From an uncultured Pseudomonadales bacterium (GTDB taxonomy: Bacteria; Patescibacteriota; Microgenomatia; UBA1400; UBA12108), in the NCBI GenBank assembly GCA_964502225.1, contig CAZCUC010000006.1, positions 1-55,220 of the forward strand: 55,220 nucleotides of DNA, read 5' to 3'. Positions 1 through 55,220 of this stretch are shown here, one piece after another (within the stretch, counting starts at the first letter, position 1; each line of letters starts with the position of its first letter). The notes under the pieces were generated by a model that was not told where the DNA came from, made no database searches, and saw only the letters and a program-made list of their open reading frames with translations. Both the position numbers and the translations under genes were made by a program.

Positions 1-53
1 GGCATTCTCGGTTCGGAACCGAGAGGTAGAGAGTTCGATTCTCTCCACCCCGA
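1..53 (+). tRNA. 3' part of a class II (long extra arm) tRNA cut by the window edge; isotype undetermined
   Basis: Extra-arm helix tctcggtt(6-13)/aaccgaga(17-24). T-arm gagag-ttcgatt-ctctc (29-45). Acceptor 3' strand caccccg (46-52), discriminator a53. CCA is not encoded. Confidence 0.5.
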
Positions 54-60
54 CAGAAGA

Positions 61-98
61 AAATCGCAAATCATCAATTCTCAAATTCTCCAATGGGG
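61..98. repeat. Intergenic copy of a dispersed AT-rich mini-repeat (TCAAATTCTCCAAT family)
   Basis: Sequence aaatcgcaaatcatcaattctcaaattctccaatgggg. It shares 12-14-mers with the copies at 4871, 5947 and 6711. Confidence 0.7.
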
Positions 99-149
99 TT
101 TATGGTGTAAAATAGCTATAATAATTCGGATTAATGGAGGAGAAAGAAT

Positions 150-623
150 ATGACCATGCAAAGAACAGTAGTACTCGTAAAACCAGATGGACTCCAGAGG
201 GGACTAATCGGCCCGATCATGGCCAGATTTGAGCAGAAAGGGCTAAAACTAGTCGGTCTCAAGATGATGAGACTAAACGATGAGCTCCTAGATACCTGGT
301 ACGCTCACCACAAAGAAAAGTCATTTTTTGCTGATCTCAAAGCATTTATGACCTGGACCCCGATTGTCGCTATGGTCTGGGAAGGTCAAGAGGCCGTCTC
401 GGCTGTGCGCAAGCTTGTGGGGGTGACCAAGGGTTACGAGGCCGAGGCAGGCTCGATCCGCGGTGACTTTGCCATGTCCGGAAGCCAAAATTTGATCCAT
501 GCCTCAGATGAACCAGGGAATGCAGAGAAAGAGATCGGGCTTATTTTCTCGAGCGACGAGCTGTTTGAGTATGAAAATGCCGAGGAATGCCTGATCTACT
601 CCGATTTTGAGAGAGGGAAGTAG
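150..623 (+). CDS. ndk: Nucleoside diphosphate kinase
   Basis: RTVVLVKPDG, FEQKGLKLVGLKMM and the catalytic-His motif NLIHASD. A GGAGGAG Shine-Dalgarno lies about 7 nt upstream of the ATG. Confidence 0.93.
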   Translation: MTMQRTVVLVKPDGLQRGLIGPIMARFEQKGLKLVGLKMMRLNDELLDTWYAHHKEKSFFADLKAFMTWTPIVAMVWEGQEAVSAVRKLVGVTKGYEAEAGSIRGDFAMSGSQNLIHASDEPGNAEKEIGLIFSSDELFEYENAEECLIYSDFERGK

Positions 624-670
624 GGTTTGTGCGCATTGCATAAGTAGGCGAGATTTGAGATAATTTGTTT

Positions 671-988
671 ATGGGTTTAGGTCGTTTGATTGAATTAACT
701 GGTTTAGGACTCTCTCTCAATGGGTTGTCTTTTACGGTTGAACCACTTAGAAGTACGCATAGTGGTAGCTTGATTCGTCTAAGAAAAGATGAAGTAGCGA
801 TTTGTGAAGCTAAAGCGGGTATCGTCAGAAATGATCTCGAGAGACTATTTGGTTTATTGCACATAACATTCGTCGGGTTATTTGAGGGAAGGGATGGTGG
901 GGTAGATATTTCAACATATCGAGATGAGAAGACGGGCGATGTCGTGAGAAGGTTGGTAGATGAAATTGGCCTCAAACAAGACAATTAG
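671..988 (+). CDS. Hypothetical small protein (weak call)
   Basis: Open frame with an ATG at 671 (the ORF track starts at TTG 665). No recognisable motif. It competes with an antisense ORF at 541-984. Confidence 0.3.
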   Translation: MGLGRLIELTGLGLSLNGLSFTVEPLRSTHSGSLIRLRKDEVAICEAKAGIVRNDLERLFGLLHITFVGLFEGRDGGVDISTYRDEKTGDVVRRLVDEIGLKQDN

Positions 989-1070
989 TGAATTTATTTG
1001 TGTTATAACCAAGAATTCCTGCCCGTAGTGCTTTTAGCACAGCTGATGCAGGCGGGGAACTTGGATATTG

Positions 1071-1142
1071 TGTCCCGACCGGGAATTGAACCTGGATCGG
1101 AGGTTTAGGAAACCTCTGTTCTATCCATTGAACTACCGGGAC
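1071..1142 (-). tRNA. tRNA-Arg (anticodon CCT)
   Basis: The reverse complement folds as a cloverleaf: GTCCCGG-TA-GTTC-AATGGATA-GAAC-A-GAGGT-TTCCTAA-ACCTC-CGAT-CCAGG-TTCAATT-CCCGG-TCGGGAC-A. The anticodon loop is ttCCTaa. There is one A-C mismatch in the T stem. Confidence 0.75.
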
Positions 1143-1171
1143 GCAGGGATATTATACTAGGTAAGTAGTAC

Positions 1172-2596
1172 TTATTTCAGTTTGATGGTGTACAAGTTGG
1201 GGATCGTGCCTTCGGAGAAAGAGAGGCGGGTGATGATCTTGGATCCATCTGGCCAGGGGTAAACGATCGAGGGGTCCATGGGTCCGCCGTAGAGGGTAAA
1301 GCGGTTGGTCCCGTCGTACTCGATGATATCGATCCCATTGGCGGAGGTCAGGATCAAGTGATTGGAGTCTGGGTACCACTGGATAGTGCCCACAAAAATC
1401 GGTGAGTACTGAGCATTGAAGAGAGTGATGCTTTCGAGTGTGGTGACGTTGTTTTGGAGGGCATGGAAAGCCGAGGGTGAAGAGATCAGCTCGGCAGGGA
1501 TAGCCTCGGTAAAGTTGGGGAGGAGAGTGAGCTTTGTAGGGGTAAAGACCGATTTGAGAGGAGCGAGGGATTTTTTGGATTTGGGAGTGGGTGAAGGCGC
1601 TGGGGTGGGGAGCGTACCTTCGGCGATCAAGAAATTTTTATCTTCTTTGAGATCGTAGATGTACCAAGATCCGGGTTTGATCCCGCGGGATTCCAGCTGG
1701 GTAGAGGAGGAGGGCAGAGCCTCGATTAGATGAGAGGGGATATCGAGGGCGGTCGTGGCTTGGTAGAGGAGTTTTTTGTTGTCGGGGGAGAAGTAGAGAT
1801 TGGTGGCCGAGCCGGTTGCGACCGTCGCCATAAAATCGGGTAGTTTGAGGAGTTGGACGCGCTCCTCTCTAGCTAGCTCTAGCTCCCATTCCGAGAGGAT
1901 CTGGGGGAGGCGCACAGTCACATCGGTCAAATCGGCCAGATCGTTGAAGGTGCTGGTACTGAGTAGTATGTGGGCGCCACTTTCAAAGGCGACTAAGATC
2001 TCTGAGCCATTGGGGCTCCAGGTATAACTACTAGTGACGTAGTTGTATCCAGGTTCGGTACGGGCAATTTGCCTGGCAGTTTTGTTGAGATTGATGGGGG
2101 AGGAGGAGAGATCTTGGATGTAGAGACCGTTTTTGGCGATAGCTGATGCAGAGGCGACCGTAAAGGCCAGCTTGGTGCCGTCTGGCGAGGGGACTGCCTG
2201 GATAGCCCCAGTATAGGTGAGGGGCTCAAGGGTCGGACTAATGGGGAAAAGCTGGGCGCTAGTTTCGGTGACTAGCTCGGCCGTGATTTGGAGTTGCTTT
2301 TTCCAGGTATGGTAGCCATCTTTTTTGATTTCAACATCATAGAGGTTGGGATCTAGGTTGAGGGTGTTGTCGGTCGCGGTGGTGAGCTTGCCGTTGATGT
2401 AGACCTCGGCGGCGGTGGGATAGGAGCCAGCAGAGAGGAGACCAGTCCCTTTGATCACTCCACTGCGCGTGGGGCGGTATCCCTGGGCATAGCGGATCAT
2501 GAGAAAAGTACCAAAGAAAATAAAGAGGATGGTCGAGAGGAAAATGAGCAGGCGCATCTTGGCGGGTGAGGGGAGTTTGAGTTTAGCAAATTTCAT
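1172..2596 (-). CDS. Membrane-anchored PEGA-domain / TolB-like beta-propeller repeat protein
   Basis: N-terminal TM segment (LLIFLSTILFIFFGTFLMI). PEGA-like segment AEVYINGKLTTATDNTLNLDPNLYDVEIKKDGYHTWKK. Repeated SPDGTKLAF / WSPNGSEIL / FSPDNKKLLY / WYPDSNHLIL / WPDGSKII motifs. Confidence 0.7.
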   Translation of the reverse strand: MKFAKLKLPSPAKMRLLIFLSTILFIFFGTFLMIRYAQGYRPTRSGVIKGTGLLSAGSYPTAAEVYINGKLTTATDNTLNLDPNLYDVEIKKDGYHTWKKQLQITAELVTETSAQLFPISPTLEPLTYTGAIQAVPSPDGTKLAFTVASASAIAKNGLYIQDLSSSPINLNKTARQIARTEPGYNYVTSSYTWSPNGSEILVAFESGAHILLSTSTFNDLADLTDVTVRLPQILSEWELELAREERVQLLKLPDFMATVATGSATNLYFSPDNKKLLYQATTALDIPSHLIEALPSSSTQLESRGIKPGSWYIYDLKEDKNFLIAEGTLPTPAPSPTPKSKKSLAPLKSVFTPTKLTLLPNFTEAIPAELISSPSAFHALQNNVTTLESITLFNAQYSPIFVGTIQWYPDSNHLILTSANGIDIIEYDGTNRFTLYGGPMDPSIVYPWPDGSKIITRLSFSEGTIPNLYTIKLK

Positions 2597-2629
2597 ATGT
2601 CATATTATAGCAACTAAGTGGTCAAGTAA

Positions 2630-3637
2630 CTAACGCAGGACAGCGGAGGGAGTGGAGGTAGCAGAGGGAGTGCTCGTGGGGGTGATGAATGAGTAGTTGA
2701 AACTAGCGTCCGCGCCTACCGGGAAATCGGTGTAGAGAGTAAAAGACTCGGTGGCGGGAGTAACCCAATACTTTTTGGCGGGGGCAAAGTCGGAGGTAAA
2801 GGTGATATTGACTGGGGTAGTGGGGGTGATTTTTGCGGCCGGGATCGAAACTTGATTTTTGTTTTTGTGGAGAGTGGCGGTGCCGGTCACGAGCGAGGTA
2901 TTGTCGAGCTTGATTGTGGTCACGGGGACCGGCTTGGCGTCTTTGAGGAGCTCAGCAGAGAGATGATCCTGGAACTTGAGGAGCAAATCGTCGAGGCGCG
3001 GATCTTGAGTGGTAGTTGAGGCTCCCTGGACTGCACCACTGGAGGGAATCTGGGGAGAGACCGGGGTAGAGCTTTGATTAAAGATCAAATGATAACAAAT
3101 GAGCAGAGTAAGGGTGATGACCAAGTTCCAGATTTGGTTATCCAGTGACCAGGAGGATTTGACAGGAGGGAGTGTTGGTTTGGCTAGTTTGTTGAGGCGG
3201 GGGAGTGCGACCTGTTGGACAATGGGCTCATCATTAATAGCTGGCTCTGCAACAGGGGAGAGTTGTGGCTCTGGTTCGATCTCGCGGACAAAATGTTTGA
3301 GCTCGTCGAGCTTGGCCATGAGTTTTTGCCGCGGATAATAAGTGTTACCTGAGGTAATCAAAGGATGGATCTTGCCTTCGTTTTCCCAGCGCATGATCGT
3401 AGCTGACGAGACCCCACAGAGCTGACTGGCTTGGAGCGGGGTCAAGAGATCGTCTTGACCAGCGATCGTGCCGTGCTTGATGGCGTCGAGGATCTGGAGA
3501 TCTTCTATGGAGTAGCGACGCTGGTTGCCGAGCGTGCGACTGGGTTTAAATCGCCCAGCCTCTTCCCACCGGCGCAAGGTCTTGTCCGACAAGCCGAGCT
3601 TGGTAGCGACTTCGATAATTGTGTAGAGCTTGTCCAT
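2630..3637 (-). CDS. Membrane-anchored protein with two tandem MerR/excisionase-type HTH domains
   Basis: YTIIEVATKLGLSDKTLRRWEEAGRFKPSRTLGNQRRYSIEDL and LLTPLQASQLCGVSSATIMRWENEGKIHP, followed by a TM segment (IWNLVITLTLLICYHLIF) and a Thr/Ser/Pro-rich C-terminal domain. The start is moved to the ATG at 3637 (MDKLYT). Confidence 0.65.
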   Translation of the reverse strand: MDKLYTIIEVATKLGLSDKTLRRWEEAGRFKPSRTLGNQRRYSIEDLQILDAIKHGTIAGQDDLLTPLQASQLCGVSSATIMRWENEGKIHPLITSGNTYYPRQKLMAKLDELKHFVREIEPEPQLSPVAEPAINDEPIVQQVALPRLNKLAKPTLPPVKSSWSLDNQIWNLVITLTLLICYHLIFNQSSTPVSPQIPSSGAVQGASTTTQDPRLDDLLLKFQDHLSAELLKDAKPVPVTTIKLDNTSLVTGTATLHKNKNQVSIPAAKITPTTPVNITFTSDFAPAKKYWVTPATESFTLYTDFPVGADASFNYSFITPTSTPSATSTPSAVLR

Positions 3638-3854
3638 AACTTGTACATCCAGATATTTGTCTAAGTTTGTTGGGGATATTTTGAGTGTAAATCTGCGGGA
3701 TTTGAATGTCAAGACTGAATAAATAACGCAATATATATACCTGTAATGCGGTAATAAAGAAATACGTGCGGTAATAATGTGATAGCCGTGAAAACCCCAT
3801 TTCGCTCCGTGGGCTACACTGGGGCAGGGTGCCCATATTCGGTTTTGAAGGTCA

Positions 3855-3863
3855 TGGTAAAAT
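3855..3863 (+). promoter_or_regulatory. Extended -10 element (TGgTAAAAT) for mreB; the transcript is near-leaderless
   Basis: tggtaaaat ends 8 nt before the mreB ATG (3872). There is no Shine-Dalgarno in between. Confidence 0.5.
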
Positions 3864-3871
3864 GAATAGAT

Positions 3872-4873
3872 ATGAAGTTTGGTAAGCGTTTAGGGATAGA
3901 TCTGGGGACAGCCAATTCGCTCGTGTGGCTCGCTGGTGAAGGACTGGTTTTGAACGAACCCACTGTGGTGGCTGTGAACGTGGGTGATATGCGAGTGGTT
4001 GCGGTAGGCAACGAAGCCAAGACGATGTTGGGTCGTACCCCGGGCAATATTATCGCTAGTAGACCCATGAAAGACGGCGTGATCGCGGATTATGCAGTGA
4101 CTGAGGCAATGCTTAAGTATTTTATTACACGAGCCATAGGCTCGACTTGGCTGTTTAAACCAGACATTATGATTTGTGTGCCTGCAGGGTGTACCCAAGT
4201 AGAGAGGCGTGCCGCACAGGATGCCACGATTGCGGCAGGTGCCCGCCAAGTGTACTTGATCGACGAGCCACTGGCGGCCGCGATAGGGGCCGGGATCCCG
4301 ATTGCCGAGGCCTCGGGTAATATGATTTTGGATATAGGGGGCGGCTCGGCCGAGGCGGCCGTGATTGCACTGGGCGGGGTGGTCGTCCACAAAAGCGTGC
4401 GAGTAGGGGGGACGAAGCTGGATGAGGCGATCATTGATTTTGCTCGCAGGACCCATTCTTTGATAATCGGCGATCAAACTGCCGAAACCGTAAAAATAAA
4501 AATTGGCTCGGCCACAAAACTGGCTCGCGAAGAGAGTATGAACGTCAAAGGACGCGATAGTGTGACCGGCTTGCCGCGAACCGTGGTCTTTACCTCGAGT
4601 GATATCCACCAGGCTATGCAGAAACCGCTCTCCCAGATCGTCGGCGTAGTCAAGGCGGTACTCGAAGAAACTCCCCCAGAACTCTCGAGTGATATCATCG
4701 ATAAAGGTATTGTGATGAGTGGGGGTACCTCTACCTTGAGAAACCTGGATGCCCTCCTGACAAAAGAGGTCGGGGTACCGGCATATCTAGCCGAGGATCC
4801 GCTGTTTTGCGTGGTCAAGGGGACGGGGAGAGCGATCGAGAATATTGATAGTTACAGGCGAGCGCTAAGATAA
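3872..4873 (+). CDS. mreB: Rod shape-determining actin homologue MreB
   Basis: LGIDLGTANSLVW, DEPLAAAIGAG, ILDIGGGSAEAAVI and the GGTSTLRNLDALL actin/Hsp70-fold motifs. Length 333 aa. Confidence 0.95.
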   Translation: MKFGKRLGIDLGTANSLVWLAGEGLVLNEPTVVAVNVGDMRVVAVGNEAKTMLGRTPGNIIASRPMKDGVIADYAVTEAMLKYFITRAIGSTWLFKPDIMICVPAGCTQVERRAAQDATIAAGARQVYLIDEPLAAAIGAGIPIAEASGNMILDIGGGSAEAAVIALGGVVVHKSVRVGGTKLDEAIIDFARRTHSLIIGDQTAETVKIKIGSATKLAREESMNVKGRDSVTGLPRTVVFTSSDIHQAMQKPLSQIVGVVKAVLEETPPELSSDIIDKGIVMSGGTSTLRNLDALLTKEVGVPAYLAEDPLFCVVKGTGRAIENIDSYRRALR

Positions 4874-4906
4874 TTTCAAATCATAAATTCTCCAATTCTC
4901 CAATCG
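4871..4906. repeat. Intergenic copy of the AT-rich mini-repeat
   Basis: Sequence taatttcaaatcataaattctccaattctccaatcg. It shares aaattctccaat with the copies at 61 and 6711. Confidence 0.7.
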
Positions 4907-4975
4907 AATGTAATTAATTTGTGTACATTTGAGAATTTGAGATTTATCATTGATATATTGGTATACTGTTGTGAT

Positions 4976-6181
4976 ATGGTAATTGGAATCGATGCCTCGA
5001 GAGCGTATATTAGCGATAAAACGGGTACCGAGAACTACTCATATCACCTTATCAATGCCATGCTTCGACTGCCAGAAGCAAAATCACACACATTTGTCCT
5101 GTTTATCCGACCAAATACGATTGTCCCAAAAGAAATTGTTGGATATAGCAATGTAATTGTCAAAGAAGTCAAGTTTAAGTATTTGTGGACGCAGGTCGGT
5201 TTAGCCTGGGAAACATATCAAAAATTGACGATTGATGTATTGTGGGTGCCGGCCCATACTCTGCCCCTCCTTCGCCGAGGCTTCGGAGGGCTAGGCGGTA
5301 AGTTGAGGACAGTGGTGACGATCCATGGCCTGGAGTACCAGTGGTTGCCAGAATACAAAAACTGGTTGCAAAAATGGTACCTCCCGCTGTCTACCTATTA
5401 CGCGGCAAAGTATGCAGACAAGTTGATCGCTGTCTCGCAATTTACCGCAAATCAACTCAAAAAAGAACTACATACTAGCTCAAAGAAGATCAAAGTGGTG
5501 TATGAAGGGGTGGACGTTGGACAACCAGAATACTCAGAGAATCAGCTTTACCAGCAATTTGGGGTAACAAAAAAGCAATATGTTCTCTTTGTGGGGACGA
5601 TCCAGCCAAGGAAGAACTTGGTGGCTTTGATAGAGGCATTTGCTTTGATAGCCAAAGATCTACCAGGCATAAAACTAGTGATTGCGGGTGCTGTAGGGTG
5701 GGATTACGGGGAGGTACTGCGAGCACCCTCCAGATATGGGATTCAGGAAAAGGTGGTATTTACAGGGAGAGTAGGCGAGCTAGAACTGAGCCAGTTGTAC
5801 CAGGGGGCCGCACTATATGTCCAACCCTCGATCACAGAGGGGTTTGGATTACCCGTGCTAGAGGCGATGGCGCACAAGGTCCCTGTCGTGAGTAGCGATG
5901 GGGGAGCACTAAAGGAAGTGGTGGGCGATGGGGGAGTATTAGTCAATCTCAAATCACAAATGCCAAACCCGCTTCGCAGCGAGGCGAGTTCTCAAATTGG
6001 AGACGATTTTGCCATGCGACTTGCTGATGCAATGAAGCGTGTGTTAAGTAGTAAAAAACGACAAGATAGTTTAATCTCTATGGGACTGAAGCGAGTCAAA
6101 TCTTTCACCTGGGAAAAGGCGGCAAAAGATAGTTTGGAGGTCATAGTGGGGGAGGGGTATAACAAGAAATTTAGATTCTAG
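4976..6181 (+). CDS. Glycosyltransferase, GT4 (GT-B fold) family
   Basis: The N-terminus MVIGIDASRAY is typical of the family. C-terminal GT1/GT4 signature: FVGTIQPRKN, VFTGRV, LYVQPSITEGFGLPVLEAMAHKVPVVSSDGGALKEVVGDGG. Start set at ATG 4976, with TGgTATACT (4959-4967) 8 nt upstream. Confidence 0.85.
   Translation: MVIGIDASRAYISDKTGTENYSYHLINAMLRLPEAKSHTFVLFIRPNTIVPKEIVGYSNVIVKEVKFKYLWTQVGLAWETYQKLTIDVLWVPAHTLPLLRRGFGGLGGKLRTVVTIHGLEYQWLPEYKNWLQKWYLPLSTYYAAKYADKLIAVSQFTANQLKKELHTSSKKIKVVYEGVDVGQPEYSENQLYQQFGVTKKQYVLFVGTIQPRKNLVALIEAFALIAKDLPGIKLVIAGAVGWDYGEVLRAPSRYGIQEKVVFTGRVGELELSQLYQGAALYVQPSITEGFGLPVLEAMAHKVPVVSSDGGALKEVVGDGGVLVNLKSQMPNPLRSEASSQIGDDFAMRLADAMKRVLSSKKRQDSLISMGLKRVKSFTWEKAAKDSLEVIVGEGYNKKFRF
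5947..6003 (+). repeat. Mini-repeat copy inside the GT4 CDS, in frame, with a nested GC-rich insert
   Basis: Sequence tctcaaatcacaaatg-[ccaaacccgcttcgcagcgaggcgag]-ttctcaaattggag. It is translated as LKSQMPNPLRSEASSQIG. Confidence 0.7.
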
Positions 6182-6453
6182 ATGATAGACGATAGATTTT
6201 AGCATTTCCCAGATATTAAAACAGTATAAATAATTTGATCGAAAGGACATTTTTCTAGATAATTTTGCGATAAGTTATAGTCTTAGAGTATTTATATCTG
6301 AGATTTAGGCAGTTGGAAGATGGTTTGTAGACATCTTATTAATTATAAGGTGATAATTTTGAGTCATTTTATGGTCAATTTTGCACTATTTTTCCAGAAA
6401 AGGTATGATGAGGGTAAGAATTAGGATCTAGAATTTTGGAAATAGGTAAAAAA

Positions 6454-7254
6454 ATGAGTAAAAAGTCACGTAAAACCAAAAATCAAAGTACTAAAAAGGC
6501 TGATTTACCCGTAGAAATTTTGGGTGTGACTATCTTTGGCACTCGATATAATCAAGTGCTAAAGAAACTTTGGCTCCAGAGGAAGGAATTGCTCCATGTG
6601 GCAACAGTAAATCCAGAGTACATAATGGAGGCTAGGACCAACCAAAAGTTCTCCCAAGTGCTAGCCAAGTGTTTGACTGTAGCTGACGGGCATGGAGTGG
6701 TGTGGGCTAGTCAAATTCTCCAATCACAAATGACAAATTCTCAAATTGGGAGCGTGGAGCGGATTAGTGGGACCGAGCTAGTCCACGAGATCCTGCGTCA
6801 TGCGGACGAAAAACAAGAAAAAGTGTTTTTGCTCGGAGCGGCACCCGGGATAGCGGAGCGAGCCGCCAGGGAAATGAGTAAAAAATATCCTGCTGTCCAG
6901 ATGTCGTGGTACGAAGGAGCCAAGACCGTGGCTGTCGAGAAAAATGAGGAAGCAAGTATGACAATAGCCAAGATAAATGGCTTTGAGCCCGACTATTTGC
7001 TAGTTGCTTACAGCTCGCCGTACCAAGATATCTGGATCGAGGACAACCGACCATACCTGCGGGCCAAAGTGGCAATGGGGGTCGGCGGGGTGTTTGACGA
7101 GTGGGCAGGGCTGATCAAAATCTGCCCCGCATGGATTGACCGGATAGGGATGAAATGGCTGTGGAGAGTGATCCACGAACCATGGAGATGGAAAAGGATC
7201 GTGCGAGTTTGGCTGTTTGGATTACTTGTTGTGTACCACAAGTTGATAGATTGA
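6454..7254 (+). CDS. WecB/TagA/CpsF-family glycosyltransferase
   Basis: ILGVTIFG, VATVNPEYIMEA, DGHGVVWAS, RISGTELV, KVFLLGAAPGIAERAA, YSSPYQDIWI and MGVGGVFD. Start set at ATG 6454. Confidence 0.8.
   Translation: MSKKSRKTKNQSTKKADLPVEILGVTIFGTRYNQVLKKLWLQRKELLHVATVNPEYIMEARTNQKFSQVLAKCLTVADGHGVVWASQILQSQMTNSQIGSVERISGTELVHEILRHADEKQEKVFLLGAAPGIAERAAREMSKKYPAVQMSWYEGAKTVAVEKNEEASMTIAKINGFEPDYLLVAYSSPYQDIWIEDNRPYLRAKVAMGVGGVFDEWAGLIKICPAWIDRIGMKWLWRVIHEPWRWKRIVRVWLFGLLVVYHKLID
6711..6752 (+). repeat. Mini-repeat copy inside the TagA-family CDS, in frame
   Basis: Sequence tcaaattctccaatcacaaatgacaaattctcaaattgggag, translated as ILQSQMTNSQIGS. This is the same reading frame of the repeat as in the GT4 gene. 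Confidence 0.75.
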
Positions 7255-7255
7255 T

Positions 7256-8272
7256 CTAGTTTGTACGGAAGTAGTGGGAGTGGGAAAAACTAAGCTGTAC
7301 TAGTAGTAGGTCTTTAAAGGCGACAAGGGAATTTTGCTCATAAAAAAGTAGTAGGGTGTCACGATAATTTTTTTCGTCTACTGTGCGGTAAGAGATAGGG
7401 ATCAGGTCGTTACTGAGCAAGAGTGCGTTTCCAAGTAGGCGCGCAGTCCGTTTGTTGCCGTCTATAAAGGGTTGGATATAGGAAAACATGGCGTCCGCAA
7501 TAAGAGTTTGCTCAATAGGATTACTAGTCTGATTGATGATGGTGATAGTTTGCTCGAGCGCCAAAGAAATAGTTTGCGGATTGATGAGGGGTAGATACAT
7601 GGAACCACTAATGCCAACTGGCTGGTGTCTTATGCCAGCTTTGATGTTTAGTCCATCTGTCAGTATCTCGTGAACATGGACGATGTAGTCTAGGGATAGG
7701 CGACTTGGTTTGGGAGGATGATTCCAGATATGGTCCACGGCTTTTTTGTGATTGAGGATCATCTGGGTTTCGTAGCTAGTTTTGGTGGGTGAGGGGGATC
7801 CTGTGGTCAGGAGAGTGACTGTTTCTGGGAGAGTGTAGGTGTTACCCTCGATGGCCGATGATTTCCAGGAAAAGTCGATGGTAAAGCGCTCTTTTTCTTT
7901 TTCAGTTATAACTGGTCCAAGGATTGCAATTGATTTACTCAAACTGCGAAGGGGGACGGATAACTCGGCTGGGATGAGTAGATGGTGGAGATGATCAAAG
8001 ACTTTGGTATTAAAGTGAATTTCTTTGTTTAGATCTCTCGGGAGCGCAGGTGATAATACGGGATTGTAGTCTGCTAGCTGGTAAAGGGTAGAGCGGCCAG
8101 AGCCTAGGGTGACAATTTGGCCTGATAAAAGTAATTTTTGCAGTTCACGCAGTAGAGTAGGGCGTGTAATATCTGGCAATTTATTTTGTAAATTGAGACG
8201 AGAAAGGGGTCCTAGGGCAAGGATGTCTAGTATCGACTCCAGGCGTCGAGTGTTTTTCGTCTCATTTTTCAT
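7256..8272 (-). CDS. Fic/DOC-family protein with an N-terminal winged-helix and a degenerate Fic motif
   Basis: N-terminal wHTH (LGPLSRLNLQNKLPDITRPTLLRELQKLLLSGQIV). The core motif reads QPFIDGNKRTARLLGN, compared with the canonical HPFx(D/E)GNGRxxR. Confidence 0.75.
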   Translation of the reverse strand: MKNETKNTRRLESILDILALGPLSRLNLQNKLPDITRPTLLRELQKLLLSGQIVTLGSGRSTLYQLADYNPVLSPALPRDLNKEIHFNTKVFDHLHHLLIPAELSVPLRSLSKSIAILGPVITEKEKERFTIDFSWKSSAIEGNTYTLPETVTLLTTGSPSPTKTSYETQMILNHKKAVDHIWNHPPKPSRLSLDYIVHVHEILTDGLNIKAGIRHQPVGISGSMYLPLINPQTISLALEQTITIINQTSNPIEQTLIADAMFSYIQPFIDGNKRTARLLGNALLLSNDLIPISYRTVDEKNYRDTLLLFYEQNSLVAFKDLLLVQLSFSHSHYFRTN

Positions 8273-8407
8273 GACGTTATCGTCTCAAATTGATACGATT
8301 ATGTCAAATGGGGGACTTGTGACGAACAACAAGCAGGAAGAATAAATGACAGAAACTGTCAGATTTTGATGACGTAGTCATCCTTCCTACCTGTAGTCGG
8401 TTAATGG

Positions 8408-9508
8408 TTATTGAAGCCAGGCAGCTCCATGGTCACAAATCGGATGATTTTCCAATTTTTGCAGATCATCTCGCATGAGGAGGTAATGTTCGTTGCCGGA
8501 ACATACAACTTCGATATCGTTGTATCCGACTTGATATAACATATCTGTCCAGCTTGCGCCGTAGCTTTCATGCCACATCCAATATGATGAGACTCCTGTC
8601 GGGAGGTAAATATCCTCCATGGGGTTGGGCTGGGGGTCTGATCCGGGCATGAATTCTGGTGAAGCGGGAGGCGGCGCCTGCACTACATTAGTGTTGATGA
8701 CAAAGTCAAAAGACTCAGAGTCAACACCTTGCGGGACTACGATATATAGCCAGTCTACGTCACAAAACTTTGTGCTGAACGCAATTCGACTGACAGATGT
8801 GCCTTCTGGAATCTCAACTACGTAGTTTGGGACAGTGACCGCAATGGCGAGATCTGTCCTGCCTGTTCGTAGCGCGAAGTGGTACCGCCCATAACTTTCT
8901 CGATATGTCATCCAATCTTGCGTTTGAGTGGCATAATTGTCTCCCACTAGTGGGATTGAGAGATTGGTGAAATACCATGGATCTTCGCTCCTCTCAGCTT
9001 GAGAACATGCATAGTACTTCTCATGATCGGGCCAGTCTTTAACATGAATTTCGTTGTGCGACAGAATGGTGACAGGAGTCTTGGGAGCTGGGGTAGGTTC
9101 CACTTGTGAGTCGGCAGCATCCTTGCGGGTGACTACATACTTCGATAGTTTGGTTGCGATGACTCTGAATGATTTGGTTGTTGAGCAAGTAATATCGACG
9201 ATGGGATTGACTTGTGTGAGTTGTACAAACTCGACATTGATATTCTTACCGGCAGTCACTTGCACAATTTGCTCACCTTCTTTGATGCTCGTTGATTCTG
9301 AGTCATTTGGGCCGACAAGCGTTAGATCTGTCGTAAGAAAATCTACGATTTCGATGCGATAGTCGTTGGGGCCAGCGACTGTGTAGCACGGCAAGGTGGG
9401 GGTTACAGTAGGAGCTGGCGTTGGGTACGCGTAGCCACAGGCGGATATTGCGCAAATTACAATCCATACGATCCAGTACAATTTTGATACATTTTTTGCT
9501 GTGTTCAT
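8408..9508 (-). CDS. Putative lipoprotein, function unknown
   Basis: Start moved to MNTAKNVSKLYWIVWIVICAISAC (signal peptide with a lipobox-like AISAC). A strong SD, AAGGAGAAT, lies upstream at 9512-9522. The upstream 97 codons of the track ORF overlap a divergent promoter. Confidence 0.6.
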   Translation of the reverse strand: MNTAKNVSKLYWIVWIVICAISACGYAYPTPAPTVTPTLPCYTVAGPNDYRIEIVDFLTTDLTLVGPNDSESTSIKEGEQIVQVTAGKNINVEFVQLTQVNPIVDITCSTTKSFRVIATKLSKYVVTRKDAADSQVEPTPAPKTPVTILSHNEIHVKDWPDHEKYYACSQAERSEDPWYFTNLSIPLVGDNYATQTQDWMTYRESYGRYHFALRTGRTDLAIAVTVPNYVVEIPEGTSVSRIAFSTKFCDVDWLYIVVPQGVDSESFDFVINTNVVQAPPPASPEFMPGSDPQPNPMEDIYLPTGVSSYWMWHESYGASWTDMLYQVGYNDIEVVCSGNEHYLLMRDDLQKLENHPICDHGAAWLQ

Positions 9509-9768
9509 TTTATTCTCCTTGAGTTGTTGGGTTAGTTTATTAACATCTTTCGATGTTTGACAAACTTTGCCCAACAAAGGGGAGATATAACCTATAACCG
9601 ACTTGTTAAAGAGCCTTCTGAGATCAAAATGGTAAGAGCTAATCTCACCTTTTGACTTCAAAAGTATGCGTATCCTATAGTCATGTTCATACTTAGTCAA
9701 TATATGGTGATCTACAGATATAAAACTGGTCAGGAAATATTGACGAGAGATGTGGGTATAATGGAGGG

Positions 9769-11298
9769 ATGGGAAAAGATGTTGCAGTGGTTGAGCCAAT
9801 AATTAGTGTAACAACAATCGAAAAACCAATTTTTTCAGATATTGCGAAAATTTTTGAAGCTCAATTTGGGAGTGTCAGGGAAGTGTTCCAAAAGATGGAA
9901 GGATATGACGGCCATACTGGGTACCTGAGTGACTTGACAGTTCTGCTAGATCAAATGCAAACTGAGCACTTAGATAGATTGAAAAATTTGGGTGCACGTG
10001 GCTTTAACCATGAAGAAGAATTAGAGATGCAGAGGATCACGCTTGGGGCACTGACCAAGACTAGTCTCCTTTTACAATCGTTTAAAGAAAATGCGACTGT
10101 AGACGAGATGGTGGTGAAATATCTAGGAGAAGAGATGGGTGATGATAGGGCAAAGAGTATGAATTTTGATATGGTAGAAGATCTGGAAACTGCTAGGGAT
10201 CTTAGGGCGGCATTTCCAGATTTGAAGACGGCCAATAAAATACTTGGACTAGAGCTTTTGGTACGCGGTTTGTATAACCAGAGGCAGTTACGGATTACTG
10301 ATGAACAAGCAGATGCGTGGGTTACAGAGATGTATCGCCGAATGGCGGAAAAAGCCAAGGAAAGAGCATCTTCATCAACCCATGAAGACCCCGAGATGTT
10401 AAAAGCATATACAGACACAGATAGGGCGGCGGTTTTGCTAAAAAATGCACTCACATCGCTAAAAGAAAGTGGTTTCGTTGGCAACATGCCTAGGATACTG
10501 ATTGTTGGCCCTGGACTTGGTAAAGTAGAGGGTCAAGCAATAGAAGACTGGCTTGGCGCTGATTGGTCGGAAGGCATGGCTATCGATGCAGTGGATCCAG
10601 AGCCACAAGTGGGTGCATGGGAAAAGATGAATCTGATACGGCAGACACTGGTTGAGTATGCAGACGACGAAGCCAATCAGGGCAAAGAGTACGAGGTAAT
10701 TATCTCGATTGGATCTGGTCTTCACAATGACTATTCTTTGCATGACTGGTTAGAAGAAAATATGGCTCTCACTAAGTTGTCAGCCAAAAATGCAATTGTG
10801 ATAGTAGAAGCTGGAGCGATCGATCCAGGCGAAGAAAACAAACGAAGAGGCTATGCGACTGCTTTTAATAGAGATATGGCAAAGATGATGATAGGGCTTT
10901 ATGGGCCAATTAGAGAGCATCAGTTAGACGAAAATATACCTGAGATGAATCCTGCTGTGATTATGTTTCCTAGTATAATCTACGACCTATTTGCGACCAT
11001 GTCGGAAGGTAGGCTTCTAAATTATCCCTTACAGGATCCTTTGGAGGAAAAGGCTCACATGATTCAGCTACGCGAGGAATCAAATATGAGGGCAATGAAA
11101 AGAACCGACTATGTTGCGCATCAAGATCCGTTAGAGTATCCTTTTTGGATCGTTGGAAATGTAGATGATATTCGAGGGATGTGGATTTGGCAGGCAAAGA
11201 GTGGAGATGTTGAAGGTGGTCAGGCATGGTCTGATTTACTGAAGAAAATGGAACTTTTGACTAGGCCTTACTTTGTTCCTGATCGCGTAGTAGTTTGA
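9769..11298 (+). CDS. Hypothetical protein; the C-terminal half is possibly a Rossmann/SAM-methyltransferase-like fold
   Basis: 509-aa ORF. ILIVGPGLGKVEG resembles methyltransferase motif I, followed by AIDAVDPEP, YEVIISIGSGLH and AIVIVEAG. A TATAAT box (9757-9762) lies 6 nt before the ATG. The functional call is weak. Confidence 0.55.
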   Translation: MGKDVAVVEPIISVTTIEKPIFSDIAKIFEAQFGSVREVFQKMEGYDGHTGYLSDLTVLLDQMQTEHLDRLKNLGARGFNHEEELEMQRITLGALTKTSLLLQSFKENATVDEMVVKYLGEEMGDDRAKSMNFDMVEDLETARDLRAAFPDLKTANKILGLELLVRGLYNQRQLRITDEQADAWVTEMYRRMAEKAKERASSSTHEDPEMLKAYTDTDRAAVLLKNALTSLKESGFVGNMPRILIVGPGLGKVEGQAIEDWLGADWSEGMAIDAVDPEPQVGAWEKMNLIRQTLVEYADDEANQGKEYEVIISIGSGLHNDYSLHDWLEENMALTKLSAKNAIVIVEAGAIDPGEENKRRGYATAFNRDMAKMMIGLYGPIREHQLDENIPEMNPAVIMFPSIIYDLFATMSEGRLLNYPLQDPLEEKAHMIQLREESNMRAMKRTDYVAHQDPLEYPFWIVGNVDDIRGMWIWQAKSGDVEGGQAWSDLLKKMELLTRPYFVPDRVVV

Positions 11299-12055
11299 AC
11301 AATAATTTAAAAATACTTTTTAGAGTGGTTGCAAACTCTGGGTGATCAATAATTATTGCCTGAAAATCGTTATTCTCAAAGGAGAATAAAGAGATGAGAT
11401 TGTTCCAGACGTCTATTTCTGCGGGCATGGGGTAGAGTTTGGGATCTAATAGATACACCTCTGAGAGACTTTTGGGATCTCGAGAACGGTCTTTAAATGC
11501 TTTACCTCCTTCTGTGTTGCTGTTTAGAGCATAGGTATAGATCCCCCTTTCTATACGAGCGTGGGAATATTTGTGTAACACCTCATCAAGGGTTGGCGTT
11601 GCCTTGCCCCAACCTACGCAACCATAGATTTCCTTTTTATCAGGTTTATATGTCAACTCTAAGACTTCCCTTAGTCCAGATTTGCCCTGATAGTGACTCA
11701 CAATTGGACTATCTAATACCTTTTTATAGTCATTTAGGAGGGATGGGAGTGTGTCATTAAATAGTGTGACCGCCTCGTCCACTTCTTGCTTCCGATCCAT
11801 GAGATAGGTCTTGAGCTGAGTGGGGGAGCCGACCTGGTAGTGGGAGCGACTATCCTTGATAAATTTGTGGACGAGACTACGGCGTTCGAGACTCTTGAGG
11901 ATGGTGTAAGTATTCTTTTTAAGACCAGAGTATTTTTCGAGTGTGGATGCAGGGAGGGTGCCGTACTTGAGTAAGGTTTCGTAGAGAATAGATTCTTTGT
12001 CAGATAAACCAAGCGAGATAAGGAGCTGGCGGCGGAGCTGAGTGGAGGACTTCAT
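11261..12055 (-). CDS. TrmB-like HTH transcriptional regulator
   Basis: N-terminal wHTH: LGLSDKESILYETLLKYGTLPASTLEKYSGLKKNTYTILKSLERRSLVHKF. 264 aa. Its 3' end overlaps the convergent 9769-11298 gene. Confidence 0.55.
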   Translation of the reverse strand: MKSSTQLRRQLLISLGLSDKESILYETLLKYGTLPASTLEKYSGLKKNTYTILKSLERRSLVHKFIKDSRSHYQVGSPTQLKTYLMDRKQEVDEAVTLFNDTLPSLLNDYKKVLDSPIVSHYQGKSGLREVLELTYKPDKKEIYGCVGWGKATPTLDEVLHKYSHARIERGIYTYALNSNTEGGKAFKDRSRDPKSLSEVYLLDPKLYPMPAEIDVWNNLISLFSFENNDFQAIIIDHPEFATTLKSIFKLLFKLLRDQEQSKA

Positions 12056-12187
12056 AGGTTCATTTTAGCAAGTATATTTGATCTGTCAAGATAATATGAC
12101 CATAAATAGATCTGGAGATCATGTAATATTGACGGTTATTATAAATTGCTATAGGATACGCGGAGTTAATTGTTAGAGAGGAGAAAT

Positions 12188-12652
12188 ATGAATAATCGCG
12201 AAAGTCATGTACACGGAAAAGGTTGTGGATGTGGAAAATTTGATTACGGCGAAAATGGTGCTTGTGGATATTGTGGCAATCTGAACCCAGACTTTGTGAG
12301 TAGCCGATCTAAAGATCTGGTATTAGACAGTAATGCGAATGCAGGCGATCATCCAGACTTTGAAGAAATCTTGGTGCCAGACGTGAATCCGAATGAGAAT
12401 CAGGCAAGTTGCTTGGCTCTACTAGCTGGGGCAAGCCTGGCAGTCATTGGATTTGCGTCGTTGATTGGGTCTGGAAGCATTTGGCTTACCGAAAGAGAAA
12501 GCTTGTATCAGTTTGCAGATATATTCCAGCTAGATCATGCGGTTGCACTGACTGCAGCAAGAGCCACGATGTCCACCTTGGGGATAACTGGCATGGCTGA
12601 ACTAGTATCATCGCTCTACTTCGTGGGACAAGGTTACAACTTAAATAAATAA
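12188..12652 (+). CDS. Small Cys-rich membrane protein, function unknown
   Basis: GAGAGGAG SD upstream of ATG 12188. N-terminal HGKGCGCGKFDYGENGACGYCGN (CxC...CxxC). C-terminal TM segments. Candidate promoter TTGACG(12129)-17-TAGGAT(12152). Confidence 0.55.
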   Translation: MNNRESHVHGKGCGCGKFDYGENGACGYCGNLNPDFVSSRSKDLVLDSNANAGDHPDFEEILVPDVNPNENQASCLALLAGASLAVIGFASLIGSGSIWLTERESLYQFADIFQLDHAVALTAARATMSTLGITGMAELVSSLYFVGQGYNLNK

Positions 12653-12662
12653 GGAGAAAAAT

Positions 12663-12977
12663 ATGAAGACTGCAGCGCAAGAGTACTTTAGGTCAGAATT
12701 TGCTAGATATAGGGCACCAGGTTATCAGCTATTTTGCAAGAGAAACTTACTTGGATACGAAACTATTGTCATAGAAAATGCACAAAGCCCGACTGAGGCT
12801 CTACGTGAACTTGTAGAATCCTACCAGTCTAGTGGTGAAGACGTTCATCTGATAGAGGGGGGTAGCGTAGTTCTGCCTGAGCACCGAGTGATAATAGCGA
12901 TGCAACAGCTCTGTCCTAAAGGCGTGGATAGGTCCGACACCAAGCAGCATTTACTAAGAATTGCGGCCGAGTTTTAG
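12663..12977 (+). CDS. Hypothetical protein
   Basis: AAGGAGAAAAAT SD directly upstream. 104 aa with no recognisable motif. Confidence 0.5.
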   Translation: MKTAAQEYFRSEFARYRAPGYQLFCKRNLLGYETIVIENAQSPTEALRELVESYQSSGEDVHLIEGGSVVLPEHRVIIAMQQLCPKGVDRSDTKQHLLRIAAEF

Positions 12978-13049
12978 TACCAGATCATCGAAAATATCCA
13001 GCAGGATCATCCGCTGGACAACCCGACTGAAACTGTTTAGTATTAGGGT

Positions 13050-13703
13050 ATGGAAACAGAAAATAAAAAGATTTGGGTGATTGGGCTAGGTGTTGTTTTT
13101 ACTGTGATGTTTGGGATGTGGGTCTTTAGCCCAGCGGAGGTAGTAGTGACAGGCACTGGGATGGTGTCCGTGCCAGCTACGAGCGCAACTTTTAATGTGA
13201 CAGTCAATGTGATTGCCGATTCGGCAGACGTGGCCTTGACTGATTTGCGCAAAAAGATCGAGGGAGTACGCAAGCAACTAACAGAGATGAATATCAGATC
13301 AGAGGATATTGCAGAGACGCAGATAACTCTGACTCCGGCGGCGGCAGTAGTTGCTGGGGCCAAGGGTTACCAGGCAATGACGACACTGAGCATCAAAACT
13401 ACCAATGTAGCCCAAGTCCCCGAAATGATCGTCAATATGTATGTTAGTGGAGCGACGATTGTGTCCCAACCGGTGGTGAGTGTAGAAGACCAGGACAAAT
13501 TGGAGCAAGAGGCGCTGAACGATGCATTAAAGGACGCTAAAAATAATCTGGGTATGACGGTAGGATTTAGGCCCATTCGCAAGATAGTGGGGATAGAGCA
13601 GGCTAGTAGTGGCAATACAGCAACTAGTATAAAGGCTGTGACTGACAACAAAGGATCATTTGAAGTAACTAAAGCTGTCCAGGTTCTTTATAGAGTCTGG
13701 TGA
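13050..13703 (+). CDS. SIMPL (DUF541)-like periplasmic/secreted protein
   Basis: N-terminal TM/signal segment, then VVVTGTGMVSVPATSATFNVTVNV...DLRKKIEGVRKQLTEMNIRSEDIAETQITLTP. This matches the SIMPL family pattern. Confidence 0.55.
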   Translation: METENKKIWVIGLGVVFTVMFGMWVFSPAEVVVTGTGMVSVPATSATFNVTVNVIADSADVALTDLRKKIEGVRKQLTEMNIRSEDIAETQITLTPAAAVVAGAKGYQAMTTLSIKTTNVAQVPEMIVNMYVSGATIVSQPVVSVEDQDKLEQEALNDALKDAKNNLGMTVGFRPIRKIVGIEQASSGNTATSIKAVTDNKGSFEVTKAVQVLYRVW

Positions 13704-14026
13704 GAGATGAGACCTAGTTTTTTGAGTAGGGGAGGTAGGATGAGGAGAGTAAATGCACCCTGAATAAAGTTGGTGGTGAAGGAGAGGATGAGGGTGGTCA
13801 CAAAAAGGAAATAGTTTTGTTTTTCAGTAAATTTATAGAAATGTGCCAGCGAGTAGTACATGAGGAGATAAGCGATCGTGATCTGAGAGTCGAAGATGAC
13901 AGCGAAGGTAGAGGTCTCGATATTGTTGGAGAATGCCGAAATAAAGCCAGTGGCGACGGCAGAACCTAGGTAAACGAGAACTGAGATGATGAGTAGAGCG
14001 AGAACTTTAAGGGCAGATTTGAACAT
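13688..14026 (-). CDS. Small polytopic membrane protein, function unknown
   Basis: 112 aa with 3-4 hydrophobic helices. It is the last gene of the minus-strand string that follows the giant ORF. Confidence 0.5.
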   Translation of the reverse strand: MFKSALKVLALLIISVLVYLGSAVATGFISAFSNNIETSTFAVIFDSQITIAYLLMYYSLAHFYKFTEKQNYFLFVTTLILSFTTNFIQGAFTLLILPPLLKKLGLISHQTL

Positions 14027-14091
14027 ATATCCTCCTGGGTATTTGAGTATAGTTTAATAGTAGCAAGTTTTGGGGGGAATTGCACTAGGGA

Positions 14092-14604
14092 TTAAGGAAA
14101 ACCAGTGAGTTTAGATCTACCTGACTGTGATATTTTATCATGTAAGACTCTTTCGATTGTCATAATAGGTGTTTCACCTTCGGTGTGAGTGGCTAAGCCG
14201 AGATACTTGCCAATTTGGTCAATAGTGCTGTCTGGCGCCCATGATAGGTGCTCAATTGTGGGGACTGCGTGATCAATAGTGACTGCTCTATCTCTGCTCA
14301 ATTCTGGAATAATTTGCCGTGAATGTGATCTGATGTATCCCACTGGATCCGAGTCGTATTCTGCTTGGTTAAAATCTGGCTGGAGGAAAAAGTGATTGAG
14401 AAAAGTTTGTAGTCTGTCGTTGCGCTTGTCTGAGACAATATCTGCTGGCATAATACTCACATTGAGTGCAGTTCTGCGCTCTTTGGTTTCGCCAAGTCTG
14501 TCAAACCATGAGTCTGCCAGTCTGACGAGATCTGCTCTAGTAATTTCTGGAGACATAGACGGGTTTATATTCTTTTCAACCTCAACTGTTTCTAATACTG
14601 CCAT
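14092..14604 (-). CDS. Hypothetical protein
   Basis: 170-aa ORF, co-oriented with and downstream of the giant ORF. No motif recognised. Confidence 0.5.
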   Translation of the reverse strand: MAVLETVEVEKNINPSMSPEITRADLVRLADSWFDRLGETKERRTALNVSIMPADIVSDKRNDRLQTFLNHFFLQPDFNQAEYDSDPVGYIRSHSRQIIPELSRDRAVTIDHAVPTIEHLSWAPDSTIDQIGKYLGLATHTEGETPIMTIERVLHDKISQSGRSKLTGFP

Positions 14605-14679
14605 ATAGCTCGCTTAACAACCTTATAAGATTGACTGCTAATACTTTAACAGGTTTTGTTATTATAGTCATTATGTGTA

Positions 14680-15069
14680 CTACCATTTATTAACTTTTTG
14701 TATAACTCGTTCCAAGTTTCTTTTCATCAGTAATCTGTCGATTGTGTTTACTAGGATCCTTGATCCTAGGCTATTTTCCTTATCTGGTTCCAGGATAGTT
14801 CTTAGCTCATCTGGAGTAGTATTTTTGCCTAATCCTAGTGCTTCCATTTCTGGATGAACATAGGTGAGTAAGCACGGTAAACTGTCTTGTTCGTTTACTG
14901 CTGATAAATTGAAGGTGTAATCAATAGACAATAAATCAGTTAGATGAGTGATCAGCGGGTAAATAGGATTGCTTTTGTCTTTTCCGTCCCAGTACTGCCG
15001 AAAAACGCCTCTCAGGTTTGGTGGCCAAGCTTCAATAATTGAGTCTATCTTATCTTCTTTGTATAGCAT
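14680..15069 (-). CDS. Hypothetical protein immediately downstream of the giant ORF
   Basis: 129-aa ORF that starts 22 nt after the giant ORF stop, so it is likely co-transcribed. Confidence 0.5.
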   Translation of the reverse strand: MLYKEDKIDSIIEAWPPNLRGVFRQYWDGKDKSNPIYPLITHLTDLLSIDYTFNLSAVNEQDSLPCLLTYVHPEMEALGLGKNTTPDELRTILEPDKENSLGSRILVNTIDRLLMKRNLERVIQKVNKW

Positions 15070-15091
15070 AACATGACTTCTATTTCTTCTT

Positions 15092-18000
15092 CTACTTACC
15101 TAATATTCTAAGGTTAATAATTCTGTCGAGAGTTTTAAGATTAGAGCTATTGTGAGGAATGATAAATTGTCTAGTACGGCTATTCTTGTCAGCGTATACG
15201 TGAGTGACGGCTCTATTATCGGATGTGCCTATGCTTGCATTTGGACTAATTGGGTCGATATATACGATATGATTATCTGGAGTAACTATTATGTTGCCAA
15301 CCCAGATATCGTTCCAAGGGAGATTTTTGGTGTCCAGGATATTTGCAAAATTGATAATCTCTTGCATTAGGGAATCAGATAATCTGTCGTTGTTTTGCAG
15401 ATATTCTTCCAGAGTGATTCCGGGAATGTAATCTAGTACATATCCTACTAGGTTTTCGCTCTCTTTGAAATGAATTAAACTCTGAGCATTGGCAAAATAT
15501 TGCAATTGACTATTCTCTAGCTTGCCTTCGATATATTTCAAGTATTGGAACTCTTCTATTGTGAGATTGTATGCTTCTGGATTATTTTTTGCTATTTTGA
15601 CTACTACTTCTTTGCTAGTTAAGTTATTTGTAGCTAGATATACATCTCCATACGCACCTCCACCCAAGTGTTTTGTTATTGTAAACTGGTTGCTTTCGCT
15701 GTCTACTACAATAGCGGATTTTTCATTCACTTGATCTGCAGTAATAATAGGTATGTCGATGAAAGTCGGGATATTTGAGGGTTTAAATCCTGAGTTAAGC
15801 ATCAATTTGTTCTCTTTGATCATGTCGCTAATTGCTGATAGTGGTTTTTTCTCTAGGTAAGTCATTAATAGTTGTCGTCTATATTTTTTAATGGCATCTA
15901 GGTTTGCGATTAGGGATTCATCTCCAGTACTAACTATTAATTGTGCCTCGTTGTACGCCAGATCCTTGGCCAGCTTGTTGTCTTCGTTGTTGTAAGTCTG
16001 GAGATCTGTGTCGCCTGTGAGTAATTTCTCTATGGCAGTTTGGTAGTCAGTTTTTTTGGTAGTGAGCTCCTCTTGGGAAGTGATGACTCTGATTGTGATT
16101 AGACCGTTGCCAAACTCAGTTTGATTGGCATTCATCTTGGCGAGGACGTCTTTTTTATTTTCTTTGGTTAAATCAGCAATGAACTTGGCTAGTTGGAGAT
16201 ACTCTTGTTGGTTGAATAGTTGAGTGATATGGCGATGGGTTTCTGATCCAATAACTTCGATCCTAAATGATCCATCGGGGTTTAGTGTGAAAGTAGGGTT
16301 GTTGCCACTAATACGACCGACATTGAATGACCATTGTTGAGGATCGAGTTGGGTGGCAGCCAGGATGAGTGCGGTTTTGTCGTCAGGACCCCAGTCTGGG
16401 TTGTCCCGAATACTCTTTATGAGTGCTTGCTTGGTTTGATCAATCAAAATCTGGTATTGAGGATCATCTTTGGGGATTGTCTCTCCAATAGCCTTTAGGA
16501 TGCGCATGGCTTTGAGTGACTCAGGATAGCCATAGAGAAGCTCTGGAAGCTTAGTTTCGAAGGCATGGGTGTTGTCGGCAATGGTGACAGCAGAGAGGAT
16601 GAGATCTCTGATGTCTGAACTGGCTAGATTAATAGGAGCAATATCGTGTTTGAGGATAGCTTCATGAATAATGGCTACTTGCTCTTTGTTGAATAGGCGA
16701 GAAAGGGGATGGTTGAGGTTGTTTTCTAGTTGTTCACGGAAATATCTGGCAGAGAGGACGTTGTGGCCGTTGTCGATGCCGAAGCGACTGGTGTTGATCC
16801 CCTCACGAACAGTGGGGTTGGTATATCCTAGGTCATGTCGATCTTGGATAACCATCGCTGCAAGATAGTCGATGGCCTTAATGTCTTTGCCTTGAGCTTT
16901 GAGTTTGTCGAGAATGTCAAAAGTGACTTTGGTATTGTGTTCAAATAAGTGACGCAGGCCATGATCCCCCAGGAGATTCTCGGTATCGACATAGTCTTGG
17001 TATGCCAGAAGGTGGATTTCTTCGATGAGCATGGACTGAATCTCTTGCATGGAGATGGAACCTGGACCTGAGAGCTTGACGCTTCCTGCAGCGATAGCTT
17101 CTTCCATCTTGCCTAGATAGAGGTTGATGAAGTCGTGGAGGAGGGCATGTTTGACAGAATTGTTCCGCTTTTGATAATTGTCCATAAGCCTGTCAGCTTC
17201 TATAAGTGCATGTTGCTTGATGTCATTGATCTGCATATTTTGAGTAGAGACAATTTTCACAGGCTTGATATAGGATGTCATGGCAGCTTGATGGACTTTT
17301 TGGCTTGACGAAGCTGCGTTGTTGTAAATATCATAGAGGTCTTTGGCATCGGTACGAGAGGTGACATAAGCTCTTTCACTCGTGCTCATTTGCGAAGATT
17401 GGATGGGGGTAAGTGAGGGAGTAGAGAGACCACTTCGCAAGTTGGTTAATGTAGGATTGATGCTTTTGATCCAGATGATGAAATCTTCATAATTATCGCC
17501 AATAAATGAGAATATAGTGCTATATGGTTCTGGAAGTAGTTCTACCGTATCTGGTAGATCAGCAATAAATTTGGTTATTGGCTCGGCAAATTTTATTCCC
17601 AGATATAAGAACTTGTTGAGCTTGATTGGTGGTTTTTCGACCTTGACAGGAATGAGTGATTCTCGTGGAGTATTGTTCTGATTATTTTGTGCATAATACT
17701 CCTCAAATAACTGTCTTCTCTTGGCCTTGATGGTGGATATCTCTAGGAGGACTGAGCTGTCGTCTGGAACGGTAACGAGGAGGGCTTCTTGGTACGCCAG
17801 ATCCTTGGCCAGCTTGTTGTCTTCGTTGTTGTAAGTCTGGAGATCTGTGTCGCCTGTGAGTAATTTCTCTATGGCAGTTTGGTAGTCAGTTTTTTTGGTA
17901 GTGAGCTCCTCTTGGGAAGTGATGACTCTGATTGTGATTAGACCGTTGCCAAACTCAGTTTGATTGGCATTCATCTTGGCGAGGACGTCTTTTTTATTTT

Positions 18001-21000
18001 CTTTGGTTAAATCAGCAATGAACTTGGCTAGTTGGAGATACTCTTGTTGGTTGAATAGTTGAGTGATATGGCGATGGGTTTCTGATCCAATAACTTCGAT
18101 CCTAAATGATCCATCGGGGTTTAGTGTGAAAGTAGGGTTGTTGCCACTAATACGACCGACATTGAATGACCATTGTTGAGGATCGAGTTGGGTGGCAGCC
18201 AGGATGAGTGCGGTTTTGTCGTCAGGACCCCAGTCTGGGTTGTCCCGAATACTCTTTATGAGTGCTTGCTTGGTTTGATCAATCAAAATCTGGTATTGAG
18301 GATCATCTTTGGGGATTGTCTCTCCAATAGCCTTTAGGATGCGCATGGCTTTGAGTGACTCAGGATAGCCATAGAGAAGCTCTGGAAGCTTAGTTTCGAA
18401 GGCATGGGTGTTGTCGGCAATGGTGACAGCAGAGAGGATGAGATCTCTGATGTCTGAACTGGCTAGATTAATAGGAGCAATATCGTGTTTGAGGATAGCT
18501 TCATGAATAATGGCTACTTGCTCTTTGTTGAATAGGCGAGAAAGGGGATGGTTGAGGTTGTTTTCTAGTTGTTCACGGAAATATCTGGCAGAGAGGACGT
18601 TGTGGCCGTTGTCGATGCCGAAGCGACTGGTGTTGATCCCCTCACGAACAGTGGGGTTGGTATATCCTAGGTCATGTCGATCTTGGATAACCATCGCTGC
18701 AAGATAGTCGATGGCCTTAATGTCTTTGCCTTGAGCTTTGAGTTTGTCGAGAATGTCAAAAGTGACTTTGGTATTGTGTTCAAATAAGTGACGCAGGCCA
18801 TGATCCCCCAGGAGATTCTCGGTATCGACATAGTCTTGGTATGCCAGAAGGTGGATTTCTTCGATGAGCATGGACTGAATCTCTTGCATGGAGATGGAAC
18901 CTGGACCTGAGAGCTTGACGCTTCCTGCAGCGATAGCTTCTTCCATCTTGCCTAGATAGAGGTTGATGAAGTCGTGGAGGAGGGCTTCTTTTGAGGCGTT
19001 GTTGCGCTTGCCGTAGTCGCCCAGCAATCGATCTGCTTCGTAGTAGGCTCGCTGTTTTACTTCGGCTATATTGCTAGATTTAGCTAGTCTTCCTGGCTCG
19101 ATGTATGCATTCATGGCAATTTGGTGATTCTCGTAGCTAGACTGAGGGTTGGAATAAATATCGGCAAGCTTGGGAGCCGTCTCTTTGGTCTTCTCTAGAT
19201 AATCTTCTTCATTTTGGATGAAAATAGAAGTAGAGAGGAGATTGGATGTGAAATTAATGTTGCCAACTTTCCTAAAGAAGGAGTTTAAGAGGGCTGCAGA
19301 ACGAGTCTCTAGCTCCAACATAAGTTGGGCACTATCGGAGATTATTCCGACTGGTCGCTTCAAGTCTCCATAACTACGATTGAGAAAAAGTTGTAGGTTG
19401 AAAAGTGGACCAGAGATATATTTGGTGACAAAATTTGATTTTTTGGTTGTTGGGAGAGCTAGCTGCGCTATGATATAGGTCTCTGCCTGATCTAGTGCAT
19501 CGTAGTGATCTTGGATATTTTTGGCGGCGACTGTGCCATTGACGGGGAGTGTCTTGGCGATCGCCTGTAGAGCATTGTGGAGCTGGTCTAGACCAGAGAT
19601 GTCGATTGTTTCCTCGCCACCCTTAATATCTTTGCCTACCTGATCTAGAAGTTTCCGTACTTCATTAATTTTTTGTAGGGCCACGTTGTAGTCGAAGGGT
19701 TCGTGAGTGATGTCACCTTTGAGCGCGAAAGCGATTATTTCGAGTGATTTTTGGATGTGTGGTTTATTGAATGTGTGGTCGTTGAGCTCTAGGATTACTC
19801 GATTGCTGTCTGTTCCAGTAGTTGCACTGATCCCGTTTGTAACTAGTTTCTGTATTGGCACAGCGCAAGATGAGCAGTCGGAGGAGGTAGATTGATTGAC
19901 TGGAATTCTGATCATAGCACCTGACCAGTCGTCGTTTTGAAAGATATTTTGGTTTGAGTTGATCATGTCAAACAACTCAACAGTACTAGTTGTTTTGCTC
20001 AGATACTCTCTGAGTATGTTTGGATCTTTAATATTTTTTACTAAACCATCACTTGTTGCAAAGAAGATATCGCCAGGTTCGGCTTTCCCAAAGAATACGT
20101 ACGGAGTAGTGGCTGTATCAGTACTACCTCCTAACTGATATGGCGAGACAACCCCTTTTTCATCTATATTTTGTTGGCTATATGCTTGATCATTTTTGGC
20201 ATAACTAAAATAATTTGATGGATGAATTAACGATTGGTAACCTGGATCACTTGCAAACACGCCATTCGTAGTTAGAAGATAAAGAGTTCCTTTTCTCAGG
20301 AGAAATATGGGTGAATCACCAAGTCCAAAACCGCCGTAGTATTGAGCTCCGTTTTTTTCGATTAGTGAGAGGCCGCTTATTGTGGTGTTCTTGTCTAATT
20401 TAGTTAAGTCAGCTTTACCAGTAGACGTGCGTGGCCTGAAAGATGGTTGAATTTTGCTCAGATAGTTTTTTACTATATCGTCGTGCAAGGTTTGGACAAA
20501 TTGTGTGGCTTTACTAGTCTGCATATTCGCGAATATATTCGAAAAAATCTGACTAAGACTCATGATATTTGAGGTAGAAGTGGTCCTCAAAAGTAATTGT
20601 GTCGCTGTTTTGGCACCGAGATGACTATCTTTAGCATTCCCTACACCGTCACCAACTGCGATTGATCTTGTTTCTTGGTTGTCACTGGCGTAATCTTGTG
20701 AGACATCTTTTGCTGGAAGTTTTTGGATATAGCTAGAGGTTGTTTTGATATTTGCTTGTTCTGCTATGGGGGTTGCCCGCTTTGTTGTGGTCGAGCTAGT
20801 AGGGATGATGCCAAGCTTGATGAGGTCCCGGATGATAGAAGAGTTGGGGGTGTTTTGGTAGACGGTAAAGAGGGTTTTTGTACCCGGTATGTAGTGACCT
20901 ACTTCATTTAAGTTGGGTAAAGGGTCAATAAATACAACTAAGCCAGATTTGTTAATCATGATATTGGTCGGCCAAATATCTGTCCAAGGAATGTTTTGCT

Positions 21001-24000
21001 CATCTAGTGTTTTACCAAACTCGATTATCTGATCTATCTGTTCCTGAGTTAGTGAATGGTCATTGAGATATTCAGAAAGAGTGACTCCATCTACATGCTC
21101 CATTACATACCCAATAATATTGTCGTCGACATTTGATTTGAGGGTGGATATAGCTTTGGCAAAATGATTGTTTCCAGGGAGTCTGCTCTCGGCAGATTTC
21201 AGGAAATCAAATTCTGACATGGTTAATTCGAAGGCGTCTCGAGCATATGAAGTAGAATCAAAGTTCGGTATCATGCTTGTTGTTTCAGGAGGAATTTTTT
21301 TGATTATTTTGATCGCGACAGTCTTGCCTGTTTGCGTGTGCGTGGCCTGATAGACATCTGCGTAGCTACCACTACCGAGGTGACCAGTTATCTCATATTC
21401 GTCTTGACTATTGGCTTTATATTTCGAGCCGATTTCAATGTTTGAGTCTGAAACTGACGGTTTGTACTCTGAGCTATATCGGATCCTGGGGAGCAATGGG
21501 TAGTCGTAGACTACTTCGTGCTTGGATTGGTTGATTTGTACCCCTCCGCCCCAACCGACGCCATTTTCATCGATGCCTATTTTGTAAACCTCTTCTTCCT
21601 TACTGGCGTCTTTGAAGATACTCACGACGTAAAACTGAGGTCCTGAGGGGTTTGCTTGGCTTTGTGGGGTGAGTGTGTAGCTAATTTGGGAGTAGGGGAC
21701 ACCAATACTGTCGGCGTATTTACGTACACCGGAGGGGAGATTATCTGTTAATCCAGGAAATTGAATGATACCTACTTCGATCCCTAGGAAGCGATCAAGC
21801 CACTGGCGGAATCCAGATCTATTTTCTTGGGCTATAGGCTGCTTAGTTGTGACATAGAGATCTATTGGTTCTACTAGCATGGTATCTTGAGACGCAGTAG
21901 TTACGCTGATTAGGTATGGACTAGCGTCGCTGGCAGTTGAAAGCTCTTCGGCAGTGGGGAAATGGTTGGATGAGAGTTGGTTGAGGCTTTCGTGCCTGTT
22001 TTCTCTATCTCCAGTTATTGCGATGTATTCGTTTCTTTCTTTGTTGAAGAAAGTGCGAGTTCCGTCTGGTCTAACCAATACGACGGTTTGGCCTTCGTCT
22101 AAGTACTGCATCAAGGATTTGTTGTCTGACGGGAATATTTTAGCAAGGTTCAAGGTGTGATTATTCGTAAATGTCCAGTTGATAGCCGGATTACCAATAA
22201 GTGCTTCGATCTTGGTTTGAGGAGTAAATTCTCGATATCTGGCTAGCTCAAAATGATCGTACAATAGGCCGGAGGTACGAATCACTGACTCTAGCGCAAG
22301 GACTTCGGGGTTATCGGAATTGAATAGGAAAGCGGCAACATAATGCATTGTAGCTTCCTTTATGTCTAGATTAGGATAGCGAGATTTGAGTATGCCTAGT
22401 AGTATGTCTTTTGCAATGTTTCCAGTGTTTATCGCGGGATTGGGGATGTGGGTTTGACCTTCAAGATCTTCGATAATGTTCGATACATTGTCTTTTAGGT
22501 TATCGTTTGGAGCAAAGCGGAACACGAAAGAATTGGATATATTTGATATATAAGTTTCAATATTTTGCATCACTTGGTTGAATCTAGATAGGTGATCGGT
22601 AAAGATGAGTTGGTGACTGGTGACATCATTGTGGATTCTCAGCGCGCCATCTATAGTATAAATACCATACGATTGATCTCCGATTAATATCGTAAGATAT
22701 CCTTCTTCTGTTACTACAATCCCTTCGGCTGGAATTTCGTTAACTCCAAAGAAACTGTGTGTGAGGACTGGCTGATTGCCTGTCGGCTTGAGGAGATATC
22801 CAGCTTCGGTAACCGTGAGTTCTATCGCATCATTTAGAGCAGTGTAACTTTTTGGAGTAGATGAGGACGGGTTACTGAGGGTAGTGTATTGTGGTGTTTG
22901 ATTGGCAATCGTTGATGCGAGATAGTCTACTGAAAGATTGGTCAGAAAGATGTTTACGTTTTCTAGTACTGAGCGTTTGGGCACAGAGTAGGAATTGGGG
23001 ATATTATCCAAATCAATGTTGTCGCGGTTGGTAATGAGCCATTCTCTGATCTCATTCATCGTTATTGACTGTTGAGTTGGTCTGATTCCACTCTGAGGAG
23101 TGGCGATGGACATATATCTCACGCCGCGGAGATTGGTAAAGGTAACGACTTTACCTGATTTTAGCGGTAGGGTGATGGTCTGGAAATCGGGGAGCGCGAT
23201 GACATTTATTAGGGACCTTGATCTGGATAAGAAGAAGAGGAGGGGATTGGGGCCGGCGCCTTTTTCACTCCTTGGTGAGCGGATCCAGTTGGAGAGATTG
23301 GTTATGATCCTAGTTATAAAAGATGGTGTTACTTCTTTGTTAGATGGCGTGGTTAGTGCTCCAACAGGAAGTGTATTGCCGTTGAAAACGATAGAAATGG
23401 GCGTTGTGTTTGGAGGTATTAGTTCTAGGAGAGCATCGCTAGTATACGCTTGCGAGGTTTGAGTGCCTTCTGCTGATCTGTGATTGATATTTATTTCTCC
23501 GCCTAGTGACTCTATTACCACAACTTCGCCGTCAGGTAGTTCAAAGCGAAGGTTGCGGAAAATATCGAGTTCTACGAGATCAGTTATAGGGGTTGGTGTG
23601 TCAAGAATTAGTCCCGCAGAAGTCAATTGGTTGGTTGTAAGATTATTCCCATTGTAACTGATTCTCTTGATGTCATTGAAATCTGATGGAAGTAGATTTG
23701 GATCAAATTCACTGTGAGATGAGACACCGCTAGCAGGGGTGATATCTATGCCATTTTGCGTGACGGTGTACACATCGCCATCATCAGTTTCGATGATCAA
23801 CTGTGTAAAGCTAGGGAGGGTAACGAGATTTTGGATCGAGATGGCACGAGGAATGGTGAGAACTGGAACAATGCTAGTTGGCATCGCTGGTGTAGAGTGA
23901 ATGATAGGCGAGATATTGCCATCGAGATCAATGCTACTGGGGATGGTGGTAAAGAGGGCACCTGTGATGATGGAGTGTTTTTGGGCAGGATTTAATTCTA

Positions 24001-27000
24001 GGGCAGTCACTCGATCTATTGCCTGTGTTTGGGTAATAGTTCCATTGTCGATCGCAATCTTGAGAGTCTTAATAGCTTTGGTTGTAGCACTGGGGAAGAG
24101 CCATTCGATCGGATTAAATTTCCCTGTGGTTGGGCTATATCCTCGTTTGATCTCAAGAGTAGACCAGTCGACTGGTGGAGTGGCCTTTTTCGAAGTACTG
24201 GGAGTTTGAGCGATAGTTTCTGTTTTTGGACCCTCGGTGCTGGCAATGTATTTACTTTCTGATTCTGGCGAGATCGACTTTCTGTGAGCGTCTGCGCCAG
24301 ACTGAAGATCATTGGATAGAAGGAAAGAGTCTCGACTATTGATAGCCTCTAATGGGCCAAACGGGGCATATTCGAAGCCATTGGGGTTGTTTTTAATGAA
24401 GTCACGATTGGCTTGCATGCGGGCAAAAGCTTCTGGATTTTCTCTAGATATTTGTTCGAGGATGGCTTTGTTTGCGGGATCTTTGAAAATATCCTGCATT
24501 TTTTGAGAACCTTCTCTGGCTATCTCGTTGCGACGATCGATAGAGAGTTGGGCAACATCTTTGGCACTGAGACTGCGACCATCTTTGCCGGCGAAGAAGA
24601 CGTCAATTAAAGTCTTCGATGCCCAGTCGGCGATCTTAGTATTGGTACTTCTGACTAGATCGACTATGGGCTGGCGAGCCTGGGCTTCGACTAGATTGTT
24701 CATGACACTGGTGGCATTGTTTTTGTTGATAGTAGCCTCGTATTTTTCCATGTTGGTGCGCCAGGTTTTGAAGTCAAAATTATGATTGGCATTTGCTAAC
24801 CTGGATTCGGCAGTTCCAGATGTAGCCATGGGTTCTTTGGTACCACCGATGACAATACTAAATGTCTCCATGTCGAGGGTATTGCCACGATTGCCACGAG
24901 AACCTTCTTGGGCGATTGAGTAGGTTGGTTGACCTTCGACAAAGATAGGAATAAATTGGACGTTTTCCGGGGTTTTGATGCTGTCGCCAGTCGAGCCACC
25001 TTTGTCGATGATGAGGATGAGGTCTGGTTCACCGTTTTGGAAGCGTTCTTGGATAGCTTGCTGAGTAGTCTCTGTTTTACGTACAACTTTACCGTTTGCA
25101 TCGAGAGTAATTTCAAAGTAAACGCTACCTTTCTCCTCTGCAAAATATGTTTTCTTTGGCTCGCCTGCAGTTTTTCGACCACGTTCGATAGCCTGGGCAA
25201 ACTCTGTGCTAGACATATTTTCGAGAGCATGGGCGATTTTGACACTACCTTTGACCTTGCGACTGCCAAACATATCCTCAACAAGTTGGAGCCCTTCTTT
25301 GGTTGTAGAGACGGCATGGGTATTCTCCTGTTTGATGAGAGCTCCGTCTAGAGCATCGGCTGTATTTACAATCTTGACAGTAGCATCGGAGCTAGCGTGG
25401 ATCCGCATCCCTAGAACGGTCTCGGCCGCACCCCTCATGCCACCCAAGGTACCGGTGACTGCACTTTGACCATTCCTGGCGTCTGCAGAGACCAGTTTGA
25501 CGTAATCCATGATGGTGGATTTGATGGCTTTGGTGCTAGTGGTGCTAAGTCCTACGGTATTTGGAGTCTGACCATTTCTGATAGCCCCTACATATTCCAT
25601 GGTTAGATACATGTCACCGGAGAAGGTTTGGCCTTCGCTAAGAGCTCCGTTTTTGGGGATGGAAACCTCACTTTCGTAGCGCGTCTCTCCAGGTTTGGCT
25701 TGATTTTTTAGAGTTGAGTCAACCGCGCGTTCATAGCCTGTATCTAGACTCTTGGCATAAGTATCGATCATGCTAATCTGGTCGAGCACATGTTCGATGG
25801 CGGCGGCATCTTTACCAGTTCTACTGACTAACTGTTCGATGGTTTCAAATCTATTGTTAGATACTTCGTTAAAGAATTCGGCGCCATTTTGTTTCCTGAG
25901 AGAGTTGGTGATTCTGACTTCGGCTTCTGAGCTAAATCTAGCGGTCTCTAGAGCTACGCCGTCGGGGGAGAGGAGTCGATCAGCCAGAGCGGACTTGCCA
26001 CCGTCCCAGTTTTGATGAGCATAGGCATCACCATTTACAAGAATAGCTTCTTTGGTGAGGATTTCTGCTACCTCTTTGGCGGCCAGTTCCTTACTGGCTT
26101 CAGCCACTTTTTTGTTGCCTTTTTGGTTGACACCTGCAACGTTTGGATCGAGTGTAAGCTGGGCTTCATCGTAATATGTACCAACATTTTTAGTCATTTT
26201 GTCGAGGATGGCTACGGATGGTTCGTAGCTTGGGTGAGTACGATCGAGAGTATTGTTTTGAAGGAAGTTTACGTCGTTTGGGCCGGTGACAATGTATTTT
26301 GACTTAAGTAACGCCTCGACATATCCAGGTTCTCCAAGCCTGTATACATCAAGGATAATGACGCTGTCTCCAACCGCCGTCATCTTGTCTAGTTGAGTGC
26401 GGATCGAGCTCTGCTGACCTTCTTTGGTGAGGTATACACCAGTTTCGTTGCCAAAAATTTCAAGCCGGGCTTTGAGGGTCATGGCTCCAACCATAGTTTT
26501 ACCACCTGCGGTAGTTAGCTCAACCGCAGTAAATTTGCCACTGAGTAGTTTTTGGAAAGTATCGATCTGATTGGCGCGAGAAGAACGTGACCCATCCTCG
26601 AAGATGGCTAGACGATGCTCGGTATCTCTAATAATATCAGTAACTTTTTGCTGTACTTCCGAGGTAAGACCTAGCTCAGCTGGGATCACAATTTCTTTCT
26701 TGACAGAGAGATCAAGGATATTTTTTTCTAAACTGGTCAAATATGTCTGATCCGCTGTTGAGCCTTTGGCTTTTTCCACAGCAATTTTTTGCTCTAAAGT
26801 CCTAATTTCGGTGAGAATATCAAGTTTTTGCAGTGCTTCTTGGACTTCGTTCATGCGCTTGAGTCCGTTTTGTTTATCGGCCAAAACAGTGGTACGTAAC
26901 TCGTCGAGAACGAGGTTATACTCGTCAACTAATTTATTCCGATTACTAAGCTCGGGAATGGCTTGGAGTTCTTTGATCCTGGCCTTCTGTTCAGCTGAAC

Positions 27001-30000
27001 GATTTGATTTGGCGATGGTTTCTAATCTTGATAATTCTCTGGAGTTGGCTAATTTTTCGTGAGCGAGTGTTAATTTTTCGATTTCGGCTTTTTGACCGTT
27101 GCTGGCGAGTTCAGTGAGAGTTTTGTTGGCTTCATTTTTCGCTTGAGCGGGATCTTGGGCAATTCTGGTACTAGATTCTTCAGACAGAATAGATCTTTCT
27201 TGATTGGCTTTCTCTCTGCTGATACGAGCGAGATTCTCTTCGAAGGTTGTTTTTTCGGTAGAAGTTTTGAAGAGGGGATCTAGGATAAGCTCAACTCCGG
27301 TGGGGGCAGTTGCCTTTTTGCTAAAGAGGGCTTCACGTAGGCGAGTGAGGAGGGGAGGTGGTGGTGGAGGGGTGAGGGCGGCGATTTGCCGTGCTACTTC
27401 TGCGTGTTTGACTGTCGCTAACGCTAAATCTTCGCGAGCGGAAGCAAGAGACTCTTCCATTTGACGGCGAACAGAGCTATTAACTTTTTCGAGATTGTTT
27501 TCTAGTCCAGTAACTCGTTCTCTAGCCGTAGTAAGCTCGGCTTCGCGGAGTGCGAGTTCTTGTCGAGCAGTAGTGAGTGTAGGATTTTCTACAGGTTTGC
27601 TAAATACTTCTCGAAGGCGAGTGAGGACGCCAGAAGATTTTTCGTTAGCTGGTGGGGCCTGAGGTTTGACTGGGCTTTCGGCAATTTCTGGAGGTTTAAG
27701 TGCTGTGCCTGCCAATTCTTGAGCGCGAGCATATTCAATCTCTGCTTTGTTTAGATTTTCTCGCAGCTGTGGAGTGACCGCTTCCTTGTTGTTTTCGAGT
27801 GTAAGCCTGGCAGCATCAACTTTAACCTTGGCTTGTTCGAGTCTGATTTGCTCGGGTGATTTGATTTCGGTGAGGGTAGGGGTCGAGGCTGTTTTGGGTC
27901 CGGTAAGTTTGGCAACGAGCGGATCTTGGACAGCACCGGAGATACCCATGGCGCACATGGACATGGTGTCGATATTGGCAGGGCCCTCGAATACTTTGGA
28001 GCAGGCACTAATTCCAAAAGTAATGGCAGAAGCAGTGTGAATACCTTGAAGTGCTGAGCCTCCAGTTAGTGCAACTGTTCCAAGCTTGCCTTCGATCTGA
28101 GCAAGTTTTGCTACCAGCCCAAAGTTGGTACTGGCCAGCTTGCCAAAGGAAGCGGCGGCCATGAGGATGCCCGAGGTACAGTCGAGAGAAGTCGAGTTCT
28201 CTCCGCAAGCTTCGTAGGCCATTTTGCCAAAAGTCACAGCACCAAGGAATTCGGTTCCGATATTGCCTGCCACTATGGTTTTTTGAGCAAGAGAGAGTGT
28301 GGCCCCAGCTTCGGCTACGCCGACTAGGGAGTTGGCTAGTCCTAGGCCGGTACCTGCGACGGAGATGGTGGCAATCGCGATTGCAGTATGACAGGCCTCG
28401 CTCCCGGGAGCTTGGGTGCAAGCGTCGGTGGCGGTGCCAATCATCTGGGTGGAGGAAGCAATGCCAAATCCGGTGCCAAGGAATGCTCCTGCACTGGGAG
28501 CGAGAGGGAGGGCAACTGCAGTCGTGACGACAAAGGCGGCGTCGCCGCCCTGGATGATGCCTCCTGAGATTACCCCCCATTTATCGATAGGATTTTCTAA
28601 GCCCATGGCTGAACCAAATGTATCGGCAGATACAAGTCCAAAGGTAGCATTTGACATGCCAATCGACAGTATGGTGCGGGTCATGCCGTTTCCATTTGCT
28701 GACTCTAGCAATAGGTCATTGCCACGTTTGAAGCGGCCGGCTGTAAAGTTGTTCCAACCGAGGACAATATTGGTGCCAAAGTCTTGGCGGAGCTCTGTGA
28801 GGGCGGCTTCTTGGGCTACCCAGTCGGTGTTGGGGTCGGCCGCGAGTCGGTCGTAGTTGGCAGGGTCCATGTTTTGCAGGGTAAAGGCGATTCTCTCCTG
28901 TGACATGCTATTTTGGTAAATCTTGTTTTTCTGATTTTGGATATTGATCAAAGTGAGTTCTGGGTCGTTTGTGTAGGCGCTGAGGCTGGTCAAAGATTCG
29001 TCTACATTGTTGCAGTTGGCCCCACCTAGAGCGTTGCAGGTGGAGGCTAGGTAGAGCTCTTCTAGCTGGGGTACATAGGTGGCACCTGTTTGAGAGTTGT
29101 TGGTCAGTTTAGTGGCAGTTTTCTGTGCGTATTGTTGACACTGATCAATTGAGTTGGCCGGCGAACTACGACATGTTTTAAAGGCAAGGTCATACTCTGT
29201 CTGGTAGTTAACGGGAGCCGCCTGACTAAGTTTTTTCTTGGTTTGCTGGTTGGCGATGGCTTCGCAGTCTCCACGGCCCTGAGTATTTGTCATACAGGCC
29301 AGGTACTCTGTTTGATAAATGGCTTGGGTATCGATGGCGGTGCTCGTGATATTACCTGTTTGGCCCAGCTCGTACCTGCTAATGGCATAGTTGGCCTGTT
29401 TTTGCCGGTTGAGTTCTAATGCCTTTTCCGCACTAATGCCGATATCTTTGAGTAATCCTCCATCGAGTAAATATTTACATCGATCAGAACTGATACCTCG
29501 GCAATACTCCTGCGAAAGCTGTGCGCTAGTGGTGGTGAGATATTTTGCCACCATTTGGTTTTGCGCTAGTTGTTGTTTGGCTTGAGAGGCTAGATCTTTG
29601 TTGGTGAGTTTGTTTAAATAATCCTCGCGGACGAAGTTCATCCTACAGTCGCGGTCGTCACCACAGATGCTATTGGCGATATCGGAATTCGATTTGGAAG
29701 AATCGGCGAAGATTTTGACGAGTTCTAGATCTTTTTTGTAGTTGGCGATATTGGTATCTCGCGTGCTCAAGAGCTCGTGGAGGGTGGCGGAATCAGTGAC
29801 TAGTCCTCTCAGATAAGACTCGGCGGTCAAATCGCGGCATTCGCCAGGGTGAGCTGGGTCGCAACCGGCCAGGGCTTTGAGATCGGTAGTAGGACTCAAG
29901 AAAGCTTGAATTTTGGCCTGATATGCCTCCTGTGCTTGAGAGTTTTGTTGTTGATTGGCGATGATTTCTTCTTTAACTGCGGTATCAAAAACAGCAGAAT

Positions 30001-30814
30001 TGGCGAGGATGGTGGTGACAGCGGCTGAGACAGCGTCTTGGCAATTAGTCGTACAACTGGAGCCAGTCGACTTGAGGATCTCTTGGTCACTCATGGCAGA
30101 CACTTGGCTCGCTACCACCTGACTATTACGCGCGGCGGCTGACTGAGTATCTCCGAGAGCTAGGACTCTGAGGCTACCATCGGCTACTTTGGTGGTGCCT
30201 GCGACTGAGCCGTCGGCATAGACATAACCGTAACGTCCGACTTCGGTGCCGTACTGGGCGATGTAGGCGGCAGACTGGGTAGGGGCAGTAGTGGTTGTCG
30301 TAGTGGTAGCTGGGGGAGTTTTGGTTGGGATAACTGCCGGCACTTCGAGACCTGCGGCTTTGATGGCGTTTTTGATGACCTCGATGCTGGCACCTTTGTT
30401 CGACGCAATAATTGCCGCTAGTTGCCCGGCTTTTTCGGCATCGCTACCGATAAAGGCGTTGCTATTGGAGCCTGTCCCGCCTCCAGCATATCCGCCATAT
30501 CTAGCCTGGCGTTCATTGACTCCACCACAAAAACCTCTTTCGTCGTTTGTCGTACACATAATTTCGAGTGGTTTGGGGAGATAGGAATTGAGCCAGTCTT
30601 TGAGTTTGGTGGGCATGGTGGCTACGGGGTGGGAATGAGAGACATTGGCGCGATAAATGCCCCGTTCAAAGACGAGAGCAGGGATCGCGTGGGGGTAGTC
30701 GAGGAGGTGGTTGGTCAAGGGTTTGAGCTGAGTAGGTGCGGCAATTTGTGCCCAAAATAGGCCAAAGATCGCAACAACAGCGGCCATCAAAAATGGCGTC
30801 TTTTGAGAGGTCAT
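15092..30814 (-). CDS. Giant (about 5,240 aa) membrane-anchored multidomain protein: SecA/SF2-like ATPase, 2 minimal kinases, PP2C and 2 HD modules
   Basis: Uninterrupted 15.7-kb frame. Motifs: AVELTTAGGKTMVGA / YYDEAQ / AQEGSRGNRGN (SF2). LGSGSYADVY-VAIKIIKK-WTDIWPTNIMI-VVFIDP (kinase 1). IAVGDGVGNAKD-GLGDSPIFLL-FFATSDGL (PP2C). HGLRHLFEH...VIQDRHDLGY (HD, twice). LGGGAYGDVY-VVVKIAK-WNDIWVGNIIV-VYIDP (kinase 2). Start set at ATG 30814, because the TTG at 30850 is the -35 box. Confidence 0.9.
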   Translation of the reverse strand: MTSQKTPFLMAAVVAIFGLFWAQIAAPTQLKPLTNHLLDYPHAIPALVFERGIYRANVSHSHPVATMPTKLKDWLNSYLPKPLEIMCTTNDERGFCGGVNERQARYGGYAGGGTGSNSNAFIGSDAEKAGQLAAIIASNKGASIEVIKNAIKAAGLEVPAVIPTKTPPATTTTTTTAPTQSAAYIAQYGTEVGRYGYVYADGSVAGTTKVADGSLRVLALGDTQSAAARNSQVVASQVSAMSDQEILKSTGSSCTTNCQDAVSAAVTTILANSAVFDTAVKEEIIANQQQNSQAQEAYQAKIQAFLSPTTDLKALAGCDPAHPGECRDLTAESYLRGLVTDSATLHELLSTRDTNIANYKKDLELVKIFADSSKSNSDIANSICGDDRDCRMNFVREDYLNKLTNKDLASQAKQQLAQNQMVAKYLTTTSAQLSQEYCRGISSDRCKYLLDGGLLKDIGISAEKALELNRQKQANYAISRYELGQTGNITSTAIDTQAIYQTEYLACMTNTQGRGDCEAIANQQTKKKLSQAAPVNYQTEYDLAFKTCRSSPANSIDQCQQYAQKTATKLTNNSQTGATYVPQLEELYLASTCNALGGANCNNVDESLTSLSAYTNDPELTLINIQNQKNKIYQNSMSQERIAFTLQNMDPANYDRLAADPNTDWVAQEAALTELRQDFGTNIVLGWNNFTAGRFKRGNDLLLESANGNGMTRTILSIGMSNATFGLVSADTFGSAMGLENPIDKWGVISGGIIQGGDAAFVVTTAVALPLAPSAGAFLGTGFGIASSTQMIGTATDACTQAPGSEACHTAIAIATISVAGTGLGLANSLVGVAEAGATLSLAQKTIVAGNIGTEFLGAVTFGKMAYEACGENSTSLDCTSGILMAAASFGKLASTNFGLVAKLAQIEGKLGTVALTGGSALQGIHTASAITFGISACSKVFEGPANIDTMSMCAMGISGAVQDPLVAKLTGPKTASTPTLTEIKSPEQIRLEQAKVKVDAARLTLENNKEAVTPQLRENLNKAEIEYARAQELAGTALKPPEIAESPVKPQAPPANEKSSGVLTRLREVFSKPVENPTLTTARQELALREAELTTARERVTGLENNLEKVNSSVRRQMEESLASAREDLALATVKHAEVARQIAALTPPPPPPLLTRLREALFSKKATAPTGVELILDPLFKTSTEKTTFEENLARISREKANQERSILSEESSTRIAQDPAQAKNEANKTLTELASNGQKAEIEKLTLAHEKLANSRELSRLETIAKSNRSAEQKARIKELQAIPELSNRNKLVDEYNLVLDELRTTVLADKQNGLKRMNEVQEALQKLDILTEIRTLEQKIAVEKAKGSTADQTYLTSLEKNILDLSVKKEIVIPAELGLTSEVQQKVTDIIRDTEHRLAIFEDGSRSSRANQIDTFQKLLSGKFTAVELTTAGGKTMVGAMTLKARLEIFGNETGVYLTKEGQQSSIRTQLDKMTAVGDSVIILDVYRLGEPGYVEALLKSKYIVTGPNDVNFLQNNTLDRTHPSYEPSVAILDKMTKNVGTYYDEAQLTLDPNVAGVNQKGNKKVAEASKELAAKEVAEILTKEAILVNGDAYAHQNWDGGKSALADRLLSPDGVALETARFSSEAEVRITNSLRKQNGAEFFNEVSNNRFETIEQLVSRTGKDAAAIEHVLDQISMIDTYAKSLDTGYERAVDSTLKNQAKPGETRYESEVSIPKNGALSEGQTFSGDMYLTMEYVGAIRNGQTPNTVGLSTTSTKAIKSTIMDYVKLVSADARNGQSAVTGTLGGMRGAAETVLGMRIHASSDATVKIVNTADALDGALIKQENTHAVSTTKEGLQLVEDMFGSRKVKGSVKIAHALENMSSTEFAQAIERGRKTAGEPKKTYFAEEKGSVYFEITLDANGKVVRKTETTQQAIQERFQNGEPDLILIIDKGGSTGDSIKTPENVQFIPIFVEGQPTYSIAQEGSRGNRGNTLDMETFSIVIGGTKEPMATSGTAESRLANANHNFDFKTWRTNMEKYEATINKNNATSVMNNLVEAQARQPIVDLVRSTNTKIADWASKTLIDVFFAGKDGRSLSAKDVAQLSIDRRNEIAREGSQKMQDIFKDPANKAILEQISRENPEAFARMQANRDFIKNNPNGFEYAPFGPLEAINSRDSFLLSNDLQSGADAHRKSISPESESKYIASTEGPKTETIAQTPSTSKKATPPVDWSTLEIKRGYSPTTGKFNPIEWLFPSATTKAIKTLKIAIDNGTITQTQAIDRVTALELNPAQKHSIITGALFTTIPSSIDLDGNISPIIHSTPAMPTSIVPVLTIPRAISIQNLVTLPSFTQLIIETDDGDVYTVTQNGIDITPASGVSSHSEFDPNLLPSDFNDIKRISYNGNNLTTNQLTSAGLILDTPTPITDLVELDIFRNLRFELPDGEVVVIESLGGEININHRSAEGTQTSQAYTSDALLELIPPNTTPISIVFNGNTLPVGALTTPSNKEVTPSFITRIITNLSNWIRSPRSEKGAGPNPLLFFLSRSRSLINVIALPDFQTITLPLKSGKVVTFTNLRGVRYMSIATPQSGIRPTQQSITMNEIREWLITNRDNIDLDNIPNSYSVPKRSVLENVNIFLTNLSVDYLASTIANQTPQYTTLSNPSSSTPKSYTALNDAIELTVTEAGYLLKPTGNQPVLTHSFFGVNEIPAEGIVVTEEGYLTILIGDQSYGIYTIDGALRIHNDVTSHQLIFTDHLSRFNQVMQNIETYISNISNSFVFRFAPNDNLKDNVSNIIEDLEGQTHIPNPAINTGNIAKDILLGILKSRYPNLDIKEATMHYVAAFLFNSDNPEVLALESVIRTSGLLYDHFELARYREFTPQTKIEALIGNPAINWTFTNNHTLNLAKIFPSDNKSLMQYLDEGQTVVLVRPDGTRTFFNKERNEYIAITGDRENRHESLNQLSSNHFPTAEELSTASDASPYLISVTTASQDTMLVEPIDLYVTTKQPIAQENRSGFRQWLDRFLGIEVGIIQFPGLTDNLPSGVRKYADSIGVPYSQISYTLTPQSQANPSGPQFYVVSIFKDASKEEEVYKIGIDENGVGWGGGVQINQSKHEVVYDYPLLPRIRYSSEYKPSVSDSNIEIGSKYKANSQDEYEITGHLGSGSYADVYQATHTQTGKTVAIKIIKKIPPETTSMIPNFDSTSYARDAFELTMSEFDFLKSAESRLPGNNHFAKAISTLKSNVDDNIIGYVMEHVDGVTLSEYLNDHSLTQEQIDQIIEFGKTLDEQNIPWTDIWPTNIMINKSGLVVFIDPLPNLNEVGHYIPGTKTLFTVYQNTPNSSIIRDLIKLGIIPTSSTTTKRATPIAEQANIKTTSSYIQKLPAKDVSQDYASDNQETRSIAVGDGVGNAKDSHLGAKTATQLLLRTTSTSNIMSLSQIFSNIFANMQTSKATQFVQTLHDDIVKNYLSKIQPSFRPRTSTGKADLTKLDKNTTISGLSLIEKNGAQYYGGFGLGDSPIFLLRKGTLYLLTTNGVFASDPGYQSLIHPSNYFSYAKNDQAYSQQNIDEKGVVSPYQLGGSTDTATTPYVFFGKAEPGDIFFATSDGLVKNIKDPNILREYLSKTTSTVELFDMINSNQNIFQNDDWSGAMIRIPVNQSTSSDCSSCAVPIQKLVTNGISATTGTDSNRVILELNDHTFNKPHIQKSLEIIAFALKGDITHEPFDYNVALQKINEVRKLLDQVGKDIKGGEETIDISGLDQLHNALQAIAKTLPVNGTVAAKNIQDHYDALDQAETYIIAQLALPTTKKSNFVTKYISGPLFNLQLFLNRSYGDLKRPVGIISDSAQLMLELETRSAALLNSFFRKVGNINFTSNLLSTSIFIQNEEDYLEKTKETAPKLADIYSNPQSSYENHQIAMNAYIEPGRLAKSSNIAEVKQRAYYEADRLLGDYGKRNNASKEALLHDFINLYLGKMEEAIAAGSVKLSGPGSISMQEIQSMLIEEIHLLAYQDYVDTENLLGDHGLRHLFEHNTKVTFDILDKLKAQGKDIKAIDYLAAMVIQDRHDLGYTNPTVREGINTSRFGIDNGHNVLSARYFREQLENNLNHPLSRLFNKEQVAIIHEAILKHDIAPINLASSDIRDLILSAVTIADNTHAFETKLPELLYGYPESLKAMRILKAIGETIPKDDPQYQILIDQTKQALIKSIRDNPDWGPDDKTALILAATQLDPQQWSFNVGRISGNNPTFTLNPDGSFRIEVIGSETHRHITQLFNQQEYLQLAKFIADLTKENKKDVLAKMNANQTEFGNGLITIRVITSQEELTTKKTDYQTAIEKLLTGDTDLQTYNNEDNKLAKDLAYQEALLVTVPDDSSVLLEISTIKAKRRQLFEEYYAQNNQNNTPRESLIPVKVEKPPIKLNKFLYLGIKFAEPITKFIADLPDTVELLPEPYSTIFSFIGDNYEDFIIWIKSINPTLTNLRSGLSTPSLTPIQSSQMSTSERAYVTSRTDAKDLYDIYNNAASSSQKVHQAAMTSYIKPVKIVSTQNMQINDIKQHALIEADRLMDNYQKRNNSVKHALLHDFINLYLGKMEEAIAAGSVKLSGPGSISMQEIQSMLIEEIHLLAYQDYVDTENLLGDHGLRHLFEHNTKVTFDILDKLKAQGKDIKAIDYLAAMVIQDRHDLGYTNPTVREGINTSRFGIDNGHNVLSARYFREQLENNLNHPLSRLFNKEQVAIIHEAILKHDIAPINLASSDIRDLILSAVTIADNTHAFETKLPELLYGYPESLKAMRILKAIGETIPKDDPQYQILIDQTKQALIKSIRDNPDWGPDDKTALILAATQLDPQQWSFNVGRISGNNPTFTLNPDGSFRIEVIGSETHRHITQLFNQQEYLQLAKFIADLTKENKKDVLAKMNANQTEFGNGLITIRVITSQEELTTKKTDYQTAIEKLLTGDTDLQTYNNEDNKLAKDLAYNEAQLIVSTGDESLIANLDAIKKYRRQLLMTYLEKKPLSAISDMIKENKLMLNSGFKPSNIPTFIDIPIITADQVNEKSAIVVDSESNQFTITKHLGGGAYGDVYLATNNLTSKEVVVKIAKNNPEAYNLTIEEFQYLKYIEGKLENSQLQYFANAQSLIHFKESENLVGYVLDYIPGITLEEYLQNNDRLSDSLMQEIINFANILDTKNLPWNDIWVGNIIVTPDNHIVYIDPISPNASIGTSDNRAVTHVYADKNSRTRQFIIPHNSSNLKTLDRIINLRILGK
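15953..17146 (-). repeat. Copy B of a 1,194-bp perfect intragenic direct repeat (HD module)
   Basis: Identical by eye to 17792-18985, offset 1,839 bp. The ORF track shows identical shadow ORFs at 16671-16868 and 18510-18707. Confidence 0.9.
17792..18985 (-). repeat. Copy A of the 1,194-bp perfect intragenic direct repeat (HD module)
   Basis: Encodes the same 398 aa (ALLHDFINLYLG...NEDNKLAKDLAY). The flanks of the two modules are homologous but diverged. Confidence 0.9.
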
Positions 30815-30820
30815 GATACC

Positions 30821-30850
30821 AATGTACACCCCTGGAAAATCGCTTGTCAA
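30821..30850 (-). promoter_or_regulatory. Promoter of the giant ORF: TTGACA-18-TACATT, with the ATG 6 nt after the -10 (leaderless)
   Basis: On the minus strand, ttgaca is at 30850-30845, tacatt at 30826-30821, and the ATG at 30814. Confidence 0.5.
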
Positions 30851-30958
30851 TGCTTATTATTATGGTCTGGACAGTTAGTAGCAGAAGTTGCTAAATTTGC
30901 TTAGAAATTTATAGTTTGATGCACTCATCGAGAGGCGAACGTAGTGTAAAATATAGCT

Positions 30959-32107
30959 ATGAATTTTTGGGATGATTTGTATGCAACTGGGAAACCCGTG
31001 CTTGGCTTGTCCCCGATGGACGGGGTGACGGACGCCGCCATGCGGTATATGACGGCAAAGTATGGGAGACCAAGTAGTAATCCTAAATCTAAAATCTTAA
31101 ATCCTAAAATTGGAGTTGATCTCTTATTTACCGAGTTTGTCAGTGTGGATGCACTCAAACATGCCAAAGAGGAAAAATCGGTCGATCGGGTGATGCGGGC
31201 ATTTATTAAAGCCAGTGATGTAGGACCACTAGAAAATAAACCGTATGAGATAGCTCAGGTTTTTGGTCATACACCAGAGTTGTTTTACCAGGCCGCTGTG
31301 ATGATAGCTACACTTGGGTTTGATGGAATGGATATCAATATGGGTTGTCCAGCCCACAAAGTGGAAGAGCAGGGGAGTGGAGCAGGTCTAATCCGATTCC
31401 CAGTGGTAGCACAAGAGATAGTACGACAATCTAAGCAGGCCATGGTGGACTTTGCTGAGGGGAAGGTCACGATCTATGACCTAGATATTAGTCCCATGAC
31501 CAGAGATTGGGTCAAGTCGCACTCAGGGGGTAAAGTATCTAAGGGGACTTTGCCTGTTTCAGTTAAAACGCGAATCGGAGTCGACAAAATCGTGGTCGAG
31601 GAGTGGATGGAAACACTCATGGAAGTAAAGCCTGCCAATATCAGTTTGCACGGGCGAACCCTAAAACAGCTTTACCAGGGGAGTGCCGACTGGGAAGCAA
31701 TCGGGAGGGCGGCAAAAATAGTCCATAAGCACGGTGGGCACATCTTGGGGAATGGGGATGTGATATCACTCCAAGATGGGATGGATAAAGTGAAGCAGTA
31801 CGGAGTTGATGGGTTTTTGATCGGGCGAGCGGCAGAAGGGAACCCGGCAATATTTTTACAAGGTTCCGTACCTTGTAATGTTTGTGGCGAACAAGGTACG
31901 GAACCTTGTATGCACAAGCGACTATCATGGATGGTTGAGCATGCACAAATCTATGAAAGGGTTTTTGGTCGAGATAACTTTATGCCTATGCGTAAGCACC
32001 TAGCCTGGTATTGTAAAGGGTTTGAGGGGGCGGTGGAGATGCGGACTAAACTGATGCAGACGAACTCGGCGGATGAGGTACAAGAGATTGTTGGGAGATT
32101 TGAGTGA
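30959..32107 (+). CDS. dus: tRNA-dihydrouridine synthase
   Basis: LSPMDGVTDAAMRYM, TEFVS, DGMDINMGCP, SVKTRIG, ISLHGRT and GNGDV motifs. A TAAAAT box (30947-30952) lies 6 nt before the ATG. Confidence 0.88.
   Translation: MNFWDDLYATGKPVLGLSPMDGVTDAAMRYMTAKYGRPSSNPKSKILNPKIGVDLLFTEFVSVDALKHAKEEKSVDRVMRAFIKASDVGPLENKPYEIAQVFGHTPELFYQAAVMIATLGFDGMDINMGCPAHKVEEQGSGAGLIRFPVVAQEIVRQSKQAMVDFAEGKVTIYDLDISPMTRDWVKSHSGGKVSKGTLPVSVKTRIGVDKIVVEEWMETLMEVKPANISLHGRTLKQLYQGSADWEAIGRAAKIVHKHGGHILGNGDVISLQDGMDKVKQYGVDGFLIGRAAEGNPAIFLQGSVPCNVCGEQGTEPCMHKRLSWMVEHAQIYERVFGRDNFMPMRKHLAWYCKGFEGAVEMRTKLMQTNSADEVQEIVGRFE
31078..31115 (+). repeat. AT-rich mini-repeat-like insertion inside dus, in frame
   Basis: Sequence taatcctaaatctaaaatcttaaatcctaaaattggag, translated as SNPKSKILNPKIG. 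It sits between the conserved KYG and DLLFTEFV segments and ends with AAATTGGAG like the other copies. Confidence 0.55.
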
Positions 32108-32108
32108 G

Positions 32109-33767
32109 TTATTCGGTAGTAGCAAGCTGGTAATATTCTTCCTTGTCGATTACGCCTTGTTTGAGGAGGTTCATCATGGCGTAGTTTACACTGGTTGGCC
32201 TCGCAGACGAATAGTATTTAAAGAGAGCAATAAAATCTAGAGATTTAATTTCATGCAATTGTGTTAAATCAAAGGGAATATGTTTGAGCCCAGCGAATGT
32301 AATGATTTTATCGATCGTTGAGATAATGTGAATAAAAGAGTTGCTGACAAGACCAGATGTGATGTAAGTGGCGATAGTTTCGTTGGTGATCTGCATGATA
32401 CGTAAGTCACTAATAGATTCCCATAGTTTGTCTGTGTAATTTTCCCGGTTTAGGGCGAGTGGTGCACGCGCTCCATTCTTTATGATAGTGGTAGTTGAGA
32501 CAACAAATGGCGCCGCGCGGAGTTTGATATCTTGTCCTTCAAGTGGTTCTCGCCTATCTTCGAGTGTCGCAAAATTGGCGTTGAAGGTGATTGGATCGTT
32601 GAGGATCGGGGCAACTTGGTCATAGACAGTTTTGGGAGCAGTCATCACAAAGCTTCCATTGTGTTGGTAGATATTGACTGTGTCTTGTTTGATTTTTAAT
32701 TCATCTAGAAGACGTCTAACCATGCGAACTGTTGCAACCATGTGGTGATCACCTTTGGTATGGCCACCCGTCTTGTTTACGTGTTTCATTAGCACATCGG
32801 CAAAGCGGATGAGATGGATGTCATCGCTATTGGAGATAGCGAAATGAGCATCTAGATCGGCTTGGAGAAGGGCAATCTTGCGGACCTTGAGGTCTTTGGG
32901 GAAAATACCTTCGAGCTCTTTGTTCTGGAGTACCGCGTCCAAGTTTTGGGTGAGCGAGTCTTTGAGGTAATCAATCAGGGGGATAGACGACTCAGAGGGT
33001 CTGACTCCTTTGTTGTCTGCTGCATCTATGCAAGCACCTATGGCTTGCTTGGCGTGGGGGGTGGCTTTGTGATCTGGCACTAACTGTCCATCTGACTTCT
33101 TATAAATTTGGGGTGAGTAGACATGTACCTGGTCGAGGGTAGTATAACGAGAAGTGAAACCTAGTTGTTCGTTGGGATAATATTCCTTCAGTGCCGCTGT
33201 AGCCTTGGAGAAAAAGGGTTCCTTATAATAAGCCAATTTTTTCTCATGGAGGAGCTGATCAAATCTTTTCTGGAGTTCTTGCCTGTTATGGTATTCGGTT
33301 GGGTTCTTGGGGGCGATAAAGGCGACGTCTTCATCCCCTGAGTACTTGCCGAGGACTATTTCTAGATTGAGATCATCGGCCGTCGCCAAGTAGATCTCCA
33401 TGTTGCCCAGAATGATTGCGTCGGCAGTCTGCGGGTTGACCTTTTGATCAATCAGGGCGATCTTGACTCCATCAAAGCTGGCAACGAAGCCGCATGACTC
33501 GAGGTTGTTGAGGAACTGGGTGGGATCTGCTGGGATATTACGTAGACCGTGGAGCATGGATTCTACTCTGGGGAGATGATGGATCTCCTTCTTATTATCA
33601 GGGTTGGGAGTCTTGGCAAAAAAGAACTGGAGGAGATCATCTTGTGACAATGGTACGGGTGGTTCCTGCTTATTTCCCATGACTCTAGAAATATAGTTTT
33701 CAAGATTGGGGAATTTGGTGGGCGAGACATGCTCGTGGTTTTCGAGTCTATTTTTATCAGTGGCCAT
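32109..33767 (-). CDS. Hypothetical 552-aa protein
   Basis: Long clean ORF downstream of, and co-oriented with, the Xis-like HTH gene. No motif recognised. Confidence 0.6.
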   Translation of the reverse strand: MATDKNRLENHEHVSPTKFPNLENYISRVMGNKQEPPVPLSQDDLLQFFFAKTPNPDNKKEIHHLPRVESMLHGLRNIPADPTQFLNNLESCGFVASFDGVKIALIDQKVNPQTADAIILGNMEIYLATADDLNLEIVLGKYSGDEDVAFIAPKNPTEYHNRQELQKRFDQLLHEKKLAYYKEPFFSKATAALKEYYPNEQLGFTSRYTTLDQVHVYSPQIYKKSDGQLVPDHKATPHAKQAIGACIDAADNKGVRPSESSIPLIDYLKDSLTQNLDAVLQNKELEGIFPKDLKVRKIALLQADLDAHFAISNSDDIHLIRFADVLMKHVNKTGGHTKGDHHMVATVRMVRRLLDELKIKQDTVNIYQHNGSFVMTAPKTVYDQVAPILNDPITFNANFATLEDRREPLEGQDIKLRAAPFVVSTTTIIKNGARAPLALNRENYTDKLWESISDLRIMQITNETIATYITSGLVSNSFIHIISTIDKIITFAGLKHIPFDLTQLHEIKSLDFIALFKYYSSARPTSVNYAMMNLLKQGVIDKEEYYQLATTE

Positions 33768-33812
33768 ACAGAGTTTAGTATAGCCTGAGTCGAGGTAGGG
33801 GAGTAGGGTGAA

Positions 33813-34022
33813 TTAGCTTTGGTCTGGGTTGATGCCGAGGAGCCACTGGACTTGTTCTTTTTTGTAGCGACGATCACCGCGAGAGTTGATGCGGATCGCG
33901 GGGAGCTTGCCGCGTTTGCCCCAGCGTTTGAGGGTGAGAGGGGAGACACGTAAGAGATCGGCTACTTCGCGGACTGTGAGGAGGTCAGGGAGGTTTTTGA
34001 GATCAACTTGAGTTTGTGACAT
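33813..34022 (-). CDS. Excisionase/AlpA-type (MerR-superfamily) HTH DNA-binding protein
   Basis: LLTVREVADLLRVSPLTLKRWGKRGKLPAIRINSRGDRRYKKEQV. 69 aa. Confidence 0.7.
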   Translation of the reverse strand: MSQTQVDLKNLPDLLTVREVADLLRVSPLTLKRWGKRGKLPAIRINSRGDRRYKKEQVQWLLGINPDQS

Positions 34023-34626
34023 GGTCTTAGTTTAGTACGTGTCGTGGTGTGTGTCAATAGGATACTATTTGATGATGTATATGATGTGTATTGATCATAC
34101 ATGATATTCAAATGCTATTTGATAAATAGATTGATGTAGTTAGATTGTGCGACCCCATAACTTCGTATTGAGTCTATGCAGTATCAGCAGTAAATGCTGT
34201 TAGAACCCCGACTGCGAAACTGCAAAACTGGATTACTGCTCATACTAGAATTGGACACTACCTGTAGCGTGTAGTTAGTATGGGGAGATGTGGAAAAGTA
34301 TTTAGCTCTGGTTACCAAGAATCTCGGGAAGTTTGGGCTCTAGCTCATGTAGGTATTGATGCATCGCTGACAAATTACTTAAGAGATTTGGATCATAAGC
34401 AATTGAAGCAAGGTATCAGACAAAGTCATTTCCGCGATAGCTTTGCACGTATTTGTTATATTCTTGTCCAACAAAGTCAAAATCGTTGTTGAGCTGTGGG
34501 CGCGAGACTAATGGCTCGGTCATATTTAGACTAATCGGTTGATAAAAATGATTTGGTGAGGTTTAACTCTGGTAGCATCGCTATTATTCGACCTCCATGT
34601 GATTGATGGTTGTGAGTCAACGATAA

Positions 34627-34800
34627 TTATGCTGGATTTGACTGCCCAGTAAGAGCTCCGGGATTGCCATTGGAGATTTGTTGTAGTACATCTGCTCCGC
34701 CTGCACCTGCGCCGATGCCTGTAGTCTGGCTTGCCACTTCAGCTTCTGTTGGTGTTGGTGTTTCGGTTGGTGTTTCGGTTGGTGTTGGTGTTTCTAACAT
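34627..34800 (-). CDS. 57-aa Thr/Pro/Glu-repeat peptide (MLETPTPTETPTETPTPTEAEV...GIGAGAGG...NPA)
   Basis: A strong SD, AAAGGAGAAAT, lies 5 nt upstream of ATG 34800. The first third is encoded by a 12-nt periodic repeat. The track ORF (34881) is trimmed to this start. Confidence 0.55.
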   Translation of the reverse strand: MLETPTPTETPTETPTPTEAEVASQTTGIGAGAGGADVLQQISNGNPGALTGQSNPA

Positions 34801-35024
34801 ATTTCTCCTTTTTCTATCTAATAATATTAGATTACCATAATCCTGACATGGCTTGCAACTGGGCAGGGGTAAGCGCGGCAATTATTCTTCCTTTAAATCA
34901 GTGGAGAGGTAGGAGATATCTACTTTTTATATAGTCATAGATCAATTATTGTACTCTGAGACTAAATGGATGCTTGATGGGGTATTTGACAGTGGGAGTC
35001 AAGTTGACAGTCTGCCGTTGTTGC

Positions 35025-36407
35025 CTAAACCTCGGATGGACTTGCACCTTTTATTAACTCCGTAAACGCGAGGTACAGATAGTCTAGCTGCTCGTGAGTG
35101 TCGTGTTTGTCAGCAAGAGCGCTGTGCCTTAAAAATGTAATTGCGTCTTGCGCAGATAAATACATGAAGTTGTTGCCTACTCTACCTGGTTTATAAGGTT
35201 TAATTACTGTGTTCTGTCTTACATGTGAAGTATGAGGATTGAGTCTAACTCGGTCTCTTAGGGTAGATAATTTGGCTGGCATGTTGCGGGCAAAGCCGTC
35301 TACCAAGGTGTCATTAGTGAGCGAATTTCGTCGACTTGACCTTGATGCAAATAAGTCAATATCGGTCTGGTGAAGGCTACGTCGCATTGCCACTGTCGTA
35401 TTTTGACGTAGTAATGGGGTGAGATTGGTTGCACGAACTATCTCGTGAGTTAGAGCGGGATCGTACGCCTCGGCGACAGTGAGATTGGCCGTAGTATAGC
35501 GAATCGCTTCTGGGTCATCCACTACTTGACTGCCAGTTGGTCGGTGTCTAGCCAGACTTTCCAAATCAATTTGATTCGTTGAGAGTCCTCGATCTGCCCA
35601 AGTGCGAGCTAAGCGAGCGACAAATACTGCCCACCACGAGACGCTTCCTGGACTGTGCTCCATGCGAGTAGTTGAATTGTAAAAACTATTGTCTCGCCAA
35701 AAACCGACAACGCCGTTGTGAGTCTCTAGCTTAGCTCTTTGATATTTTGCGCGGTGGGTGAGAATGCTTGACCAGTTATCCTCTTGATTGTTCGAGAAGA
35801 CGGAGATGGTAATACCCTGCGATAGCGGAGCTTCGAGATCATTGAGGCGAATCACTGACAATCTTCCTAAATCTTCGAGACTGAGGGCGAGAGTTTGTGA
35901 TTGATTGATCGCGCATAGATAGCCACGTAACAAGTGGTAATAAGAAGCTAATACTAGATCTGGGTTATGTTCTGTTTGATGGACAATATCAGCATTACGC
36001 CCTGAGCTAGCAAGTAAGGTCGGCAGATGCATTGTGGCTTCGAGCGAGAGGAGGATGGGTGGTAGTTGTTGGGTCAGGTGAGCATTGAGCAGGTGATGAC
36101 TGGCATCTGCATAAAGTCGCGCTCTTTGACTTTCGATATTTGGGTGAAGAGAGCGGAGTGGTCGATTAAGTGCGTCTGACAAATCAGCGACTAAACCAGG
36201 GTGAGAGCCAGGATTGGTTGTTACAATGCTGCCATCTAGGGTCGTTTGGCAAAAGAGGATGCTGTTAATTGGGGCAAGGCCATCACTTATTCTCCCAACA
36301 CCGCTATTTGGAGAGAGTAGCTTCTTTGCCAGGTTGGTGTAGCTGGCGCCGAGCGTTGCTGTGACTGCTTGATCTAGTGCAACAAAGTTAAGTTCTGTTC
36401 GCGACAT
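35025..36407 (-). CDS. Hypothetical 460-aa protein
   Basis: Its start overlaps the upstream regulator gene by 20 nt, which suggests translational coupling. No motif recognised. Confidence 0.6.
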   Translation of the reverse strand: MSRTELNFVALDQAVTATLGASYTNLAKKLLSPNSGVGRISDGLAPINSILFCQTTLDGSIVTTNPGSHPGLVADLSDALNRPLRSLHPNIESQRARLYADASHHLLNAHLTQQLPPILLSLEATMHLPTLLASSGRNADIVHQTEHNPDLVLASYYHLLRGYLCAINQSQTLALSLEDLGRLSVIRLNDLEAPLSQGITISVFSNNQEDNWSSILTHRAKYQRAKLETHNGVVGFWRDNSFYNSTTRMEHSPGSVSWWAVFVARLARTWADRGLSTNQIDLESLARHRPTGSQVVDDPEAIRYTTANLTVAEAYDPALTHEIVRATNLTPLLRQNTTVAMRRSLHQTDIDLFASRSSRRNSLTNDTLVDGFARNMPAKLSTLRDRVRLNPHTSHVRQNTVIKPYKPGRVGNNFMYLSAQDAITFLRHSALADKHDTHEQLDYLYLAFTELIKGASPSEV

Positions 36408-37479
36408 AGCCGGTTCCTCGGACTGGAGTAATATGGAGGGGGATTTTGTGTTTATTTAATTTAGTGCGTAAGCGTGAGATGGATTGTGAGAGTGCCCAGT
36501 CAGAGTAGTTGAGATCACCTGAAGGATATAGAGTGTTGGCAACAGTCTCGCGACTAACGGGTTGGTGATTTTTGATAAAGAGGTCAATTAGACGCAGTTC
36601 TCCAGGTGTAAAGAAGGAGCTTTGGTCAATGTTGTTGAAGATAATTTTTTGAGGCGTGGTTTGAATAGACTCGTTATATTGGTACTTAATAGAGTCGACA
36701 AGGTACTGGCCGATTGGTTTGCCAGTTGAATCAATAATGCCTGAGTCATACATTTCTTTGATAATCTGAGCATCGATGGGGAGTTGATTCCAGTGATCTT
36801 TGTATGCCTTGGGTAGCGACTCAAAGGTTGCTCTGACTCGGTATTTGAGCGAGGGGAGCTCGATAATCTGAGCCAAGCTGTGGCCAGGGAACTCTGATTG
36901 CAGGCGAATGTACTCGTTGATCAGCCAGGCAATATTGCCGCAATAGCAGATACAGTCCTCGATTTGTGAGTCGGTAAGCTGCATGTCCCAGAGCTTGATC
37001 ACGCCTTGTGTATATATGCGCAGGTCGAGCAGATTAGTGGGGAGCTTATAGATTGTTGGTTTTACATAGAGTACTGAGGCTCGATCGAAAGTAGTATAGA
37101 GCTCGTGGGGAGCACACTCGTGCACCAGGATCATGCGGTAGGGGGAGTTGGTGTGAAAATGTTCAAGAGTTGGCTCGAGGCGCGAGCTATCAGGCATTAA
37201 AAACTTTTCTCGGGCTAGGATGATAATATGCGACTTTACTGACTTGAGGCGTTTCTGAAGATCGTAGGTAGTTGAGATATTTTCGGCGTCTAGATCGATA
37301 ATTTGCACTTTAGCTTTGGCTTGAGTATTAAAGTAGTCCCGAAATTGAAAGAGGCGAGGGAGTAATCCTGTATTTTTAAGAAAAAATAGATTAGTGGTTT
37401 GATGGGTGATTAAGTGTCTGCTCCAGGTCTTAAATTGGGATTCGACGGCGGAGAGTGGCATTTGGCTGTAGTTGTTCAT
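36388..37479 (-). CDS. Regulator with a C-terminal OmpR/PhoB-type winged helix and no receiver domain
   Basis: C-terminus FFTPGELRLIDLFIKNHQPVSRETVANTLYP...WALSQSISRLRTKLNKHKIPLHITPVRGTGYV matches the trans_reg_C pattern. Start set at ATG 37479 (MNNYSQ). Confidence 0.65.
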   Translation of the reverse strand: MNNYSQMPLSAVESQFKTWSRHLITHQTTNLFFLKNTGLLPRLFQFRDYFNTQAKAKVQIIDLDAENISTTYDLQKRLKSVKSHIIILAREKFLMPDSSRLEPTLEHFHTNSPYRMILVHECAPHELYTTFDRASVLYVKPTIYKLPTNLLDLRIYTQGVIKLWDMQLTDSQIEDCICYCGNIAWLINEYIRLQSEFPGHSLAQIIELPSLKYRVRATFESLPKAYKDHWNQLPIDAQIIKEMYDSGIIDSTGKPIGQYLVDSIKYQYNESIQTTPQKIIFNNIDQSSFFTPGELRLIDLFIKNHQPVSRETVANTLYPSGDLNYSDWALSQSISRLRTKLNKHKIPLHITPVRGTGYVANRT

Positions 37480-37584
37480 AGATAGGTATTCGTCAAGTTG
37501 ACATATTAGTGTCAATTATGTAATCAAGCTATTTTAGCAGAGTGTGTCAAGATTATGGGGTTATTTAGTACACAAGGAGTGTGT

Positions 37585-38367
37585 ATGATCCAAGAACTAG
37601 TTGGGAGAGTGGAACCAATTAACCACTTTGTTGATATTTTGGATAGAATTGAACGCCAGGGACCGGTAAGCTCTAATCTAATAGAGTATTATGGCTCACC
37701 AGGTATTGGCAAATCGACGTTGCTGGTAGAGTTGGCACGTAAGTCTGAGAAGAAAGGCGCAAGAGTGGCCATGATTAACTTTGAAAATGAAGATACTGGT
37801 GAGTTGGAGCGTGATCCAACCTTATTGATAGAAAAACTGGCAAACCAACTAGGAATCAATCGTGGTAACTTTGCAAAGGCCCTGGCCGTGTACCGTCAAT
37901 CATCTTTGCCGAGTGAGGGAGTGGTGGCGGCGTATGCCAACATGAATCAAGAAACTAGACTCTATCGACGTCCAGATTGGCTAAATAAGTTGCGAGAGAT
38001 GGATGTTGAGTTTATCAAAGCGGTGAATGAAAGTAAGTCACCTATGGTTCTGCTTTTTGATGAAGCGGATGAAACTAGTGTTGAGGTTTTAGATTTTGCG
38101 GAGGAGTGGATTATGAACCCGATTGCACAGGTCAAAACTGCCATTATTGGCTTTGCCGCTACCAGACCTTGGAGGTGGAAGAGGCCCGAGATCAGACGAA
38201 GACTGACAAGTACTCAGATCGGGACATTGAAAAAAGAAGAGGTGGGAGAATGGCTAAGACAAGAGTGGCCTAACTGGAAAGGTTCTTTAACATCAGCGAT
38301 TATCGGCGATATTTATCAAACAACTGGAGGACATCCTGGAGCAATCCAGGCTGTAATTGAATCATGA
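37585..38367 (+). CDS. P-loop NTPase (AAA/STAND-like)
   Basis: AAGGAG SD at 37574-37579. Walker A is YGSPGIGKSTLLVELARK and Walker B is VLLFDEADE. Start set at ATG 37585. Confidence 0.7.
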   Translation: MIQELVGRVEPINHFVDILDRIERQGPVSSNLIEYYGSPGIGKSTLLVELARKSEKKGARVAMINFENEDTGELERDPTLLIEKLANQLGINRGNFAKALAVYRQSSLPSEGVVAAYANMNQETRLYRRPDWLNKLREMDVEFIKAVNESKSPMVLLFDEADETSVEVLDFAEEWIMNPIAQVKTAIIGFAATRPWRWKRPEIRRRLTSTQIGTLKKEEVGEWLRQEWPNWKGSLTSAIIGDIYQTTGGHPGAIQAVIES

Positions 38368-38981
38368 CTAACAGACCAGAATTTGCTTCTACACAATTTG
38401 AATATCTCCTAAAAGGTGCTCTGAGTAAAGAAGGAACAGAGATACGTGAGGCAGCTGTGCCTCTAAGTTGTGTAAGATTATTTGACACAAATATGATGAG
38501 CAAAGTTTTGAAAGCCACCAAGCCAGGTATATATAAATCGTGGAATATAGCTGATTTTGGTGATCTACTCTACAAATTTAGAAATTCTGGACTGCTAGTT
38601 CGGGAGAAAGGATATGCAGTAGATTCTGCTGTACGTCATTTAGTTTCAGAGCACTTGAGATATAACGAACCCAAAATGTTCACAAAGGCTAATTTAGCCG
38701 CACTAGAAGTTTATCGAGAATGGCTAAGTAGGCCAGTTGATAGTAGAAGTCTATATGTAGTAGAGGAGTTGTTTCATGTCGCTAACCTAGATCCACAGGC
38801 AGATTTGACGGGACTACTGAAGGGGAGACTTGAAGAGTACCCAAGATGGTATCGTGATACGATTGAACACCAGATTCAAGTAGACAATTTAGGTCAGTTA
38901 CTGCGAGATGATATAGAACTAGAAAGTCTCACTAGTTCACTACCTGAGATGATGGAGTTGGTGAAAAAGTATAAACCATAA
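38364..38981 (+). CDS. Helical protein coupled to the P-loop NTPase (possible split STAND C-terminal module)
   Basis: ATGA start/stop overlap with the upstream gene. 205 aa, predicted helical. No motif recognised. Confidence 0.55.
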   Translation: MTNRPEFASTQFEYLLKGALSKEGTEIREAAVPLSCVRLFDTNMMSKVLKATKPGIYKSWNIADFGDLLYKFRNSGLLVREKGYAVDSAVRHLVSEHLRYNEPKMFTKANLAALEVYREWLSRPVDSRSLYVVEELFHVANLDPQADLTGLLKGRLEEYPRWYRDTIEHQIQVDNLGQLLRDDIELESLTSSLPEMMELVKKYKP

Positions 38982-39046
38982 ATTGCTGTTATTCCGATCT
39001 TCCTGTCAAATATACTGAATTTTAGGTATATTGTGAGCGCGTCTAC

Positions 39047-39074
39047 AAAAACCCCGCCTGGTGGCGGGGTTTTT
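39047..39074. terminator. Bidirectional intrinsic terminator
   Basis: Sequence aaaaa-ccccgcc-tggt-ggcgggg-ttttt, located between convergent genes (38364-38981 on the plus strand and rplL on the minus strand). Confidence 0.85.
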
Positions 39075-39115
39075 GAGTTTACGGACGGATGATAATCCGC
39101 CCCTACGGGTAACAA

Positions 39116-39142
39116 TTATTTCAATTCAACGGTTGCGCCGGC
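39116..39142 (-). pseudogene. Orphan duplicate of the last 8 codons plus stop of rplL
   Basis: The reverse complement gcc ggc gca acc gtt gaa ttg aaa taa encodes AGATVELK*. The peptide is identical to the true rplL end (39178-39204). All 4 nucleotide differences are synonymous. Confidence 0.6.
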
Positions 39143-39177
39143 CCTTCGACTTTGCTCAGGACCTACGCTAAGTTGAA

Positions 39178-39558
39178 TTATTTTAATTCAACTGTAGCTC
39201 CGGCTTCCTCGAGTTTCTTTTTCGCGGCTTCGGCGTCTTCTTTTTTGGCACCTTCAAGCACGGTCTTGGGAGCGGCTTCGACTAGATCCTTGGCTTCTTT
39301 GAGGCCGAGGGTCTGGTTGAGTTCGCGGACTGCTTTGATGACACCAATTTTGTTGGCACCACCAGCTTTGAGGACGACATCAAAGGCATCCTGAGCTTCG
39401 GCGGCAGGAGCGGCGGCGGCACCAGCGGCGGCAGGAGCGGCCATCATGGGAGCGGCGGCACTAACACCGAACTTTTCTTCGAGGGCTTTGACGAGTTCGG
39501 CCACTTCGAGGACGGATAATTTCTCGATTTGCTCTACTAGAGCGACTAGATCAGACAT
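39178..39558 (-). CDS. rplL: 50S ribosomal protein L7/L12
   Basis: [24 protein letters not shown], an Ala-rich hinge, then [24 protein letters not shown]...ATVELK. Confidence 0.96.
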
Positions 39559-39597
39559 ATTGTCTCCTTTTATATTTATTTATACAAATAATACTAA

Positions 39598-40134
39598 TTA
39601 AGCGGTTACAGCTTTCTTTTTGTTTACTGCAGATAGGGCGTAAACGAGGGATCTCATCGGAGCTACCAAGATACCGACCATGTTTCTAGCAGGGTTACTG
39701 AGTGTACCCAGGAGTTTGGCGATCAATTCTGCCTTGCTCGGGAGGGCGGCTAGTTGCATAACTTTTTCCATCGATAACACATCTTTGCCCAGTATACCGG
39801 CCTTTACTTTGGGTAGATTCTTGTCGTTGGCCTTGCCAAACTCGACTAAAGCTTTGAGAGGGGCGACCGCGTCGTTTTCGGCGAGCAGGGTGAGGTTGGG
39901 ACCGGTCAGCTCTTTGTCTAGACTACTCACGTCGTAACCTTTGCTGGTCATGGCGATTTTGAGGAGGCTGTTTTTGGCGACGGTGATCGTGCCACCGGCG
40001 GCTCTGACTTTGTCGCGCAGATCGACCTGCTCTTTGACGGTGAGGCCGGCATAGTCAGCGATAAAGATGGCTTCGACTTTGTCTAGTTTTTCGACTAGCT
40101 CGGCGACGGCCGCGATGTTTTGTTTGTTTGGCAT
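39598..40134 (-). CDS. rplJ: 50S ribosomal protein L10
   Basis: KQNIAAVAELVEKLDKVEAIFIADYAGLTVKEQVDLRDKVRAAGGTITVAKNSLLKIA. Start set at ATG 40134. Confidence 0.93.
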   Translation of the reverse strand: MPNKQNIAAVAELVEKLDKVEAIFIADYAGLTVKEQVDLRDKVRAAGGTITVAKNSLLKIAMTSKGYDVSSLDKELTGPNLTLLAENDAVAPLKALVEFGKANDKNLPKVKAGILGKDVLSMEKVMQLAALPSKAELIAKLLGTLSNPARNMVGILVAPMRSLVYALSAVNKKKAVTA

Positions 40135-40196
40135 ACTTCGATTCCTTTCAGTCACTCAGTACTTTCAGTACTATTTATAATATTTGCTTTTAGGCC

Positions 40197-40223
40197 AAAA
40201 AAAAGCTGTCCCCCGCGACAGCT
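40197..40223 (-). promoter_or_regulatory. Hairpin plus U-tract within the rplJ 5' leader (candidate L10-leader attenuator/terminator)
   Basis: On the minus strand, agctgtc-gcgggg-gacagct is followed by tttttttt. It lies about 60 nt upstream of the rplJ ATG and downstream of the candidate promoter. Confidence 0.5.
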
Positions 40224-40295
40224 AAATACTACATCTTGTAGTTTTTTGCCTTCGTCCCGACTTATGTATCGCGGGATGTCTAGAGGTATGGGGAT

Positions 40296-40324
40296 AGTAT
40301 AGCATGAAGATTAAAGTTACACAA
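40296..40324 (-). promoter_or_regulatory. Candidate rplJL promoter TTGTGT-17-TATACT
   Basis: On the minus strand, ttgtgt is at 40324-40319 and tatact at 40301-40296. This implies a leader of about 160 nt. Confidence 0.45.
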
Positions 40325-40374
40325 TATACATACTCATTGCATATTCTGATGAATAGTGATATATTCTTTGACCG

Positions 40375-40641
40375 ATGAAAAAGAGACTAACCCAAATTGA
40401 AATAGCGCTAGGATTATTAGTGTTTGCAACAATGGCATGCTCATACCAATCCACCAGAGAAGGTATACTCGTGACGACGGGTGAGTCTGCAGGTAAGACT
40501 TCAAGTGCAGAATTGGATTATCTAATACGTGATACTAACCGTTGTGATCTATTTACATATAATCTTTATGAAAATAATGCTTGGCGTCAAGAAAAAGCGG
40601 TTGTGTGCAACTACGATAGTTTGTTGAAATATAGAAAATAG
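40375..40641 (+). CDS. Small putative lipoprotein
   Basis: MKKRLTQIEIALGLLVFATMAC is a signal peptide with a lipobox-like Cys. TGaTATATT (40357-40365) lies 9 nt before the ATG. Confidence 0.55.
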   Translation: MKKRLTQIEIALGLLVFATMACSYQSTREGILVTTGESAGKTSSAELDYLIRDTNRCDLFTYNLYENNAWRQEKAVVCNYDSLLKYRK

Positions 40642-40668
40642 GTCACTTGGCGACACTTTTTTGTCATA

Positions 40669-41481
40669 TTAAATGTTTGGATAAATCATCGGGAGAAAGA
40701 GGTAATCAATTATAGACTCTAGCCGGTGAGATACCTCTGTTGCATGAGGATTGCTGGCAAATTTGATCTGGGGATTAACGTGAGCATGAGACAATACTTT
40801 GTATCTATACACCGATGACTCATCTTTAATTAAGTTGATTTTGACTAAAGAAAAGACTCCGTCTGTATGGACTACCACAATTATTGGAGTCTCGACGTTA
40901 CTTGTCTCAAAAACATCAAGATGAAAATTTGGTCGATTTTTTTGAATAATTGTGGTTATTTGAGATAGTTTCTCACGGATTGATTCGAGAGTAACTGACT
41001 CGTTTGACACCAGGCTAGATTCTGGTCTGGAGTAGCCAACTCCAGATATAGAGAGTGAAGAATCTTGAATTGTAAGGCGTGGCTTGAGCTTGGTTGGCAG
41101 TGATAAATGCTCGAGAGTAAATAATGCGGCTTTGATCTTTCCAGGAGTATTTGAGTCAGGGGTAATTCTTACTCCGTAGCGATTCTGCTCGTCGTTTGTA
41201 AATATAAGCGAAAAACTCTGGCTTTTGCCAGGAAAGTTAGTGAGATTAAGAGAAAATGAGCTGGCACTAGAGCTGGTAATATTGGCAGATGGGAGAATGG
41301 GGATAAATTTCTCGTCTTTATTGCGAGGTGCATAATGCAGAGCTAAAGCTAGATTAGCGAGTGATTCCAGATGTGAATAGGGTAGAGATAGTGATGTCTC
41401 TGTTTCTCTGAGGCCAGATTCCTTTCCTGGAGATAGACTCTTGAGGATCTCAAGGTAGCTGGTGAGCTCAGTGAGTTTCAT
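40669..41481 (-). CDS. Hypothetical protein (island)
   Basis: 270-aa ORF and the last gene of the four-gene minus-strand string 43236->40669. No motif recognised. Confidence 0.55.
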   Translation of the reverse strand: MKLTELTSYLEILKSLSPGKESGLRETETSLSLPYSHLESLANLALALHYAPRNKDEKFIPILPSANITSSSASSFSLNLTNFPGKSQSFSLIFTNDEQNRYGVRITPDSNTPGKIKAALFTLEHLSLPTKLKPRLTIQDSSLSISGVGYSRPESSLVSNESVTLESIREKLSQITTIIQKNRPNFHLDVFETSNVETPIIVVVHTDGVFSLVKINLIKDESSVYRYKVLSHAHVNPQIKFASNPHATEVSHRLESIIDYLFLPMIYPNI

Positions 41482-41485
41482 GAGG

Positions 41486-41974
41486 TTATCTGCGACGACT
41501 CATGTTTGTGCCGACGTAACCAGTCTTCATATCATTATCTTTCATCCAGCTATGCATTTTCCCGTAGGCCTCTCCAGCTTGGTAGGCTAAAACCGGGAAT
41601 ATTGAGATTGCAGCTAGTCCAATGACTCCCATCAAGACACCAATTCCAGTTTCTCCGGCATCACGTGAATGGCTGAGAACCTCGACGGCTTTATTCAAAA
41701 AAACTACACCACCAATAGCAGGGGCAAGAGTCCCGACGACTTTGTTAAAAATTTCGGCACCCTTGAGGAGCCAGCGGGGAGTTTCGTGGACTGAGTATCC
41801 GATGGTACCTAGCCCACCTAGGATAGCAGGGCGGTCTTTTATAGATCCATCATGAACGCCAGTTCGATGAGCTTCAGCAATGTCTTCTGGAGATCTGCCT
41901 GCAGCGAGAAAATTCCACTGATTGAGATGTGCTGATCTCCAATTACCCTCTGGATTACTATTACGTATTTTCAT
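41486..41974 (-). CDS. Gly-rich membrane protein (island)
   Basis: 162 aa. Hydrophobic Gly/Ala-rich helices GTLAPAIGGVVFL and GIGVLMGVIGLAAISIFPVLAY. Confidence 0.55.
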   Translation of the reverse strand: MKIRNSNPEGNWRSAHLNQWNFLAAGRSPEDIAEAHRTGVHDGSIKDRPAILGGLGTIGYSVHETPRWLLKGAEIFNKVVGTLAPAIGGVVFLNKAVEVLSHSRDAGETGIGVLMGVIGLAAISIFPVLAYQAGEAYGKMHSWMKDNDMKTGYVGTNMSRRR

Positions 41975-42025
41975 GATCTTAGTTTAGATCACTATAGGCT
42001 ACAAGTCAAGTAATCTATTCGCTGC

Positions 42026-42325
42026 TTATTGAGCAGGGGTTTCTGCAGGAGCAGCTGCTTCTTCGGCAGGGGTTTCAGCATCAACTTGTTCGCCTACCTG
42101 TTGTTTCAAATCCAAACCTTCGAGTGTGGCTTTGGCTGAAAGATATTTGTTCATATCAGCGAGCTTGTCGATTACGATTCCTAGTGCTTCTACATTTCCT
42201 GCGGTAGGATCGTCTTGAACAGTTTTTGCCATTTCGACTATTTGATTTTTGATATCCTCATGCAGCTCTTCATCAGCCATAACATCACTGATTAGATCAT
42301 TTATTGTGTCATTTAGATCGGTCAT
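42026..42325 (-). CDS. Small acidic helical protein (island)
   Basis: 99 aa, Asp/Glu-rich and predicted all-helical, with a low-complexity tail AETPAEEAAAPAETPAQ. Confidence 0.5.
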   Translation of the reverse strand: MTDLNDTINDLISDVMADEELHEDIKNQIVEMAKTVQDDPTAGNVEALGIVIDKLADMNKYLSAKATLEGLDLKQQVGEQVDAETPAEEAAAPAETPAQ

Positions 42326-42363
42326 ATTTCTCCTTTTTTAATAATTCTTTTTATATTAATGAC

Positions 42364-43236
42364 TTATTTTGCGATACCTTTTGCCATTTTTTCACTTGCT
42401 GCTCGAGTTACTGCCTGAATGGCTTTTTTATTCTTCAGAGCTTGTGCTTCTTTTGTGGCTTTTGCTGCATCTTTGCTGTTGTAGCTCTTTTTCTTAAGTC
42501 TTTCGAGCTCTTTTTTAGCTGCGGCAAGTTCTTTGCTGGATGTCTTAAACTTGTTGTTCATTTCTTTGAGGTTTTGTGCTCTAAGCTTTAGTGCTTCTCT
42601 TGTATCTTCGACTCGAATTCCTCTTTCTTTGTTAGCATACTCTAGTAGACCAGAGGCTCTTTTTGCGTACTTTTCAGCTTTGGTTGCTAGTCTCGTAGCT
42701 CTCCAGTCGAATACGGCCTCAGTTACTTTGTTCCAGCCTTCTTTAACTTTCTCCCATGGTCGAACTAAACCAGCGAGTCGCTCTCCAATTCTTTGATATG
42801 TCCCGGTACCAGGATTGATAGCATCAACATTTGCTGCAACTCCTTTGTGGATTTCCCGCGCTCCGTCTCTTCCACCTTTTGCCTTTACTATGGCTAATTC
42901 GCTTGCTACTCGCCCCATAACAACTTTATTGAAAGAAACGGCTTTGTCACCATCAACCGTTGATCTATGGTCGTACCATTTTTGCATAGAATCCAGAATC
43001 CAGGAACCCAGATTCAAAACTCCTTCTCCTGCACCAGTCGCTTTGAGTTCTCGCTGCGCATGTCTTACTTCAAAACTACTACCTGCGCTTTCAACTTTTT
43101 TCTCTCCAAGATTTCTCACAACTTCTTTGGTTATTCCAATCGCAGCTCCAAAAGGGGTATTTTGTTCTGCGGCTACATTTAATGCTTCGGCTCTTTGGTC
43201 TGCATATTTTTTAGCGTCAAATCCATTTTCTGCCAT
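42364..43236 (-). CDS. Helical, Lys/Ala-rich coiled-coil protein (island)
   Basis: 290 aa, with a C-terminal coiled-coil (KELAAAKKELERLKKK...). Candidate promoter TTGACA(43301-43296)-17-CATACT. Confidence 0.55.
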   Translation of the reverse strand: MAENGFDAKKYADQRAEALNVAAEQNTPFGAAIGITKEVVRNLGEKKVESAGSSFEVRHAQRELKATGAGEGVLNLGSWILDSMQKWYDHRSTVDGDKAVSFNKVVMGRVASELAIVKAKGGRDGAREIHKGVAANVDAINPGTGTYQRIGERLAGLVRPWEKVKEGWNKVTEAVFDWRATRLATKAEKYAKRASGLLEYANKERGIRVEDTREALKLRAQNLKEMNNKFKTSSKELAAAKKELERLKKKSYNSKDAAKATKEAQALKNKKAIQAVTRAASEKMAKGIAK

Positions 43237-43374
43237 AGGTTTTTTCCTTTTATATAATCTTTAATCTATTTAAGTATGTAATTAATTTTGACAAGTGTCA
43301 AGGGCTCTACAAACCATTGCTTTGGATACAATAAATGCGATACTATTAAGGTTAGTTAGTAATTAAAAAATTAT

Positions 43375-44805
43375 ATGCACGAGAATCGATCTGGTCTAAA
43401 TATTTCGAAAATGGTAGATAGTACCAGCCTCGAGCTTATGGCAGCGAGAGAAATCGGAAAAATCAGTTTTGGGAAACATATTGAATCAACAGCTCTCGCA
43501 TTACAGACTAGAACTGATGGGTGGTTAGGGAGTAATTTCGCTACCTCATGGTCTGTCTTTGGTGAAAGAGATGGAAAACACCCAGAGATAGCTGAGAGTA
43601 GAAAAATGGATTTTTTAACAGACTGTGCACCTGAGGCGGCTGAAATTTTTCAACTAATGAAAGGGGAAGATTGGTTTCAAAAACTTGACTCTGATGAACT
43701 GGCTCACTTCAAGGATATCGCAGAACATGGGTATAGGAAAAATATTTTAGGATCTTTGATAGCCAAGGACCTTGGAGTGGAAAAACAAACAAAAGTAACA
43801 ATTCCTGCGGACTCAGCAAAGAGACTAGGGCTTGTACACAAAGCCATGTCTTATGACGCTGAGCGTCGAAATGTGGAGGATAGATTGCATCTCTTAACGC
43901 AGTTTATAGGTGAAAAGGGAATTGAGGGTGAGACAGTCCAGATTAGATCATTCAAAACCAATGAAATGGTCAGGAGAGCCGAGCAAATAATTGAGCGATC
44001 ACATGCTCGTAGAACAGCCGCGAGAGAATTGTTTGAACTGCCAGGGGAGCTTAAACAATCTGAGCAAGATCGCTCAAGAAACGTCGAACTCAACAAAATT
44101 TTCCCGAGCTTGATTGATAGCGCCTCTATGATAAGTGAAAAATCGAACCGTAGTCTGATGGCAAGGTTGGGAGTCACGCGTGATGATCGAGGTTCGTACG
44201 TCGTGACCATGGATCAAAAGCCGAACGACGGCAAGCACGCGATGCGGATGGTGCTTGATCAGAGAATCCGTAATAATCAAGTAAAGGAAGTAAATAACAA
44301 TATCGAGGAAGTTATTAAAGCCGGAAGATTAAAAGAGGATATTTTACAAGATGGTGCTGATTTACTCGTACTTAGAGCGATAGAAACTGATAGTGCGACA
44401 GACTGTGGAAGATTCTTCCAGGAAGAAGTGAGAAGAACAATTCTGAGGGAGAAAATGCATGAGTTAGTCTTAATTGGAGAGCATGATCCCCCCTCTTATC
44501 AAGATGAAACTGATAGAGAAGTTATGATAGGGGCTGGGAGGGCACTACAAGAAATGTACTTTATGGCGGAAGGGGTGCTCCGGACTATGGCCAGGATGGT
44601 TGATTCCGCCTTCACTATCAACTTTAAACCAGGTGGATTCATGCATAGAATCACTGGTTCATTGTCTGGCAAGATGAGAGGAATTGCTGACAATTTACTT
44701 GACTCCAACTTATCTGTACCAAAGATAGTCCCGCCAGGACGTGACCCTAGTCGATGGGGAGATAAACTGGCGATGCCTGACTTTTTTGCAGAATACGATC
44801 AATAG
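43375..44805 (+). CDS. Island family E protein, copy 1 (476 aa), function unknown
   Basis: Paralogous to 48471-49847. Shared blocks are DGKHAMRMVLDQRIRN / DGERAMHMVVNQRIRN, DCGRFFQEEVRR / DCGRVFQERVRR, and C-terminal MPDFFAEYDQ / MPDLFAEFEG. Confidence 0.65.
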   Translation: MHENRSGLNISKMVDSTSLELMAAREIGKISFGKHIESTALALQTRTDGWLGSNFATSWSVFGERDGKHPEIAESRKMDFLTDCAPEAAEIFQLMKGEDWFQKLDSDELAHFKDIAEHGYRKNILGSLIAKDLGVEKQTKVTIPADSAKRLGLVHKAMSYDAERRNVEDRLHLLTQFIGEKGIEGETVQIRSFKTNEMVRRAEQIIERSHARRTAARELFELPGELKQSEQDRSRNVELNKIFPSLIDSASMISEKSNRSLMARLGVTRDDRGSYVVTMDQKPNDGKHAMRMVLDQRIRNNQVKEVNNNIEEVIKAGRLKEDILQDGADLLVLRAIETDSATDCGRFFQEEVRRTILREKMHELVLIGEHDPPSYQDETDREVMIGAGRALQEMYFMAEGVLRTMARMVDSAFTINFKPGGFMHRITGSLSGKMRGIADNLLDSNLSVPKIVPPGRDPSRWGDKLAMPDFFAEYDQ

Positions 44806-44830
44806 TATAAGTATATAAGGGAGCAATATC

Positions 44831-44989
44831 ATGACCACAAAAAATGATGACAATATCCAAGAAGAACTTTTGGAGGCAAATCTTTTGTCTTCAAAAATAA
44901 AAACTGAACTCGCTCAGTCGAAAGCTCAAAACGACTATCTAGAGAAAATTGTAAAAAAGATGGAACAAGTAGTACTAGGAGGGAGATAA
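44831..44989 (+). CDS. 52-aa coiled-coil micro-protein, copy 1 (not in the ORF track)
   Basis: AAGGGAG SD 8 nt upstream. Translation MTTKNDDNIQEELLEANLLSSKIKTELAQSKAQNDYLEKIVKKMEQVVLGGR. It shares K(A/K)QNDYLE with 49850-50014. Its stop lies 1 nt before the next ATG. Confidence 0.6.
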   Translation: MTTKNDDNIQEELLEANLLSSKIKTELAQSKAQNDYLEKIVKKMEQVVLGGR

Positions 44990-44990
44990 T

Positions 44991-46463
44991 ATGGCAAATC
45001 ATCCAACGGCAGAATTCAATTACCCACTAGAGGACTATTCCTCCGATCTCATTGATAAAAGTCTGGGTCCAATTTTGTCCGACAAAGATGTGGTAAAGGG
45101 TTTCCAGCTGGGTAAAGCGAATGTAGATACTCGGAGCAAAGATAATATTATTAAGGCCGATTATCTCCGAGACTTAAAAAGTGCGGTTGAATCAGGTAAA
45201 TTAAGGGAAAAAACTCTCGAAAATGGGATTGTTGCAGACATTAGAGAAAAATGTATTGAGCTAAATCTGATTCTCGTGAAAGAGTACGGGTATGATTGGA
45301 ATGTACGCGCGCCAGAGACAGTGCTCATGAAGGCGTGGGAACTTGCTGAGGCAGTAAAACGTAGAGAAGTTCATGGTTATGATGTGAATCAAGAGCTTCG
45401 ACCGTACCTAGAGAAGCCACAATTTAATAAGGATGGCGGAGAAAGGATATATTTTCCAGAAGATAAAAACGAGAGAAGAAAATTATTGGGGAAAGCCAAA
45501 TATTATAATGAGGCGAGAATTGACGCTAGATCTAGAATGCTTGATATAGCAGATCTTGTAATAGATGATCGGGACTATGCTAATGGTTCGTATGATGCTG
45601 AATTACTTAGAATCCCACTTGCTGAAGCTTGGACTAGAGAGGATAAAGAAAGAGTAGACAATTGTGTGTATGAATTAGATTACTACGAACAAAGATTGAA
45701 GCTTAGCGAAGTAAATTCTCGAATCGAAAGAGGTGACGTTCCTGAGTTGGCCACTATCGCCGAGAAAATCCGAAGTATAGCCTATGTATCTGATGAAGAT
45801 GAATTGTTGCATGGGGTGGGGATAGGAGTTAATGGTAAGCAAGAGTATCAACTCAATTGGCCAGGTGGTGATGGCGGAGCTAATTTGCTTATTAAAGGTC
45901 GGATGGGACAATCTGAATTGATGCAAATTTGTCAGAGATGTGCAGAGGACATCCCTACTGGATCAGAGAAGAATGCTGATATTATGCTCATGAATGCGAT
46001 AGGCATGCAAGAATTGTCTGCCATGGAGGTAGCAGGTAAATCAATCATCGAGGGGGAGATCTATCGACAACGAGGAATTGAGTTAAATGAATCTATAACA
46101 GAAGATCGGGAGCGTTTTGATCAACATCTAAATAGAGTCAAAAGTGAGCCAGGAATGACAAAGGATCAGCTCGCTCAGTATATATATGAGGCAGCGCGTC
46201 AAATAAATGATGTGTTGTATAAAATTTCTGCATCGATGACTAATGCGATTAGGTTTGTAGCAATAGATAATGGTGGTAAATATCGGGGAGTAGCGGAGAA
46301 AGTATCGAGTTGGATAGATCGATTGTCGAGTTGGGGAGCTCCCAAGATGGACAAGTATTTAGCAAAAAAAACAAATATTGAACCAAGAAACTTGAGTGAG
46401 TCTGATGCGTCGCTCCAGAGAGGTCGGGTTAGTTTCAATTTACCTAGCATCGAGGAGGTTTAA
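44991..46463 (+). CDS. Island 490-aa protein, possibly a divergent family E member
   Basis: GGAGGGAG SD upstream. The GVGIGVNGKQEYQLNWPGGDGGANLLIKGRMG block resembles LGVGRDEDGHWSFNSIIPGTDGERAMHMVVNQRI in the E copies. The similarity is weak and judged by eye. Confidence 0.6.
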   Translation: MANHPTAEFNYPLEDYSSDLIDKSLGPILSDKDVVKGFQLGKANVDTRSKDNIIKADYLRDLKSAVESGKLREKTLENGIVADIREKCIELNLILVKEYGYDWNVRAPETVLMKAWELAEAVKRREVHGYDVNQELRPYLEKPQFNKDGGERIYFPEDKNERRKLLGKAKYYNEARIDARSRMLDIADLVIDDRDYANGSYDAELLRIPLAEAWTREDKERVDNCVYELDYYEQRLKLSEVNSRIERGDVPELATIAEKIRSIAYVSDEDELLHGVGIGVNGKQEYQLNWPGGDGGANLLIKGRMGQSELMQICQRCAEDIPTGSEKNADIMLMNAIGMQELSAMEVAGKSIIEGEIYRQRGIELNESITEDRERFDQHLNRVKSEPGMTKDQLAQYIYEAARQINDVLYKISASMTNAIRFVAIDNGGKYRGVAEKVSSWIDRLSSWGAPKMDKYLAKKTNIEPRNLSESDASLQRGRVSFNLPSIEEV

Positions 46464-46466
46464 TTT

Positions 46467-46640
46467 ATGAATAAAATTACGAATGATGACGTAGTAAGCA
46501 CGGATCAAATAATTGGAGGAATGGATAGTGCACTAAATACTCTCGAAGAAATGGAGAGAATGATTGAGCTGAAGAAAAAGAACAACGCAACTCTTGCCAA
46601 GATGGTCGATGAGTTGAGTGATGAAGATAGTGACAGATAA
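46467..46640 (+). CDS. 57-aa coiled-coil micro-protein, copy 2 (not in the ORF track)
   Basis: GAGGAGG SD within the end of the upstream gene. Translation MNKITNDDVVSTDQIIGGMDSALNTLEEMERMIELKKKNNATLAKMVDELSDEDSDR. Confidence 0.55.
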   Translation: MNKITNDDVVSTDQIIGGMDSALNTLEEMERMIELKKKNNATLAKMVDELSDEDSDR

Positions 46641-46672
46641 TGGTATGACTTAATAAGTTTGGTATCAACTTA

Positions 46673-47299
46673 TCATGCCAGTAGACGAGGGATGTGAGTG
46701 GAAACTGAGTTTAATCTGCCTTGTTTATTGAGAGCCAAGACGGCAAGAAGCCGACGGGCGTAAAAAGAAGTTCCGTCGAAGATGGTGTTTTCGTCCGTTT
46801 CGAGAAAGCCGTGGATGATTTGAGGTTTCGATATCATGGGATTTCGATGAATCTGGTATGGCTCCTTGATCAAGTAGATACCAGGGCTGTAATGGAGATG
46901 GGGAGTATTTAGACTAAGATTTTTTGGTATAACGATGCCTTTTGCGTGTGAGTACACATAAGAGTATCCAGGCGAGTATTCGGCGTCTACACCTTGCCCG
47001 CTTAGTGCAAAATGGCTATATGAGTCTGATTGATTCAAGATAAAAAGTTCACTTGTTGCATGTTCCACAAGAGATCTGGCATTGTCTTTGCTCAGGTCAC
47101 CCCACCAAATTTTGACTCCAAATTCGTTATATATTGAACTATTTGGGCTCGTGACAAGCTCGGAAGATGATCGTACTTGCTGACCATCGCGAAACCCTAA
47201 AGCCTGTAGACTTTCCCAAGTGTCTGCTGATGCTTGCGATGTAACTGGTGGATAGTCTGGCGCGAATTTTTTCCGTAAATAGTCAAATGATCTTCTCAT
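46673..47299 (-). CDS. Hypothetical protein (island)
   Basis: 208-aa ORF on the opposite strand, between the two plus-strand modules. Confidence 0.5.
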   Translation of the reverse strand: MRRSFDYLRKKFAPDYPPVTSQASADTWESLQALGFRDGQQVRSSSELVTSPNSSIYNEFGVKIWWGDLSKDNARSLVEHATSELFILNQSDSYSHFALSGQGVDAEYSPGYSYVYSHAKGIVIPKNLSLNTPHLHYSPGIYLIKEPYQIHRNPMISKPQIIHGFLETDENTIFDGTSFYARRLLAVLALNKQGRLNSVSTHIPRLLA

Positions 47300-47360
47300 G
47301 TTTTTATCTTAACATCTAGGCATGGGTAGGTGCGACTACTTTTAATGATATATTATTGGT

Positions 47361-48449
47361 ATGCCTGAGAGTAAAGCAAATAATTTTCTTTTTGCACCAC
47401 TAGAAAAATCTTTGGAGAATGTTGTAGAAAAAAAGCCGTCAAAATTTGAGAATTCCATGGTTCGAATCGAAACAGCGCTAAAAAAGCTACTTAAGTTGAG
47501 AGATAGCGATTTTATAGAGCGGAAAAGGAAGCGGGAGGAAGTGGAAGGCAAGGTAGATTTGGATAAGAGCCTAGTCAACAAACTTGAGATTCCCTCAGCA
47601 GCAGTTGAATTACCTACAAAGATAACTACTGACGCGAGAGAGGATTTTAAGAAAACTTTCCCAAAGTGGGCGGCTGAAATTGAGCGAACTCCAGTGAAAT
47701 ATATGGTCGGGTATAACAAACTCACAGATGACGATAAGAAAAACTTTTTTGAATTGCTAACAGAAAAAGGGACACTAATGGGAGAAGCGTATCCATTTTA
47801 CGAACTACTAACTCAAAAGTTATCCGAAAAGGCCGCATCATCACACAAGGGGGCTTGGGGGAAAATATTTGGATTTATGGCCAAGGCAACTGGATGGATG
47901 TCATATAGGTTGGATATGCCAGTAGCAAGAGAGTGGAATAACGTAGAATCTCATCTGACGGCTGTGTATGGCAAAGAAAGAACGACCGAGTTGATCGAAG
48001 ACTTATATTTTGGTGATAAGGATGAATACCAGGGATTTTTACAGGCATGTGAGATGGCCAAGCTTGATTTTGTGGGAATGTCAGAGAGAGCTAAGACGCA
48101 CTCATGGTATACCAACACGCTGTACAAAAGAATTATCGAAAATCCAAAAATCCTCAACAATCCGCTGGTAGTTGGAGGATTAAACTTACCTGGGAAAATA
48201 CATGACGTCTCGACCCTAATGATTACCGCTACCACTCTAGGAGTAGGTTCAGCTATTGCAACTGCTGGAGCGCTTATCAACACTGCTCCCCTAGATTATC
48301 TTATGACCAACCTGGCACTAGGAGGACTTGCTGGTATTGCAGCAGTAGGTATAGGTATGGGAGGGATTGGTATTATGTTTCACGAATTGACGCATATATA
48401 CGGGGGCAATTTTCGGAGGAAGTTGCGGGAAATAGGTGAGAAAAAGTAA
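47361..48449 (+). CDS. Island protein with a helical N-terminal half and a Gly-rich C-terminal membrane domain
   Basis: TGaTATATT (47346-47354) lies 6 nt before the ATG. C-terminus TLGVGSAIATAGALINTAP...LALGGLAGIAAVGIGMGGIGIMFHELTH. Confidence 0.6.
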   Translation: MPESKANNFLFAPLEKSLENVVEKKPSKFENSMVRIETALKKLLKLRDSDFIERKRKREEVEGKVDLDKSLVNKLEIPSAAVELPTKITTDAREDFKKTFPKWAAEIERTPVKYMVGYNKLTDDDKKNFFELLTEKGTLMGEAYPFYELLTQKLSEKAASSHKGAWGKIFGFMAKATGWMSYRLDMPVAREWNNVESHLTAVYGKERTTELIEDLYFGDKDEYQGFLQACEMAKLDFVGMSERAKTHSWYTNTLYKRIIENPKILNNPLVVGGLNLPGKIHDVSTLMITATTLGVGSAIATAGALINTAPLDYLMTNLALGGLAGIAAVGIGMGGIGIMFHELTHIYGGNFRRKLREIGEKK

Positions 48450-48470
48450 TAATTGCGGTATTATGTAACT

Positions 48471-49847
48471 ATGGCAGAGAAAGGTAGAGAGTTACTTAGT
48501 CAAGGGAAGTCTAGTGAACTGAGTTTTCGGTTGGCGACAGAGGGTGTACAAGTAAACAAGAAAGTTGCGAGAAGTGAGATAGACAGGGTTGGTGAGTTAA
48601 GCTCTGGTATGGATATAGCTTTCCAAAATTTGTGGGAAGACAAGTTTAATACGGCTTACGGTGCCTTTAACGCTACGGCAGATATTCTCAAAGAAAAGGA
48701 AGATTTACGTGGTTTTGTTGATCAAGTAGCTCCAGAAGCAGTATCAATGATGGTGACAGCCTACGGAAAGGAATGGTGGAAAGGTATAGATGCTGAGGAT
48801 CTCATCTTTGTCCAAGACATTGCTGAGAGCAATTATCGCCGCGATAAATTAGCAGAAAATATCACGGATCAGTTAGATTGGAAAGAAGATGGTATCCCTA
48901 CCTTGAAGTCGGGACATGTGGACAAGCTAAGATTGCTTCATACTGTGCTCGCATATGATGATGCTGGATCGGATAGTCGGATGGTCTTACGCTACTTTGC
49001 TGAACGAATGAAGTATAAAAATACTGCCAGCAATCCTCATGTTGCACTGGATAAAATGGGCGTGGCCACAGATCGGGTCAGGAAAATGTTTGAGTGGGAA
49101 GGCGAGGCAACTAGTGAGGAGGGGATGAACCAAGAATTGGCTTCAATATTTGGCGACGTTCTAAATAATGCTAATATGTTAGATGATCAGGGACGAGCGC
49201 AAGTTGCAAGTAAACTGGGAGTAGGACGTGACGAAGATGGGCACTGGTCATTCAACAGCATTATTCCCGGTACGGATGGTGAGCGGGCAATGCATATGGT
49301 TGTAAATCAAAGAATACGCAATAAAGGAATAAGAGAGAATAACCAAAAACTTAGAGAGGTTTTGAAGAAGGATGGCCCCGAAAAGGTAGAGCTGATGAAG
49401 TATGGTATGGACGAGCTTGTACTCGACTTATTTACTCAGGAAACGGCATTGGACTGCGGAAGGGTTTTCCAGGAGAGAGTGCGTAGAGTGATCATTGACG
49501 AACGGATTAAAGAAATACGATCTTTGGATGAACGGCGATCTCTACATACCGTAGCGAGTGAAAGAATATTCCAGACTATCACCAAGGTAGGGGCGGAGAT
49601 AGCCTATTTTGTGCAAGATATTACAAAAATGATGGCAGAGGCAGGTAATAGCTTGCTGGATCGGGTAAGTAAGGGGGGATTTTTGGAAAAGGTGATTGGG
49701 ACAGCAAGCAGGGGATGGCAGAATGTTTCTGAGGTTGCAAAAGATATGACGGATGATATCCCGAGTGATTTTCCTGATTTGAGGCGTCGTAGACAACGGA
49801 GGGGACCACTGGATATGCCAGATTTATTTGCAGAGTTTGAGGGCTAG
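48471..49847 (+). CDS. Island family E protein, copy 2 (458 aa), function unknown
   Basis: Paralogue of 43375-44805 (see the shared blocks listed there). Start set at ATG 48471; the track uses TTG 48453. Confidence 0.65.
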   Translation: MAEKGRELLSQGKSSELSFRLATEGVQVNKKVARSEIDRVGELSSGMDIAFQNLWEDKFNTAYGAFNATADILKEKEDLRGFVDQVAPEAVSMMVTAYGKEWWKGIDAEDLIFVQDIAESNYRRDKLAENITDQLDWKEDGIPTLKSGHVDKLRLLHTVLAYDDAGSDSRMVLRYFAERMKYKNTASNPHVALDKMGVATDRVRKMFEWEGEATSEEGMNQELASIFGDVLNNANMLDDQGRAQVASKLGVGRDEDGHWSFNSIIPGTDGERAMHMVVNQRIRNKGIRENNQKLREVLKKDGPEKVELMKYGMDELVLDLFTQETALDCGRVFQERVRRVIIDERIKEIRSLDERRSLHTVASERIFQTITKVGAEIAYFVQDITKMMAEAGNSLLDRVSKGGFLEKVIGTASRGWQNVSEVAKDMTDDIPSDFPDLRRRRQRRGPLDMPDLFAEFEG

Positions 49848-49849
49848 AT

Positions 49850-50014
49850 ATGGTTAAAATTAAAGTAGATCCAAAGAATACGCGCTCATTGCTAGTTGAG
49901 GCGTTAGGAGTCAACGAGCAGGTGAAGGAAGAGTTAAGACAACTAAAGAAGCAAAACGATTACTTGGAGAGCTTGCTGGGTACTGCTGAGGAAAATTTGC
50001 TGAAAGATAGGTAA
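49850..50014 (+). CDS. 54-aa coiled-coil micro-protein, copy 3 (not in the ORF track)
   Basis: The ATG lies 2 nt after the upstream stop. Translation MVKIKVDPKNTRSLLVEALGVNEQVKEELRQLKKQNDYLESLLGTAEENLLKDR. Confidence 0.6.
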   Translation: MVKIKVDPKNTRSLLVEALGVNEQVKEELRQLKKQNDYLESLLGTAEENLLKDR

Positions 50015-50116
50015 AATTAATAATTATCGTAATTTAATGTTCTAAATAACTTTGCTTGTATGATTTTGAAAGCCTTGGGGAGTGTGAGACTCCCAAGTAG
50101 TTGGTCTACCTACTGT

Positions 50117-50815
50117 TTACAACGATTGGCCTGAGAGATCTTTAAGAAACCAGCGTGCCTCTGACAATGGTGCCGCGCCTACATTGCCTCCATCAGGACC
50201 CATCATCATGTGGGTAATATCTGTTTCATGCACTAGGAATGCATTGAGCGAACGGGTATCTGCAAGTCGCCCAAGGAAAATATTACATAAGGAAAGTTGC
50301 TTTTCTTGAGGCAAGGCATCTACGTTGGTAAATATTACGGTTTGAAATTTGACGCTTTCTCTCTGCTTCATTTGAGCTAGAGTTGCTCTAGCTTCAACAA
50401 TATTCAGTGGATCTTTGCGATTTGGCGGTTTTATGCTATAGAGCGTAGCGAAATCATTGATTACTTTATCTACAACTGCGACAATCCAAGGATATTTGTC
50501 ATCATCAGTTTTTGTCAGGTCTTTACAGTTGATGATAATCAAAGCCGGCGATATGTCTCGGTTGATATCACCAGAAATTAGATCGTTTAATCGAGCTCTA
50601 GCGGTTGAGAAGCTTTTGACTTTAGGAGGGTGTTGTTCGCGTAGCATGGTTGCATAGGCGGCAGCGACTCGGGCAGATTCTGTTGCTGACTTCGATTCCA
50701 TTTTGAGACTGTAGTTACGGCCGTCATAGAGAAACATTCTCATGGCATCTGCCTCTACTCCTCTTAGTTGTTCTGCTGCTAGTTCTGCTGGGTGAATTTC
50801 TTTTTTGGTTGTCAT
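50117..50815 (-). CDS. Hypothetical protein (island edge, directly downstream of rplA)
   Basis: 232-aa ORF. A TATAAT box (50828-50823, minus strand) lies 7 nt before the ATG at 50815. Confidence 0.55.
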   Translation of the reverse strand: MTTKKEIHPAELAAEQLRGVEADAMRMFLYDGRNYSLKMESKSATESARVAAAYATMLREQHPPKVKSFSTARARLNDLISGDINRDISPALIIINCKDLTKTDDDKYPWIVAVVDKVINDFATLYSIKPPNRKDPLNIVEARATLAQMKQRESVKFQTVIFTNVDALPQEKQLSLCNIFLGRLADTRSLNAFLVHETDITHMMMGPDGGNVGAAPLSEARWFLKDLSGQSL

Positions 50816-50841
50816 GCCAGGTTATTATATACTCTTGAGGT

Positions 50842-51774
50842 TTAGCTTAGTTGTAGCTTAATACCTGGTGACATCGTGCTGGCCAGCGTGGCCTTGGTGA
50901 CGTTTTTGAGTTTGACGGCCTCAAGGAGAGCCTTGATATTGGCGACCAATTCTTCTTCTTTTTGGTCGATCTTGCCCACAGTCACGTGCATGAGAGGGAA
51001 TTTGGCTTCGGCTTTGACGACAGTTTTGCCTGCCTCAAATTCTTTGGCTTTTTTCTCTGGATCGGGGGTGACAGTGCCAGCCTTGGGCGATGGCATGAGA
51101 CCTTTGGGACCGAGGACTTTGGCGTACTTGGCTAGCTTGGGCATGAAAGCGGGGGAGGTGACCAAGATGTCGAACTCGATTTTGCCTTTCTCAATATCTT
51201 TGAGGAGCTCATCGGAGACGATGGCGACACGTTTGGCGGCTCCGGCCATGTGAGGGAAAGTGAGCTCGACCCGAGTAGGTGTATCTTTGGTCACTAGATT
51301 CAAGTGGAGGGTGACGGTCGAGGTAAACTTGGTGATGTTGCCTGATTTGACTAGTTTGACCGCTTCGGTGATCTCGTATTTCTTTTGTGGATCGACTTTG
51401 GATTTGGCGGCGCGGATAGCCTTGCCATTTTTGAAATCGTGGCGCTTGTTGGCTGGGCGGGGACCGACGGCTTCGATAGCCTCGTCGCCTGAGTGATCGT
51501 GGGACTCAACTGTTTCAGTGGAGGTTGATTCTAAAACTGGAGCAGTTAAATCGGGGGAATATTTGGCTCTGATTTCCTCGAGACCATTTTCGGTGATGCC
51601 CTGGATGGCAGTGATGTCGCCGTCGGTCATGTTGGTGAGTTGCTCTGGTTTGACGCGAGCGAGACGCAAGGCTTCGGCCACGTTTGGAGCGAGGTCAGTG
51701 TAGAGCTCTTCCCATTTGGTCATGGATTTTTGTTTCTTGGGGGCAACGGAGGTGCTATCTTTTCTTTTTCCCAT
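50842..51774 (-). CDS. rplA: 50S ribosomal protein L1 with an N-terminal extension of about 100 aa
   Basis: The L1 core runs from about KSKVDPQKKYEITEAVKLVK...PKGLMPSPKAGTVT...VGKIDQKEEELVANI. It is preceded by a Lys-rich tail and an HhH-like segment, LTNMTDGDITAIQGITENGLEEIRAKY. Confidence 0.9.
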   Translation of the reverse strand: MGKRKDSTSVAPKKQKSMTKWEELYTDLAPNVAEALRLARVKPEQLTNMTDGDITAIQGITENGLEEIRAKYSPDLTAPVLESTSTETVESHDHSGDEAIEAVGPRPANKRHDFKNGKAIRAAKSKVDPQKKYEITEAVKLVKSGNITKFTSTVTLHLNLVTKDTPTRVELTFPHMAGAAKRVAIVSDELLKDIEKGKIEFDILVTSPAFMPKLAKYAKVLGPKGLMPSPKAGTVTPDPEKKAKEFEAGKTVVKAEAKFPLMHVTVGKIDQKEEELVANIKALLEAVKLKNVTKATLASTMSPGIKLQLS

Positions 51775-51833
51775 ATTTTGTTTCTCCTTAAGAATTCGGC
51801 ACTGCCGAGCTCAAGTAATAATGAATTAAATAT

Positions 51834-52262
51834 TTACTTTTCAATTTCGACACCCATAGAGCGGGCGGTACCAGCGACCGAGCGCATAGCGGACTCGATA
51901 GAAGTGGTGTTTAAATCAGGTAACTTGTCGGTGGCGATCTTTTTGAGCTGGGCCTGGGTAAGCTTGCCTACCTTGGTTTTGTTTGGTACGCCTGAGCCGA
52001 GCTTGAGCTTGAGCTCTTGCTTGATCATCTCAGAAACGGGAGGGAGTTTGATGACAAAGGTGAAAGTGCGGTCCTCGTAGATCGTGATCTCAGCAGGAGT
52101 TTTTTGACCTTTTTTATCCTGGGTAGCTTTGTTATATTGGTTGACAAACTCCATGATGTTGACACCATGCTGACCAAGAGCTGGACCGATTGGAGGGGCA
52201 GGAGTGGCGGCCCCGCCCATAGGGAAGACTTTGATGACTGTTTTGATTTTTTTCTTGGCCAT
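51834..52262 (-). CDS. rplK: 50S ribosomal protein L11
   Basis: [29 protein letters not shown], plus the C-terminal [15 protein letters not shown]. Confidence 0.96.
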
Positions 52263-52283
52263 ATAGATTCGCTTTCGCTCACA

Positions 52284-52311
52284 GATGCTAGATTCTAGAT
52301 GTTAGATTCTA
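52284..52311. repeat. 14-bp tandem repeat x2 in the nusG-rplK spacer
   Basis: gatgctagattcta followed by gatgttagattcta. The 13-mer tagattctagatg also occurs at 6171-6183. Confidence 0.7.
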
Positions 52312-52338
52312 GTAGAGGTGAATTGTACCATTAATTTA

Positions 52339-52986
52339 TTAAATTTTGCTAACTTGGGCGAAATCGAGCTCCACTGGAGTCTCGCGGCCAAAGATAGAGA
52401 CGAGTACTGAGAGCTTGCCTTTGGTTTCGTCGATGTGATCGACTGTACCCAGGAAGTCGGCAAATGGTCCCTCGACGATCTTGACGGCTTCGCCGGCAGT
52501 AAAGGTACTCTTGTACTTGGGAGCCTTGACTTCCATAAACTTCATGATGGTATCGACTTCGCGCTGGGGGATCGGGGTGGGGCGTTTGCCGACCGAGCCG
52601 ATGAAGGCGGTGACACCCTGAGTGGTGCGGACAGCGAGCCATGACTGGTCATCGACGATCATTTTGATGAGGATGTAGCCGGGGAGAATTTTTTCTTTGA
52701 CGGTTTTCTTTTGACCTTTTTTAACCTGGATTTTGTCTTGAGCGGGGATTACGACCTCAAAAATCTTGCCTTCGACGTTCATGCTGGCAATACGGACTTT
52801 GAGTTGTTCGGCGACTTTGAGCTCATGGCCACTATAAGTGTGGACGACATACCACTTGGCTTTGGCCTCGAGACCTTCGTTTTTTTCGTAGATCACGTGG
52901 TAAGGGTTGTTTTCCTTGACTTCGGATAAGATATCGCCGTCTTTGGCTTCTTCGAGTCGTTCAGTAAGATTTTTGTCATCAGTCAT
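52339..52986 (-). CDS. nusG: Transcription termination/antitermination factor NusG
   Basis: KWYVVHTYSGHELKV (NGN domain), PGYILIKM, and the C-terminal KOW GEAVKIVEGPFADFLGTV. Confidence 0.93.
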   Translation of the reverse strand: MTDDKNLTERLEEAKDGDILSEVKENNPYHVIYEKNEGLEAKAKWYVVHTYSGHELKVAEQLKVRIASMNVEGKIFEVVIPAQDKIQVKKGQKKTVKEKILPGYILIKMIVDDQSWLAVRTTQGVTAFIGSVGKRPTPIPQREVDTIMKFMEVKAPKYKSTFTAGEAVKIVEGPFADFLGTVDHIDETKGKLSVLVSIFGRETPVELDFAQVSKI

Positions 52987-53041
52987 AGTAAATTTTCCTA
53001 TAATCTAACTTCTAATTTGGGGGAACTTGTCAAGTATAGCA

Positions 53042-53221
53042 TTATTTTAAGAATGTGCCAAGGAGCGAGGTGAAGACAAAGTCGAGACCACCGACATAGA
53101 GACCGACAACGAGGGAGGCGCCAAGGATAATGAGAGTCAAGTTGGTGGCTTCTAGGCGTGTAGGCCAGGTGACTTTGCCAAGCTCGACCCGGACTTCTTG
53201 TAGATAGGTTAAAATGTTCAT
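53042..53221 (-). CDS. secE: Preprotein translocase subunit SecE (59 aa; not in the ORF track)
   Basis: Translation MNILTYLQEVRVELGKVTWPTRLEATNLTLIILGASLVVGLYVGGLDFVFTSLLGTFLK. This has the classic VxxELxKVxWP motif plus one TM segment, in the canonical position upstream of nusG. Confidence 0.88.
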   Translation of the reverse strand: MNILTYLQEVRVELGKVTWPTRLEATNLTLIILGASLVVGLYVGGLDFVFTSLLGTFLK

Positions 53222-53228
53222 AGGTATA

Positions 53229-53237
53229 TGTTACACT
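53229..53237 (+). promoter_or_regulatory. Extended -10 (TGtTACACT) for frr; the transcript is leaderless
   Basis: The element ends 7 nt before the frr ATG (53245). There is no SD. Confidence 0.45.
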
Positions 53238-53244
53238 ACATTTT

Positions 53245-53802
53245 ATGAGTGACGCAATTTTGGCCAACCTAAAGACGAGACTGGATCAGACTATAGAGGT
53301 GGTAAAAAAAGATCTTTCGAGTGTACGTACAGGGAGAGCCAAGCCATCGCTAGTCGAGGATGTCAAAGTCGAGGCCTACGGCACGATAATGACGATCAAA
53401 GAGCTAGCGACAATCTCGGCGCCTGACACGACTTTGATTGTAATTGCTCCATGGGATAAAGGGTTGGTTTCGGCTATTTCCTCTGGTATCCAAAAATCTG
53501 GTCTCAATATCCAGCCGATAGTCGATGGTGATACAGTCAAGATCTCGATTCCGGCGCTCACAGAGGAGCGACGACTGGAGCTAGTCAAGCTAGTGCATTC
53601 AAAACTAGAGTCGGCTAAAGTAATGATCCGCGGAGTACGCACTGAGATCAAAGAAGAGATCGAGGCACAAGAGGGCGAGGCTGGGATCTCGGAAGACAGT
53701 ATCAAGTCCTGGCTCGAGTCGATGCAGAAAACAATAGACCAATACATGCTAAAAATTGACGAACTAGGGAAAGAAAAAGAAAAAGAATTAATGACTCTCT
53801 AA
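53245..53802 (+). CDS. frr: Ribosome recycling factor
   Basis: LSSVRTGRAKPSLVEDVKVEAYG, ISAPDTTLIVIAPWDK, IPALTEERR and VRGVRTEIKEEI. Confidence 0.95.
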   Translation: MSDAILANLKTRLDQTIEVVKKDLSSVRTGRAKPSLVEDVKVEAYGTIMTIKELATISAPDTTLIVIAPWDKGLVSAISSGIQKSGLNIQPIVDGDTVKISIPALTEERRLELVKLVHSKLESAKVMIRGVRTEIKEEIEAQEGEAGISEDSIKSWLESMQKTIDQYMLKIDELGKEKEKELMTL

Positions 53803-53813
53803 GGAGGAGGTTT

Positions 53814-54704
53814 ATGCAAAAAGTAACTAAAGCTGTTATTCCTGCTGCTGGATTTGGAACTCGTTTCCTCCCGCAAACCAAGGCGATGCCCAAAGAGATG
53901 CTCCCAATCGTAGACAAACCAGTGATCCAGTACATCGTAGAAGAGCTAGTTGAGGCCGGGATTACCGATATTATTATCGTGACTGGCTACCACAAGCGGA
54001 CGATCGAAGATCACTTTGACAACCCCTCGACTGACTTAATTGAAAACTTGAAGATGGGCGGAGAAAAGAAAAAGCCACTCCTAGAATCGGTGATGAAGAT
54101 CTCGAGTATGGCCAACTTTGCCTACGTGCGCCAGAAGGGGCCGTATGGCAATGGGACACCACTCATGAATGTCCGCCACTTGATCGGCAACGAACCCTTT
54201 ATTTACACCTGGAGTGACGATTTTATTGCGGCCGATCCGTCTAGATTTAAACAATTACTTGCGGCGTACGAAAAATATGGGTATAGCTGTATGGCTAGCG
54301 TGCGTGCTAAAAGCGACGCCGATTATGATCGCTATGGCTTTGCCGCCGGAGAGGAGATCGAGCCAGGGGTGATTGACTGTACCACAATTATCGAGAAGCC
54401 AGGTAAAGCTAACGCGCCGTCTGACCTGGCCAACGTCTCTGGTTTCTTGTTTACTCCAGATATTTTTGATTACCTGGATACTGTCATGTCCAACCTGAAA
54501 CCGGGCGATGAGTTTTATTACAATGATGCCCTCAAACTCATGCTCAAAGATGGCAAGCACGTACTCGCGACCGAGATCAAGAATGGCAAGTACTATGATA
54601 CGGGCAACAAGCTAGAGTACATGAAAACCCAGATAGAGTTTGCACTCAAGGATCCCTCGATGAACGGGGATCTCAAGCAATTTATCCAAGGGTTGAGTCT
54701 CTAG
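53814..54704 (+). CDS. galU: UTP--glucose-1-phosphate uridylyltransferase
   Basis: KAVIPAAGFGTRFLPQTKAMPKEMLPIVDKPVIQYIVEE, VRQKGPYGNG and EKPG. AAGGAGGAGG SD upstream. Confidence 0.92.
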   Translation: MQKVTKAVIPAAGFGTRFLPQTKAMPKEMLPIVDKPVIQYIVEELVEAGITDIIIVTGYHKRTIEDHFDNPSTDLIENLKMGGEKKKPLLESVMKISSMANFAYVRQKGPYGNGTPLMNVRHLIGNEPFIYTWSDDFIAADPSRFKQLLAAYEKYGYSCMASVRAKSDADYDRYGFAAGEEIEPGVIDCTTIIEKPGKANAPSDLANVSGFLFTPDIFDYLDTVMSNLKPGDEFYYNDALKLMLKDGKHVLATEIKNGKYYDTGNKLEYMKTQIEFALKDPSMNGDLKQFIQGLSL

Positions 54705-54876
54705 GGTAGCGGCGATCCTATCGCTTTACATTCACAGCCCAGGTATAATAATCAAGTTATTAGCCGACGTAGCTACACTTCTGGTCTGTAAGACCAGAGA
54801 CATGCACCCAGATACGTAAGTAATCTGGGGTGCCAGTTGGTAAACTAAGTTGGTAGGTAATATTGGCGAAATACTC

Positions 54877-54949
54877 GCCGACGTAGCTCAGTTGGTAGAG
54901 CGCATTCTTGGTAAGAATGAGGTCTCGGGTCCGATTCCCGACGTTGGCT
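54877..54949 (+). tRNA. tRNA-Thr (anticodon GGT)
   Basis: GCCGACG-TA-GCTC-AGTTGGTA-GAGC-G-CATTC-TTGGTAA-GAATG-AGGTC-TCGGG-TCCGATT-CCCGA-CGTTGGC-T. The T-loop reads TCC where TTC is expected, so position 55 is C. CCA is not encoded. Confidence 0.85.
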
Positions 54950-54978
54950 CAGAGATAAGATAAAAGTTAATACAAAAT

Positions 54979-55061
54979 GCTGAGGTACTCAAGCGGTCAA
55001 CGAGGGCAGACTGTAAATCTGCTGCTTCACGGCTACATAGGTTCGAATCCTATCCTCAGCA
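54979..55061 (+). tRNA. tRNA-Tyr (anticodon GTA), class II
   Basis: GCTGAGG-TA-CTC-AAGCGGTCAAC-GAG-G-GCAGA-CTGTAAA-TCTGC-(long extra arm)-ATAGG-TTCGAAT-CCTAT-CCTCAGC-A. Confidence 0.88.
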
Positions 55062-55220
55062 CACCAGAAACAAAAATGCCCCACAGGGGGGACTTACGAA
55101 GAAGCTTTCCCCGGACTAATCCAGGTGGGTGAGCTGATCTAAAACCCAATGGGAGTTAGATACATACTCTCCCTTAAAAGCAACTTATGGAGGAAAAAAT
55201 TCCTCGCAGTGTCCTCTTAC

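Follow-up and report, generated by a model that had tools for sequence, protein, structure and literature searches.

The 55,220-nt window analyzed here (contig CAZCUC010000006.1, assembly GCA_964502225.1), in whose positions all coordinates are given, contains a gene for a single protein of 5,240 residues. This giant protein is real and under selection, and its central module is modeled as a SecA-like ATPase that sequence profiles fail to recognize. The favored explanation, held tentatively and with a probability of about 0.45, is that of a membrane-anchored platform with a cytoplasmic phospho-signaling array, in which the protein's own SecA-like motor would export its extracellular parts. The individual features are collected in Table 1.

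Table 1. Features of the giant gene and its surroundings, in window positions
Feature	Residues	Position	Strand	Basis
Whole CDS, 5,240 aa + stop		15092..30814	(-)	uninterrupted frame, collinear orthologues
Sigma-70-like promoter match, TTGACA-18-TACATT		30821..30850	(-)	consensus match, ends 6 nt before ATG
N-terminal hydrophobic anchor	8-26	30737..30793	(-)	Kyte-Doolittle 2.17; kept in P0002, L003, L009
Presumed ectodomain, 8 Cys pairs	27-750	28565..30736	(-)	pairs conserved or co-varying as pairs
Gly/Ala-rich hydrophobic block	751-975	27890..28564	(-)	composition: G 13%, A 17%
Charged helix-prone linker, PPPPP at aa 1149	976-1385	26660..27889	(-)	composition, E/A/L-rich
SecA-like SF2 ATPase module	1386-2215	24170..26659	(-)	structure model, Foldseek, invariant motifs
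Region with three short repeated motifs (aa 2336, 2419, 2544)	2216-3130	21425..24169	(-)	motif copies
Minimal protein-kinase domain 1	3140-3293	20936..21397	(-)	Pfam Pkinase, NCBIfam, PADLOC kinases
PP2C-type phosphatase domain	~3370-3635	19910..20707	(-)	PF13672 (PP2C_2) 27.2 bits, cut-off 24
CSSC motif	C3647, C3650	19865..19876	(-)	only Cys in last 4,280 residues
HD-like module, copy 1	~3876-4373	17696..19189	(-)	repeat and motif columns
HD-like module, copy 2	~4486-4986	15857..17359	(-)	repeat
Minimal protein-kinase domain 2	5045-5178	15281..15682	(-)	Pfam, NCBIfam, PADLOC
Three small co-oriented downstream ORFs	129, 170, 112 aa	13688..15069	(-)	ORF call
SIMPL/DUF541 gene		13050..13703	(+)	recurs just downstream of giant in two distant relatives

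Reading frame and conservation

The frame is open over 15092..30850 (-) with 0 internal stops, and its ATG at 30814 aligns with the start codon of two orthologues (P0002 and L003). Collinear orthologues occupy the same chromosomal site in independent assemblies. The closest of them, L003, is collinear over residues 1-1990 at 90% identity, with a dN/dS of 0.165. The uninterrupted 15.7-kb reading frame described in an earlier sequence-only reading is confirmed by these observations. L009 is collinear with residues 1-2674; residues 3018-5240 are found in no independent assembly. The predicted promoter is 100% conserved in L003, where the ~85 nt leading up to the ATG are also identical, and a leaderless transcript starting from it is possible.

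A rare family of giants

An exhaustive search of 1.84 billion (1.84e9) representative proteins yielded only 23 relatives, including 13 giants that are 3,004-7,842 aa long. Only two proteins emerged when the family profile was used in a word-indexed search. The 13 giants have the same N-terminal layout followed by variable C-terminal enzyme arrays, and they share only a module of ~815 aa, which lies 830-2,400 aa from the N-terminus (at least 1,284 aa in 12 of the 13). The motor module is the sole part common to the whole family. The family is rare and matches no characterized family. The earlier claim to this effect is correct in that none was matched, but the combination of parts has a precedent (West-Roberts et al. 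2023). The literature search found no paper joining SecA, giant proteins, and Patescibacteria, and no characterization of DUF3638, a domain that enters the comparison below.

The motor module

A structure of the motor module was predicted with AF2 from 12 family sequences (pLDDT 76.5, pTM 0.70); with a 2-sequence alignment, the model was unusable (pLDDT 37). The 12-sequence model contains two alpha/beta lobes, a 39-residue helix (630-668) after lobe 2, and further helices. SecA/SecA2 is its best match among solved structures: the best 13 Foldseek matches in the PDB are all SecA, with E-values from 4e-12 to 3e-7 and alignments that cover the whole target length, at low TM-scores of 0.3-0.4. The GGKT, DE, TG(T), TG(D), and Q..R..R motifs are invariant in 12-14 family sequences, and motifs I (1432-1440), II (1549-1550), III (1786-1789), V (1940-1946), and VI (1969-1976) follow one another as in E. 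coli SecA. Motif I reads E-L-T-T-x-G-G-K-T, compared with E-M-R-T-G-E-G-K-T in SecA, and a large insertion separates motifs II and III in both proteins (237 aa here, 181 aa in E. coli SecA). In SecA, this insertion is the site of the preprotein cross-linking domain, and the helical scaffold, two-helix finger, and wing domains come after lobe 2. The module differs from SecA in forming part of a 5,240-aa membrane protein, in its identity of only ~10-12%, in the spacing of motifs V and VI (32 residues, compared with 65 in SecA), and in an additional beta insert within lobe 2.

Sequence profiles do not detect this relationship. At E<=10, Pfam gave no consistent match for six segments of the protein or for 12 of 12 motor sequences, and the SecA profiles PF07517, PF01043, and PF07516 did not match the motor even at this threshold. 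NCBIfam left the motor unrecognized, as did PDB sequence searches with the 2-sequence and the 12-sequence profile, and in an hhalign comparison with E. coli SecA the Walker A region alone was aligned, at 3% probability. The SecA/SF2-like motor noted in the sequence-only reading is therefore upheld by the structure model, Foldseek, and motif order, while every sequence profile is blank.

The structural searches also bring in other ATPases. XPD, DinG, and RIG-I form a second tier of Foldseek matches, and in BFVD the best matches are viral helicases and DUF3638 giant-virus proteins (annotated as 'ubiquitinyl hydrolase 1'), the latter with E-values of 1e-12 to 1e-10 and TMq of 0.36-0.51, which is as good as SecA or better. 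Instead of translocating polypeptides, the motor could accordingly be an SF2 helicase acting on nucleic acids or an ATPase of DUF3638 type. The protein would then be a nucleic-acid or conflict-system enzyme tethered to the membrane, comparable to the polyvalent proteins that phages and conjugative elements encode. Such a role would fit the DUF87/TrwB-like ATPase and the Fic gene that lie near the relative P0003, and the resemblance of the kinase domains to those of defense systems in PADLOC. This alternative is nevertheless improbable. The SecA matches cover the whole target length and have E-values 4-5 orders of magnitude better than those of the helicases, and a large insertion sits between motifs II and III as it does in SecA. 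Pfam and NCBIfam reveal no nucleic-acid-binding, methylase, primase, MuF, SNF2, or lytic transglycosylase domain in the protein. None of the PHROG matches is better than E=0.0016 or has a qualifying matched stretch or known function, and the chromosomal synteny is conserved. As for the DUF3638 matches, they are uncharacterized proteins of eukaryotic viruses that have no architecture in common with the giant, and Pfam DUF3638 does not match the module.

The N-terminal part

The hydrophobic anchor, the paired cysteines, the Gly/Ala-rich hydrophobic block, and the low-complexity stretch containing PPPPP, all described earlier from the translation, were recovered. The anchor is probably uncleaved, because a Pro comes after its AxA-like site. 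Twenty-two Cys form 11 close pairs, all within residues 87-954, and outside this range the whole protein contains only one CxxC (3647/3650). Nine pairs are invariant across four orthologous sequences (~39% identity), and the others are gained or lost pairwise. This conservation and co-variation suggest that the N-terminal part lies outside the cell. Pfam gave no match to residues 27-750.

The Gly/Ala-rich block contains three Cys pairs between hydrophobic helices, which are putative TM hairpins. In a crude Kyte-Doolittle scan, only two segments of the protein reach 1.5 (residues 8-26 and 761-779); the block otherwise scores lower, and no hydrophobic segment occurs past residue ~975. Analogous blocks are present in all full-length relatives. 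Because the hhalign match to the blocks of distant relatives is weak (32% probability), only the architecture is common, and homology of the block across the family is unproven. Homology of the linker is limited to the nearest relative.

Enzymes and repeats of the C-terminal part

The stretch directly after the motor had been described as ~950 aa of beta-rich repeats, which is a weak claim: only three motif copies are present, self-BLAST detects no significant repeats, and Pfam finds no family in residues 2216-3130. Within it, residues 2216-2674, together with 2867-3017, are conserved in P0001/L009.

The two minimal kinases and the PP2C domain proposed earlier were both supported by profile searches. 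Pfam Pkinase matches two stretches (E=6.7e-17), covering profile positions 1-137 of 263 only; PK_Tyr_Ser-Thr matches at E=2e-6, and NCBIfam adds a weak Bud32-like match (E=0.0018). A PDB sequence search with the whole protein gave weak kinase matches at most. Both copies contain GxGxxxxV, (A/V)(I/V)K, 'DIWxxN', and an 'IDP' that replaces DFG. They comprise the N-lobe and catalytic loop only and are considered atypical minimal kinases because the C-lobe is absent. In the PP2C domain, which scores above the Pfam cut-off, the metal-binding Asp motifs VGDGVGN, GLGDS, TSDGL, and NDDW are present.

The two remaining modules, of ~500 aa each, are 88% identical over 501 aa. Five sequences share invariant DHGxxH, HDxGY, H, and H columns, and on this basis the duplicated module is a candidate HD domain. 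The earlier claim of two HD modules thus holds for the duplication, while the HD identity comes from motifs, and the module profile matched no Pfam or PDB profile.

The cores of the two copies form an exact 1,194-nt tandem duplicate (15953-17146 = 17792-18985), which raises the question of whether the C-terminal ~2,200 residues are an assembly artefact. A chimeric join or a wrong number of HD-like copies would mean that the true protein is shorter or rearranged. The contigs of the nearest relatives break within the gene, and no match came from scanning metagenomes with the C-terminal 2,190 aa, the part absent from independent assemblies. Such an error is nonetheless highly improbable. The flanks of the repeat have diverged, as expected of two real copies; a homologue of the HD-like module occurs in P0001/L009; the two kinases are paralogues that have drifted apart (38% identical); and no stop codon interrupts the 6.6 kb of frame in this part, nor does the composition change abruptly.

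Topology and proposed function

According to the favored explanation, the gene would be a vertically inherited, chromosomal CPR gene whose product forms a single-chain membrane-anchored platform. The uncleaved anchor and the ~720 disulfide-stapled residues after it would lie outside the cell, and the Gly/Ala-rich block would cross the membrane as a set of TM hairpins. The remainder would be cytoplasmic, in the order of a ~400-aa helical linker, the ~830-aa SecA-like ATPase, residues 2216-3130, a kinase, PP2C, two HD-like modules, and the second kinase. The motor would most likely act in cis and spend ATP on passing the large extracytoplasmic segments of its own chain through the membrane, and the variable C-terminal enzymes would constitute a membrane-tethered array for Ser/Thr phospho-signaling and phosphohydrolase activity. 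In the giant proteins of Omnitrophota, the SecA-like domains have been proposed to act in self-export (West-Roberts et al., 10.1101/2023.11.21.568195).

The position of the enzyme array is suggested by the relatives, in which FHA, Metallophos, and Fic domains follow the motor. Peptidoglycan hydrolases also occur there, always preceded by one more strong TM helix. Pfam identifies Amidase_2 and VanY in P0006 as well as SLT in P0013, and a CHAP-like domain was recognized by eye in P0009. This helix is missing from the window protein. Because the hydrolases sit behind an extra TM helix, the array itself appears to face the cytoplasm, and therefore only the first ~750 aa would be exposed at the cell surface. 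The cell-surface machine proposed earlier is thus retained as a membrane-anchored giant, but with an apparently cytoplasmic enzyme array.

Several observations count against this explanation. The motor is C-terminal to the segment it is supposed to export; therefore, its action would have to be post-translational. The SecA assignment itself is weakened by the blank profiles, the low TM-scores, and the equal or better DUF3638 matches. Finally, the C-terminal part contains 2 Cys in 4,280 residues, compared with 0.52% in the adjoining genes (P about 5e-8), and such extreme Cys poverty is more typical of exported proteins and argues against a cytoplasmic location.

These last data lead to an alternative in which the anchor, the TM block, and the motor are an exporter and the C-terminal array is its cargo, pushed out unfolded to the surface or to the host cell of an epibiotic bacterium. 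The Cys depletion of the motor and C-terminal part is strong and family-wide (the motor is without Cys in every relative), and the C-S-[SDN]-C motif, which recurs in most relatives, provides a conserved CS[SD]C landmark. The C-terminal arrays vary strongly and have been reshuffled even among close relatives, Fic, kinase, and phosphatase are common effector activities, the organism belongs to the CPR, and PilN/PilO genes lie upstream of the giant in two relatives. Delivery of effectors is plausible but unlikely, given that the relatives need an extra TM helix to separate peptidoglycan hydrolases from the FHA/phosphatase arrays, that FHA, kinase, and PP2C are a classic cytoplasmic triad, and that no pore-forming or needle component and no processing site were identified. 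A more specific proposal, that of a one-polypeptide injection device, is decidedly unlikely; here the TM-hairpin block would serve as conduit, the motor would thread the Cys-free array into the host, and the payload would be swapped by recombination in each lineage.

Comparison with known systems

Giant TM proteins with divergent SecA domains and enzyme arrays that include Ser/Thr phosphatases have been described (10.1101/2023.11.21.568195). Giants with divergent SecA_DEAD/SecA preprotein-binding domains are known from Omnitrophota ('Archaeovorin' and dockerin types) and some Actinobacteria (10.1101/2023.11.21.568195; 10.64898/2026.06.07.730766). They appear to be the closest known kind, although likened by description and not by sequence. 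In these proteins, as in the present one, a TM anchor precedes a highly divergent SecA-like ATPase in one very long polypeptide. They additionally resemble it in their long arrays of unrelated enzyme domains, Ser/Thr phosphatases included, in their occurrence in ultra-small host-dependent bacteria, in the pilus or secretion genes that are sometimes adjacent, and in having only a predicted function. The present family differs in lineage (CPR/Microgenomates), in length (3-8 thousand aa, compared with >30 thousand), and in having few TM helices instead of numerous ones. SecA_DEAD is detectable by Pfam in the giants described before, whereas PF07517 and other Pfam profiles are blank in 12 of 12 members here. 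The long helix after the second ATPase lobe, the Cys-paired ectodomain, and the kinase/PP2C/FHA theme are further differences.

The polyvalent proteins of phages and conjugative elements and the polymorphic toxins described by the Aravind group (PMC3482391) are also huge chains, conserved in an N-terminal part for 'delivery' and recombining in their C-terminal enzymes, and SF2 ATPase modules are found among them too. The gene studied here is, however, chromosomal and syntenic, has no significant PHROG matches, and encodes an N-terminal anchor and ectodomain; Pfam found no known toxin, pre-toxin, or immunity domain in its product. Membrane Hanks-type kinase/PP2C/FHA modules (PknB/PstP) are comparable in their set of domains, with kinase and PP2C here and FHA and Metallophos in relatives. 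Their extracellular part is joined through the membrane to cytoplasmic phospho-enzymes, as the proposed topology would have it here. In contrast to PknB/PstP, the kinases are truncated and lie >2,000 residues from the membrane, and there is no PASTA or other known sensor domain.

These comparisons extend giants with a built-in SecA-like motor beyond Omnitrophota and Actinobacteria to the CPR. Pfam-based surveys missed them because domain databases cannot see their form of the motor. At 3-8 thousand aa, the proteins are small enough for study, and they combine a conserved ATPase that can be modeled, a disulfide-marked extracellular part, and a variable payload. They thereby offer a practical system for the role of cis-encoded SecA-like motors, be it self-export, effector delivery, or another.

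Genomic setting

CPR genomes are roughly 1 Mb in size. The single gene takes up 15.7 kb here and up to 23 kb in relatives, on contigs of 0.87-1.17 Mb. Because so much of a ~1-Mb genome is spent on one gene, the protein is likely central to a host-dependent lifestyle. The MreB encoded in the window is 82% identical to Collierbacteria/Microgenomates MreB, which places the organism in a CPR lineage of Microgenomates type and agrees with the small-genome, host-dependent lineage suggested earlier.

The giant gene is surrounded by housekeeping genes, and in relatives it ends a conserved order of ribosomal L1/L10/L12, a 580-aa gene, and Dus; an exact look-up of the adjoining Dus protein gave no match. 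A mobile-element origin was rejected on the grounds of this conserved synteny, the housekeeping neighbors, and the absence of a significant PHROG match, and the resemblance to mobile-element polyvalent effectors put forward earlier is not sustained. A defense-system assignment was likewise rejected, as the PADLOC matches are generic kinase-domain matches.

The three small co-oriented orphan genes reported earlier downstream of the giant do exist. They have no Pfam matches and no counterparts beside the relatives' genes, and it is uncertain whether they are part of the giant's system. The SIMPL/DUF541 gene is similar to the copy in L004 (BLAST E=3.5e-9).

The gene and its source lineage

The minus-strand frame is open from 30850 to 15092, and the ATG at 30814 gives a product of 5,240 aa. 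Orthologues are present in three independent assemblies. On the MAG contig L003, aa 1-1990 are encoded at 90% identity with no stop codon, and the dN/dS between the two genes is 0.165 (Nei-Gojobori, 1,984 codons). In the NCBI MAG GCA_037143435.1, the gene is broken across two contigs (proteins P0002 and P0001); these pieces are united on the JGI contig L009 as one ORF encoding 3,274 aa or more, collinear with aa 1-2674 of the window protein. Together, the open frame, the orthologues and the dN/dS uphold the sequence-only reading's view of a real ORF, and the window giant is a real, unusual gene. At the orthologue loci, its neighbours are ribosomal L1/L10/L12, an ORF of ~580 aa and a divergent Dus gene; in the window, Dus lies at 30959, with L10 and L1 at 39.6 and 50.8 kb. 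Judged by these common neighbours, the gene is chromosomal and vertically inherited. The window MreB is 82% identical to that of Collierbacteria/Microgenomates, which on this evidence makes the source organism a CPR bacterium.

Several further observations concern the same loci. L003 (CAZBML010000037.1) carries the label of an 'uncultured Pseudomonadales' MAG, yet it is ~90% identical to the CPR window locus and is probably mis-binned or wrongly labelled. The window and L003 genes differ very unevenly at synonymous sites (dS is ~1.04 across the hydrophobic block, 0.49 across the ectodomain and 0.11 across the coiled-coil linker), which suggests recombination or mosaic ancestry inside the gene. 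Almost every 2-kb bin of window 1-55220 shows a strongly positive GC skew (+0.1 to +0.3), independent of gene orientation, an unusually strong and uniform strand asymmetry.

N-terminal half and SecA-like motor

The features proposed earlier for the N-terminal half were recovered: an anchor at aa 8-26, paired cysteines (11 pairs, all inside aa 87-954), a Gly/Ala-rich hydrophobic block, and PPPPP within a charged linker. Nine Cys pairs are invariant among four orthologous sequences that are otherwise ~39% identical and represent three species, P0002 and L009 being near-identical; the remaining pairs come or go pairwise. In this the pairs behave like disulfides.

The motor (aa 1386-2215) was not matched by any sequence-based method tried, including Pfam, NCBIfam and PDB sequence profiles. 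A set of 1.84 billion representative proteins, scanned exhaustively by HMMER with aa 1381-2580 as query, yielded only 23 matches, 13 of them giants of 3,004-7,842 aa, each with a ~815-aa motor module. An alignment of 12 family sequences yielded a usable AlphaFold model (pLDDT 76.5, pTM 0.70), for which the 13 best Foldseek matches in the PDB are all SecA or SecA2 (E 4e-12 to 3e-7), with alignments covering the entire target. The invariant residues correspond to SF2 motifs I (E-L-T-T-x-G-G-K-T), II (DE), III (TGT), V (TGD) and VI (Q..R..R), in the order of E. coli SecA, which also has the large insertion between II and III. The SecA/SF2-like assignment was a good one, made where sequence profiles are silent. 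A helicase or DUF3638-type function is improbable in view of these matches; the helicases XPD, DinG and RIG-I rank next in Foldseek, and in a viral structure library the motor is matched equally well or better by giant-virus DUF3638 proteins, which are uncharacterised. Because of these DUF3638 matches, TM-scores to SecA of only 0.3-0.4, and an hhalign alignment to E. coli SecA limited to the Walker A region, the modelled motor is termed SecA-like and not a member of the SecA family.

Family layout and proposed mechanism

By eye, full-length relatives repeat one layout: the anchor lies at the N-terminus and is followed by a Cys-rich region, a hydrophobic block with interhelix Cys pairs, an extended charged helical stretch and then the motor. 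Detectable homology across the family is confined to the motor, and downstream content differs lineage by lineage (see table). A strongly hydrophobic helix lies directly upstream of the peptidoglycan hydrolases in every relative having them. No such helix occurs beyond the motor in hydrolase-free members, the window protein included, except P0014 and P0016, both outside the domain scan, which have hydrophobic segments there. The simplest topology consistent with this pattern would place the N-terminal part outside, the middle array in the cytoplasm and an optional C-terminal tail outside.

The preferred reading, with a probability of roughly 45%, is a membrane-anchored platform that exports its own extracytoplasmic segments. 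A helical linker would tether the SecA-like ATPase beneath the membrane, the ATPase would move the large extracytoplasmic segments of the same protein across it, and the kinase/PP2C/HD-like array would operate in the cytoplasm. West-Roberts et al. (10.1101/2023.11.21.568195) had already proposed self-export by SecA-like domains in giant proteins of Omnitrophota.

Cysteine content counts against a cytoplasmic array. The motor lacks Cys in all 13 relatives, C-terminal parts contain 0-0.26%, and that of the window protein has 2 in 4,280 residues, versus 0.52% in neighbouring genes (Poisson P ~5e-8). Cys depletion is more usual in exported proteins. The main rival, which takes the C-terminal array for cargo delivered to the host, is considered rather unlikely, the distribution of hydrophobic helices pointing to an array inside the cell.

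C-terminal enzyme domains

The PP2C domain matches its profile above threshold, and both minimal kinases are matched by the Pkinase profile, though only by its first half. The two proposed HD modules are indeed a duplicated module of ~500 aa, whose H/H, HD, H, H pattern is invariant and also occurs in three further family members; profile searches gave no support for their HD identity. The beta-rich repeats reduce to three motif copies. Both module copies contain an exact common core of 1,194 nt within diverged flanks, which suggests either gene conversion or a fault in the assembly. That the C-terminal half is partly an assembly artefact is very improbable, its frame being open throughout; aa 3018-5240 are not covered by any independent assembly, metagenome scan included.

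A C-S-[SDN]-C motif recurs in most family members (the window protein and the relatives P0005, P0007-P0013 and P0016), in C-terminal parts that otherwise lack Cys; xxVR and a helix-like stretch often come after it. Fic, a stand-alone gene in the window, lies in relatives within the giant (P0012) or adjoining it (contig L006).

Features of the window and of related proteins (P) and contigs (L)
Feature	Sequence	Position	Strand	Remark
Common module core	window	15953-17146 = 17792-18985		
C-S-[SDN]-C motif	window	19865-19876		
Fic-domain gene	window	7256-8272	-	stand-alone
Small ORF, Cys-rich N-terminus (…HVHGKGCGCGKFDYGENGACGYCGN…)	window	12170-12652	+	no Pfam match
SIMPL/DUF541 gene	window	13050-13703	+	just downstream of giant
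SIMPL/DUF541 gene	L004	24768-25529		just downstream of giant
SIMPL/DUF541 gene	L008	17760-18524		just downstream of giant
PilN/PilO genes, ~570-aa Pur_ac_phosph_N protein	L004	6451-9872		precede giant
PilN/PilO genes, ~570-aa Pur_ac_phosph_N protein	L008	331-3294		precede giant
Trans_reg_C-domain ORF (375 aa, -) divergent from AAA_16/STAND-like ATPase ORF (270 aa, +)	window	36388-38367		upstream of giant locus
Ribosomal protein L1 ORF, 310 aa	window	50842-51774	-	Pfam match spans residues 176-303 only
SufB with intein and LAGLIDADG endonuclease	L007	4817-7357		relative's contig
FHA	P0007, P0010, P0012, P0006, P0013	after motor		
Fic	P0012	after motor		
Metallophos	P0006	after motor		
HD-like modules	several family members	after motor		
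Amidase_2 + VanY	P0006	far C-terminus		Pfam
SLT	P0013	far C-terminus		Pfam
CHAP-like domain	P0009	far C-terminus		sequence motifs read by eye only

Comparison with described giant proteins

The closest described proteins come from Omnitrophota and Actinobacteria and are giant transmembrane proteins whose SecA_DEAD domains are divergent (10.1101/2023.11.21.568195; 10.64898/2026.06.07.730766). In both groups, a SecA-like domain follows a TM anchor, Ser/Thr phosphatases figure in the multi-enzyme arrays, and the organisms are ultra-small and host-dependent. The window family differs in phylum, in being 5-20 times smaller with few TM helices, in a motor undetected by Pfam, and in its Cys-paired ectodomain and phospho-signalling theme. 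A literature search for giant SecA-like membrane proteins in Patescibacteria gave no describing paper. The earlier parts list was largely right. Its framing as a new machine was too wide; the narrower description called for is a new CPR variant among giant SecA-domain membrane proteins. The suggested resemblance to polyvalent effectors of mobile elements finds no support, the PHROG search and the conserved chromosomal synteny speaking against it.

Promoter and neighbouring genes

The leaderless promoter proposed for the giant matches the consensus and is fully conserved in L003, and it stands as a candidate site. The three small downstream ORFs are orphans without hits, as claimed, but have no counterparts beside relatives. 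A SIMPL/DUF541 gene follows the giant in the window and in two distant relatives, although these three loci are arranged differently in other respects. The arrangement of PilN/PilO pilus-assembly genes and a Pur_ac_phosph_N protein before the giant was not seen in the window. The window L1 ORF seems to carry a ~175-aa N-terminal extension or a mis-called start.

What the first reader, a model, noticed from the sequence alone, without database searches (positions are those of the whole stretch)
34627..38981. Locus with a receiver-less wHTH regulator, an orphan, an (ETPT)n peptide and a divergent split P-loop/helical pair
On the minus strand there are three genes. The first is a 363-aa protein whose C-terminus is a clear OmpR/PhoB winged helix with no receiver domain. 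The second is a 460-aa orphan that overlaps it by 20 nt. About 220 nt further on is a 57-aa ORF with a strong SD, MLETPTPTETPTETPTPTEAEVASQTTGIGAGAGGADVLQQISNGNPGALTGQSNPA.

Divergently on the plus strand there is a P-loop NTPase (GSPGIGKST and LLFDEADE) with an ATGA overlap onto a 205-aa helical protein.

A wHTH, a P-loop NTPase and a helical repeat module are the parts of AfsR/SARP- or STAND-like regulators, here spread over separate genes. The peptide has a repetitive acidic Thr/Pro leader-like half and a Gly/Ala/Asn-rich core-like half. It could be a signalling or modified peptide, with the 460-aa orphan as its partner. Its 12-nt repeat could also expand or contract in frame.
Basis: partly seen in the sequence, partly recalled or inferred. 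Interest (0 to 1): 0.65.

Follow-up and report, generated by a model that had tools for sequence, protein, structure and literature searches.

The report
Conserved regulator pair flanked by swappable genes
In an uncultured wastewater bacterium of the Candidate Phyla Radiation, a conserved two-gene regulator module sits between two mirror-image DNA control sites that each face a slot whose genes differ between strains; the P-loop pair and the (ETPT)n mini-gene are simply what this strain carries in those slots.

Summary
All five ORFs exist as described. The interpretation mostly fails.

The "receiver-less" wHTH protein (363 aa) has an N-terminal AAA+-fold domain of its own with a degenerate Walker A, followed by an OmpR/PhoB winged helix. 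It is always followed, with a 17-23 nt overlap, by the 460-aa orphan family. This pair lies downstream of rplJ-rplL in about 20 metagenomic loci, and ahead of a BldC-like HTH gene and dus wherever the contig reaches that far.

A 37-38 nt composite site, GTCAASTTGAC-N7/8-GTCARN-N6-RTCAAGC, occurs exactly twice in the window (0 expected). The two copies are inverted and flank the pair. Each faces outward and is followed at 15-21 nt by a -10-like hexamer.

The divergent slot holds the P-loop + 205-aa pair here. Strains with ≥99% identical regulators carry unrelated genes there, starting right after the same start codon. The downstream slot holds non-homologous small acidic ORFs in different lineages. 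The (ETPT)n ORF is species-specific, with 53/57/61-aa alleles.

Best reading: an autoregulated transcription-factor pair driving two variable cargo slots. Cargo function, the 460-aa fold and transcription remain unknown.

The parts
36388..37479 (-). 363-aa regulator: N-terminal AAA+-fold domain with a degenerate Walker A (FFLKNTGLLPR) and conserved motifs VHECAPHEL and YCGNxPWLINEYIRL; helical linker; C-terminal OmpR/PhoB winged helix.
   Evidence: Pfam Trans_reg_C 34.1 bits. PDB profile hits to SaeR, ToxR and PhoB DNA-binding domains. AF2 model pLDDT 89.6. Foldseek top hits are RuvB, ORC, DnaA, RFC, Hda and Cdc6/Orc1, E 7e-8 to 4e-5. Family of 17 sequences.
35025..36407 (-). 460-aa partner protein of unknown fold, translationally coupled by a 20-nt overlap with the regulator gene.
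   Evidence: No Pfam, NCBIfam, PADLOC, PHROG or PDB sequence match. AF2 pLDDT 39.7. Five close and about 15 distant relatives in 1.8 billion representatives. It follows the wHTH gene in every locus that covers the position. Invariant residues in the superfamily alignment: G59 S60, N138 x D140, R268, A312.
37492..37529 (+). Composite operator O1 (GTCAAGTTGAC-N8-GTCAAT-N6-ATCAAGC). It faces the divergent cargo slot and overlaps the start region of the regulator's own transcript.
   Evidence: The pattern occurs exactly twice in the window with 0 expected. It is present at the same place in all related loci. It lies 21 nt from a (T/G)ATTAT hexamer in all 13 O1 copies examined.
34972..35008 (-). 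Composite operator O2 (GTCAACTTGAC-N7-GTCAAA-N6-ATCAAGC), starting 17 nt after the stop codon of the 460-aa gene and facing the downstream slot.
   Evidence: A -10-like hexamer follows at 15-20 nt in all loci; here it is TACAAT at 34948-34953.
37480..37584 (.). Divergent control region. It contains the extended -10 TGCTAAAAT (37531-37539, minus strand) for the regulator, GATTAT (37551-37556, plus strand) for the cargo, and SD AAGGAG plus the fixed ATG (37574-37587) for the cargo.
   Evidence: Mean pairwise identity is 0.81 against 0.64 for the adjacent coding sequence. For example, L006 vs L018 is 0.92 against 0.56. Motif coordinates.
37585..38367 (+). Slot-1 cargo gene 1 in this strain: 260-aa AAA_16/STAND-like P-loop NTPase with intact Walker A and B.
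   Evidence: Family of 8 sequences at 40-80% identity. It is found in the same slot in another species (L021) and in a decayed locus (L020). It is replaced in other strains.
38364..38981 (+). Slot-1 cargo gene 2: 205-aa helical protein joined by an ATGA overlap; possibly the missing C-terminal part of a split STAND-type NTPase.
   Evidence: No family or PDB hit. Fragments of a homologue follow the P-loop gene in L020.
39046..39074 (-). rplL intrinsic terminator, which marks the outer boundary of slot 1.
   Evidence: Homology between strains and lineages resumes exactly here.
34627..34800 (-). 57-aa (ETPT)n ORF: current first intact ORF of slot 2; acidic (pI 4.05, no K or R); contains the 12-nt tandem array at 34754-34786.
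   Evidence: Alleles of 53, 57 and 61 aa. No homologue outside this species. Transcription untested.
34860..34899 (-). Remnant (GRIIAALTPAQL) of an 85-aa gene that occupies slot 2 in other lineages.
   Evidence: tblastn 11/13 identical residues and blastn 78% over 41 nt to L006 6017-6057.
33813..34022 (-). 69-aa BldC/excisionase-type MerR HTH gene: the conserved far end of the island, next to dus.
   Evidence: Pfam MerR_1 7e-11 and NCBIfam HTH_BldC. 92.5% identity to L016, where the regulator is only 45% identical. Present in the six loci whose contigs reach that end (family 5), and also in L020 and L021.

Best explanation
**What it is.** The core of the locus is a lineage-specific two-gene regulatory module of Microgenomates-type CPR bacteria. 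The module has two variable cargo slots.

**Proposed mechanism.**
- The 363-aa protein has a nucleotide-binding-deficient AAA+-like domain and an OmpR/PhoB winged helix.
- It binds two copies of a composite operator: a palindrome followed by two direct GTCAR/RTCAAGC boxes, the latter two 12 nt apart.
- The two copies flank its operon as an inverted pair.
- O1 overlaps the start of the regulator's own transcript. Occupancy there should repress the regulator-460 operon.
- The last box of each operator sits where a -35 element would be for an outward-facing promoter. This is PhoB-like class II geometry. The protein therefore probably activates, or at least gates, transcription into the two flanking slots.
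- The 460-aa protein is made in fixed proportion through the overlapping reading frames. It most likely binds the regulator as its sensor or modulator.

**The slots.**
- Slot 1 runs from the rplL terminator to a fixed SD + ATG. Slot 2 lies downstream of O2.
- Both hold accessory genes that are exchanged between strains by homologous recombination in the conserved flanks.
- In this strain, slot 1 holds a split STAND-like P-loop NTPase (260 + 205 aa).
- Slot 2 holds a young, repeat-bearing, acidic 57-aa ORF lying beside the remains of older cargo.

**Shown:** gene and domain content, co-conservation, operator pair, promoter geometry, cargo replacement, repeat alleles.

**Inferred:** DNA binding by this protein to these sites, the sign of regulation, the regulator-460 interaction, and cargo function (most likely conflict, defence or host interaction).
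For: **Domains.** Trans_reg_C scores above threshold. The family profile matches PhoB, SaeR and ToxR DNA-binding domains. A confident AF2 model (pLDDT 89.6) gives AAA+ clamp-loader/initiator-type hits.

**Pair conservation.** The regulator and the 460-aa homologue occur with a 17-23 nt overlap in every locus that covers both genes, down to 35% regulator identity and about 20% identity for the 460 family.

**Operators.**
- The composite site occurs 2 times in 55 kb against 0 expected, in inverted orientation, at the two ends of the operon.
- The same arrangement is found in all loci that cover these positions.
- No further exact copy of the direct-repeat half occurs in the window.
- The spacing to a -10-like hexamer is constant: 21 nt at O1 in 13/13 loci and 15-20 nt at O2.
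- The control region is more conserved than the coding sequence beside it (0.81 vs 0.64; up to 0.92 vs 0.56).
- In the distant locus L025 the palindrome differs at both sites while GTCAGC-N6-GTCAAGC is kept at the downstream site.

**Cargo variability.**
- L002 and run X5 carry a 143+142+116-aa set, and run X6 carries a third sequence. Each starts right after position 37587 in contigs about 99% identical up to that point.
- A second species shows the same two alternatives: L016 vs L021, regulators 99.4% identical.
- Slot-2 first ORFs are non-homologous but all acidic, pI 4.05-5.25.
Against: - There is no experimental or transcript evidence. The only metatranscriptomes from a matching study do not cover even rplL of this organism.
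- Binding of this protein to these sites is inferred from position and repeat architecture only.
- The 460-aa protein has no assignable fold, so a sensor or modulator role is a guess.
- None of the 11 alternative cargo proteins scanned matches Pfam (10 scanned) or PADLOC (10 scanned); of the window's own cargo only the P-loop protein has a family (AAA_16). A defence or conflict role therefore rests only on the pattern of strain variability.
- The promoter hexamers are consensus-like matches in AT-rich DNA. The general promoter scan found no excess over shuffles.
- All related sequences are short metagenomic contigs. "Same species" is inferred from ≥99% identity of the regulator genes.
Confidence: 0.55

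Rival explanations
1. The wHTH, P-loop NTPase and helical protein are one AfsR/SARP/STAND-type regulator split over three genes. The (ETPT)n peptide is a signalling or modified (RiPP-like) peptide whose partner is the 460-aa protein.
For: The P-loop protein is AAA_16/STAND-like, with weak NACHT, NB-ARC and nSTAND hits. It ends at a GxP-like motif before the helical ORF. It is transcribed divergently from the wHTH gene, from a shared control region. The peptide has a strong SD.
Against: - The P-loop + 205 pair is replaced by unrelated genes in strains with near-identical wHTH and 460-aa genes, and in most lineages.
- The wHTH protein has its own AAA+-like domain.
- There is no BTAD or repeat sensor domain.
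- There is no profile similarity between the regulator and the P-loop or 205-aa proteins.
- The peptide has no homologue outside this species, whereas the 460-aa family is conserved alongside other small ORFs.
- No modifying enzyme, peptidase or transporter lies in the locus.
Confidence: 0.05
2. The inverted 37-38 nt repeats are recombination or transposition ends rather than operators. The wHTH/AAA+ protein (an IstB/TnsC/MuB-like helper) and the 460-aa protein (a novel recombinase) form a domesticated mobile element that captures or exchanges the flanking cassettes.
For: The inverted repeat pair flanks a two-gene module. One gene has an AAA+ fold, as in the helper ATPases of IS21, Tn7 and Mu (the comparison with those elements is from general knowledge). 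Variable DNA lies on both sides. The 460 superfamily has invariant polar residues (GS, NxD, R) compatible with an enzyme.
Against: - Every locus recovered lies in the same context: next to rplL wherever the contig reaches it, and ahead of the BldC-like gene and dus wherever it reaches that far.
- No transposase or recombinase family is hit.
- Walker A is degenerate, so ATP-dependent helper activity is unlikely.
- The slot-1 junction is 58 nt outside the repeat, at the start codon, and at the rplL terminator on the other side. This is what homologous recombination in conserved flanks would give.
- No inversion or excision joints appear in 8 DNA runs.
- There are no relatives on viral contigs.
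Confidence: 0.08
3. The AAA+/winged-helix protein is an Orc1/Cdc6- or DnaA-like initiator. The repeated GTCAA boxes are iteron-like origin elements of an integrated replicon or a secondary origin.
For: Foldseek hits include DnaA, ORC and Cdc6/Orc1. The combination of a palindrome, direct repeats and AT-rich DNA next to an autoregulated gene resembles iteron replicons (general knowledge).
Against: - GC skew stays strongly positive across the locus with no inflection.
- Walker A is degenerate throughout the family.
- The two sites face outward with fixed spacing to -10 hexamers, SD and start codons.
- The locus is chromosomal and syntenic in all lineages.
Confidence: 0.03
4. The (ETPT)n ORF is not a gene. 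It is a chance ORF over a slippage-prone 12-nt repeat in decaying slot-2 DNA, and repeat-number changes are in frame only because the unit is 12 nt long.
For: - It is species-specific with no homologues.
- It lies beside a pseudogene remnant.
- It is low-complexity, and any copy-number change of a 12-nt unit keeps the frame.
- Only two SNPs fall inside it, one synonymous and one Gly>Glu.
- There is no transcript evidence.
Against: - The AAAGGAGAAAT-ATG ribosome-binding context is identical to one found elsewhere in the window.
- It is the first intact ORF downstream of O2 and its -10 hexamer.
- It is intact in all strains, while the DNA just downstream carries 184- and 220-nt deletions in some.
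- It shares the small-and-acidic character of the slot-2 first ORFs in six other cargo types.
Confidence: 0.35

Closest known systems
OmpR/PhoB-family winged-helix transcription factors (PhoB at pho boxes)
   Same: The C-terminal Trans_reg_C domain is shared. Both use direct-repeat boxes at about one helical turn, with the promoter-proximal box occupying the -35 position upstream of a -10 hexamer. The pho-box comparison is from general knowledge.
   Different: There is no receiver domain and no phospho-acceptor Asp. In its place is a roughly 200-residue AAA+-fold domain plus a helical linker. The operator also contains an 11-nt palindrome.
AAA+ initiator/clamp-loader clade proteins with a C-terminal DNA-binding domain (Orc1/Cdc6, DnaA, RuvB; archaeal ATPase_2 such as PABY2304)
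   Same: The domain order is the same: AAA+ core, helical lid, then a winged-helix or HTH domain.
   Different: Walker A and Walker B are not conserved. The winged helix is of the OmpR type. The context is a promoter pair, not an origin.
Conserved regulators that accompany diverse defence systems (BrxR/CapW wHTH-WYL family; PMC9122601, PMC9122589)
   Same: A single conserved DNA-binding regulator, with an operator of inverted repeats at its own promoter, sits next to very different cargo gene sets.
   Different: The protein families are unrelated, with no WYL domain. Here the regulator is fixed at one chromosomal site with two slots, and has an obligatory 460-aa partner. The cargo has no match to known defence systems.
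Replacement-type flexible genomic islands and core-genome defence hotspots
   Same: Non-homologous gene sets alternate between strains at one site bounded by conserved sequence, and the same alternatives are seen in two species.
   Different: The boundaries here are a terminator and a start codon with a shared promoter and SD. Every cargo is therefore plugged into the same expression signals.
SARP/AfsR and STAND regulators
   Same: wHTH and P-loop NTPase domains occur in one neighbourhood. The P-loop cargo is AAA_16/STAND-like.
   Different: In SARPs the wHTH is N-terminal and followed by BTAD. No BTAD or repeat sensor is present, and the P-loop genes are dispensable cargo.

Membership tests
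OmpR/PhoB winged-helix DNA-binding domain (PF00486) | Profile match above the curated threshold | tested here: met
   34.1 bits against a cut-off of 26.2, residues 302-371 of the 375-aa form. 14 of the 17 family proteins returned by the search carry a precomputed PF00486 hit.
OmpR/PhoB winged-helix DNA-binding domain (PF00486) | Winged-helix fold with a C-terminal beta-hairpin wing (RGxGY) | tested here: met
   The AF2 model has helices 292-343 and strands 349-353 and 357-361. The invariant motif R354 G355 x G357 Y358 is present. PDB hits to SaeR, ToxR and PhoB domains.
Two-component response regulator | N-terminal receiver (CheY-like) domain with a phospho-acceptor Asp | tested here: not met
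   No Response_reg hit. The N-terminal domain has an AAA+ fold.
AAA+ ATPase | Alpha-beta-alpha core plus helical lid fold | tested here: met
   Foldseek probability 1.00 to RuvB, ORC, DnaA, RFC and Hda, E 7e-8 to 4e-5, using a model with pLDDT 89.6.
AAA+ ATPase | Walker A GxxxxGK[ST] and Walker B hhhhDE | tested here: not met
   The P-loop position reads LKNTGLLPR with no GK[ST]. The Walker B position varies (ARE, ARS, VRD, AYD and others) across 17 sequences.
SARP/AfsR | N-terminal wHTH followed by a BTAD domain | tested here: not met
   The wHTH is C-terminal and there is no BTAD hit in any protein of the locus.
STAND NTPase (P-loop + 205-aa pair) | P-loop NTPase core with Walker A/B of the AAA_16, NACHT or NB-ARC type | tested here: met
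   AAA_16 34.6 bits against 32.6. NACHT, NB-ARC and nSTAND hits fall below their cut-offs. GSPGIGKST and LLFDEADE are invariant in 8 homologues.
STAND NTPase (P-loop + 205-aa pair) | Winged-helix domain and a repeat sensor (TPR, WD40 or LRR) C-terminal to the NTPase | tested here: inconclusive
   The 205-aa protein has no Pfam, NCBIfam or PDB match.
RiPP or quorum-peptide locus | Precursor next to a modifying enzyme and/or a processing exporter | tested here: not met
   No YcaO, lanthipeptide, radical-SAM, peptidase or ABC-transporter family occurs in the locus.
RiPP or quorum-peptide locus | Peptide family conserved together with its partner enzyme | tested here: not met
   Loci containing the 460-aa family carry non-homologous small ORFs instead of this peptide.
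Integron | IntI tyrosine recombinase and attC-bounded cassettes | tested here: not met
   There is no integrase. The cassette ends are the rplL terminator and a start codon.
Insertion sequence or transposon | Terminal inverted repeats | tested here: met
   A 37-38 nt imperfect inverted pair flanks the two genes.
Insertion sequence or transposon | Recognisable transposase, and copies at different genomic sites | tested here: not met
   No transposase family is hit. All loci are in the same rplL-linked context, with the BldC-like gene and dus on the far side where the contig reaches them.

The most novel reading that the evidence does not exclude
The module is a dedicated "expression dock" of CPR bacteria. 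A new signalling pair, a pseudo-AAA+/OmpR-wHTH protein plus the 460-aa sensor, switches on whichever accessory cassette a strain carries in two standardised slots. Alternative cassettes, including a minimal split STAND NTPase and fast-evolving small acidic proteins, would be maintained across species by balancing selection. They would determine phage resistance or compatibility with the host cell on which these episymbionts depend.
Probability: 0.25. Interest if true: 0.75.

Novelty: new variant of a known kind. Interest (0 to 1): 0.55.

Why it matters
CPR bacteria make up a large share of bacterial diversity, yet almost nothing is known about their gene regulation or their strain-level accessory functions.

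This locus offers a compact and testable case:
- a new transcription-factor architecture (an inactive AAA+ domain fused to an OmpR-type winged helix) with an obligatory partner of unknown fold;
- a clearly defined pair of operator sites;
- two slots in which unrelated genes are plugged into identical expression signals.

If the cargo proves to be defence or host-interaction genes, the module would show how reduced-genome symbionts organise and control their variable gene pool. It would also provide a sequence handle, the conserved control region, for finding such genes in metagenomes.

For the original finding the result is sobering. The peptide and the P-loop pair are interchangeable passengers, not parts of one machine.

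Tried and rejected
**460-aa protein**
- Pfam, NCBIfam, PADLOC and PHROGs gave nothing.
- The AF2 model with 6 sequences was unusable at pLDDT 39.7, so no fold search was run on it.
- PDB profile searches with 6 and with 24 sequences gave nothing.
- hhalign against the 552-aa neighbour, the regulator family and the P-loop family showed no relation.

**Cargo proteins**
- Eleven alternative cargo proteins were scanned, ten against Pfam and ten against PADLOC. None matched.
- The 205-aa protein has no PDB match.
- The test for a split paralogue of the regulator (regulator family vs P-loop family and vs the 205-aa protein) found no significant similarity.

**RNA and transcription**
- Rfam at gathering threshold found only 3 tRNAs in the window. 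The relaxed scan found only sub-threshold sRNA-like hits over the terminator region at 38952-39122.
- The generic promoter/terminator scan showed no excess over shuffles.
- RNA-seq: the only metatranscriptomes linked to the DNA runs do not cover this organism, so transcription is untested.

**Wider searches**
- The metagenome scan with the control-region pattern gave only 2 more loci.
- Viral contigs hold no operator, no regulator relative and no P-loop relative.
- Two short Nitrospirota matches to the 460-aa profile in the genome scan cover residues 128-182 only and were set aside as likely spurious.
- The search for remnants of the receiver-like and second wHTH genes in the window found only the 85-aa gene fragment.
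- The literature search for CPR hypervariable islands found nothing specific to this locus.

Full report
**1. Observation**

- A 363-aa ORF lies at 36388..37479 (-).
- A 460-aa ORF lies at 35025..36407 (-) and overlaps it by 20 nt.
- A 57-aa ORF lies at 34627..34800 (-), 225 nt further on, behind AAAGGAGAAAT-ATG.
- Divergently, a P-loop protein lies at 37585..38367 (+) with GSPGIGKST and LLFDEADE. An ATGA overlap joins it to a 205-aa ORF at 38364..38981.

Pfam places an OmpR/PhoB winged helix at the C-terminus of the first protein (34.1 bits, cut-off 26.2). It places AAA_16 on the P-loop protein (34.6 bits, cut-off 32.6). The 460-, 205- and 57-aa products match nothing in Pfam, NCBIfam, PADLOC or PHROGs. 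The 12-nt repeat is a perfect 2.8-copy array at 34754-34786.

**2. Organism and setting**

Related contigs are labelled Candidatus Woesebacteria and Moraniibacteriota, which are CPR lineages. The DNA is found in wastewater, activated-sludge, freshwater and sediment metagenomes. In the window the locus lies between rplJ-rplL (39178..40155) and a BldC-like HTH gene, a 552-aa orphan and dus (30959..34022).

**3. The wHTH protein is not domain-less**

Its family has 17 members at 35-68% identity. AlphaFold2 on that alignment gives a confident model (pLDDT 89.6).

The domain layout is:
- residues about 9-145: an alpha/beta core;
- residues 150-196: a helical lid;
- a helical linker;
- the winged helix.

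Foldseek against the PDB returns RuvB, ORC subunits, DnaA, RFC, Hda, Cdc6/Orc1 and the archaeal Walker-type ATPase PABY2304, at E 7e-8 to 4e-5 and probability 1.00. So the N-terminal domain has an AAA+ fold.

The nucleotide-binding motifs are missing, however. The Walker A position reads LKNTGLLPR and the Walker B position varies. The conserved motifs are instead VHECAPHEL and YCGNxPWLINEYIRL. By sequence, only the winged helix finds PDB relatives: SaeR, ToxR and PhoB.

**4. The 460-aa protein is the regulator's constant partner**

Only five proteins at 50-55% identity exist among 5.8 billion clusters. An exhaustive profile search of 1.84 billion representatives finds 21 proteins at E ≤ 0.001, including the query family's own representative and a 148-aa fragment of it. 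The distant ones are 394-553 aa and have no Pfam domain.

In every contig that covers both genes, the homologue follows a wHTH-family gene with a 17-23 nt overlap. This holds even where the regulator is only about 35% identical. The overlap suggests translational coupling.

Its fold could not be predicted (pLDDT 39.7), and PDB profile searches are empty. A 24-sequence alignment leaves G59-S60, N138-x-D140, R268 and A312 invariant.

**5. A pair of inverted composite operators**

Just after the stop codon of the 460-aa gene, and just upstream of the regulator's start codon, lies the same composite sequence: GTCAASTTGAC-N7/8-GTCARN-N6-RTCAAGC.
- It occurs exactly twice in the 55-kb window, with 0 expected in shuffles. 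The copies are at 37492-37529 (+) and 34972-35008 (-).
- It occurs at the same two positions in every related locus that covers them.
- The two copies are inverted relative to each other and each faces outward.
- No other exact copy of the direct-repeat half occurs in the window.

Downstream of O1, all 13 copies examined have (T/G)ATTAT after exactly 21 nt, followed by AGGAG(G) and an ATG. Downstream of O2, a -10-like hexamer (TATAAT, TACAAT, TAAAAT or TATATT) follows after 15-20 nt. The last box therefore sits where a -35 element would be. This is the geometry of PhoB-type activation (general knowledge).

The regulator's own extended -10, TGCTAAAAT at 37531-37539, fires through O1. Occupancy of O1 should therefore repress the regulator's own operon.

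The 111-nt control region is more conserved than the adjacent coding DNA. Mean pairwise identity is 0.81 against 0.64, and for L006 vs L018 it is 0.92 against 0.56. In the distant locus L025 the palindrome differs at both sites. The GTCAGC-N6-GTCAAGC part is kept at its downstream site.

**6. Both flanks are variable slots**

*Slot 1.* This slot runs from the rplL terminator (39046-39074) to the fixed ATG (37585-37587).
- In the window and in L001 it holds the P-loop + 205-aa pair.
- In L002, whose regulator and 460-aa genes are 99.6% identical, it holds three unrelated genes of 143, 142 and 116 aa. These begin right after the same start codon.
- Contigs from two further runs match up to position 37587 and then continue with two different sequences. 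One is the L002 type and one is a third type.
- Other lineages carry 188+193, 178/190, 157+113, 141, 147+114 or 145+165+135+138-aa sets.
- A second species shows the same two alternatives as the window species. L016 carries 147+139 aa and L021 carries a P-loop protein of 274 aa, with regulators 99.4% identical.
- The shared cargo proteins are 40-46% identical between the two species, about the same as the regulators at 45%.
- This fits either old polymorphism maintained across species or repeated exchange.
- None of the 11 alternative cargo proteins scanned matches Pfam or PADLOC.

*Slot 2.* This slot lies downstream of O2.
- The first ORF is 57 aa (ETPT type) here.
- Elsewhere it is 61-65 aa in L006/L021, 71 aa in L012/L016, 89-90 aa in L007/L018, and 53 aa in L025.
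- These ORFs are mutually non-homologous but all acidic, with pI 4.05-5.25.
- Other lineages continue with a receiver-like 113-120-aa gene and a second wHTH gene. The window lacks both.
- The window keeps only a 12-residue remnant of the 85-aa gene, at 34860-34899.

**7. The (ETPT)n ORF**

It exists only in this species. Because the unit is 12 nt long, this says nothing about whether the ORF is coding.

Points in favour of a real gene:
- a ribosome-binding context identical to another site in the window;
- its position as the first intact ORF behind O2;
- its integrity in all strains, while DNA just downstream carries 184- and 220-nt deletions in some;
- the acidic character it shares with the other slot-2 ORFs.

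Points against:
- no homologues;
- low complexity;
- it lies beside a pseudogene remnant;
- only two SNPs, one synonymous and one not;
- no transcript data, since the available metatranscriptomes do not cover this organism.

I put the chance that it is a real gene at about two in three. Nothing supports a RiPP or signalling role. There is no modifying enzyme, peptidase or transporter in the locus, and the 460-aa family is conserved without this peptide.

**8. The P-loop + 205-aa pair**

The P-loop protein has intact Walker A and B motifs. It ends at TGGHPGA, a GxP-like motif of the kind that closes the helical domain of STAND NTPases (the comparison is from general knowledge). The 205-aa helical ORF follows.

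A split minimal STAND-type NTPase is therefore a reasonable description of this cargo. It has eight relatives at 40-80% identity. It sits in the same slot in L021 and in a decaying locus, L020, where the regulator and the helical gene are fragmented. It has no significant profile similarity to the regulator and no relatives on viral contigs.

**9. Explanation and rivals**

The best-supported reading is a conserved regulator pair that represses itself and gates two outward promoters, each feeding a strain-variable cargo slot. Confidence is 0.55.
- Shown: gene content, co-conservation, operator pair, promoter geometry, cargo replacement.
- Inferred: DNA binding, the sign of regulation, the regulator-460 interaction, and cargo function.

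Rivals:
- *Split SARP/STAND regulator plus peptide partner (0.05).* Contradicted by the lack of co-conservation.
- *IR-flanked recombination or transposition module (0.08).* Contradicted by the fixed genomic position, the absence of any transposase family, and junctions that lie at the terminator and start codon rather than at the repeats.
- *Initiator/iteron system (0.03).* Contradicted by the uninterrupted GC skew and the degenerate Walker A.

**10. Comparison and novelty**

The winged helix is a member of the OmpR/PhoB domain family. The protein is not a response regulator, not a SARP, and not a functional AAA+ ATPase by motif.

The logic resembles conserved regulators that accompany diverse defence systems, such as BrxR/CapW (PMC9122601, PMC9122589). 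It also resembles replacement-type flexible islands. The protein families, the obligatory 460-aa partner and the two standardised slots fixed next to rplL are new.

I rate it a new variant of a known kind, with interest 0.55.

Noticed in passing
window 15092-30850 (-): A single 5252-aa ORF. Its C-terminal half carries Ser/Thr protein kinase, PP2C phosphatase and MgtE_N-like hits, and its N-terminal 2617 aa have no Pfam match. A large ORF also follows dus in L006 and L020.
   Followed up: partly
window 1-55220: GC skew on the + strand is strongly positive (about +0.1 to +0.34) over nearly the whole window regardless of gene orientation. It dips to about 0 only at 41-44 kb.
   Followed up: no
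window 34046-34157 (-), and 34251-34304: Two non-coding blocks upstream of the BldC-like HTH gene are 76-81% identical to the equivalent positions in L006, L012, L016 and L018, although the genes between them differ. The first is probably the promoter or leader of the BldC-like gene.
   Followed up: partly
window 33813-34022 (-): The 69-aa BldC/excisionase-type MerR HTH protein is 92.5% identical between lineages whose wHTH regulators are only 45% identical. It also gives a weak hit to MADS mad1.
   Followed up: partly
window 32109-33767 (-): This 552-aa orphan is absent from the near-identical strain L003. It is only 22% identical to a 515-aa protein at the same place in L016, which suggests a third variable position in the island.
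   Followed up: partly
L009 553-1736; window 39009-39037: In L009 an HATPase_c-like 284-aa gene and a 110-aa gene are inserted between the rplL terminator and slot 1, behind a promoter-like ACCTAAATTTTAGGTATATTTGACA sequence. The window keeps a similar sequence as a remnant just inside slot 1.
   Followed up: no
L020 8256-9677 and 10595-11211: This is a decayed version of the locus. The wHTH gene is broken into 80- and 108-aa fragments, the 460-aa gene is missing, and the helical gene is split into 66 and 89 aa, while O1 and the P-loop gene are intact.
   Followed up: partly
L006 6238-7258; L012 4885-6766; L016 4114-6217; L018 3962-4429: Other lineages carry a 113-120-aa protein with a receiver-like sequence pattern (ALIDGDIGG ... 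YIFKT) that has no Pfam hit. They also carry a second, shorter Trans_reg_C protein in slot 2. Both are missing from the window.
   Followed up: partly
L024 2714-3142: In a distant locus the 142-aa gene next to rplL shares an NRxNPEPI...C..CP motif with the 143-aa cargo family of L002, L016 and L019 (seen by eye). That cargo family may be old in this slot.
   Followed up: no
window 2630-3712 (-): A 360-aa protein with an N-terminal MerR/HTH_17 domain is a second excisionase-type HTH protein in the window.
   Followed up: no

Follow-up and report, generated by a model that had tools for sequence, protein, structure and literature searches.

An orphan-gene cassette at a variable rplA-rplJ hotspot in Woesebacteria, probably one allele of a replacement-type island

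In Mycobacterium tuberculosis, rplK-rplA is parted from the downstream rplJ-rplL by around ten unrelated genes, among them the mmaA genes, lipG and fabD2, and rplJL has its own promoter. Type VII secretion systems (PE/PPE, EspB, LXG-Lap) handle secreted helical substrates that come with small helical partner proteins. Hotspots without mobile elements, recombining at flanking core genes, were reported by Oliveira et al. (2017, PMC5635113), and replacement islands traded by homologous recombination by Lopez-Perez et al. (2014, PMC4033161). Defence islands also occupy variable hotspots with core-gene flanks (PMC10121019).

We analysed a window of 55,220 nucleotides from an uncultured bacterium, in which secE-nusG-rplK-rplA and rplJ-rplL were both intact on the minus strand with 10.5 kb between the two blocks. 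Pfam identified all six genes, in agreement with the preliminary description, and the unsplit order of 4 related genomes bore out its claim that an island splits the usual rplKA/rplJL adjacency. The features are as follows.

53042-53221, minus: SecE (Pfam)
52339-52986, minus: NusG (Pfam)
51834-52262, minus: L11 (rplK; Pfam)
50842-51774, minus: rplA, upstream anchor of the hotspot (Pfam Ribosomal_L1, E 2e-26)
50117-50815, minus: g232, window-specific orphan in the slot adjoining rplA (no family match)
49850-50014, plus: g54, micro-protein partner of g464 and paralogue of g52 (40% identity, E 3e-6)
48453-49847, plus: g464, all-alpha paralogue of g476 (BLASTP, 27% identity, E 2e-43)
47361-48449, plus: g362, orphan whose C-terminus has a hydrophobic, glycine-rich membrane segment (hydropathy)
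46673-47299, minus: g208, orphan specific to the window; its slot is variable
46467-46640, plus: g57, micro-protein partner of g490 (conserved in relatives)
44991-46463, plus: g490, third paralogue in the g476 family, a distant one (hhalign)
44831-44989, plus: g52, micro-protein partner of g476 (dN/dS 0.017-0.045)
43375-44805, plus: g476, acidic and all-alpha, founder of a family with very few members (alignment A1, AF2)
43237-43374, no strand: intergenic region from which the two core operons diverge, with the best promoter-like matches of the island
42364-43236, minus: g290, Lys-rich, helical, very basic (net +21), heading the minus-strand core operon
42026-42325, minus: g99, small, helical, very acidic (net -17)
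41486-41974, minus: g162, small, charged at its C-terminus, two hydrophobic segments (hydropathy)
40669-41481, minus: g270, alpha/beta orphan ending the core operon
40375-40641, plus: g88, putative lipoprotein specific to the window (a hydrophobic segment at the N-terminus, then a Cys; lipobox-like)
40135-40310, minus: rplJ promoter with its -10 TATACT, and a leader of three hairpins; anchor on the downstream side of the hotspot (conservation, covariation)
40204-40223: terminator-like hairpin within the rplJ leader
39598-40134/40155, minus: L10 (rplJ; Pfam)
39178-39558, minus: L7/L12 (rplL; Pfam)
39178-40134, minus: rplJ-rplL block (Pfam)

Both anchors were well conserved. The product of rplA (L1, 310 aa) has a clade-specific N-terminal extension of ~115 aa, and the gene is conserved over its full length among relatives. 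The rplJ start first chosen, at 40134 (ATGCCAAAC), is kept in all relatives. As had been proposed, rplJ has its own promoter and leader at the island edge: both are kept in 10 loci, with or without the island, and compensatory changes were found in 9 of the 19 leader pairs. Every insertion falls between the rplA stop and the rplJ -35/-10; this junction is an operon boundary, so insertions are tolerated there. The mycobacterial split is a precedent for splitting at that boundary, although the intervening genes there are known metabolic genes fixed in place, whereas those of the window are polymorphic orphans that give way to others even in close relatives.

In a clade of Woesebacteria, members of the Candidate Phyla Radiation (CPR), the rplA-rplJ gap is a variable hotspot on the chromosome. 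We compared related Woesebacteria/Microgenomates loci at this junction and found three states. It was empty in 4 genomes (L006-L009), with rplA ~20 nt from the rplJ promoter; it held unrelated orphan cassettes in at least 3 genomes (L003/L005, L004); and it held a version of the window's cassette in at least 7 genomes (L027, the same as L001; L021, L022 and L026; L028; L020; L016; L017; and, eroded, L024), at rplA identities of 68-88%. L021, L022 and L026 abut, come from the same sample and were taken as one genome; should they derive from separate genomes, the incongruence argument would be partly weaker, with the L027 comparison unaffected. The homologous cassettes exclude a unique insertion. 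Cassette-bearing and empty genomes were interleaved in the rplJ+rplL and rplA trees.

The island comprises 14 plausible genes, one more than first counted; 11 encode 88-490 aa, and the three micro-ORFs (52, 57 and 54 aa) and mixed strands stand as described. Three kinds of part make up this mosaic: a core conserved from g57 to g270, the additional module g362-g464-g54, which only L027 has as well, and the window-specific cargo g232, g208 and g88. The recurring core consists of two divergent operons with eight orphan families, one operon being g290-g99-g162-g270 and the other that of the large paralogues and their micro-proteins. The proposed self-contained, undescribed system thus holds as a recurrent undescribed multi-gene module, not as one self-contained unit. 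The slot adjoining rplA holds a Ser/Thr kinase in L021 and L028 and a 426-aa orphan in L020; in the window, g232 (a singleton at 90% clustering) lies on the same strand as rplA, starts 26 nt past the stop of that gene and probably shares a transcript with rplKA. The g208 slot holds an unrelated 469-aa gene in L027, and the slot of g88, adjoining rplJ, holds other lipoprotein-like genes in relatives.

Island genes are real and under purifying selection (dN/dS 0.017-0.20, against 0.02-0.17 for flanking genes). The most conserved island protein is g162 (84-89% in close relatives, 45% in L020; dN/dS 0.07), and g270 is the most widely retained member. Orthologues of g290 were present in L022, L028 and L027 (dN/dS 0.13), and those of g490 in L028, L022, L027 and L020. 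In the extra module, the g362 stop lies 3 nt ahead of the g464 ORF, whose real start is probably the ATG at 48471; g362 has a 74% orthologue upstream of the g464 orthologue in L027 (64%, and 52% in L021), and a g54 homologue follows the g464 orthologue in L021.

Judged by nucleotide comparison, island history is shown to be decoupled from that of the flanks, with deeply divergent alleles whose relationships conflict with those of the flanking genes. Against the nearest relative, L027, the flanks were 94-97% identical and the island 69-80% or unalignable, with 94% identity beginning exactly at 40310, the edge of the rplJ promoter/leader. Against SRR25168019, the flanks reached 76-80%, g290 to g490 82% and g57 87%. 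Duplicated 3' ends were seen in two relatives, as expected from single-crossover circle integration or homology-facilitated illegitimate recombination: a 292-nt rplA 3' remnant in L027, which indicates that the cassette was inserted there, and in L003 a HepT/MNT insert with 63 nt of the rplK 3' end repeated on its two sides (62/63 identical). The window itself showed no recombination footprint.

Composition was lower in GC, as had been noted, to a modest extent: GC was 0.41-0.43 in the island, ~0.51 in the ribosomal genes and 0.46 in the remaining window, and median GC3 was 0.385 against 0.473 for the remainder (Mann-Whitney p=0.004), while the tetranucleotide distance lay within the window's own range. 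The island's promoter-like elements, which had also been noted, number 30 and do not exceed chance (23.8+/-6 expected).

An ancestral arrangement, as the preliminary description pointed out, would appear as the same genes in the same place with native composition, and this is partly what we found. A vertically inherited, lineage-specific cluster that was lost several times, perhaps connected with translation or with the stalk of the ribosome, would agree with the constant locus between the genes of two ribosomal stalk proteins, the presence throughout the clade (to as low as 68% rplA identity), the purifying selection, the near-native tetranucleotide composition and the probable co-transcription of g232. 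We nevertheless regard it as improbable: the cassette is absent from 4 genomes and replaced by unrelated genes in others, hence dispensable; island and flank divergence disagree in both directions; GC3 is significantly below the remaining window and far from the ribosomal genes; and the L027 remnant demonstrates the insertion of a cassette.

The description of the genes as orphans lacking housekeeping motifs was upheld. No island protein matched Pfam, NCBIfam or PADLOC at E<0.01, PDB sequence searches gave no match, and in PHROGs the sole match at E<0.01 was g99 to an unannotated family (E 0.0083); g362 had no family, PDB or phage match. The families are limited to one narrow clade and one locus, a distribution that vertical inheritance with repeated loss fits as well as exchange does. 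The cassette encodes no secretion ATPase or other machinery, and no nuclease, ATPase or other enzymatic domain was found among the island proteins.

The idea of a decayed prophage, of an integrative element or of a chimeric assembly is largely refuted and very improbable. Orphan genes on mixed strands, lower GC3, very weak Pfam hints of phage minor-tail proteins (E 0.036) and an IS200/IS605 transposase within the L027 version could point that way. However, no integrase or transposase matched in the window, no flanking repeats exceeded chance, the island edges had neither att repeats nor an adjoining tRNA, PHROGs gave no significant match (at E<0.01 only that of g99), and no phage, viral-contig or plasmid relatives were found, leaving a mobile-element, phage or plasmid origin without support. 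Independent assemblies from other samples recovered the cassette and both junction types.

The locus also resembles defence islands (PMC10121019), and an undescribed anti-phage or anti-mobile-element system would cast the large helical paralogues as sensors and g162 and g362 as membrane-disrupting effectors. The fixed hotspot with patchy presence, deep allelic divergence and replacement speaks for this, as do neighbours in the same or adjacent slots: the stand-alone kinase by rplA in L021 and L028 (best PADLOC match PD-T4-6, E 1.5e-27), the HepT/MNT toxin-antitoxin pair of L003 and an AAA_16 ATPase in the window's rplL-side slot. We still find it rather unlikely, since no PADLOC model matched an island protein, enzymatic domains are lacking, the kinase match reflects a generic kinase domain, and the restriction to one narrow clade and locus (only 11 true representatives of the g476 family among 1.84 billion proteins) differs from most defence systems.

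Internal paralogy, noted earlier, was confirmed and extended beyond g476/g464 and g52/g54 to a third large paralogue, g490 (hhalign: probability 95.9%, E 6e-9, 365 columns). The large proteins (g476, g490 and, in some genomes only, g464) are acidic, leaderless and all-alpha, of ~470 aa, and each is followed after 1-25 nt by its cognate single-helix-like micro-protein of ~55 aa (g52, g57, g54), of the matching type in every checkable case. g57 begins 3 nt past the g490 stop (90% identity in L021, 89% in L028, 63% in L027, 46% in L020; dN/dS 0.10), and g52, a single predicted amphipathic helix with the motif QNDYLE, was 98% identical in L022 and L028, 69% in L027 and 56-58% in L016 and L020. In most pairs the micro-protein was better conserved than its large partner (for example 98 vs 92%, 69 vs 38%, 56 vs 28%). 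The g476 family has a conserved C-terminal tail, MPDxFAE (alignment A1).

A polymorphic locus with three such paralogues, bearing a central beta-hairpin and each closely linked to a small ORF, could encode leaderless toxins with micro-protein antidotes, or a tripartite ClyA/Hbl/Mak-type alpha-helical pore-former. Weak Foldseek matches included ClyA, MakA/B, PaxB and Cry6Aa, but these were non-significant (E 0.6-1.1, TM 0.09-0.16) and came from a low-confidence model; the AF2 models (g476, all-helical, pLDDT 58; g270, pLDDT 41, unusable) are too poor for fold assignment, and Foldseek returned no significant match. Segments that could form a hydrophobic head or tongue are missing from the large proteins, nothing matched a Pfam toxin family, WXG100 or LXG, and the better conservation of the micro-proteins reverses the usual toxin-immunity pattern. 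We therefore consider either kind of toxin locus quite doubtful. In presumed way of working only, the cassette recalls type VII substrates: sets of paralogous, alpha-helical proteins, leaderless and 400-500 aa long, a small helical partner encoded alongside and a short conserved C-terminal motif. Unlike them, it has no WXG100, LXG, PE or PPE homology and no EssC-type ATPase, and its single-helix-like partners of ~55 aa differ from the ~100-aa hairpins of type VII.

Overall, the insert in the window is probably one allele of a flexible genomic island of the replacement type, and may encode an undescribed, membrane-associated protein assembly. As in described islands of this type (PMC4033161, PMC5635113), it has a fixed place between conserved core genes, no integrase, different or even unrelated gene sets in related genomes, lower GC3, a history decoupled from the flanks and a sharp identity break at its edge. 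It differs in lying within the secE-nusG-rplKAJL cluster of an ultra-small CPR genome, in its wholly orphan cargo as opposed to glycosyltransferase/O-antigen-type surface genes, and in one cassette type persisting over deep divergence (68% rplA identity). The ribosomal genes, highly conserved, would anchor the homologous recombination through which cassettes come, go and replace one another without an integrase. Variable cargo occupies slots adjoining rplA (g232; kinase or other orphans elsewhere), adjoining rplJ (g88) and within the cassette itself (g208).

From the close spacing of the genes and their strict pairing we propose, with low confidence, an assembly of fixed stoichiometry at the membrane. 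Each large helical paralogue would be bound by its own micro-protein, as partner or chaperone, while g162 and g362, as small membrane proteins, may anchor or export the large proteins. Hydrophobic segments were predicted in g162 and g362, together with the lipobox-like N-terminus of g88; hydropathy analysis found neither signal peptide nor hydrophobic segment in the large proteins, so their export or surface exposure is conjecture. We tentatively suggest, as a possibility, that the assembly takes part in interaction with another organism, which might be a host cell, a competitor or a phage; such an interaction would account for the allelic diversification and replacement of the cassette.

We examined the stretch between rplA and rplJ, which lie 10.5 kb apart in the window, so that the canonical contiguous rplKAJL cluster is not found there. 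The ribosomal flanks are intact and co-oriented, as the preliminary description had stated: Pfam assigned SecE, NusG, L11, L1, L10 and L7/L12, all on the minus strand. That description counted 13 ORFs between rplA and rplJ, where we found 14 plausible genes from the rplA stop to the rplJ promoter. The island ORFs are named by their length in amino acids, and a prime marks the homologue in a relative.

Features of the rplA-rplJ island and its flanks
53042-53221, minus strand: SecE (Pfam)
52339-52986, minus strand: NusG (Pfam)
51834-52262, minus strand: L11, rplK (Pfam)
50842-51774, minus strand: L1, rplA (Pfam)
50117-50815, minus strand: g232, window-specific
49850-50014, plus strand: g54, micro-ORF
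48453-49847, plus strand: g464, large paralogue
47361-48449, plus strand: g362, glycine-rich hydrophobic C-terminus
46673-47299, minus strand: g208, window-specific
46467-46640, plus strand: g57, micro-ORF
44991-46463, plus strand: g490, large paralogue
44831-44989, plus strand: g52, micro-ORF
43375-44805, plus strand: g476, large paralogue
42364-43236, minus strand: g290, very basic
42026-42325, minus strand: g99, very acidic
41486-41974, minus strand: g162, two hydrophobic segments
40669-41481, minus strand: g270, core member
40375-40641, plus strand: g88, window-specific, lipoprotein candidate
39598-40134, minus strand: L10, rplJ (Pfam)
39178-39558, minus strand: L7/L12, rplL (Pfam)

The GC content was 0.43 in the island and 0.51 in the ribosomal genes, and the median GC3 was lower in the island than in the remainder of the window (0.385 vs. 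0.473, p=0.004). The reported AT-richness therefore holds at this level, but GC content and tetranucleotide distance of the island stayed within the range of the window itself; such a composition marks accessory genes rather than foreign DNA of recent import. Matches to promoter-like elements in the island showed no excess over shuffled sequence. The dN/dS values of island genes against their orthologues (0.017-0.20) were similar to those of the flanking housekeeping genes (0.02-0.17), and the micro-ORFs g52 and g57 gave 0.017-0.045 and 0.10, respectively. The island genes are thus real and constrained, micro-ORFs included.

Two further observations concern the flanks and the window as a whole. 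The L1 protein (50842-51774, minus strand) has 310 aa, of which roughly the first 115 form an N-terminal extension ahead of the L1 domain, with a helix-hairpin-helix-like stretch as judged by eye; the extension is conserved at full length in all Woesebacteria loci and absent in Chloroflexota L1, which aligns only from residue 115. The GC skew was positive in nearly all 1-kb bins of the window whatever the gene orientation, so that the cumulative skew climbs almost monotonically; a location of the window inside a single replichore is therefore probable.

The promoter of rplJ and its three-hairpin leader (40135-40310, minus strand) were kept in all loci, with the island present or absent, in line with the promoter and leader hairpin described before. 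Because both are conserved with or without the island, rplJL forms a transcription unit of its own, which makes the junction an operon boundary that tolerates insertions. The leader ends in a terminator-like hairpin (40204-40223), and compensatory changes were present in 9 out of 19 pairs; the three hairpins are shared with the homologous regions of L001-L007 and L020, and the leader is conserved throughout the clade. The Rfam L10_leader model did not match it, whether the gathering threshold or E<=10 was applied; possibly the leader represents a variant, specific to CPR, of the one that autoregulates L10.

We then compared the junction among related Woesebacteria/Microgenomates, using nine loci from a scan with L10 and more from homologue look-ups. 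In 15+ loci, every insert starts beyond the rplA stop and ends short of the rplJ promoter, and the junction occurs in three kinds of state: empty, filled by an unrelated orphan cassette, or filled by a version of the window's cassette. In the empty sites (L006-L009) the contiguous, canonical rplKAJL order is found, and the promoter and leader of rplJ come immediately after rplA; only about 20 nt separate the rplA stop from the downstream rplJ -10, while the -35 falls within the last rplA codons. The unrelated cassette of L003 (4559-9634) and L005 (3899-9399) consists of four orphan genes on a single strand (109/114, 464/489, 89 and 1008/1103 aa) without a match in any library, and L004 has one membrane protein of 362 aa at the junction; neither cassette was related to the window's families by hhalign. 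Across the alternative cassettes of the relatives, only a kinase and a HepT/MNT pair matched the profile libraries (Pfam, NCBIfam, PHROGs, PADLOC).

The versions of the window's own cassette differ in gene content and order. In L028, rplA is followed by a Ser/Thr kinase, g57, g490, g52, g476 and then g290, g99, g162 and further genes; sample SRR25168019 (L021, L022 and L026) repeats this order and has g464'/g54' and a gene of 307 aa in addition. The cassette of L027 comprises g464', g362', a new 469-aa gene, g57', g490', g52', g476', extra genes, g290', g99', g162' and an interrupted g270'. All eight core families, which form two divergent operons, g290-g99-g162-g270 and the pairs of large paralogue and micro-protein, were present in L020 (rplA 72% and rplJ 68% identical), while L016 and L017 give partial views adjoining rplA, and L024 has an eroded cassette (g270, two lipoproteins and what remains of the g162 C-terminus). 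Only g232, g208 and g88 were specific to the window. Cassette-bearing, empty and alternative-cassette genomes interleave on the rplJ+rplL and rplA trees. An ancestral translation-linked cluster is one of the rival readings of the island.

The nearest relative by its flanks is L027, with dS of 0.25 and nucleotide identity of 94% for rplJ-rplL plus leader and 97% for the downstream MerR-family gene. Its island is far less similar to that of the window: g99-g162-g270 share 77-80% and g362-g464 69% nucleotide identity, and g476, g490 and g290 could not be aligned at the nucleotide level (35-41% amino-acid identity). The high-identity block shared with L027 starts exactly at window position 40310, the rplJ -10. 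SRR25168019 is far more distant in its flanks (76-80%, dS 1.3-1.6), yet g290 to g57 are 82-87% identical (dS 0.5-0.7). Judged by nucleotide identity and dS, the history of the island appears incongruent with that of its flanks in both directions.

No integrase, recombinase, transposase or phage hallmark gene was detected in the window's island (Pfam, NCBIfam, PHROGs), its ends showed only chance-level short repeats in searches for flanking direct repeats or att sites, and no tRNA adjoins it. Phage, viral-contig and plasmid collections contained no relatives of the island (tblastn, scans). We therefore rejected an integrase-mediated island or prophage, given the lack of integrase, hallmark genes, att repeats and phage or viral relatives. 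A degraded mobile element is a related rival, and the sole mobility gene in any cassette version is an IS200/IS605-type Y1 transposase inside g270' of L027. In that locus (10855-12124, corresponding to 7081-8349 of L001, part of the same contig), the transposase that interrupts g270' is directly followed by a copy of the rplA 3' end, a pseudogenised remnant of 292 nt that is 89% identical to the window's rplA, ends at the rplA stop codon and sits at the distal cassette end, before an older resident gene pair. In L003, a HepT/MNT toxin-antitoxin pair (1590-2383) lies right after rplK; on both sides of it stands a 63-nt stretch of the rplK 3' end, stop codon included, and this direct repeat (62/63 identical) marks the insertion of the pair as recent. 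The duplications in both loci are thus copies of 63-292 nt of the upstream gene, without an integrase. Such footprints would fit the integration, by a single crossover, of a DNA circle with part of the conserved gene on it; alternatively, homology-facilitated illegitimate recombination may have produced them.

Further variable junctions of the ribosomal cluster among the relatives were secE/nusG, rplK/rplA and rplL/MerR-family gene. In the window, rplL is not followed by rpoBC, and about 5 kb (34200-39170) separates it from the MerR-family gene (33813-34157). This stretch encodes an AAA_16 ATPase (37555-38367) and, with it, an orphan of 205 aa, an OmpR-type Trans_reg_C domain protein (36388-37515) and a 460-aa orphan; in L027, the closest relative, the gap measures 376 nt and the stretch is missing, which makes it a second variable slot. 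Elsewhere in the window, one giant ORF of 5252 aa occupies 15092-30850 (minus strand); L024 and L026 likewise have a giant gene (>2100 to >3500 aa, without a recorded Pfam match) at the corresponding position downstream of a Dus gene.

The island ORFs, in which no housekeeping motif had been recognised, proved to be orphans: their proteins had no match at E<0.01 in Pfam, NCBIfam, PHROGs or PADLOC, the one exception being g99, which just passed this limit with an unannotated PHROGs family (E 0.0083). A PDB sequence search with the profile of the g476-family alignment and with g232, g208 and g362 returned nothing, and scanning 10 members of the g476 family one by one against Pfam gave no recurrent weak family. 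Searching the literature on rplA/rplJ in CPR and on Woesebacteria islands brought up nothing specific. The internal paralogy noted earlier was recovered as well: g476 is 27% identical to g464 (E 2e-43) and g52 40% identical to g54 (E 3e-6), and g490 is a third, distant paralogue by hhalign (probability 95.9%, E 6e-9, 365 columns, with a slightly enriched alignment). Three paralogues and their micro-ORFs therefore make three units, each a large all-alpha protein with a micro-protein immediately downstream. The spacing within pairs was 1-25 nt, and in all cases open to checking the large paralogue was followed by its cognate micro-ORF, g52/g54 type with g476/g464-type and g57 type with g490-type.

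An exhaustive HMMER search for the g476 family gave 13 matches among 1.84 billion cluster representatives, 11 of them true and two spurious (Ig-repeat giants); the family scan recovered one locus among metagenome contigs and none among viral contigs. Conserved among its members are the MPDxFAE tail at the C-terminus and, further inside, two motifs. The AF2 model of g476 (4-sequence alignment) was all-helical with one small beta-hairpin at low confidence (pLDDT 58), and that of g270 (5 sequences) was unusable (pLDDT 41). Foldseek found no match of the g476 model with E<0.01 in PDB or BFVD. We rejected its IpaD, ClyA and tape-measure-like matches as generic long-helix matches; those of ClyA type had E 0.6-1.1 and TM<0.2, from the pLDDT-58 model. 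The remaining core includes a very basic protein (g290) adjoining a very acidic one (g99), and g162, which is small and highly conserved, has two hydrophobic segments and ends in a charged C-terminus; g362 has a glycine-rich, hydrophobic C-terminus.

Toxin or pore-former modules are one rival reading of these helical proteins. ClyA-superfamily (tripartite) alpha-pore-forming toxins are elongated helical bundles that carry a hydrophobic head or a beta-tongue, whereas g476, g490 and g464 have no hydrophobic segment or signal peptide. In most pairs, conservation was higher in the micro-protein than in the large protein (e.g. 98 vs 92%, 69 vs 38% and 56 vs 28% identity), which suggests that the micro-proteins serve as partners or adaptors and speaks against their being immunity proteins. 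Unlike type VII secretion substrates, neither 10 members of the g476 family nor g99 matched WXG100, LXG, PE or PPE in Pfam. A new defence system is a further rival. It gains a little from the stand-alone Ser/Thr kinase (344-345 aa) of L021 (1924-2958, minus strand) and L028 (186-1223, plus strand), 86% identical to each other, which sits beside rplA in the slot held by g232 in the window and has PD-T4-6, a defence kinase, as its best PADLOC match (E 1.5e-27). HepT/MNT in L003 and the AAA_16 ATPase in the rplL-side slot of the window add a little more. The island proteins differ from known anti-phage systems, as the system HMMs of PADLOC-DB 2.0 gave 0 matches for 10 of them. No relationship of g232 to the slot kinase was detected.

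Our own reading, of low confidence, is a membrane-associated multi-subunit assembly that would act in interaction with another organism. A more novel proposal, of low probability, is that the eight-family core with its repeated 470-aa/55-aa pairs would be an undescribed Woesebacteria-specific multi-protein system that stays polymorphic through arms races against hosts or phages. One form of such a system would be a membrane gate of holin-like or glycine-zipper type (g162/g362) releasing or displaying leaderless helical effectors, with the micro-proteins as their adaptors; another would be a new membrane-acting anti-phage system.

The island is an allele of a clade-level polymorphic hotspot, a known kind of genome feature. 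With replacement-type flexible islands and MGE-free HGT hotspots it shares an interval with constant core-gene bounds in related genomes, differing and even non-homologous content together with empty sites, a window island in which neither mobility genes nor att sites could be recognised, and an apparent flank/island incongruence with an identity break at 40310. Cargo for exposed cell structures is typical of replacement-type islands, not obligatory; here g162, g362 and g88 are membrane or lipoprotein candidates, next to large paralogues of the leaderless kind. Of the self-contained, undescribed system proposed initially, the recurrent undescribed module remains, and the unique foreign system does not. 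Orphan genes that split a conserved operon thus need not mean a newly acquired foreign system. The module delimited here is compact, strongly constrained yet polymorphic, and includes three verified micro-proteins, which makes it a concrete target for complex prediction, metaproteomics and heterologous expression. In CPR bacteria, whose genomes are tiny, orphan genes conceal much of the biology that is specific to a lineage; our results, with two independent footprints of DNA entry, locate the turnover of such genes at the boundaries between the most conserved ones, the ribosomal protein operons, as recombination anchors.

Follow-up and report, generated by a model that had tools for sequence, protein, structure and literature searches.

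Three related pairs of genes, each made of a large gene and a micro-gene just downstream, lie among the ribosomal protein genes of one uncultured Microgenomates bacterium of the candidate phyla radiation. The region carrying them forms an accessory island confined to the Microgenomates lineage and located in the rplA-rplJ spacer. It was examined within a window of 55,220 nucleotides, the whole stretch of DNA that was analysed. A first-pass annotation had described a threefold repeated module of a large protein and a coupled micro-protein. Three paralogous modules, E1-m1, M-m2 and E2-m3, are indeed present, and the ORFs and coordinates given for E1, E2, a 490-residue protein (M) and the micro-ORFs are all as described. 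HMMs of each family recover exactly these copies and no further ones in the window.

E1 (43375..44805, plus strand), the founding member of the E family, encodes a 476-residue all-helical protein, and its dN/dS ratio is 0.06-0.07. E2 (48471..49847, plus strand) is the second paralogue and belongs to the E2 subfamily. It has 458 residues, or 464 if translation starts at an alternative TTG at 48453. Orthologues of E2 were found at two related loci, L090 (protein P0003) and L003 (gene at 15746-17065). The suggested paralogy of E1 and E2 was borne out by BLASTP (149 bits, E 3e-44, 27% identity over 397 residues), and every sequence block listed earlier falls inside the alignment. M (44991..46463, plus strand), which starts 1 nt past the stop codon of m1, had been proposed as a possible divergent third member. 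Pairwise comparison of M with E1 or E2 is not significant (E 0.08-0.1), whereas alignment of the E and M profiles with hhalign gives a probability of 97.0% (92.8% in a first run), with E 1e-10 and 365 collinear columns. Controls, in which the E and M profiles were aligned with an unrelated helical island protein, gave 0.15-0.3%. Pairwise alignment thus links E1 to E2 only, and M joins them as a third paralogue at the profile level. P0016 and P0017 are homologues of M.

The micro-genes are all on the plus strand. m1 (44831..44989, 52 residues) lies 25 nt after E1, m2 (46467..46640, 57 residues, with the motif LEEMERMIELKKKNNATLAKMV) lies 3 nt after M, and m3 (49850..50014, 54 residues) starts 2 nt past the stop codon of E2. 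The kinship of m1 and m3, first read from a common ELxQxKxQNDYLE motif, is confirmed by BLASTP (E 5e-8, 40% identity). m2 shows weak profile similarity to both (E 4.4e-4, probability 34%). The first-pass annotation had made its reading depend on conservation of the micro-ORFs in relatives. A micro-ORF of 51-59 residues follows every E or M homologue with readable downstream DNA (eleven contigs and the window), at a distance of -8 to +28 nt from the large gene. In particular, m2 is conserved after M in L003, L004 and L088, and the m3 orthologue of L090 (1734-1892) is intact, yet was missed by the gene caller. Synonymous changes in m1 outnumber non-synonymous ones by 11 to 1 and 8 to 1 in two close relatives, and by 23 to 10 at 83% protein identity; the dN/dS of m1 is 0.017-0.045. 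A purine-rich Shine-Dalgarno-like element was observed for 14 of 15 micro-ORFs, of the AAGGGAG type upstream of m1 and GAGGAGG upstream of m2. Judged from their conservation and from these substitution and initiation patterns, the micro-ORFs are real genes under purifying selection.

All seven micro-proteins tested, m1 included, display a continuous heptad register with a single invariant Asn at an 'a' position. In the best register, hydrophobic residues occupy 8-10 of the 15-17 a/d positions. Together with the polar Asn at 'a', this gives the micro-proteins the sequence features expected of parallel leucine-zipper coiled coils. They recall GCN4-type zippers and ZapB-like small coiled-coil proteins. 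In GCN4-type zippers, the Asn at 'a' sets the register and the oligomer state. Unlike these proteins, however, the micro-proteins have no sequence-family match, and each is cognate to one large partner gene rather than being a free-standing transcription or division factor.

Pairing between large and micro-proteins follows their types. E proteins always go with an ELAQxKAQNDYLE micro-protein and M proteins with a LEEMERxIELKKKxN one, and the subfamilies match as E1-m1, E2-m3 and M-m2. The same pairing is kept in L088, where the gene order is swapped to M-m2-E-m1, and where the island is otherwise rearranged. The tiny ORF first noted after each large gene is present in every readable relative; the micro-partner is cognate and appears obligatory. 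Pairwise identities of the large proteins and of their micro partners are correlated (r = 0.89 over 78 pairs), a co-variation that could stem from shared ancestry alone. Between the window and L003, m1 is 69-71% and m2 59-63% identical, compared with 38% for E1 and 40% for M. The micro-proteins are thus better conserved than the large proteins, as would suit a structural subunit more than an immunity protein or a dedicated chaperone.

The second conserved element is the C-terminal tail of the E proteins. It reads LAMPDFFAEYDQ in E1 (44767..44802, plus strand) and LDMPDLFAEFEG in E2 (49809..49844, plus strand). The acidic/aromatic tail noticed at first reading has the consensus (M/F)PD(F/L/Y)F, usually followed by x-E/K-F/Y, and is present in 10 of the 12 family members with a C-terminus. 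The full tail is missing in the two most divergent E members, P0010, which ends in MPDIVN, and P0008, which ends in MPDFFS. It is kept across subfamilies otherwise 24-30% identical. In the six-frame translation of the window, the motif is found only in E1 and E2; M-type proteins retain only a (L/M)P-x-(I/V) remnant.

An AlphaFold2 (AF2) model of E1 (pLDDT 72.6, pTM 0.65) is all-alpha with one small beta hairpin at residues 267-277. Residues 404-454, which precede the tail, have a pLDDT below 50, and the conserved helices 375-445 are poorly packed in this monomer model. A Foldseek search returned no significant match, the best hits having E values of 0.2-0.9 and TM-scores of 0.09-0.18. Could E1, E2 and M be tandemly encoded toxins of the ClyA/YaxAB type that, aided by a small helper protein, form alpha-helical pores or remodel membranes? 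The elongated helical bundle with its single hairpin would suit such a role, the fold search places ClyA and IpaD, a type III tip protein, near the top, and two-component toxins (ClyA; YaxAB/XaxAB) are likewise all-helical proteins of 300-450 residues found as tandem paralogues. However, the ClyA matches are at noise level (E 0.86-1.9), the hairpin GVTRDDRGSYVV is charged, not hydrophobic, and a hydropathy scan found no hydrophobic window or membrane-insertion element in E1, E2 or M, which have no signal peptide or transmembrane segment. We consider this role very improbable.

Membrane proteins are encoded next to the E genes. p162 (41486..41974, minus strand) is a small two-transmembrane protein with glycine-rich helices. 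It is present in every E island with enough readable flanking DNA, and short p162 paralogues immediately precede E in L003 and L085-87. p270 (40669..41481, minus strand; 270 residues) is always downstream of p162; its AF2 model (pLDDT 40.7) is unusable. T362 (47361..48449, plus strand; 362 residues) is located directly upstream of E2 and ends with a glycine-zipper transmembrane segment followed by HELTH. It has no family or PDB match and is not homologous to p162. Its L003 counterpart, 74% identical, likewise immediately precedes the E2 orthologue. Three arrangements thus have a transmembrane gene immediately before E and co-oriented with it: L003 9590-9895, L086 824-1186, and T362-E2 in the window and in L003. 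On the other side of E1, p290 (42364..43236, minus strand) encodes a basic (pI 9.9) helical protein. It is divergently oriented with respect to the E/M operon in 6 of 7 readable upstream contexts, and profile alignments show no relationship with E or M. Downstream of it, p99 (42026..42325, minus strand) encodes an acidic (pI 4.1) helical protein of 99 residues. The p162-p270 pair also occurs without E in L092, and the p290-p99 pair in L008, which indicates that the membrane proteins are not dedicated to E.

Taken together, we tentatively favor as best explanation a stoichiometric complex of large protein and micro-subunit, which would be docked through the C-terminal peptide to a shared partner, the membrane proteins being the best candidates. 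A two-gene module has been duplicated into the three diverged copies E1-m1, M-m2 and E2-m3. The large product is a soluble, all-helical protein of ~470 residues. The micro product, of ~52 residues with a leucine-zipper-like heptad pattern, would be a cognate subunit in stoichiometric association with the product of the preceding large gene. This subunit would probably zip onto, or complete, a helical bundle with the conserved, poorly modelled C-terminal helices. The nearly invariant peptide (M/F)PD(F/L/Y)F-x-E-(F/Y), carried by a flexible linker, may then dock all E-type complexes to one shared partner, for which the p162 family and T362 are the best candidates. The outcome would be a membrane-proximal assembly. 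Binding of micro- to large protein, the docking function of the tail, which protein serves as partner and any role in the cell are what we infer from the sequences.

The same features may be read in terms of secretion. The large proteins would be substrates of a non-Sec export route, the micro-proteins chaperones or adaptors that keep them export-competent or target them, and the C-terminal peptide the export signal. Analogy with type VII pairs (PE-PPE, LXG-Lap, Esx) and with type III tip-protein/small-chaperone pairs may suggest such an organization. In type VII pairs (PE-PPE, EsxA-EsxB, LXG with Lap1/Lap2), a helical protein likewise comes with a small helical partner from the adjacent gene, tandem paralogous arrays occur in variable loci and a short conserved motif is found near the C-terminus. 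Type III tip proteins (LcrV-LcrG, PcrV-PcrG; IpaD) similarly combine an elongated helical protein with a small coiled-coil protein. In the island, the helical proteins lacking signal peptide and transmembrane segment are in tandem paralogous arrays, the conserved peptide is at the extreme C-terminus after a low-confidence linker, small membrane proteins adjoin, the gene content varies between strains, and IpaD is the second-best fold match. This match is however noise (Foldseek E 0.27, probability 0.2, TM-score 0.12-0.18). Moreover, Pfam scans (E <= 0.1 / 0.05) of E1, E2, M, p99, p290, m1-m3 and the other island proteins revealed no WXG100, LXG, PE or PPE domain. No FtsK/SpoIIIE-type EssC/EccC ATPase was found among the window ORFs of at least 120 residues outside the ribosomal genes or in the called genes of L088, L090, L092 and L094. 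More generally, neither the island nor six related islands contain a secretion ATPase, channel or known chaperone family or secretion component, and the window has no injectisome or flagellar gene. The partner is encoded downstream, unlike in type VII pairs, and has only 51-59 residues. To our knowledge, a 52-residue partner is smaller than any known secretion chaperone, and we know of no type VII secretion in candidate phyla radiation bacteria. Finally, the micro-protein is more conserved than the supposed substrate. We regard secretion as unlikely.

The island is bounded on one side by rplA (ribosomal protein L1; 50842..51774, minus strand; Pfam Ribosomal_L1, E 2.1e-26) and on the other by rplJ (ribosomal protein L10; 39598..40155, minus strand), identified by tblastn and through homologues annotated Ribosomal_L10 in L088 and L092. 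Wherever flanks are visible, the E/M family is located in this strain-variable spacer of Microgenomates. Most close relatives have no island, the distance from rplA to rplJ being 64-200 nt there; the island is thus dispensable. Its content also varies among close relatives, with a cargo that comprises p208, p232, a Ser/Thr kinase and a 481-residue ORF. p208 (46673..47299, minus strand), convergent with m2, and p232 (50117..50815, minus strand), between m3 and rplA, are strain-specific; they have no relative in any fetched locus, and p232 has no family match. At the position of p208, L003 has the 481-residue ORF and L004 the Ser/Thr kinase.

Such swapped-in cargo would be expected of a conflict system, either anti-phage or toxin/immunity, in which the rapidly diverging large proteins would serve as sensors or effectors, micro-proteins as regulators or antitoxins and small membrane proteins as effectors. 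The G+C content of the island, slightly below that of its flanks, and the divergence between the window and L003, where the p290-E1-m1-M-m2 block is 36-40% identical compared with 69-89% for the remaining island, point in the same direction. So does the isolation of the island proteins. None of them has a match in Pfam, NCBIfam, PHROGs, PADLOC, PDB sequences or PDB/BFVD folds, and a PDB profile search returned nothing; the first-pass annotation had likewise recognised no family for the module. The sole PHROG hit, not significant, links p99 (E 0.008) to a functionally uncharacterised family. No protein of the island has a known relative. However, ten island proteins have no match in PADLOC-DB 2.0 (E <= 0.01), and no nuclease, NTPase or other enzymatic domain was found. 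The family is absent from IMG/VR, and tblastn of E1 found no relative in phages or plasmids. The micro-proteins are the most conserved components and do not co-diversify with the large ones. In addition, the family occupies a single chromosomal locus even in lineages that share only 68-72% identity in their L1 proteins, which points to vertical inheritance rather than mobility. A conflict system seems quite unlikely.

Strong purifying selection, the long helical architecture of the E1 model and the position of four co-directional island genes directly upstream of rplJ would agree with a cytoplasmic structural or cytoskeletal scaffold, for instance division-related or envelope-organising, whose C-terminal peptide would bind a housekeeping hub and not an island product. 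Several bacterial cytoskeletal proteins recruit partners through a short peptide at the C-terminus, tethered by a flexible linker. One example is the FtsZ C-terminal peptide, D-I-P-x-F-L, to which the L-D-M-P-D-L-F tail may bear a loose likeness. Against a scaffold speaks the absence of the island from most close relatives, and no coiled-coil-rich or cytoskeletal family was matched. This role seems rather improbable.

In a broader reading, E/M proteins, zipper micro-subunits and small membrane proteins might together form a new, Microgenomates-specific envelope or host-interaction apparatus, for example for a new route of non-Sec export with (M/F)PD(F/L)F as targeting signal, kept in a recombination-prone slot of the L11-L1-L10-L12 cluster. 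We see this reading as doubtful. The family is very rare, as clustering at 50% identity gives about 11 clusters out of 1.84 billion representatives, and one of 185,579 species representatives carries it, so that direct impact would be narrow unless the mechanism is general. Much of bacterial diversity belongs to the candidate phyla radiation. In these bacteria, about half of the genes lack an assigned function, and host interactions and phage resistance are largely unknown. Against this background, the island offers a compact, well-delimited test case, with three cognate pairs, a putative docking peptide and candidate partners in the membrane. It shows that, in this Microgenomates lineage, the rplK-rplA-rplJ-rplL cluster, normally compact, has spacers that are a hotspot of strain-variable genes. 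It also shows that the best-conserved component of a system can be a gene of 52 residues, a size that gene callers sometimes miss, as happened in L090.

Three pairs of genes, each made of a large helical protein and a micro-protein, lie in the island between rplA and rplJ: E1 (43375-44805, 476 aa) with m1 (44831-44989, 52 aa), M (44991-46463, 490 aa) with m2 (46467-46640, 57 aa), and E2 (48471-49847, 458 aa) with m3 (49850-50014, 54 aa). The ORF list reproduces the coordinates of all six genes as given in the first-pass annotation. E1 and E2 had been proposed as paralogues, and a BLASTP alignment covers every block quoted as shared together with the near-identical tails (27% identity across 397 residues, E 3e-44). 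m1 and m3 are 40% identical (E 5e-8). Pairwise BLASTP gave no significant similarity between M and E1 or E2. Profiles of the E family (eight sequences, alignment A12) and the M family (five sequences, alignment A11) matched collinearly over 365 columns, E 82-471 against M 83-484, with a probability of 97.0% and E 1e-10; an earlier run with smaller alignments gave 92.8%. As controls, the E and M profiles were compared with p290, an unrelated helical protein of the island, giving 0.15% and 0.30%. Therefore M, previously suggested as a divergent third member, is a true third paralogue, albeit an old one. The similarity of m2 to m1 and m3 is weak (E 4.4e-4, probability 34%) and collinear, with the sole invariant asparagine aligned. 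HMMs of the E, M and micro families detected no further copies in the window, which thus holds exactly three modules, as had been claimed. Comparison of E segments with each other using hhalign found no internal repeats.

A micro-ORF of the matching type follows every E or M homologue with readable downstream DNA (relatives' loci L001, L002, L003, L004, L085-87, L088, L089, L090 and L091). In L090 it is intact although the gene caller missed it. The large gene's stop codon and the micro-gene's start codon are -8 to +28 nt apart, and 14 of 15 micro-ORFs are preceded, 5-12 nt upstream, by a GGAG-like element. Synonymous against non-synonymous counts for m1, between the window and close relatives, are 11 against 1, 8 against 1 and 23 against 10; dN/dS is 0.017-0.045 for m1 and 0.06-0.07 for E1. 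The micro-partners, described earlier as obligatory, are conserved in relatives, being present at all readable loci. By the standards of computational work the evidence is good and argues strongly that the micro-ORFs are genes. The heptad register of the micro-proteins is continuous, with a single invariant asparagine at an 'a' position in 7/7 tested. In GCN4-type leucine zippers, an asparagine at the 'a' position fixes the register and the choice of partner. By analogy, we infer that the micro-protein asparagine may play the same role.

E-type proteins are always accompanied by a micro-protein of the LLEA...IKxELAQxKAQNDYLExIV type (alignment A6), and M-type proteins by one of the LxxLEEMERxIELKKKxNxxLAKxV type (alignment A7). 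The gene order is reversed in L088 (M-m2-E-m1) and each micro-protein still stands beside its own large gene. Identities among large proteins and among their micro-partners correlate with r = 0.89 (13 pairs, 78 comparisons), a correlation that is partly due to shared ancestry, and the subfamilies are concordant (E1-m1, E2-m3, M-m2). Together these indicate that the two-gene pair is the unit that was duplicated and inherited. It is a triplicated, cognate and tightly spaced pair under purifying selection. The micro-proteins are better conserved than their large partners: between the window and L003, m1 is 69-71% and m2 59-63% identical, against 38% for E1 and 40% for M. This fits a model in which the micro-protein is a subunit, because a small, interface-buried subunit would be strongly constrained; it fits poorly with a toxin/immunity or a private-chaperone relationship. 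A reading in which the large proteins are export substrates and the micro-proteins their chaperones is unlikely, and neither a translocon nor an ATPase that would serve such export was found in this island or in six related ones.

A hydropathy scan found no signal peptide and no hydrophobic segment in E1, E2 or M. For E1, AlphaFold2 with 11 family sequences gave an all-alpha model (mean pLDDT 72.6, pTM 0.65) that has long helices (30-38 residues) and a single small, charged beta hairpin (RLGVTRDDRGSYVV, residues 267-277). Residues 40-360 are modeled with confidence; confidence is low for helices 375-445, which are conserved and rather hydrophobic, and for the linker 446-460. Conserved motifs in the E-family alignment are APEA, GxxW, AEHGY, RLGV, AMxMVxNQRxRN, GADLLVL, DCGRxFQExVRR, PGGF, a VPxxxP element and the terminal tail. 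A catalytic role of the DCGR cysteine is unlikely because this residue is kept neither in P0010, one of the two most divergent E members, nor in the M family. The conserved C-terminal tail noticed in the first-pass annotation extends to the family, with the full motif (M/F)PD(F/L/Y)F-x-(E/K)-(F/Y) in 10 of the 12 members having a C-terminus; the two exceptions, which are also the most divergent, end in MPDFFS and MPDIVN. This conserved peptide is carried on the linker modeled with low confidence. It may loosely resemble the C-terminal peptide of FtsZ, a likeness that would suit a cytoplasmic scaffold binding a housekeeping hub. Such a scaffold is nevertheless improbable, the island being dispensable in most relatives.

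Searches of ten island proteins against Pfam, NCBIfam, PHROGs and PADLOC gave nothing above noise, and a Pfam scan of micro-ORFs and accessory ORFs from related islands found nothing. Sequence profile searches of the PDB with E, M, p290, p99 and T362 (the latter two also encoded in the island) returned nothing meaningful; p99 matched designed helical repeat proteins only. Foldseek gave no match for the E1 model at E < 0.1 in the PDB or BFVD. Its top matches, with TM-scores of 0.09-0.18, were GPCRs, IpaD, ClyA and prenyl synthases, a mix typically returned for an elongated helical query. That E1 would form pores in the manner of ClyA is accordingly very improbable. No relatives of E1 were found in phage genomes, plasmids or IMG/VR contigs, and a full-text literature search retrieved no report of such an island. 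The earlier statement that the proteins match no recognised family thus holds across sequence and structure searches. The E/M family could not be assigned to a known kind, in the sense that it has no detectable relative and not that a new mechanism is demonstrated. The predicted structure of the island protein p270 was too poor for use (pLDDT 40.7).

Wherever flanks are visible (the window, L003, L004, L085, L088, L089 and L090), the family is located between rplJ-rplL and rplA-rplK-nusG. L1 proteins of these lineages are only 68-72% identical to that of the window, which indicates long vertical residence at this locus. Among the nearest relatives sampled, the distance between rplA and rplJ is 64-200 nt (L009, L011, L012, L014, L018, L019, L020), 1-2 kb (L008, L010, L015, L016, L017), or 5.4-5.8 kb filled by wholly different ORFs without a known function (L006, L007). 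The island is an accessory element that varies between strains and is inherited vertically. Over the Microgenomates relatives L006-L022, rplA and rplJ lie anywhere from 64 nt to >10 kb apart, and rplK and rplA from about 60 nt to 3 kb; the corresponding positions in the window are 50815-50842 and 40155-40669. The L006/L007 slot carries ORFs of 109 aa, 464 aa (transmembrane), 89 aa and 1008 aa (helical). L1 of the window (50842-51774, minus strand) has 310 residues, of which the Pfam L1 domain covers only 176-303; the protein is extended at its N-terminus by about 100 residues (MGKRKDSTSVAPKKQKSMT...), and this extension is conserved in L006, L088 and L089. An Rfam scan of the window found three tRNAs only; within the island it detected neither a ribosomal leader nor any other RNA. 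Promoter-like sites were not enriched in a scan, and terminator-like sites were in marginal excess over shuffled sequence.

A presence/absence matrix based on HMMs distinguishes at least three two-gene sub-modules able to stand alone: p290 followed by p99 (alone in L008), p162, a small protein with two transmembrane segments, followed by p270 (alone in L092), and the E/M-micro pairs. Divergently transcribed p290 accompanies E in 6 of 7 readable contexts, and a membrane protein of the p162 family accompanies E wherever the flank suffices. Three arrangements place a membrane-protein gene immediately upstream of E in the same orientation: L003 9590-9895, L086 824-1186, and T362, a 362-aa protein with a C-terminal glycine-zipper transmembrane segment, upstream of E2 in the window and L003. 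Membrane proteins are thus encoded in cis with E. A direct comparison rejected the transmembrane end of T362 as a paralogue of p162. T362-E2-m3 is entirely absent from L004. The island proteins p208 and p232 occur only in the window; in L003 the p208 site is taken by a 481-aa ORF, and the window holds p232 where L004 (5023-6060, minus strand) and L090 (1924-2958, minus strand) have a Ser/Thr kinase gene of about 345 aa, between the last micro-ORF and rplA. Between window 42364-46640 and L003 7029-13198, the p290-E1-m1-M-m2 block is 36-40% identical and its micro-proteins 63-69%, compared with 69-89% for p162, T362, p99, p270 and E2 and 96-99% for rplJ and rplL. Segments differing in history or rate thus make the island a mosaic. 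Variability and mosaicism would suit a defence or conflict system; this reading is nonetheless quite unlikely, given the lack of PADLOC matches and of enzymatic domains and the conservation of the micro-proteins.

Several further features were observed at these loci. T362 (47361-48449, plus strand) has an HExxH motif, HELTH, at residues about 341-345 immediately after the glycine-zipper segment, conserved in L003; it matches no peptidase family, and a third metal ligand is not evident in the next 17 residues. L002, a 76%-identical relative, has in place of p290 a 135-aa ORF (290-697, plus strand) upstream of E1 and on the same strand, whose GMSGGPIV is similar to the motif at the active site of trypsin-like serine proteases. 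Between p270 and rplJ, the window has an 88-aa ORF (40375-40641, plus strand) with a lipoprotein-like N-terminus, its hydrophobic signal-like stretch ending in ATMAC; L092 and L094 have unrelated Thr/Pro-rich lipoprotein-like ORFs at this position. L003 carries an 84-aa fragment of the rplA 3' end (4523-4777, minus strand), 96% identical to residues 227-310 of the window L1, adjoining a frameshifted p270 gene far from the normal rplA site. One explanation would be a scar left when islands were exchanged through recombination in the conserved flanks; another would be a chimeric assembly. Elsewhere in the window, a giant ORF of 5252 aa (15092-30850, minus strand) has in its C-terminal half two protein-kinase domains, one PP2C phosphatase domain and a stretch similar to MgtE_N; no Pfam family is matched by the first 2626 residues. 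L092 and L094 have comparable giant genes after the one for dihydrouridine synthase (dus).

The module architecture proposed in the first-pass annotation was right and is strengthened by the comparisons. The functional analogy drawn there, an effector with its adaptor or a substrate with its chaperone, may serve as a lead. As to how the module works, the scheme that we tentatively favour is that each micro-protein would zip onto its own large partner as a stoichiometric subunit. The candidate site is formed by the conserved helices 375-445, unpacked in the monomer model. E-type complexes would then be docked by their shared C-terminal peptide to a single common partner; the most plausible candidate is one of the island's membrane proteins. 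Probability not assigned to this scheme or to the alternatives weighed here goes to something else.

The family is rare. A word-indexed search of 5.8 billion clusters returned only two close relatives of E1, and 1.84 billion representatives, searched exhaustively with a profile, gave 13 matches. P0013 and P0014 were rejected as members, being large Ig-like repeat proteins with repeated match to one 27-residue stretch only. About eleven real E-family clusters remain, several of them fragments. Patterns for E, M and m1, run over 185,579 species-representative genomes, each led to the one contig CAZBML010000008.1; a metagenome contig search added one short contig, and a viral contig search yielded zero loci. 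Samples in which the island occurs include SRR25168019, SRR11476867 and SRR26582964. Judged from ribosomal protein sequences, the host is a Microgenomates-group bacterium near Woesebacteria: L11 of the window shares 96% identity with its counterpart in 'Microgenomates group bacterium MFD12003' and 84% with the L11 proteins of Woesebacteria MAGs. Many MAGs that are clearly Microgenomates (L003, L005, L008-L010, L012, L015, L018, L021, L022) are titled 'uncultured Pseudomonadales bacterium'; their L11 is 69-97% identical to that of the window, and every one except L022 reaches ≥ 82%. This naming appears to be a systematic error, which extends to the island contig.

The interest of the E/M family is limited by its very narrow lineage, and genes without known relatives are common in these genomes. 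The element is clean and testable, and what makes it unusual is its triplicated micro-protein logic and its site inside a ribosomal-protein cluster.
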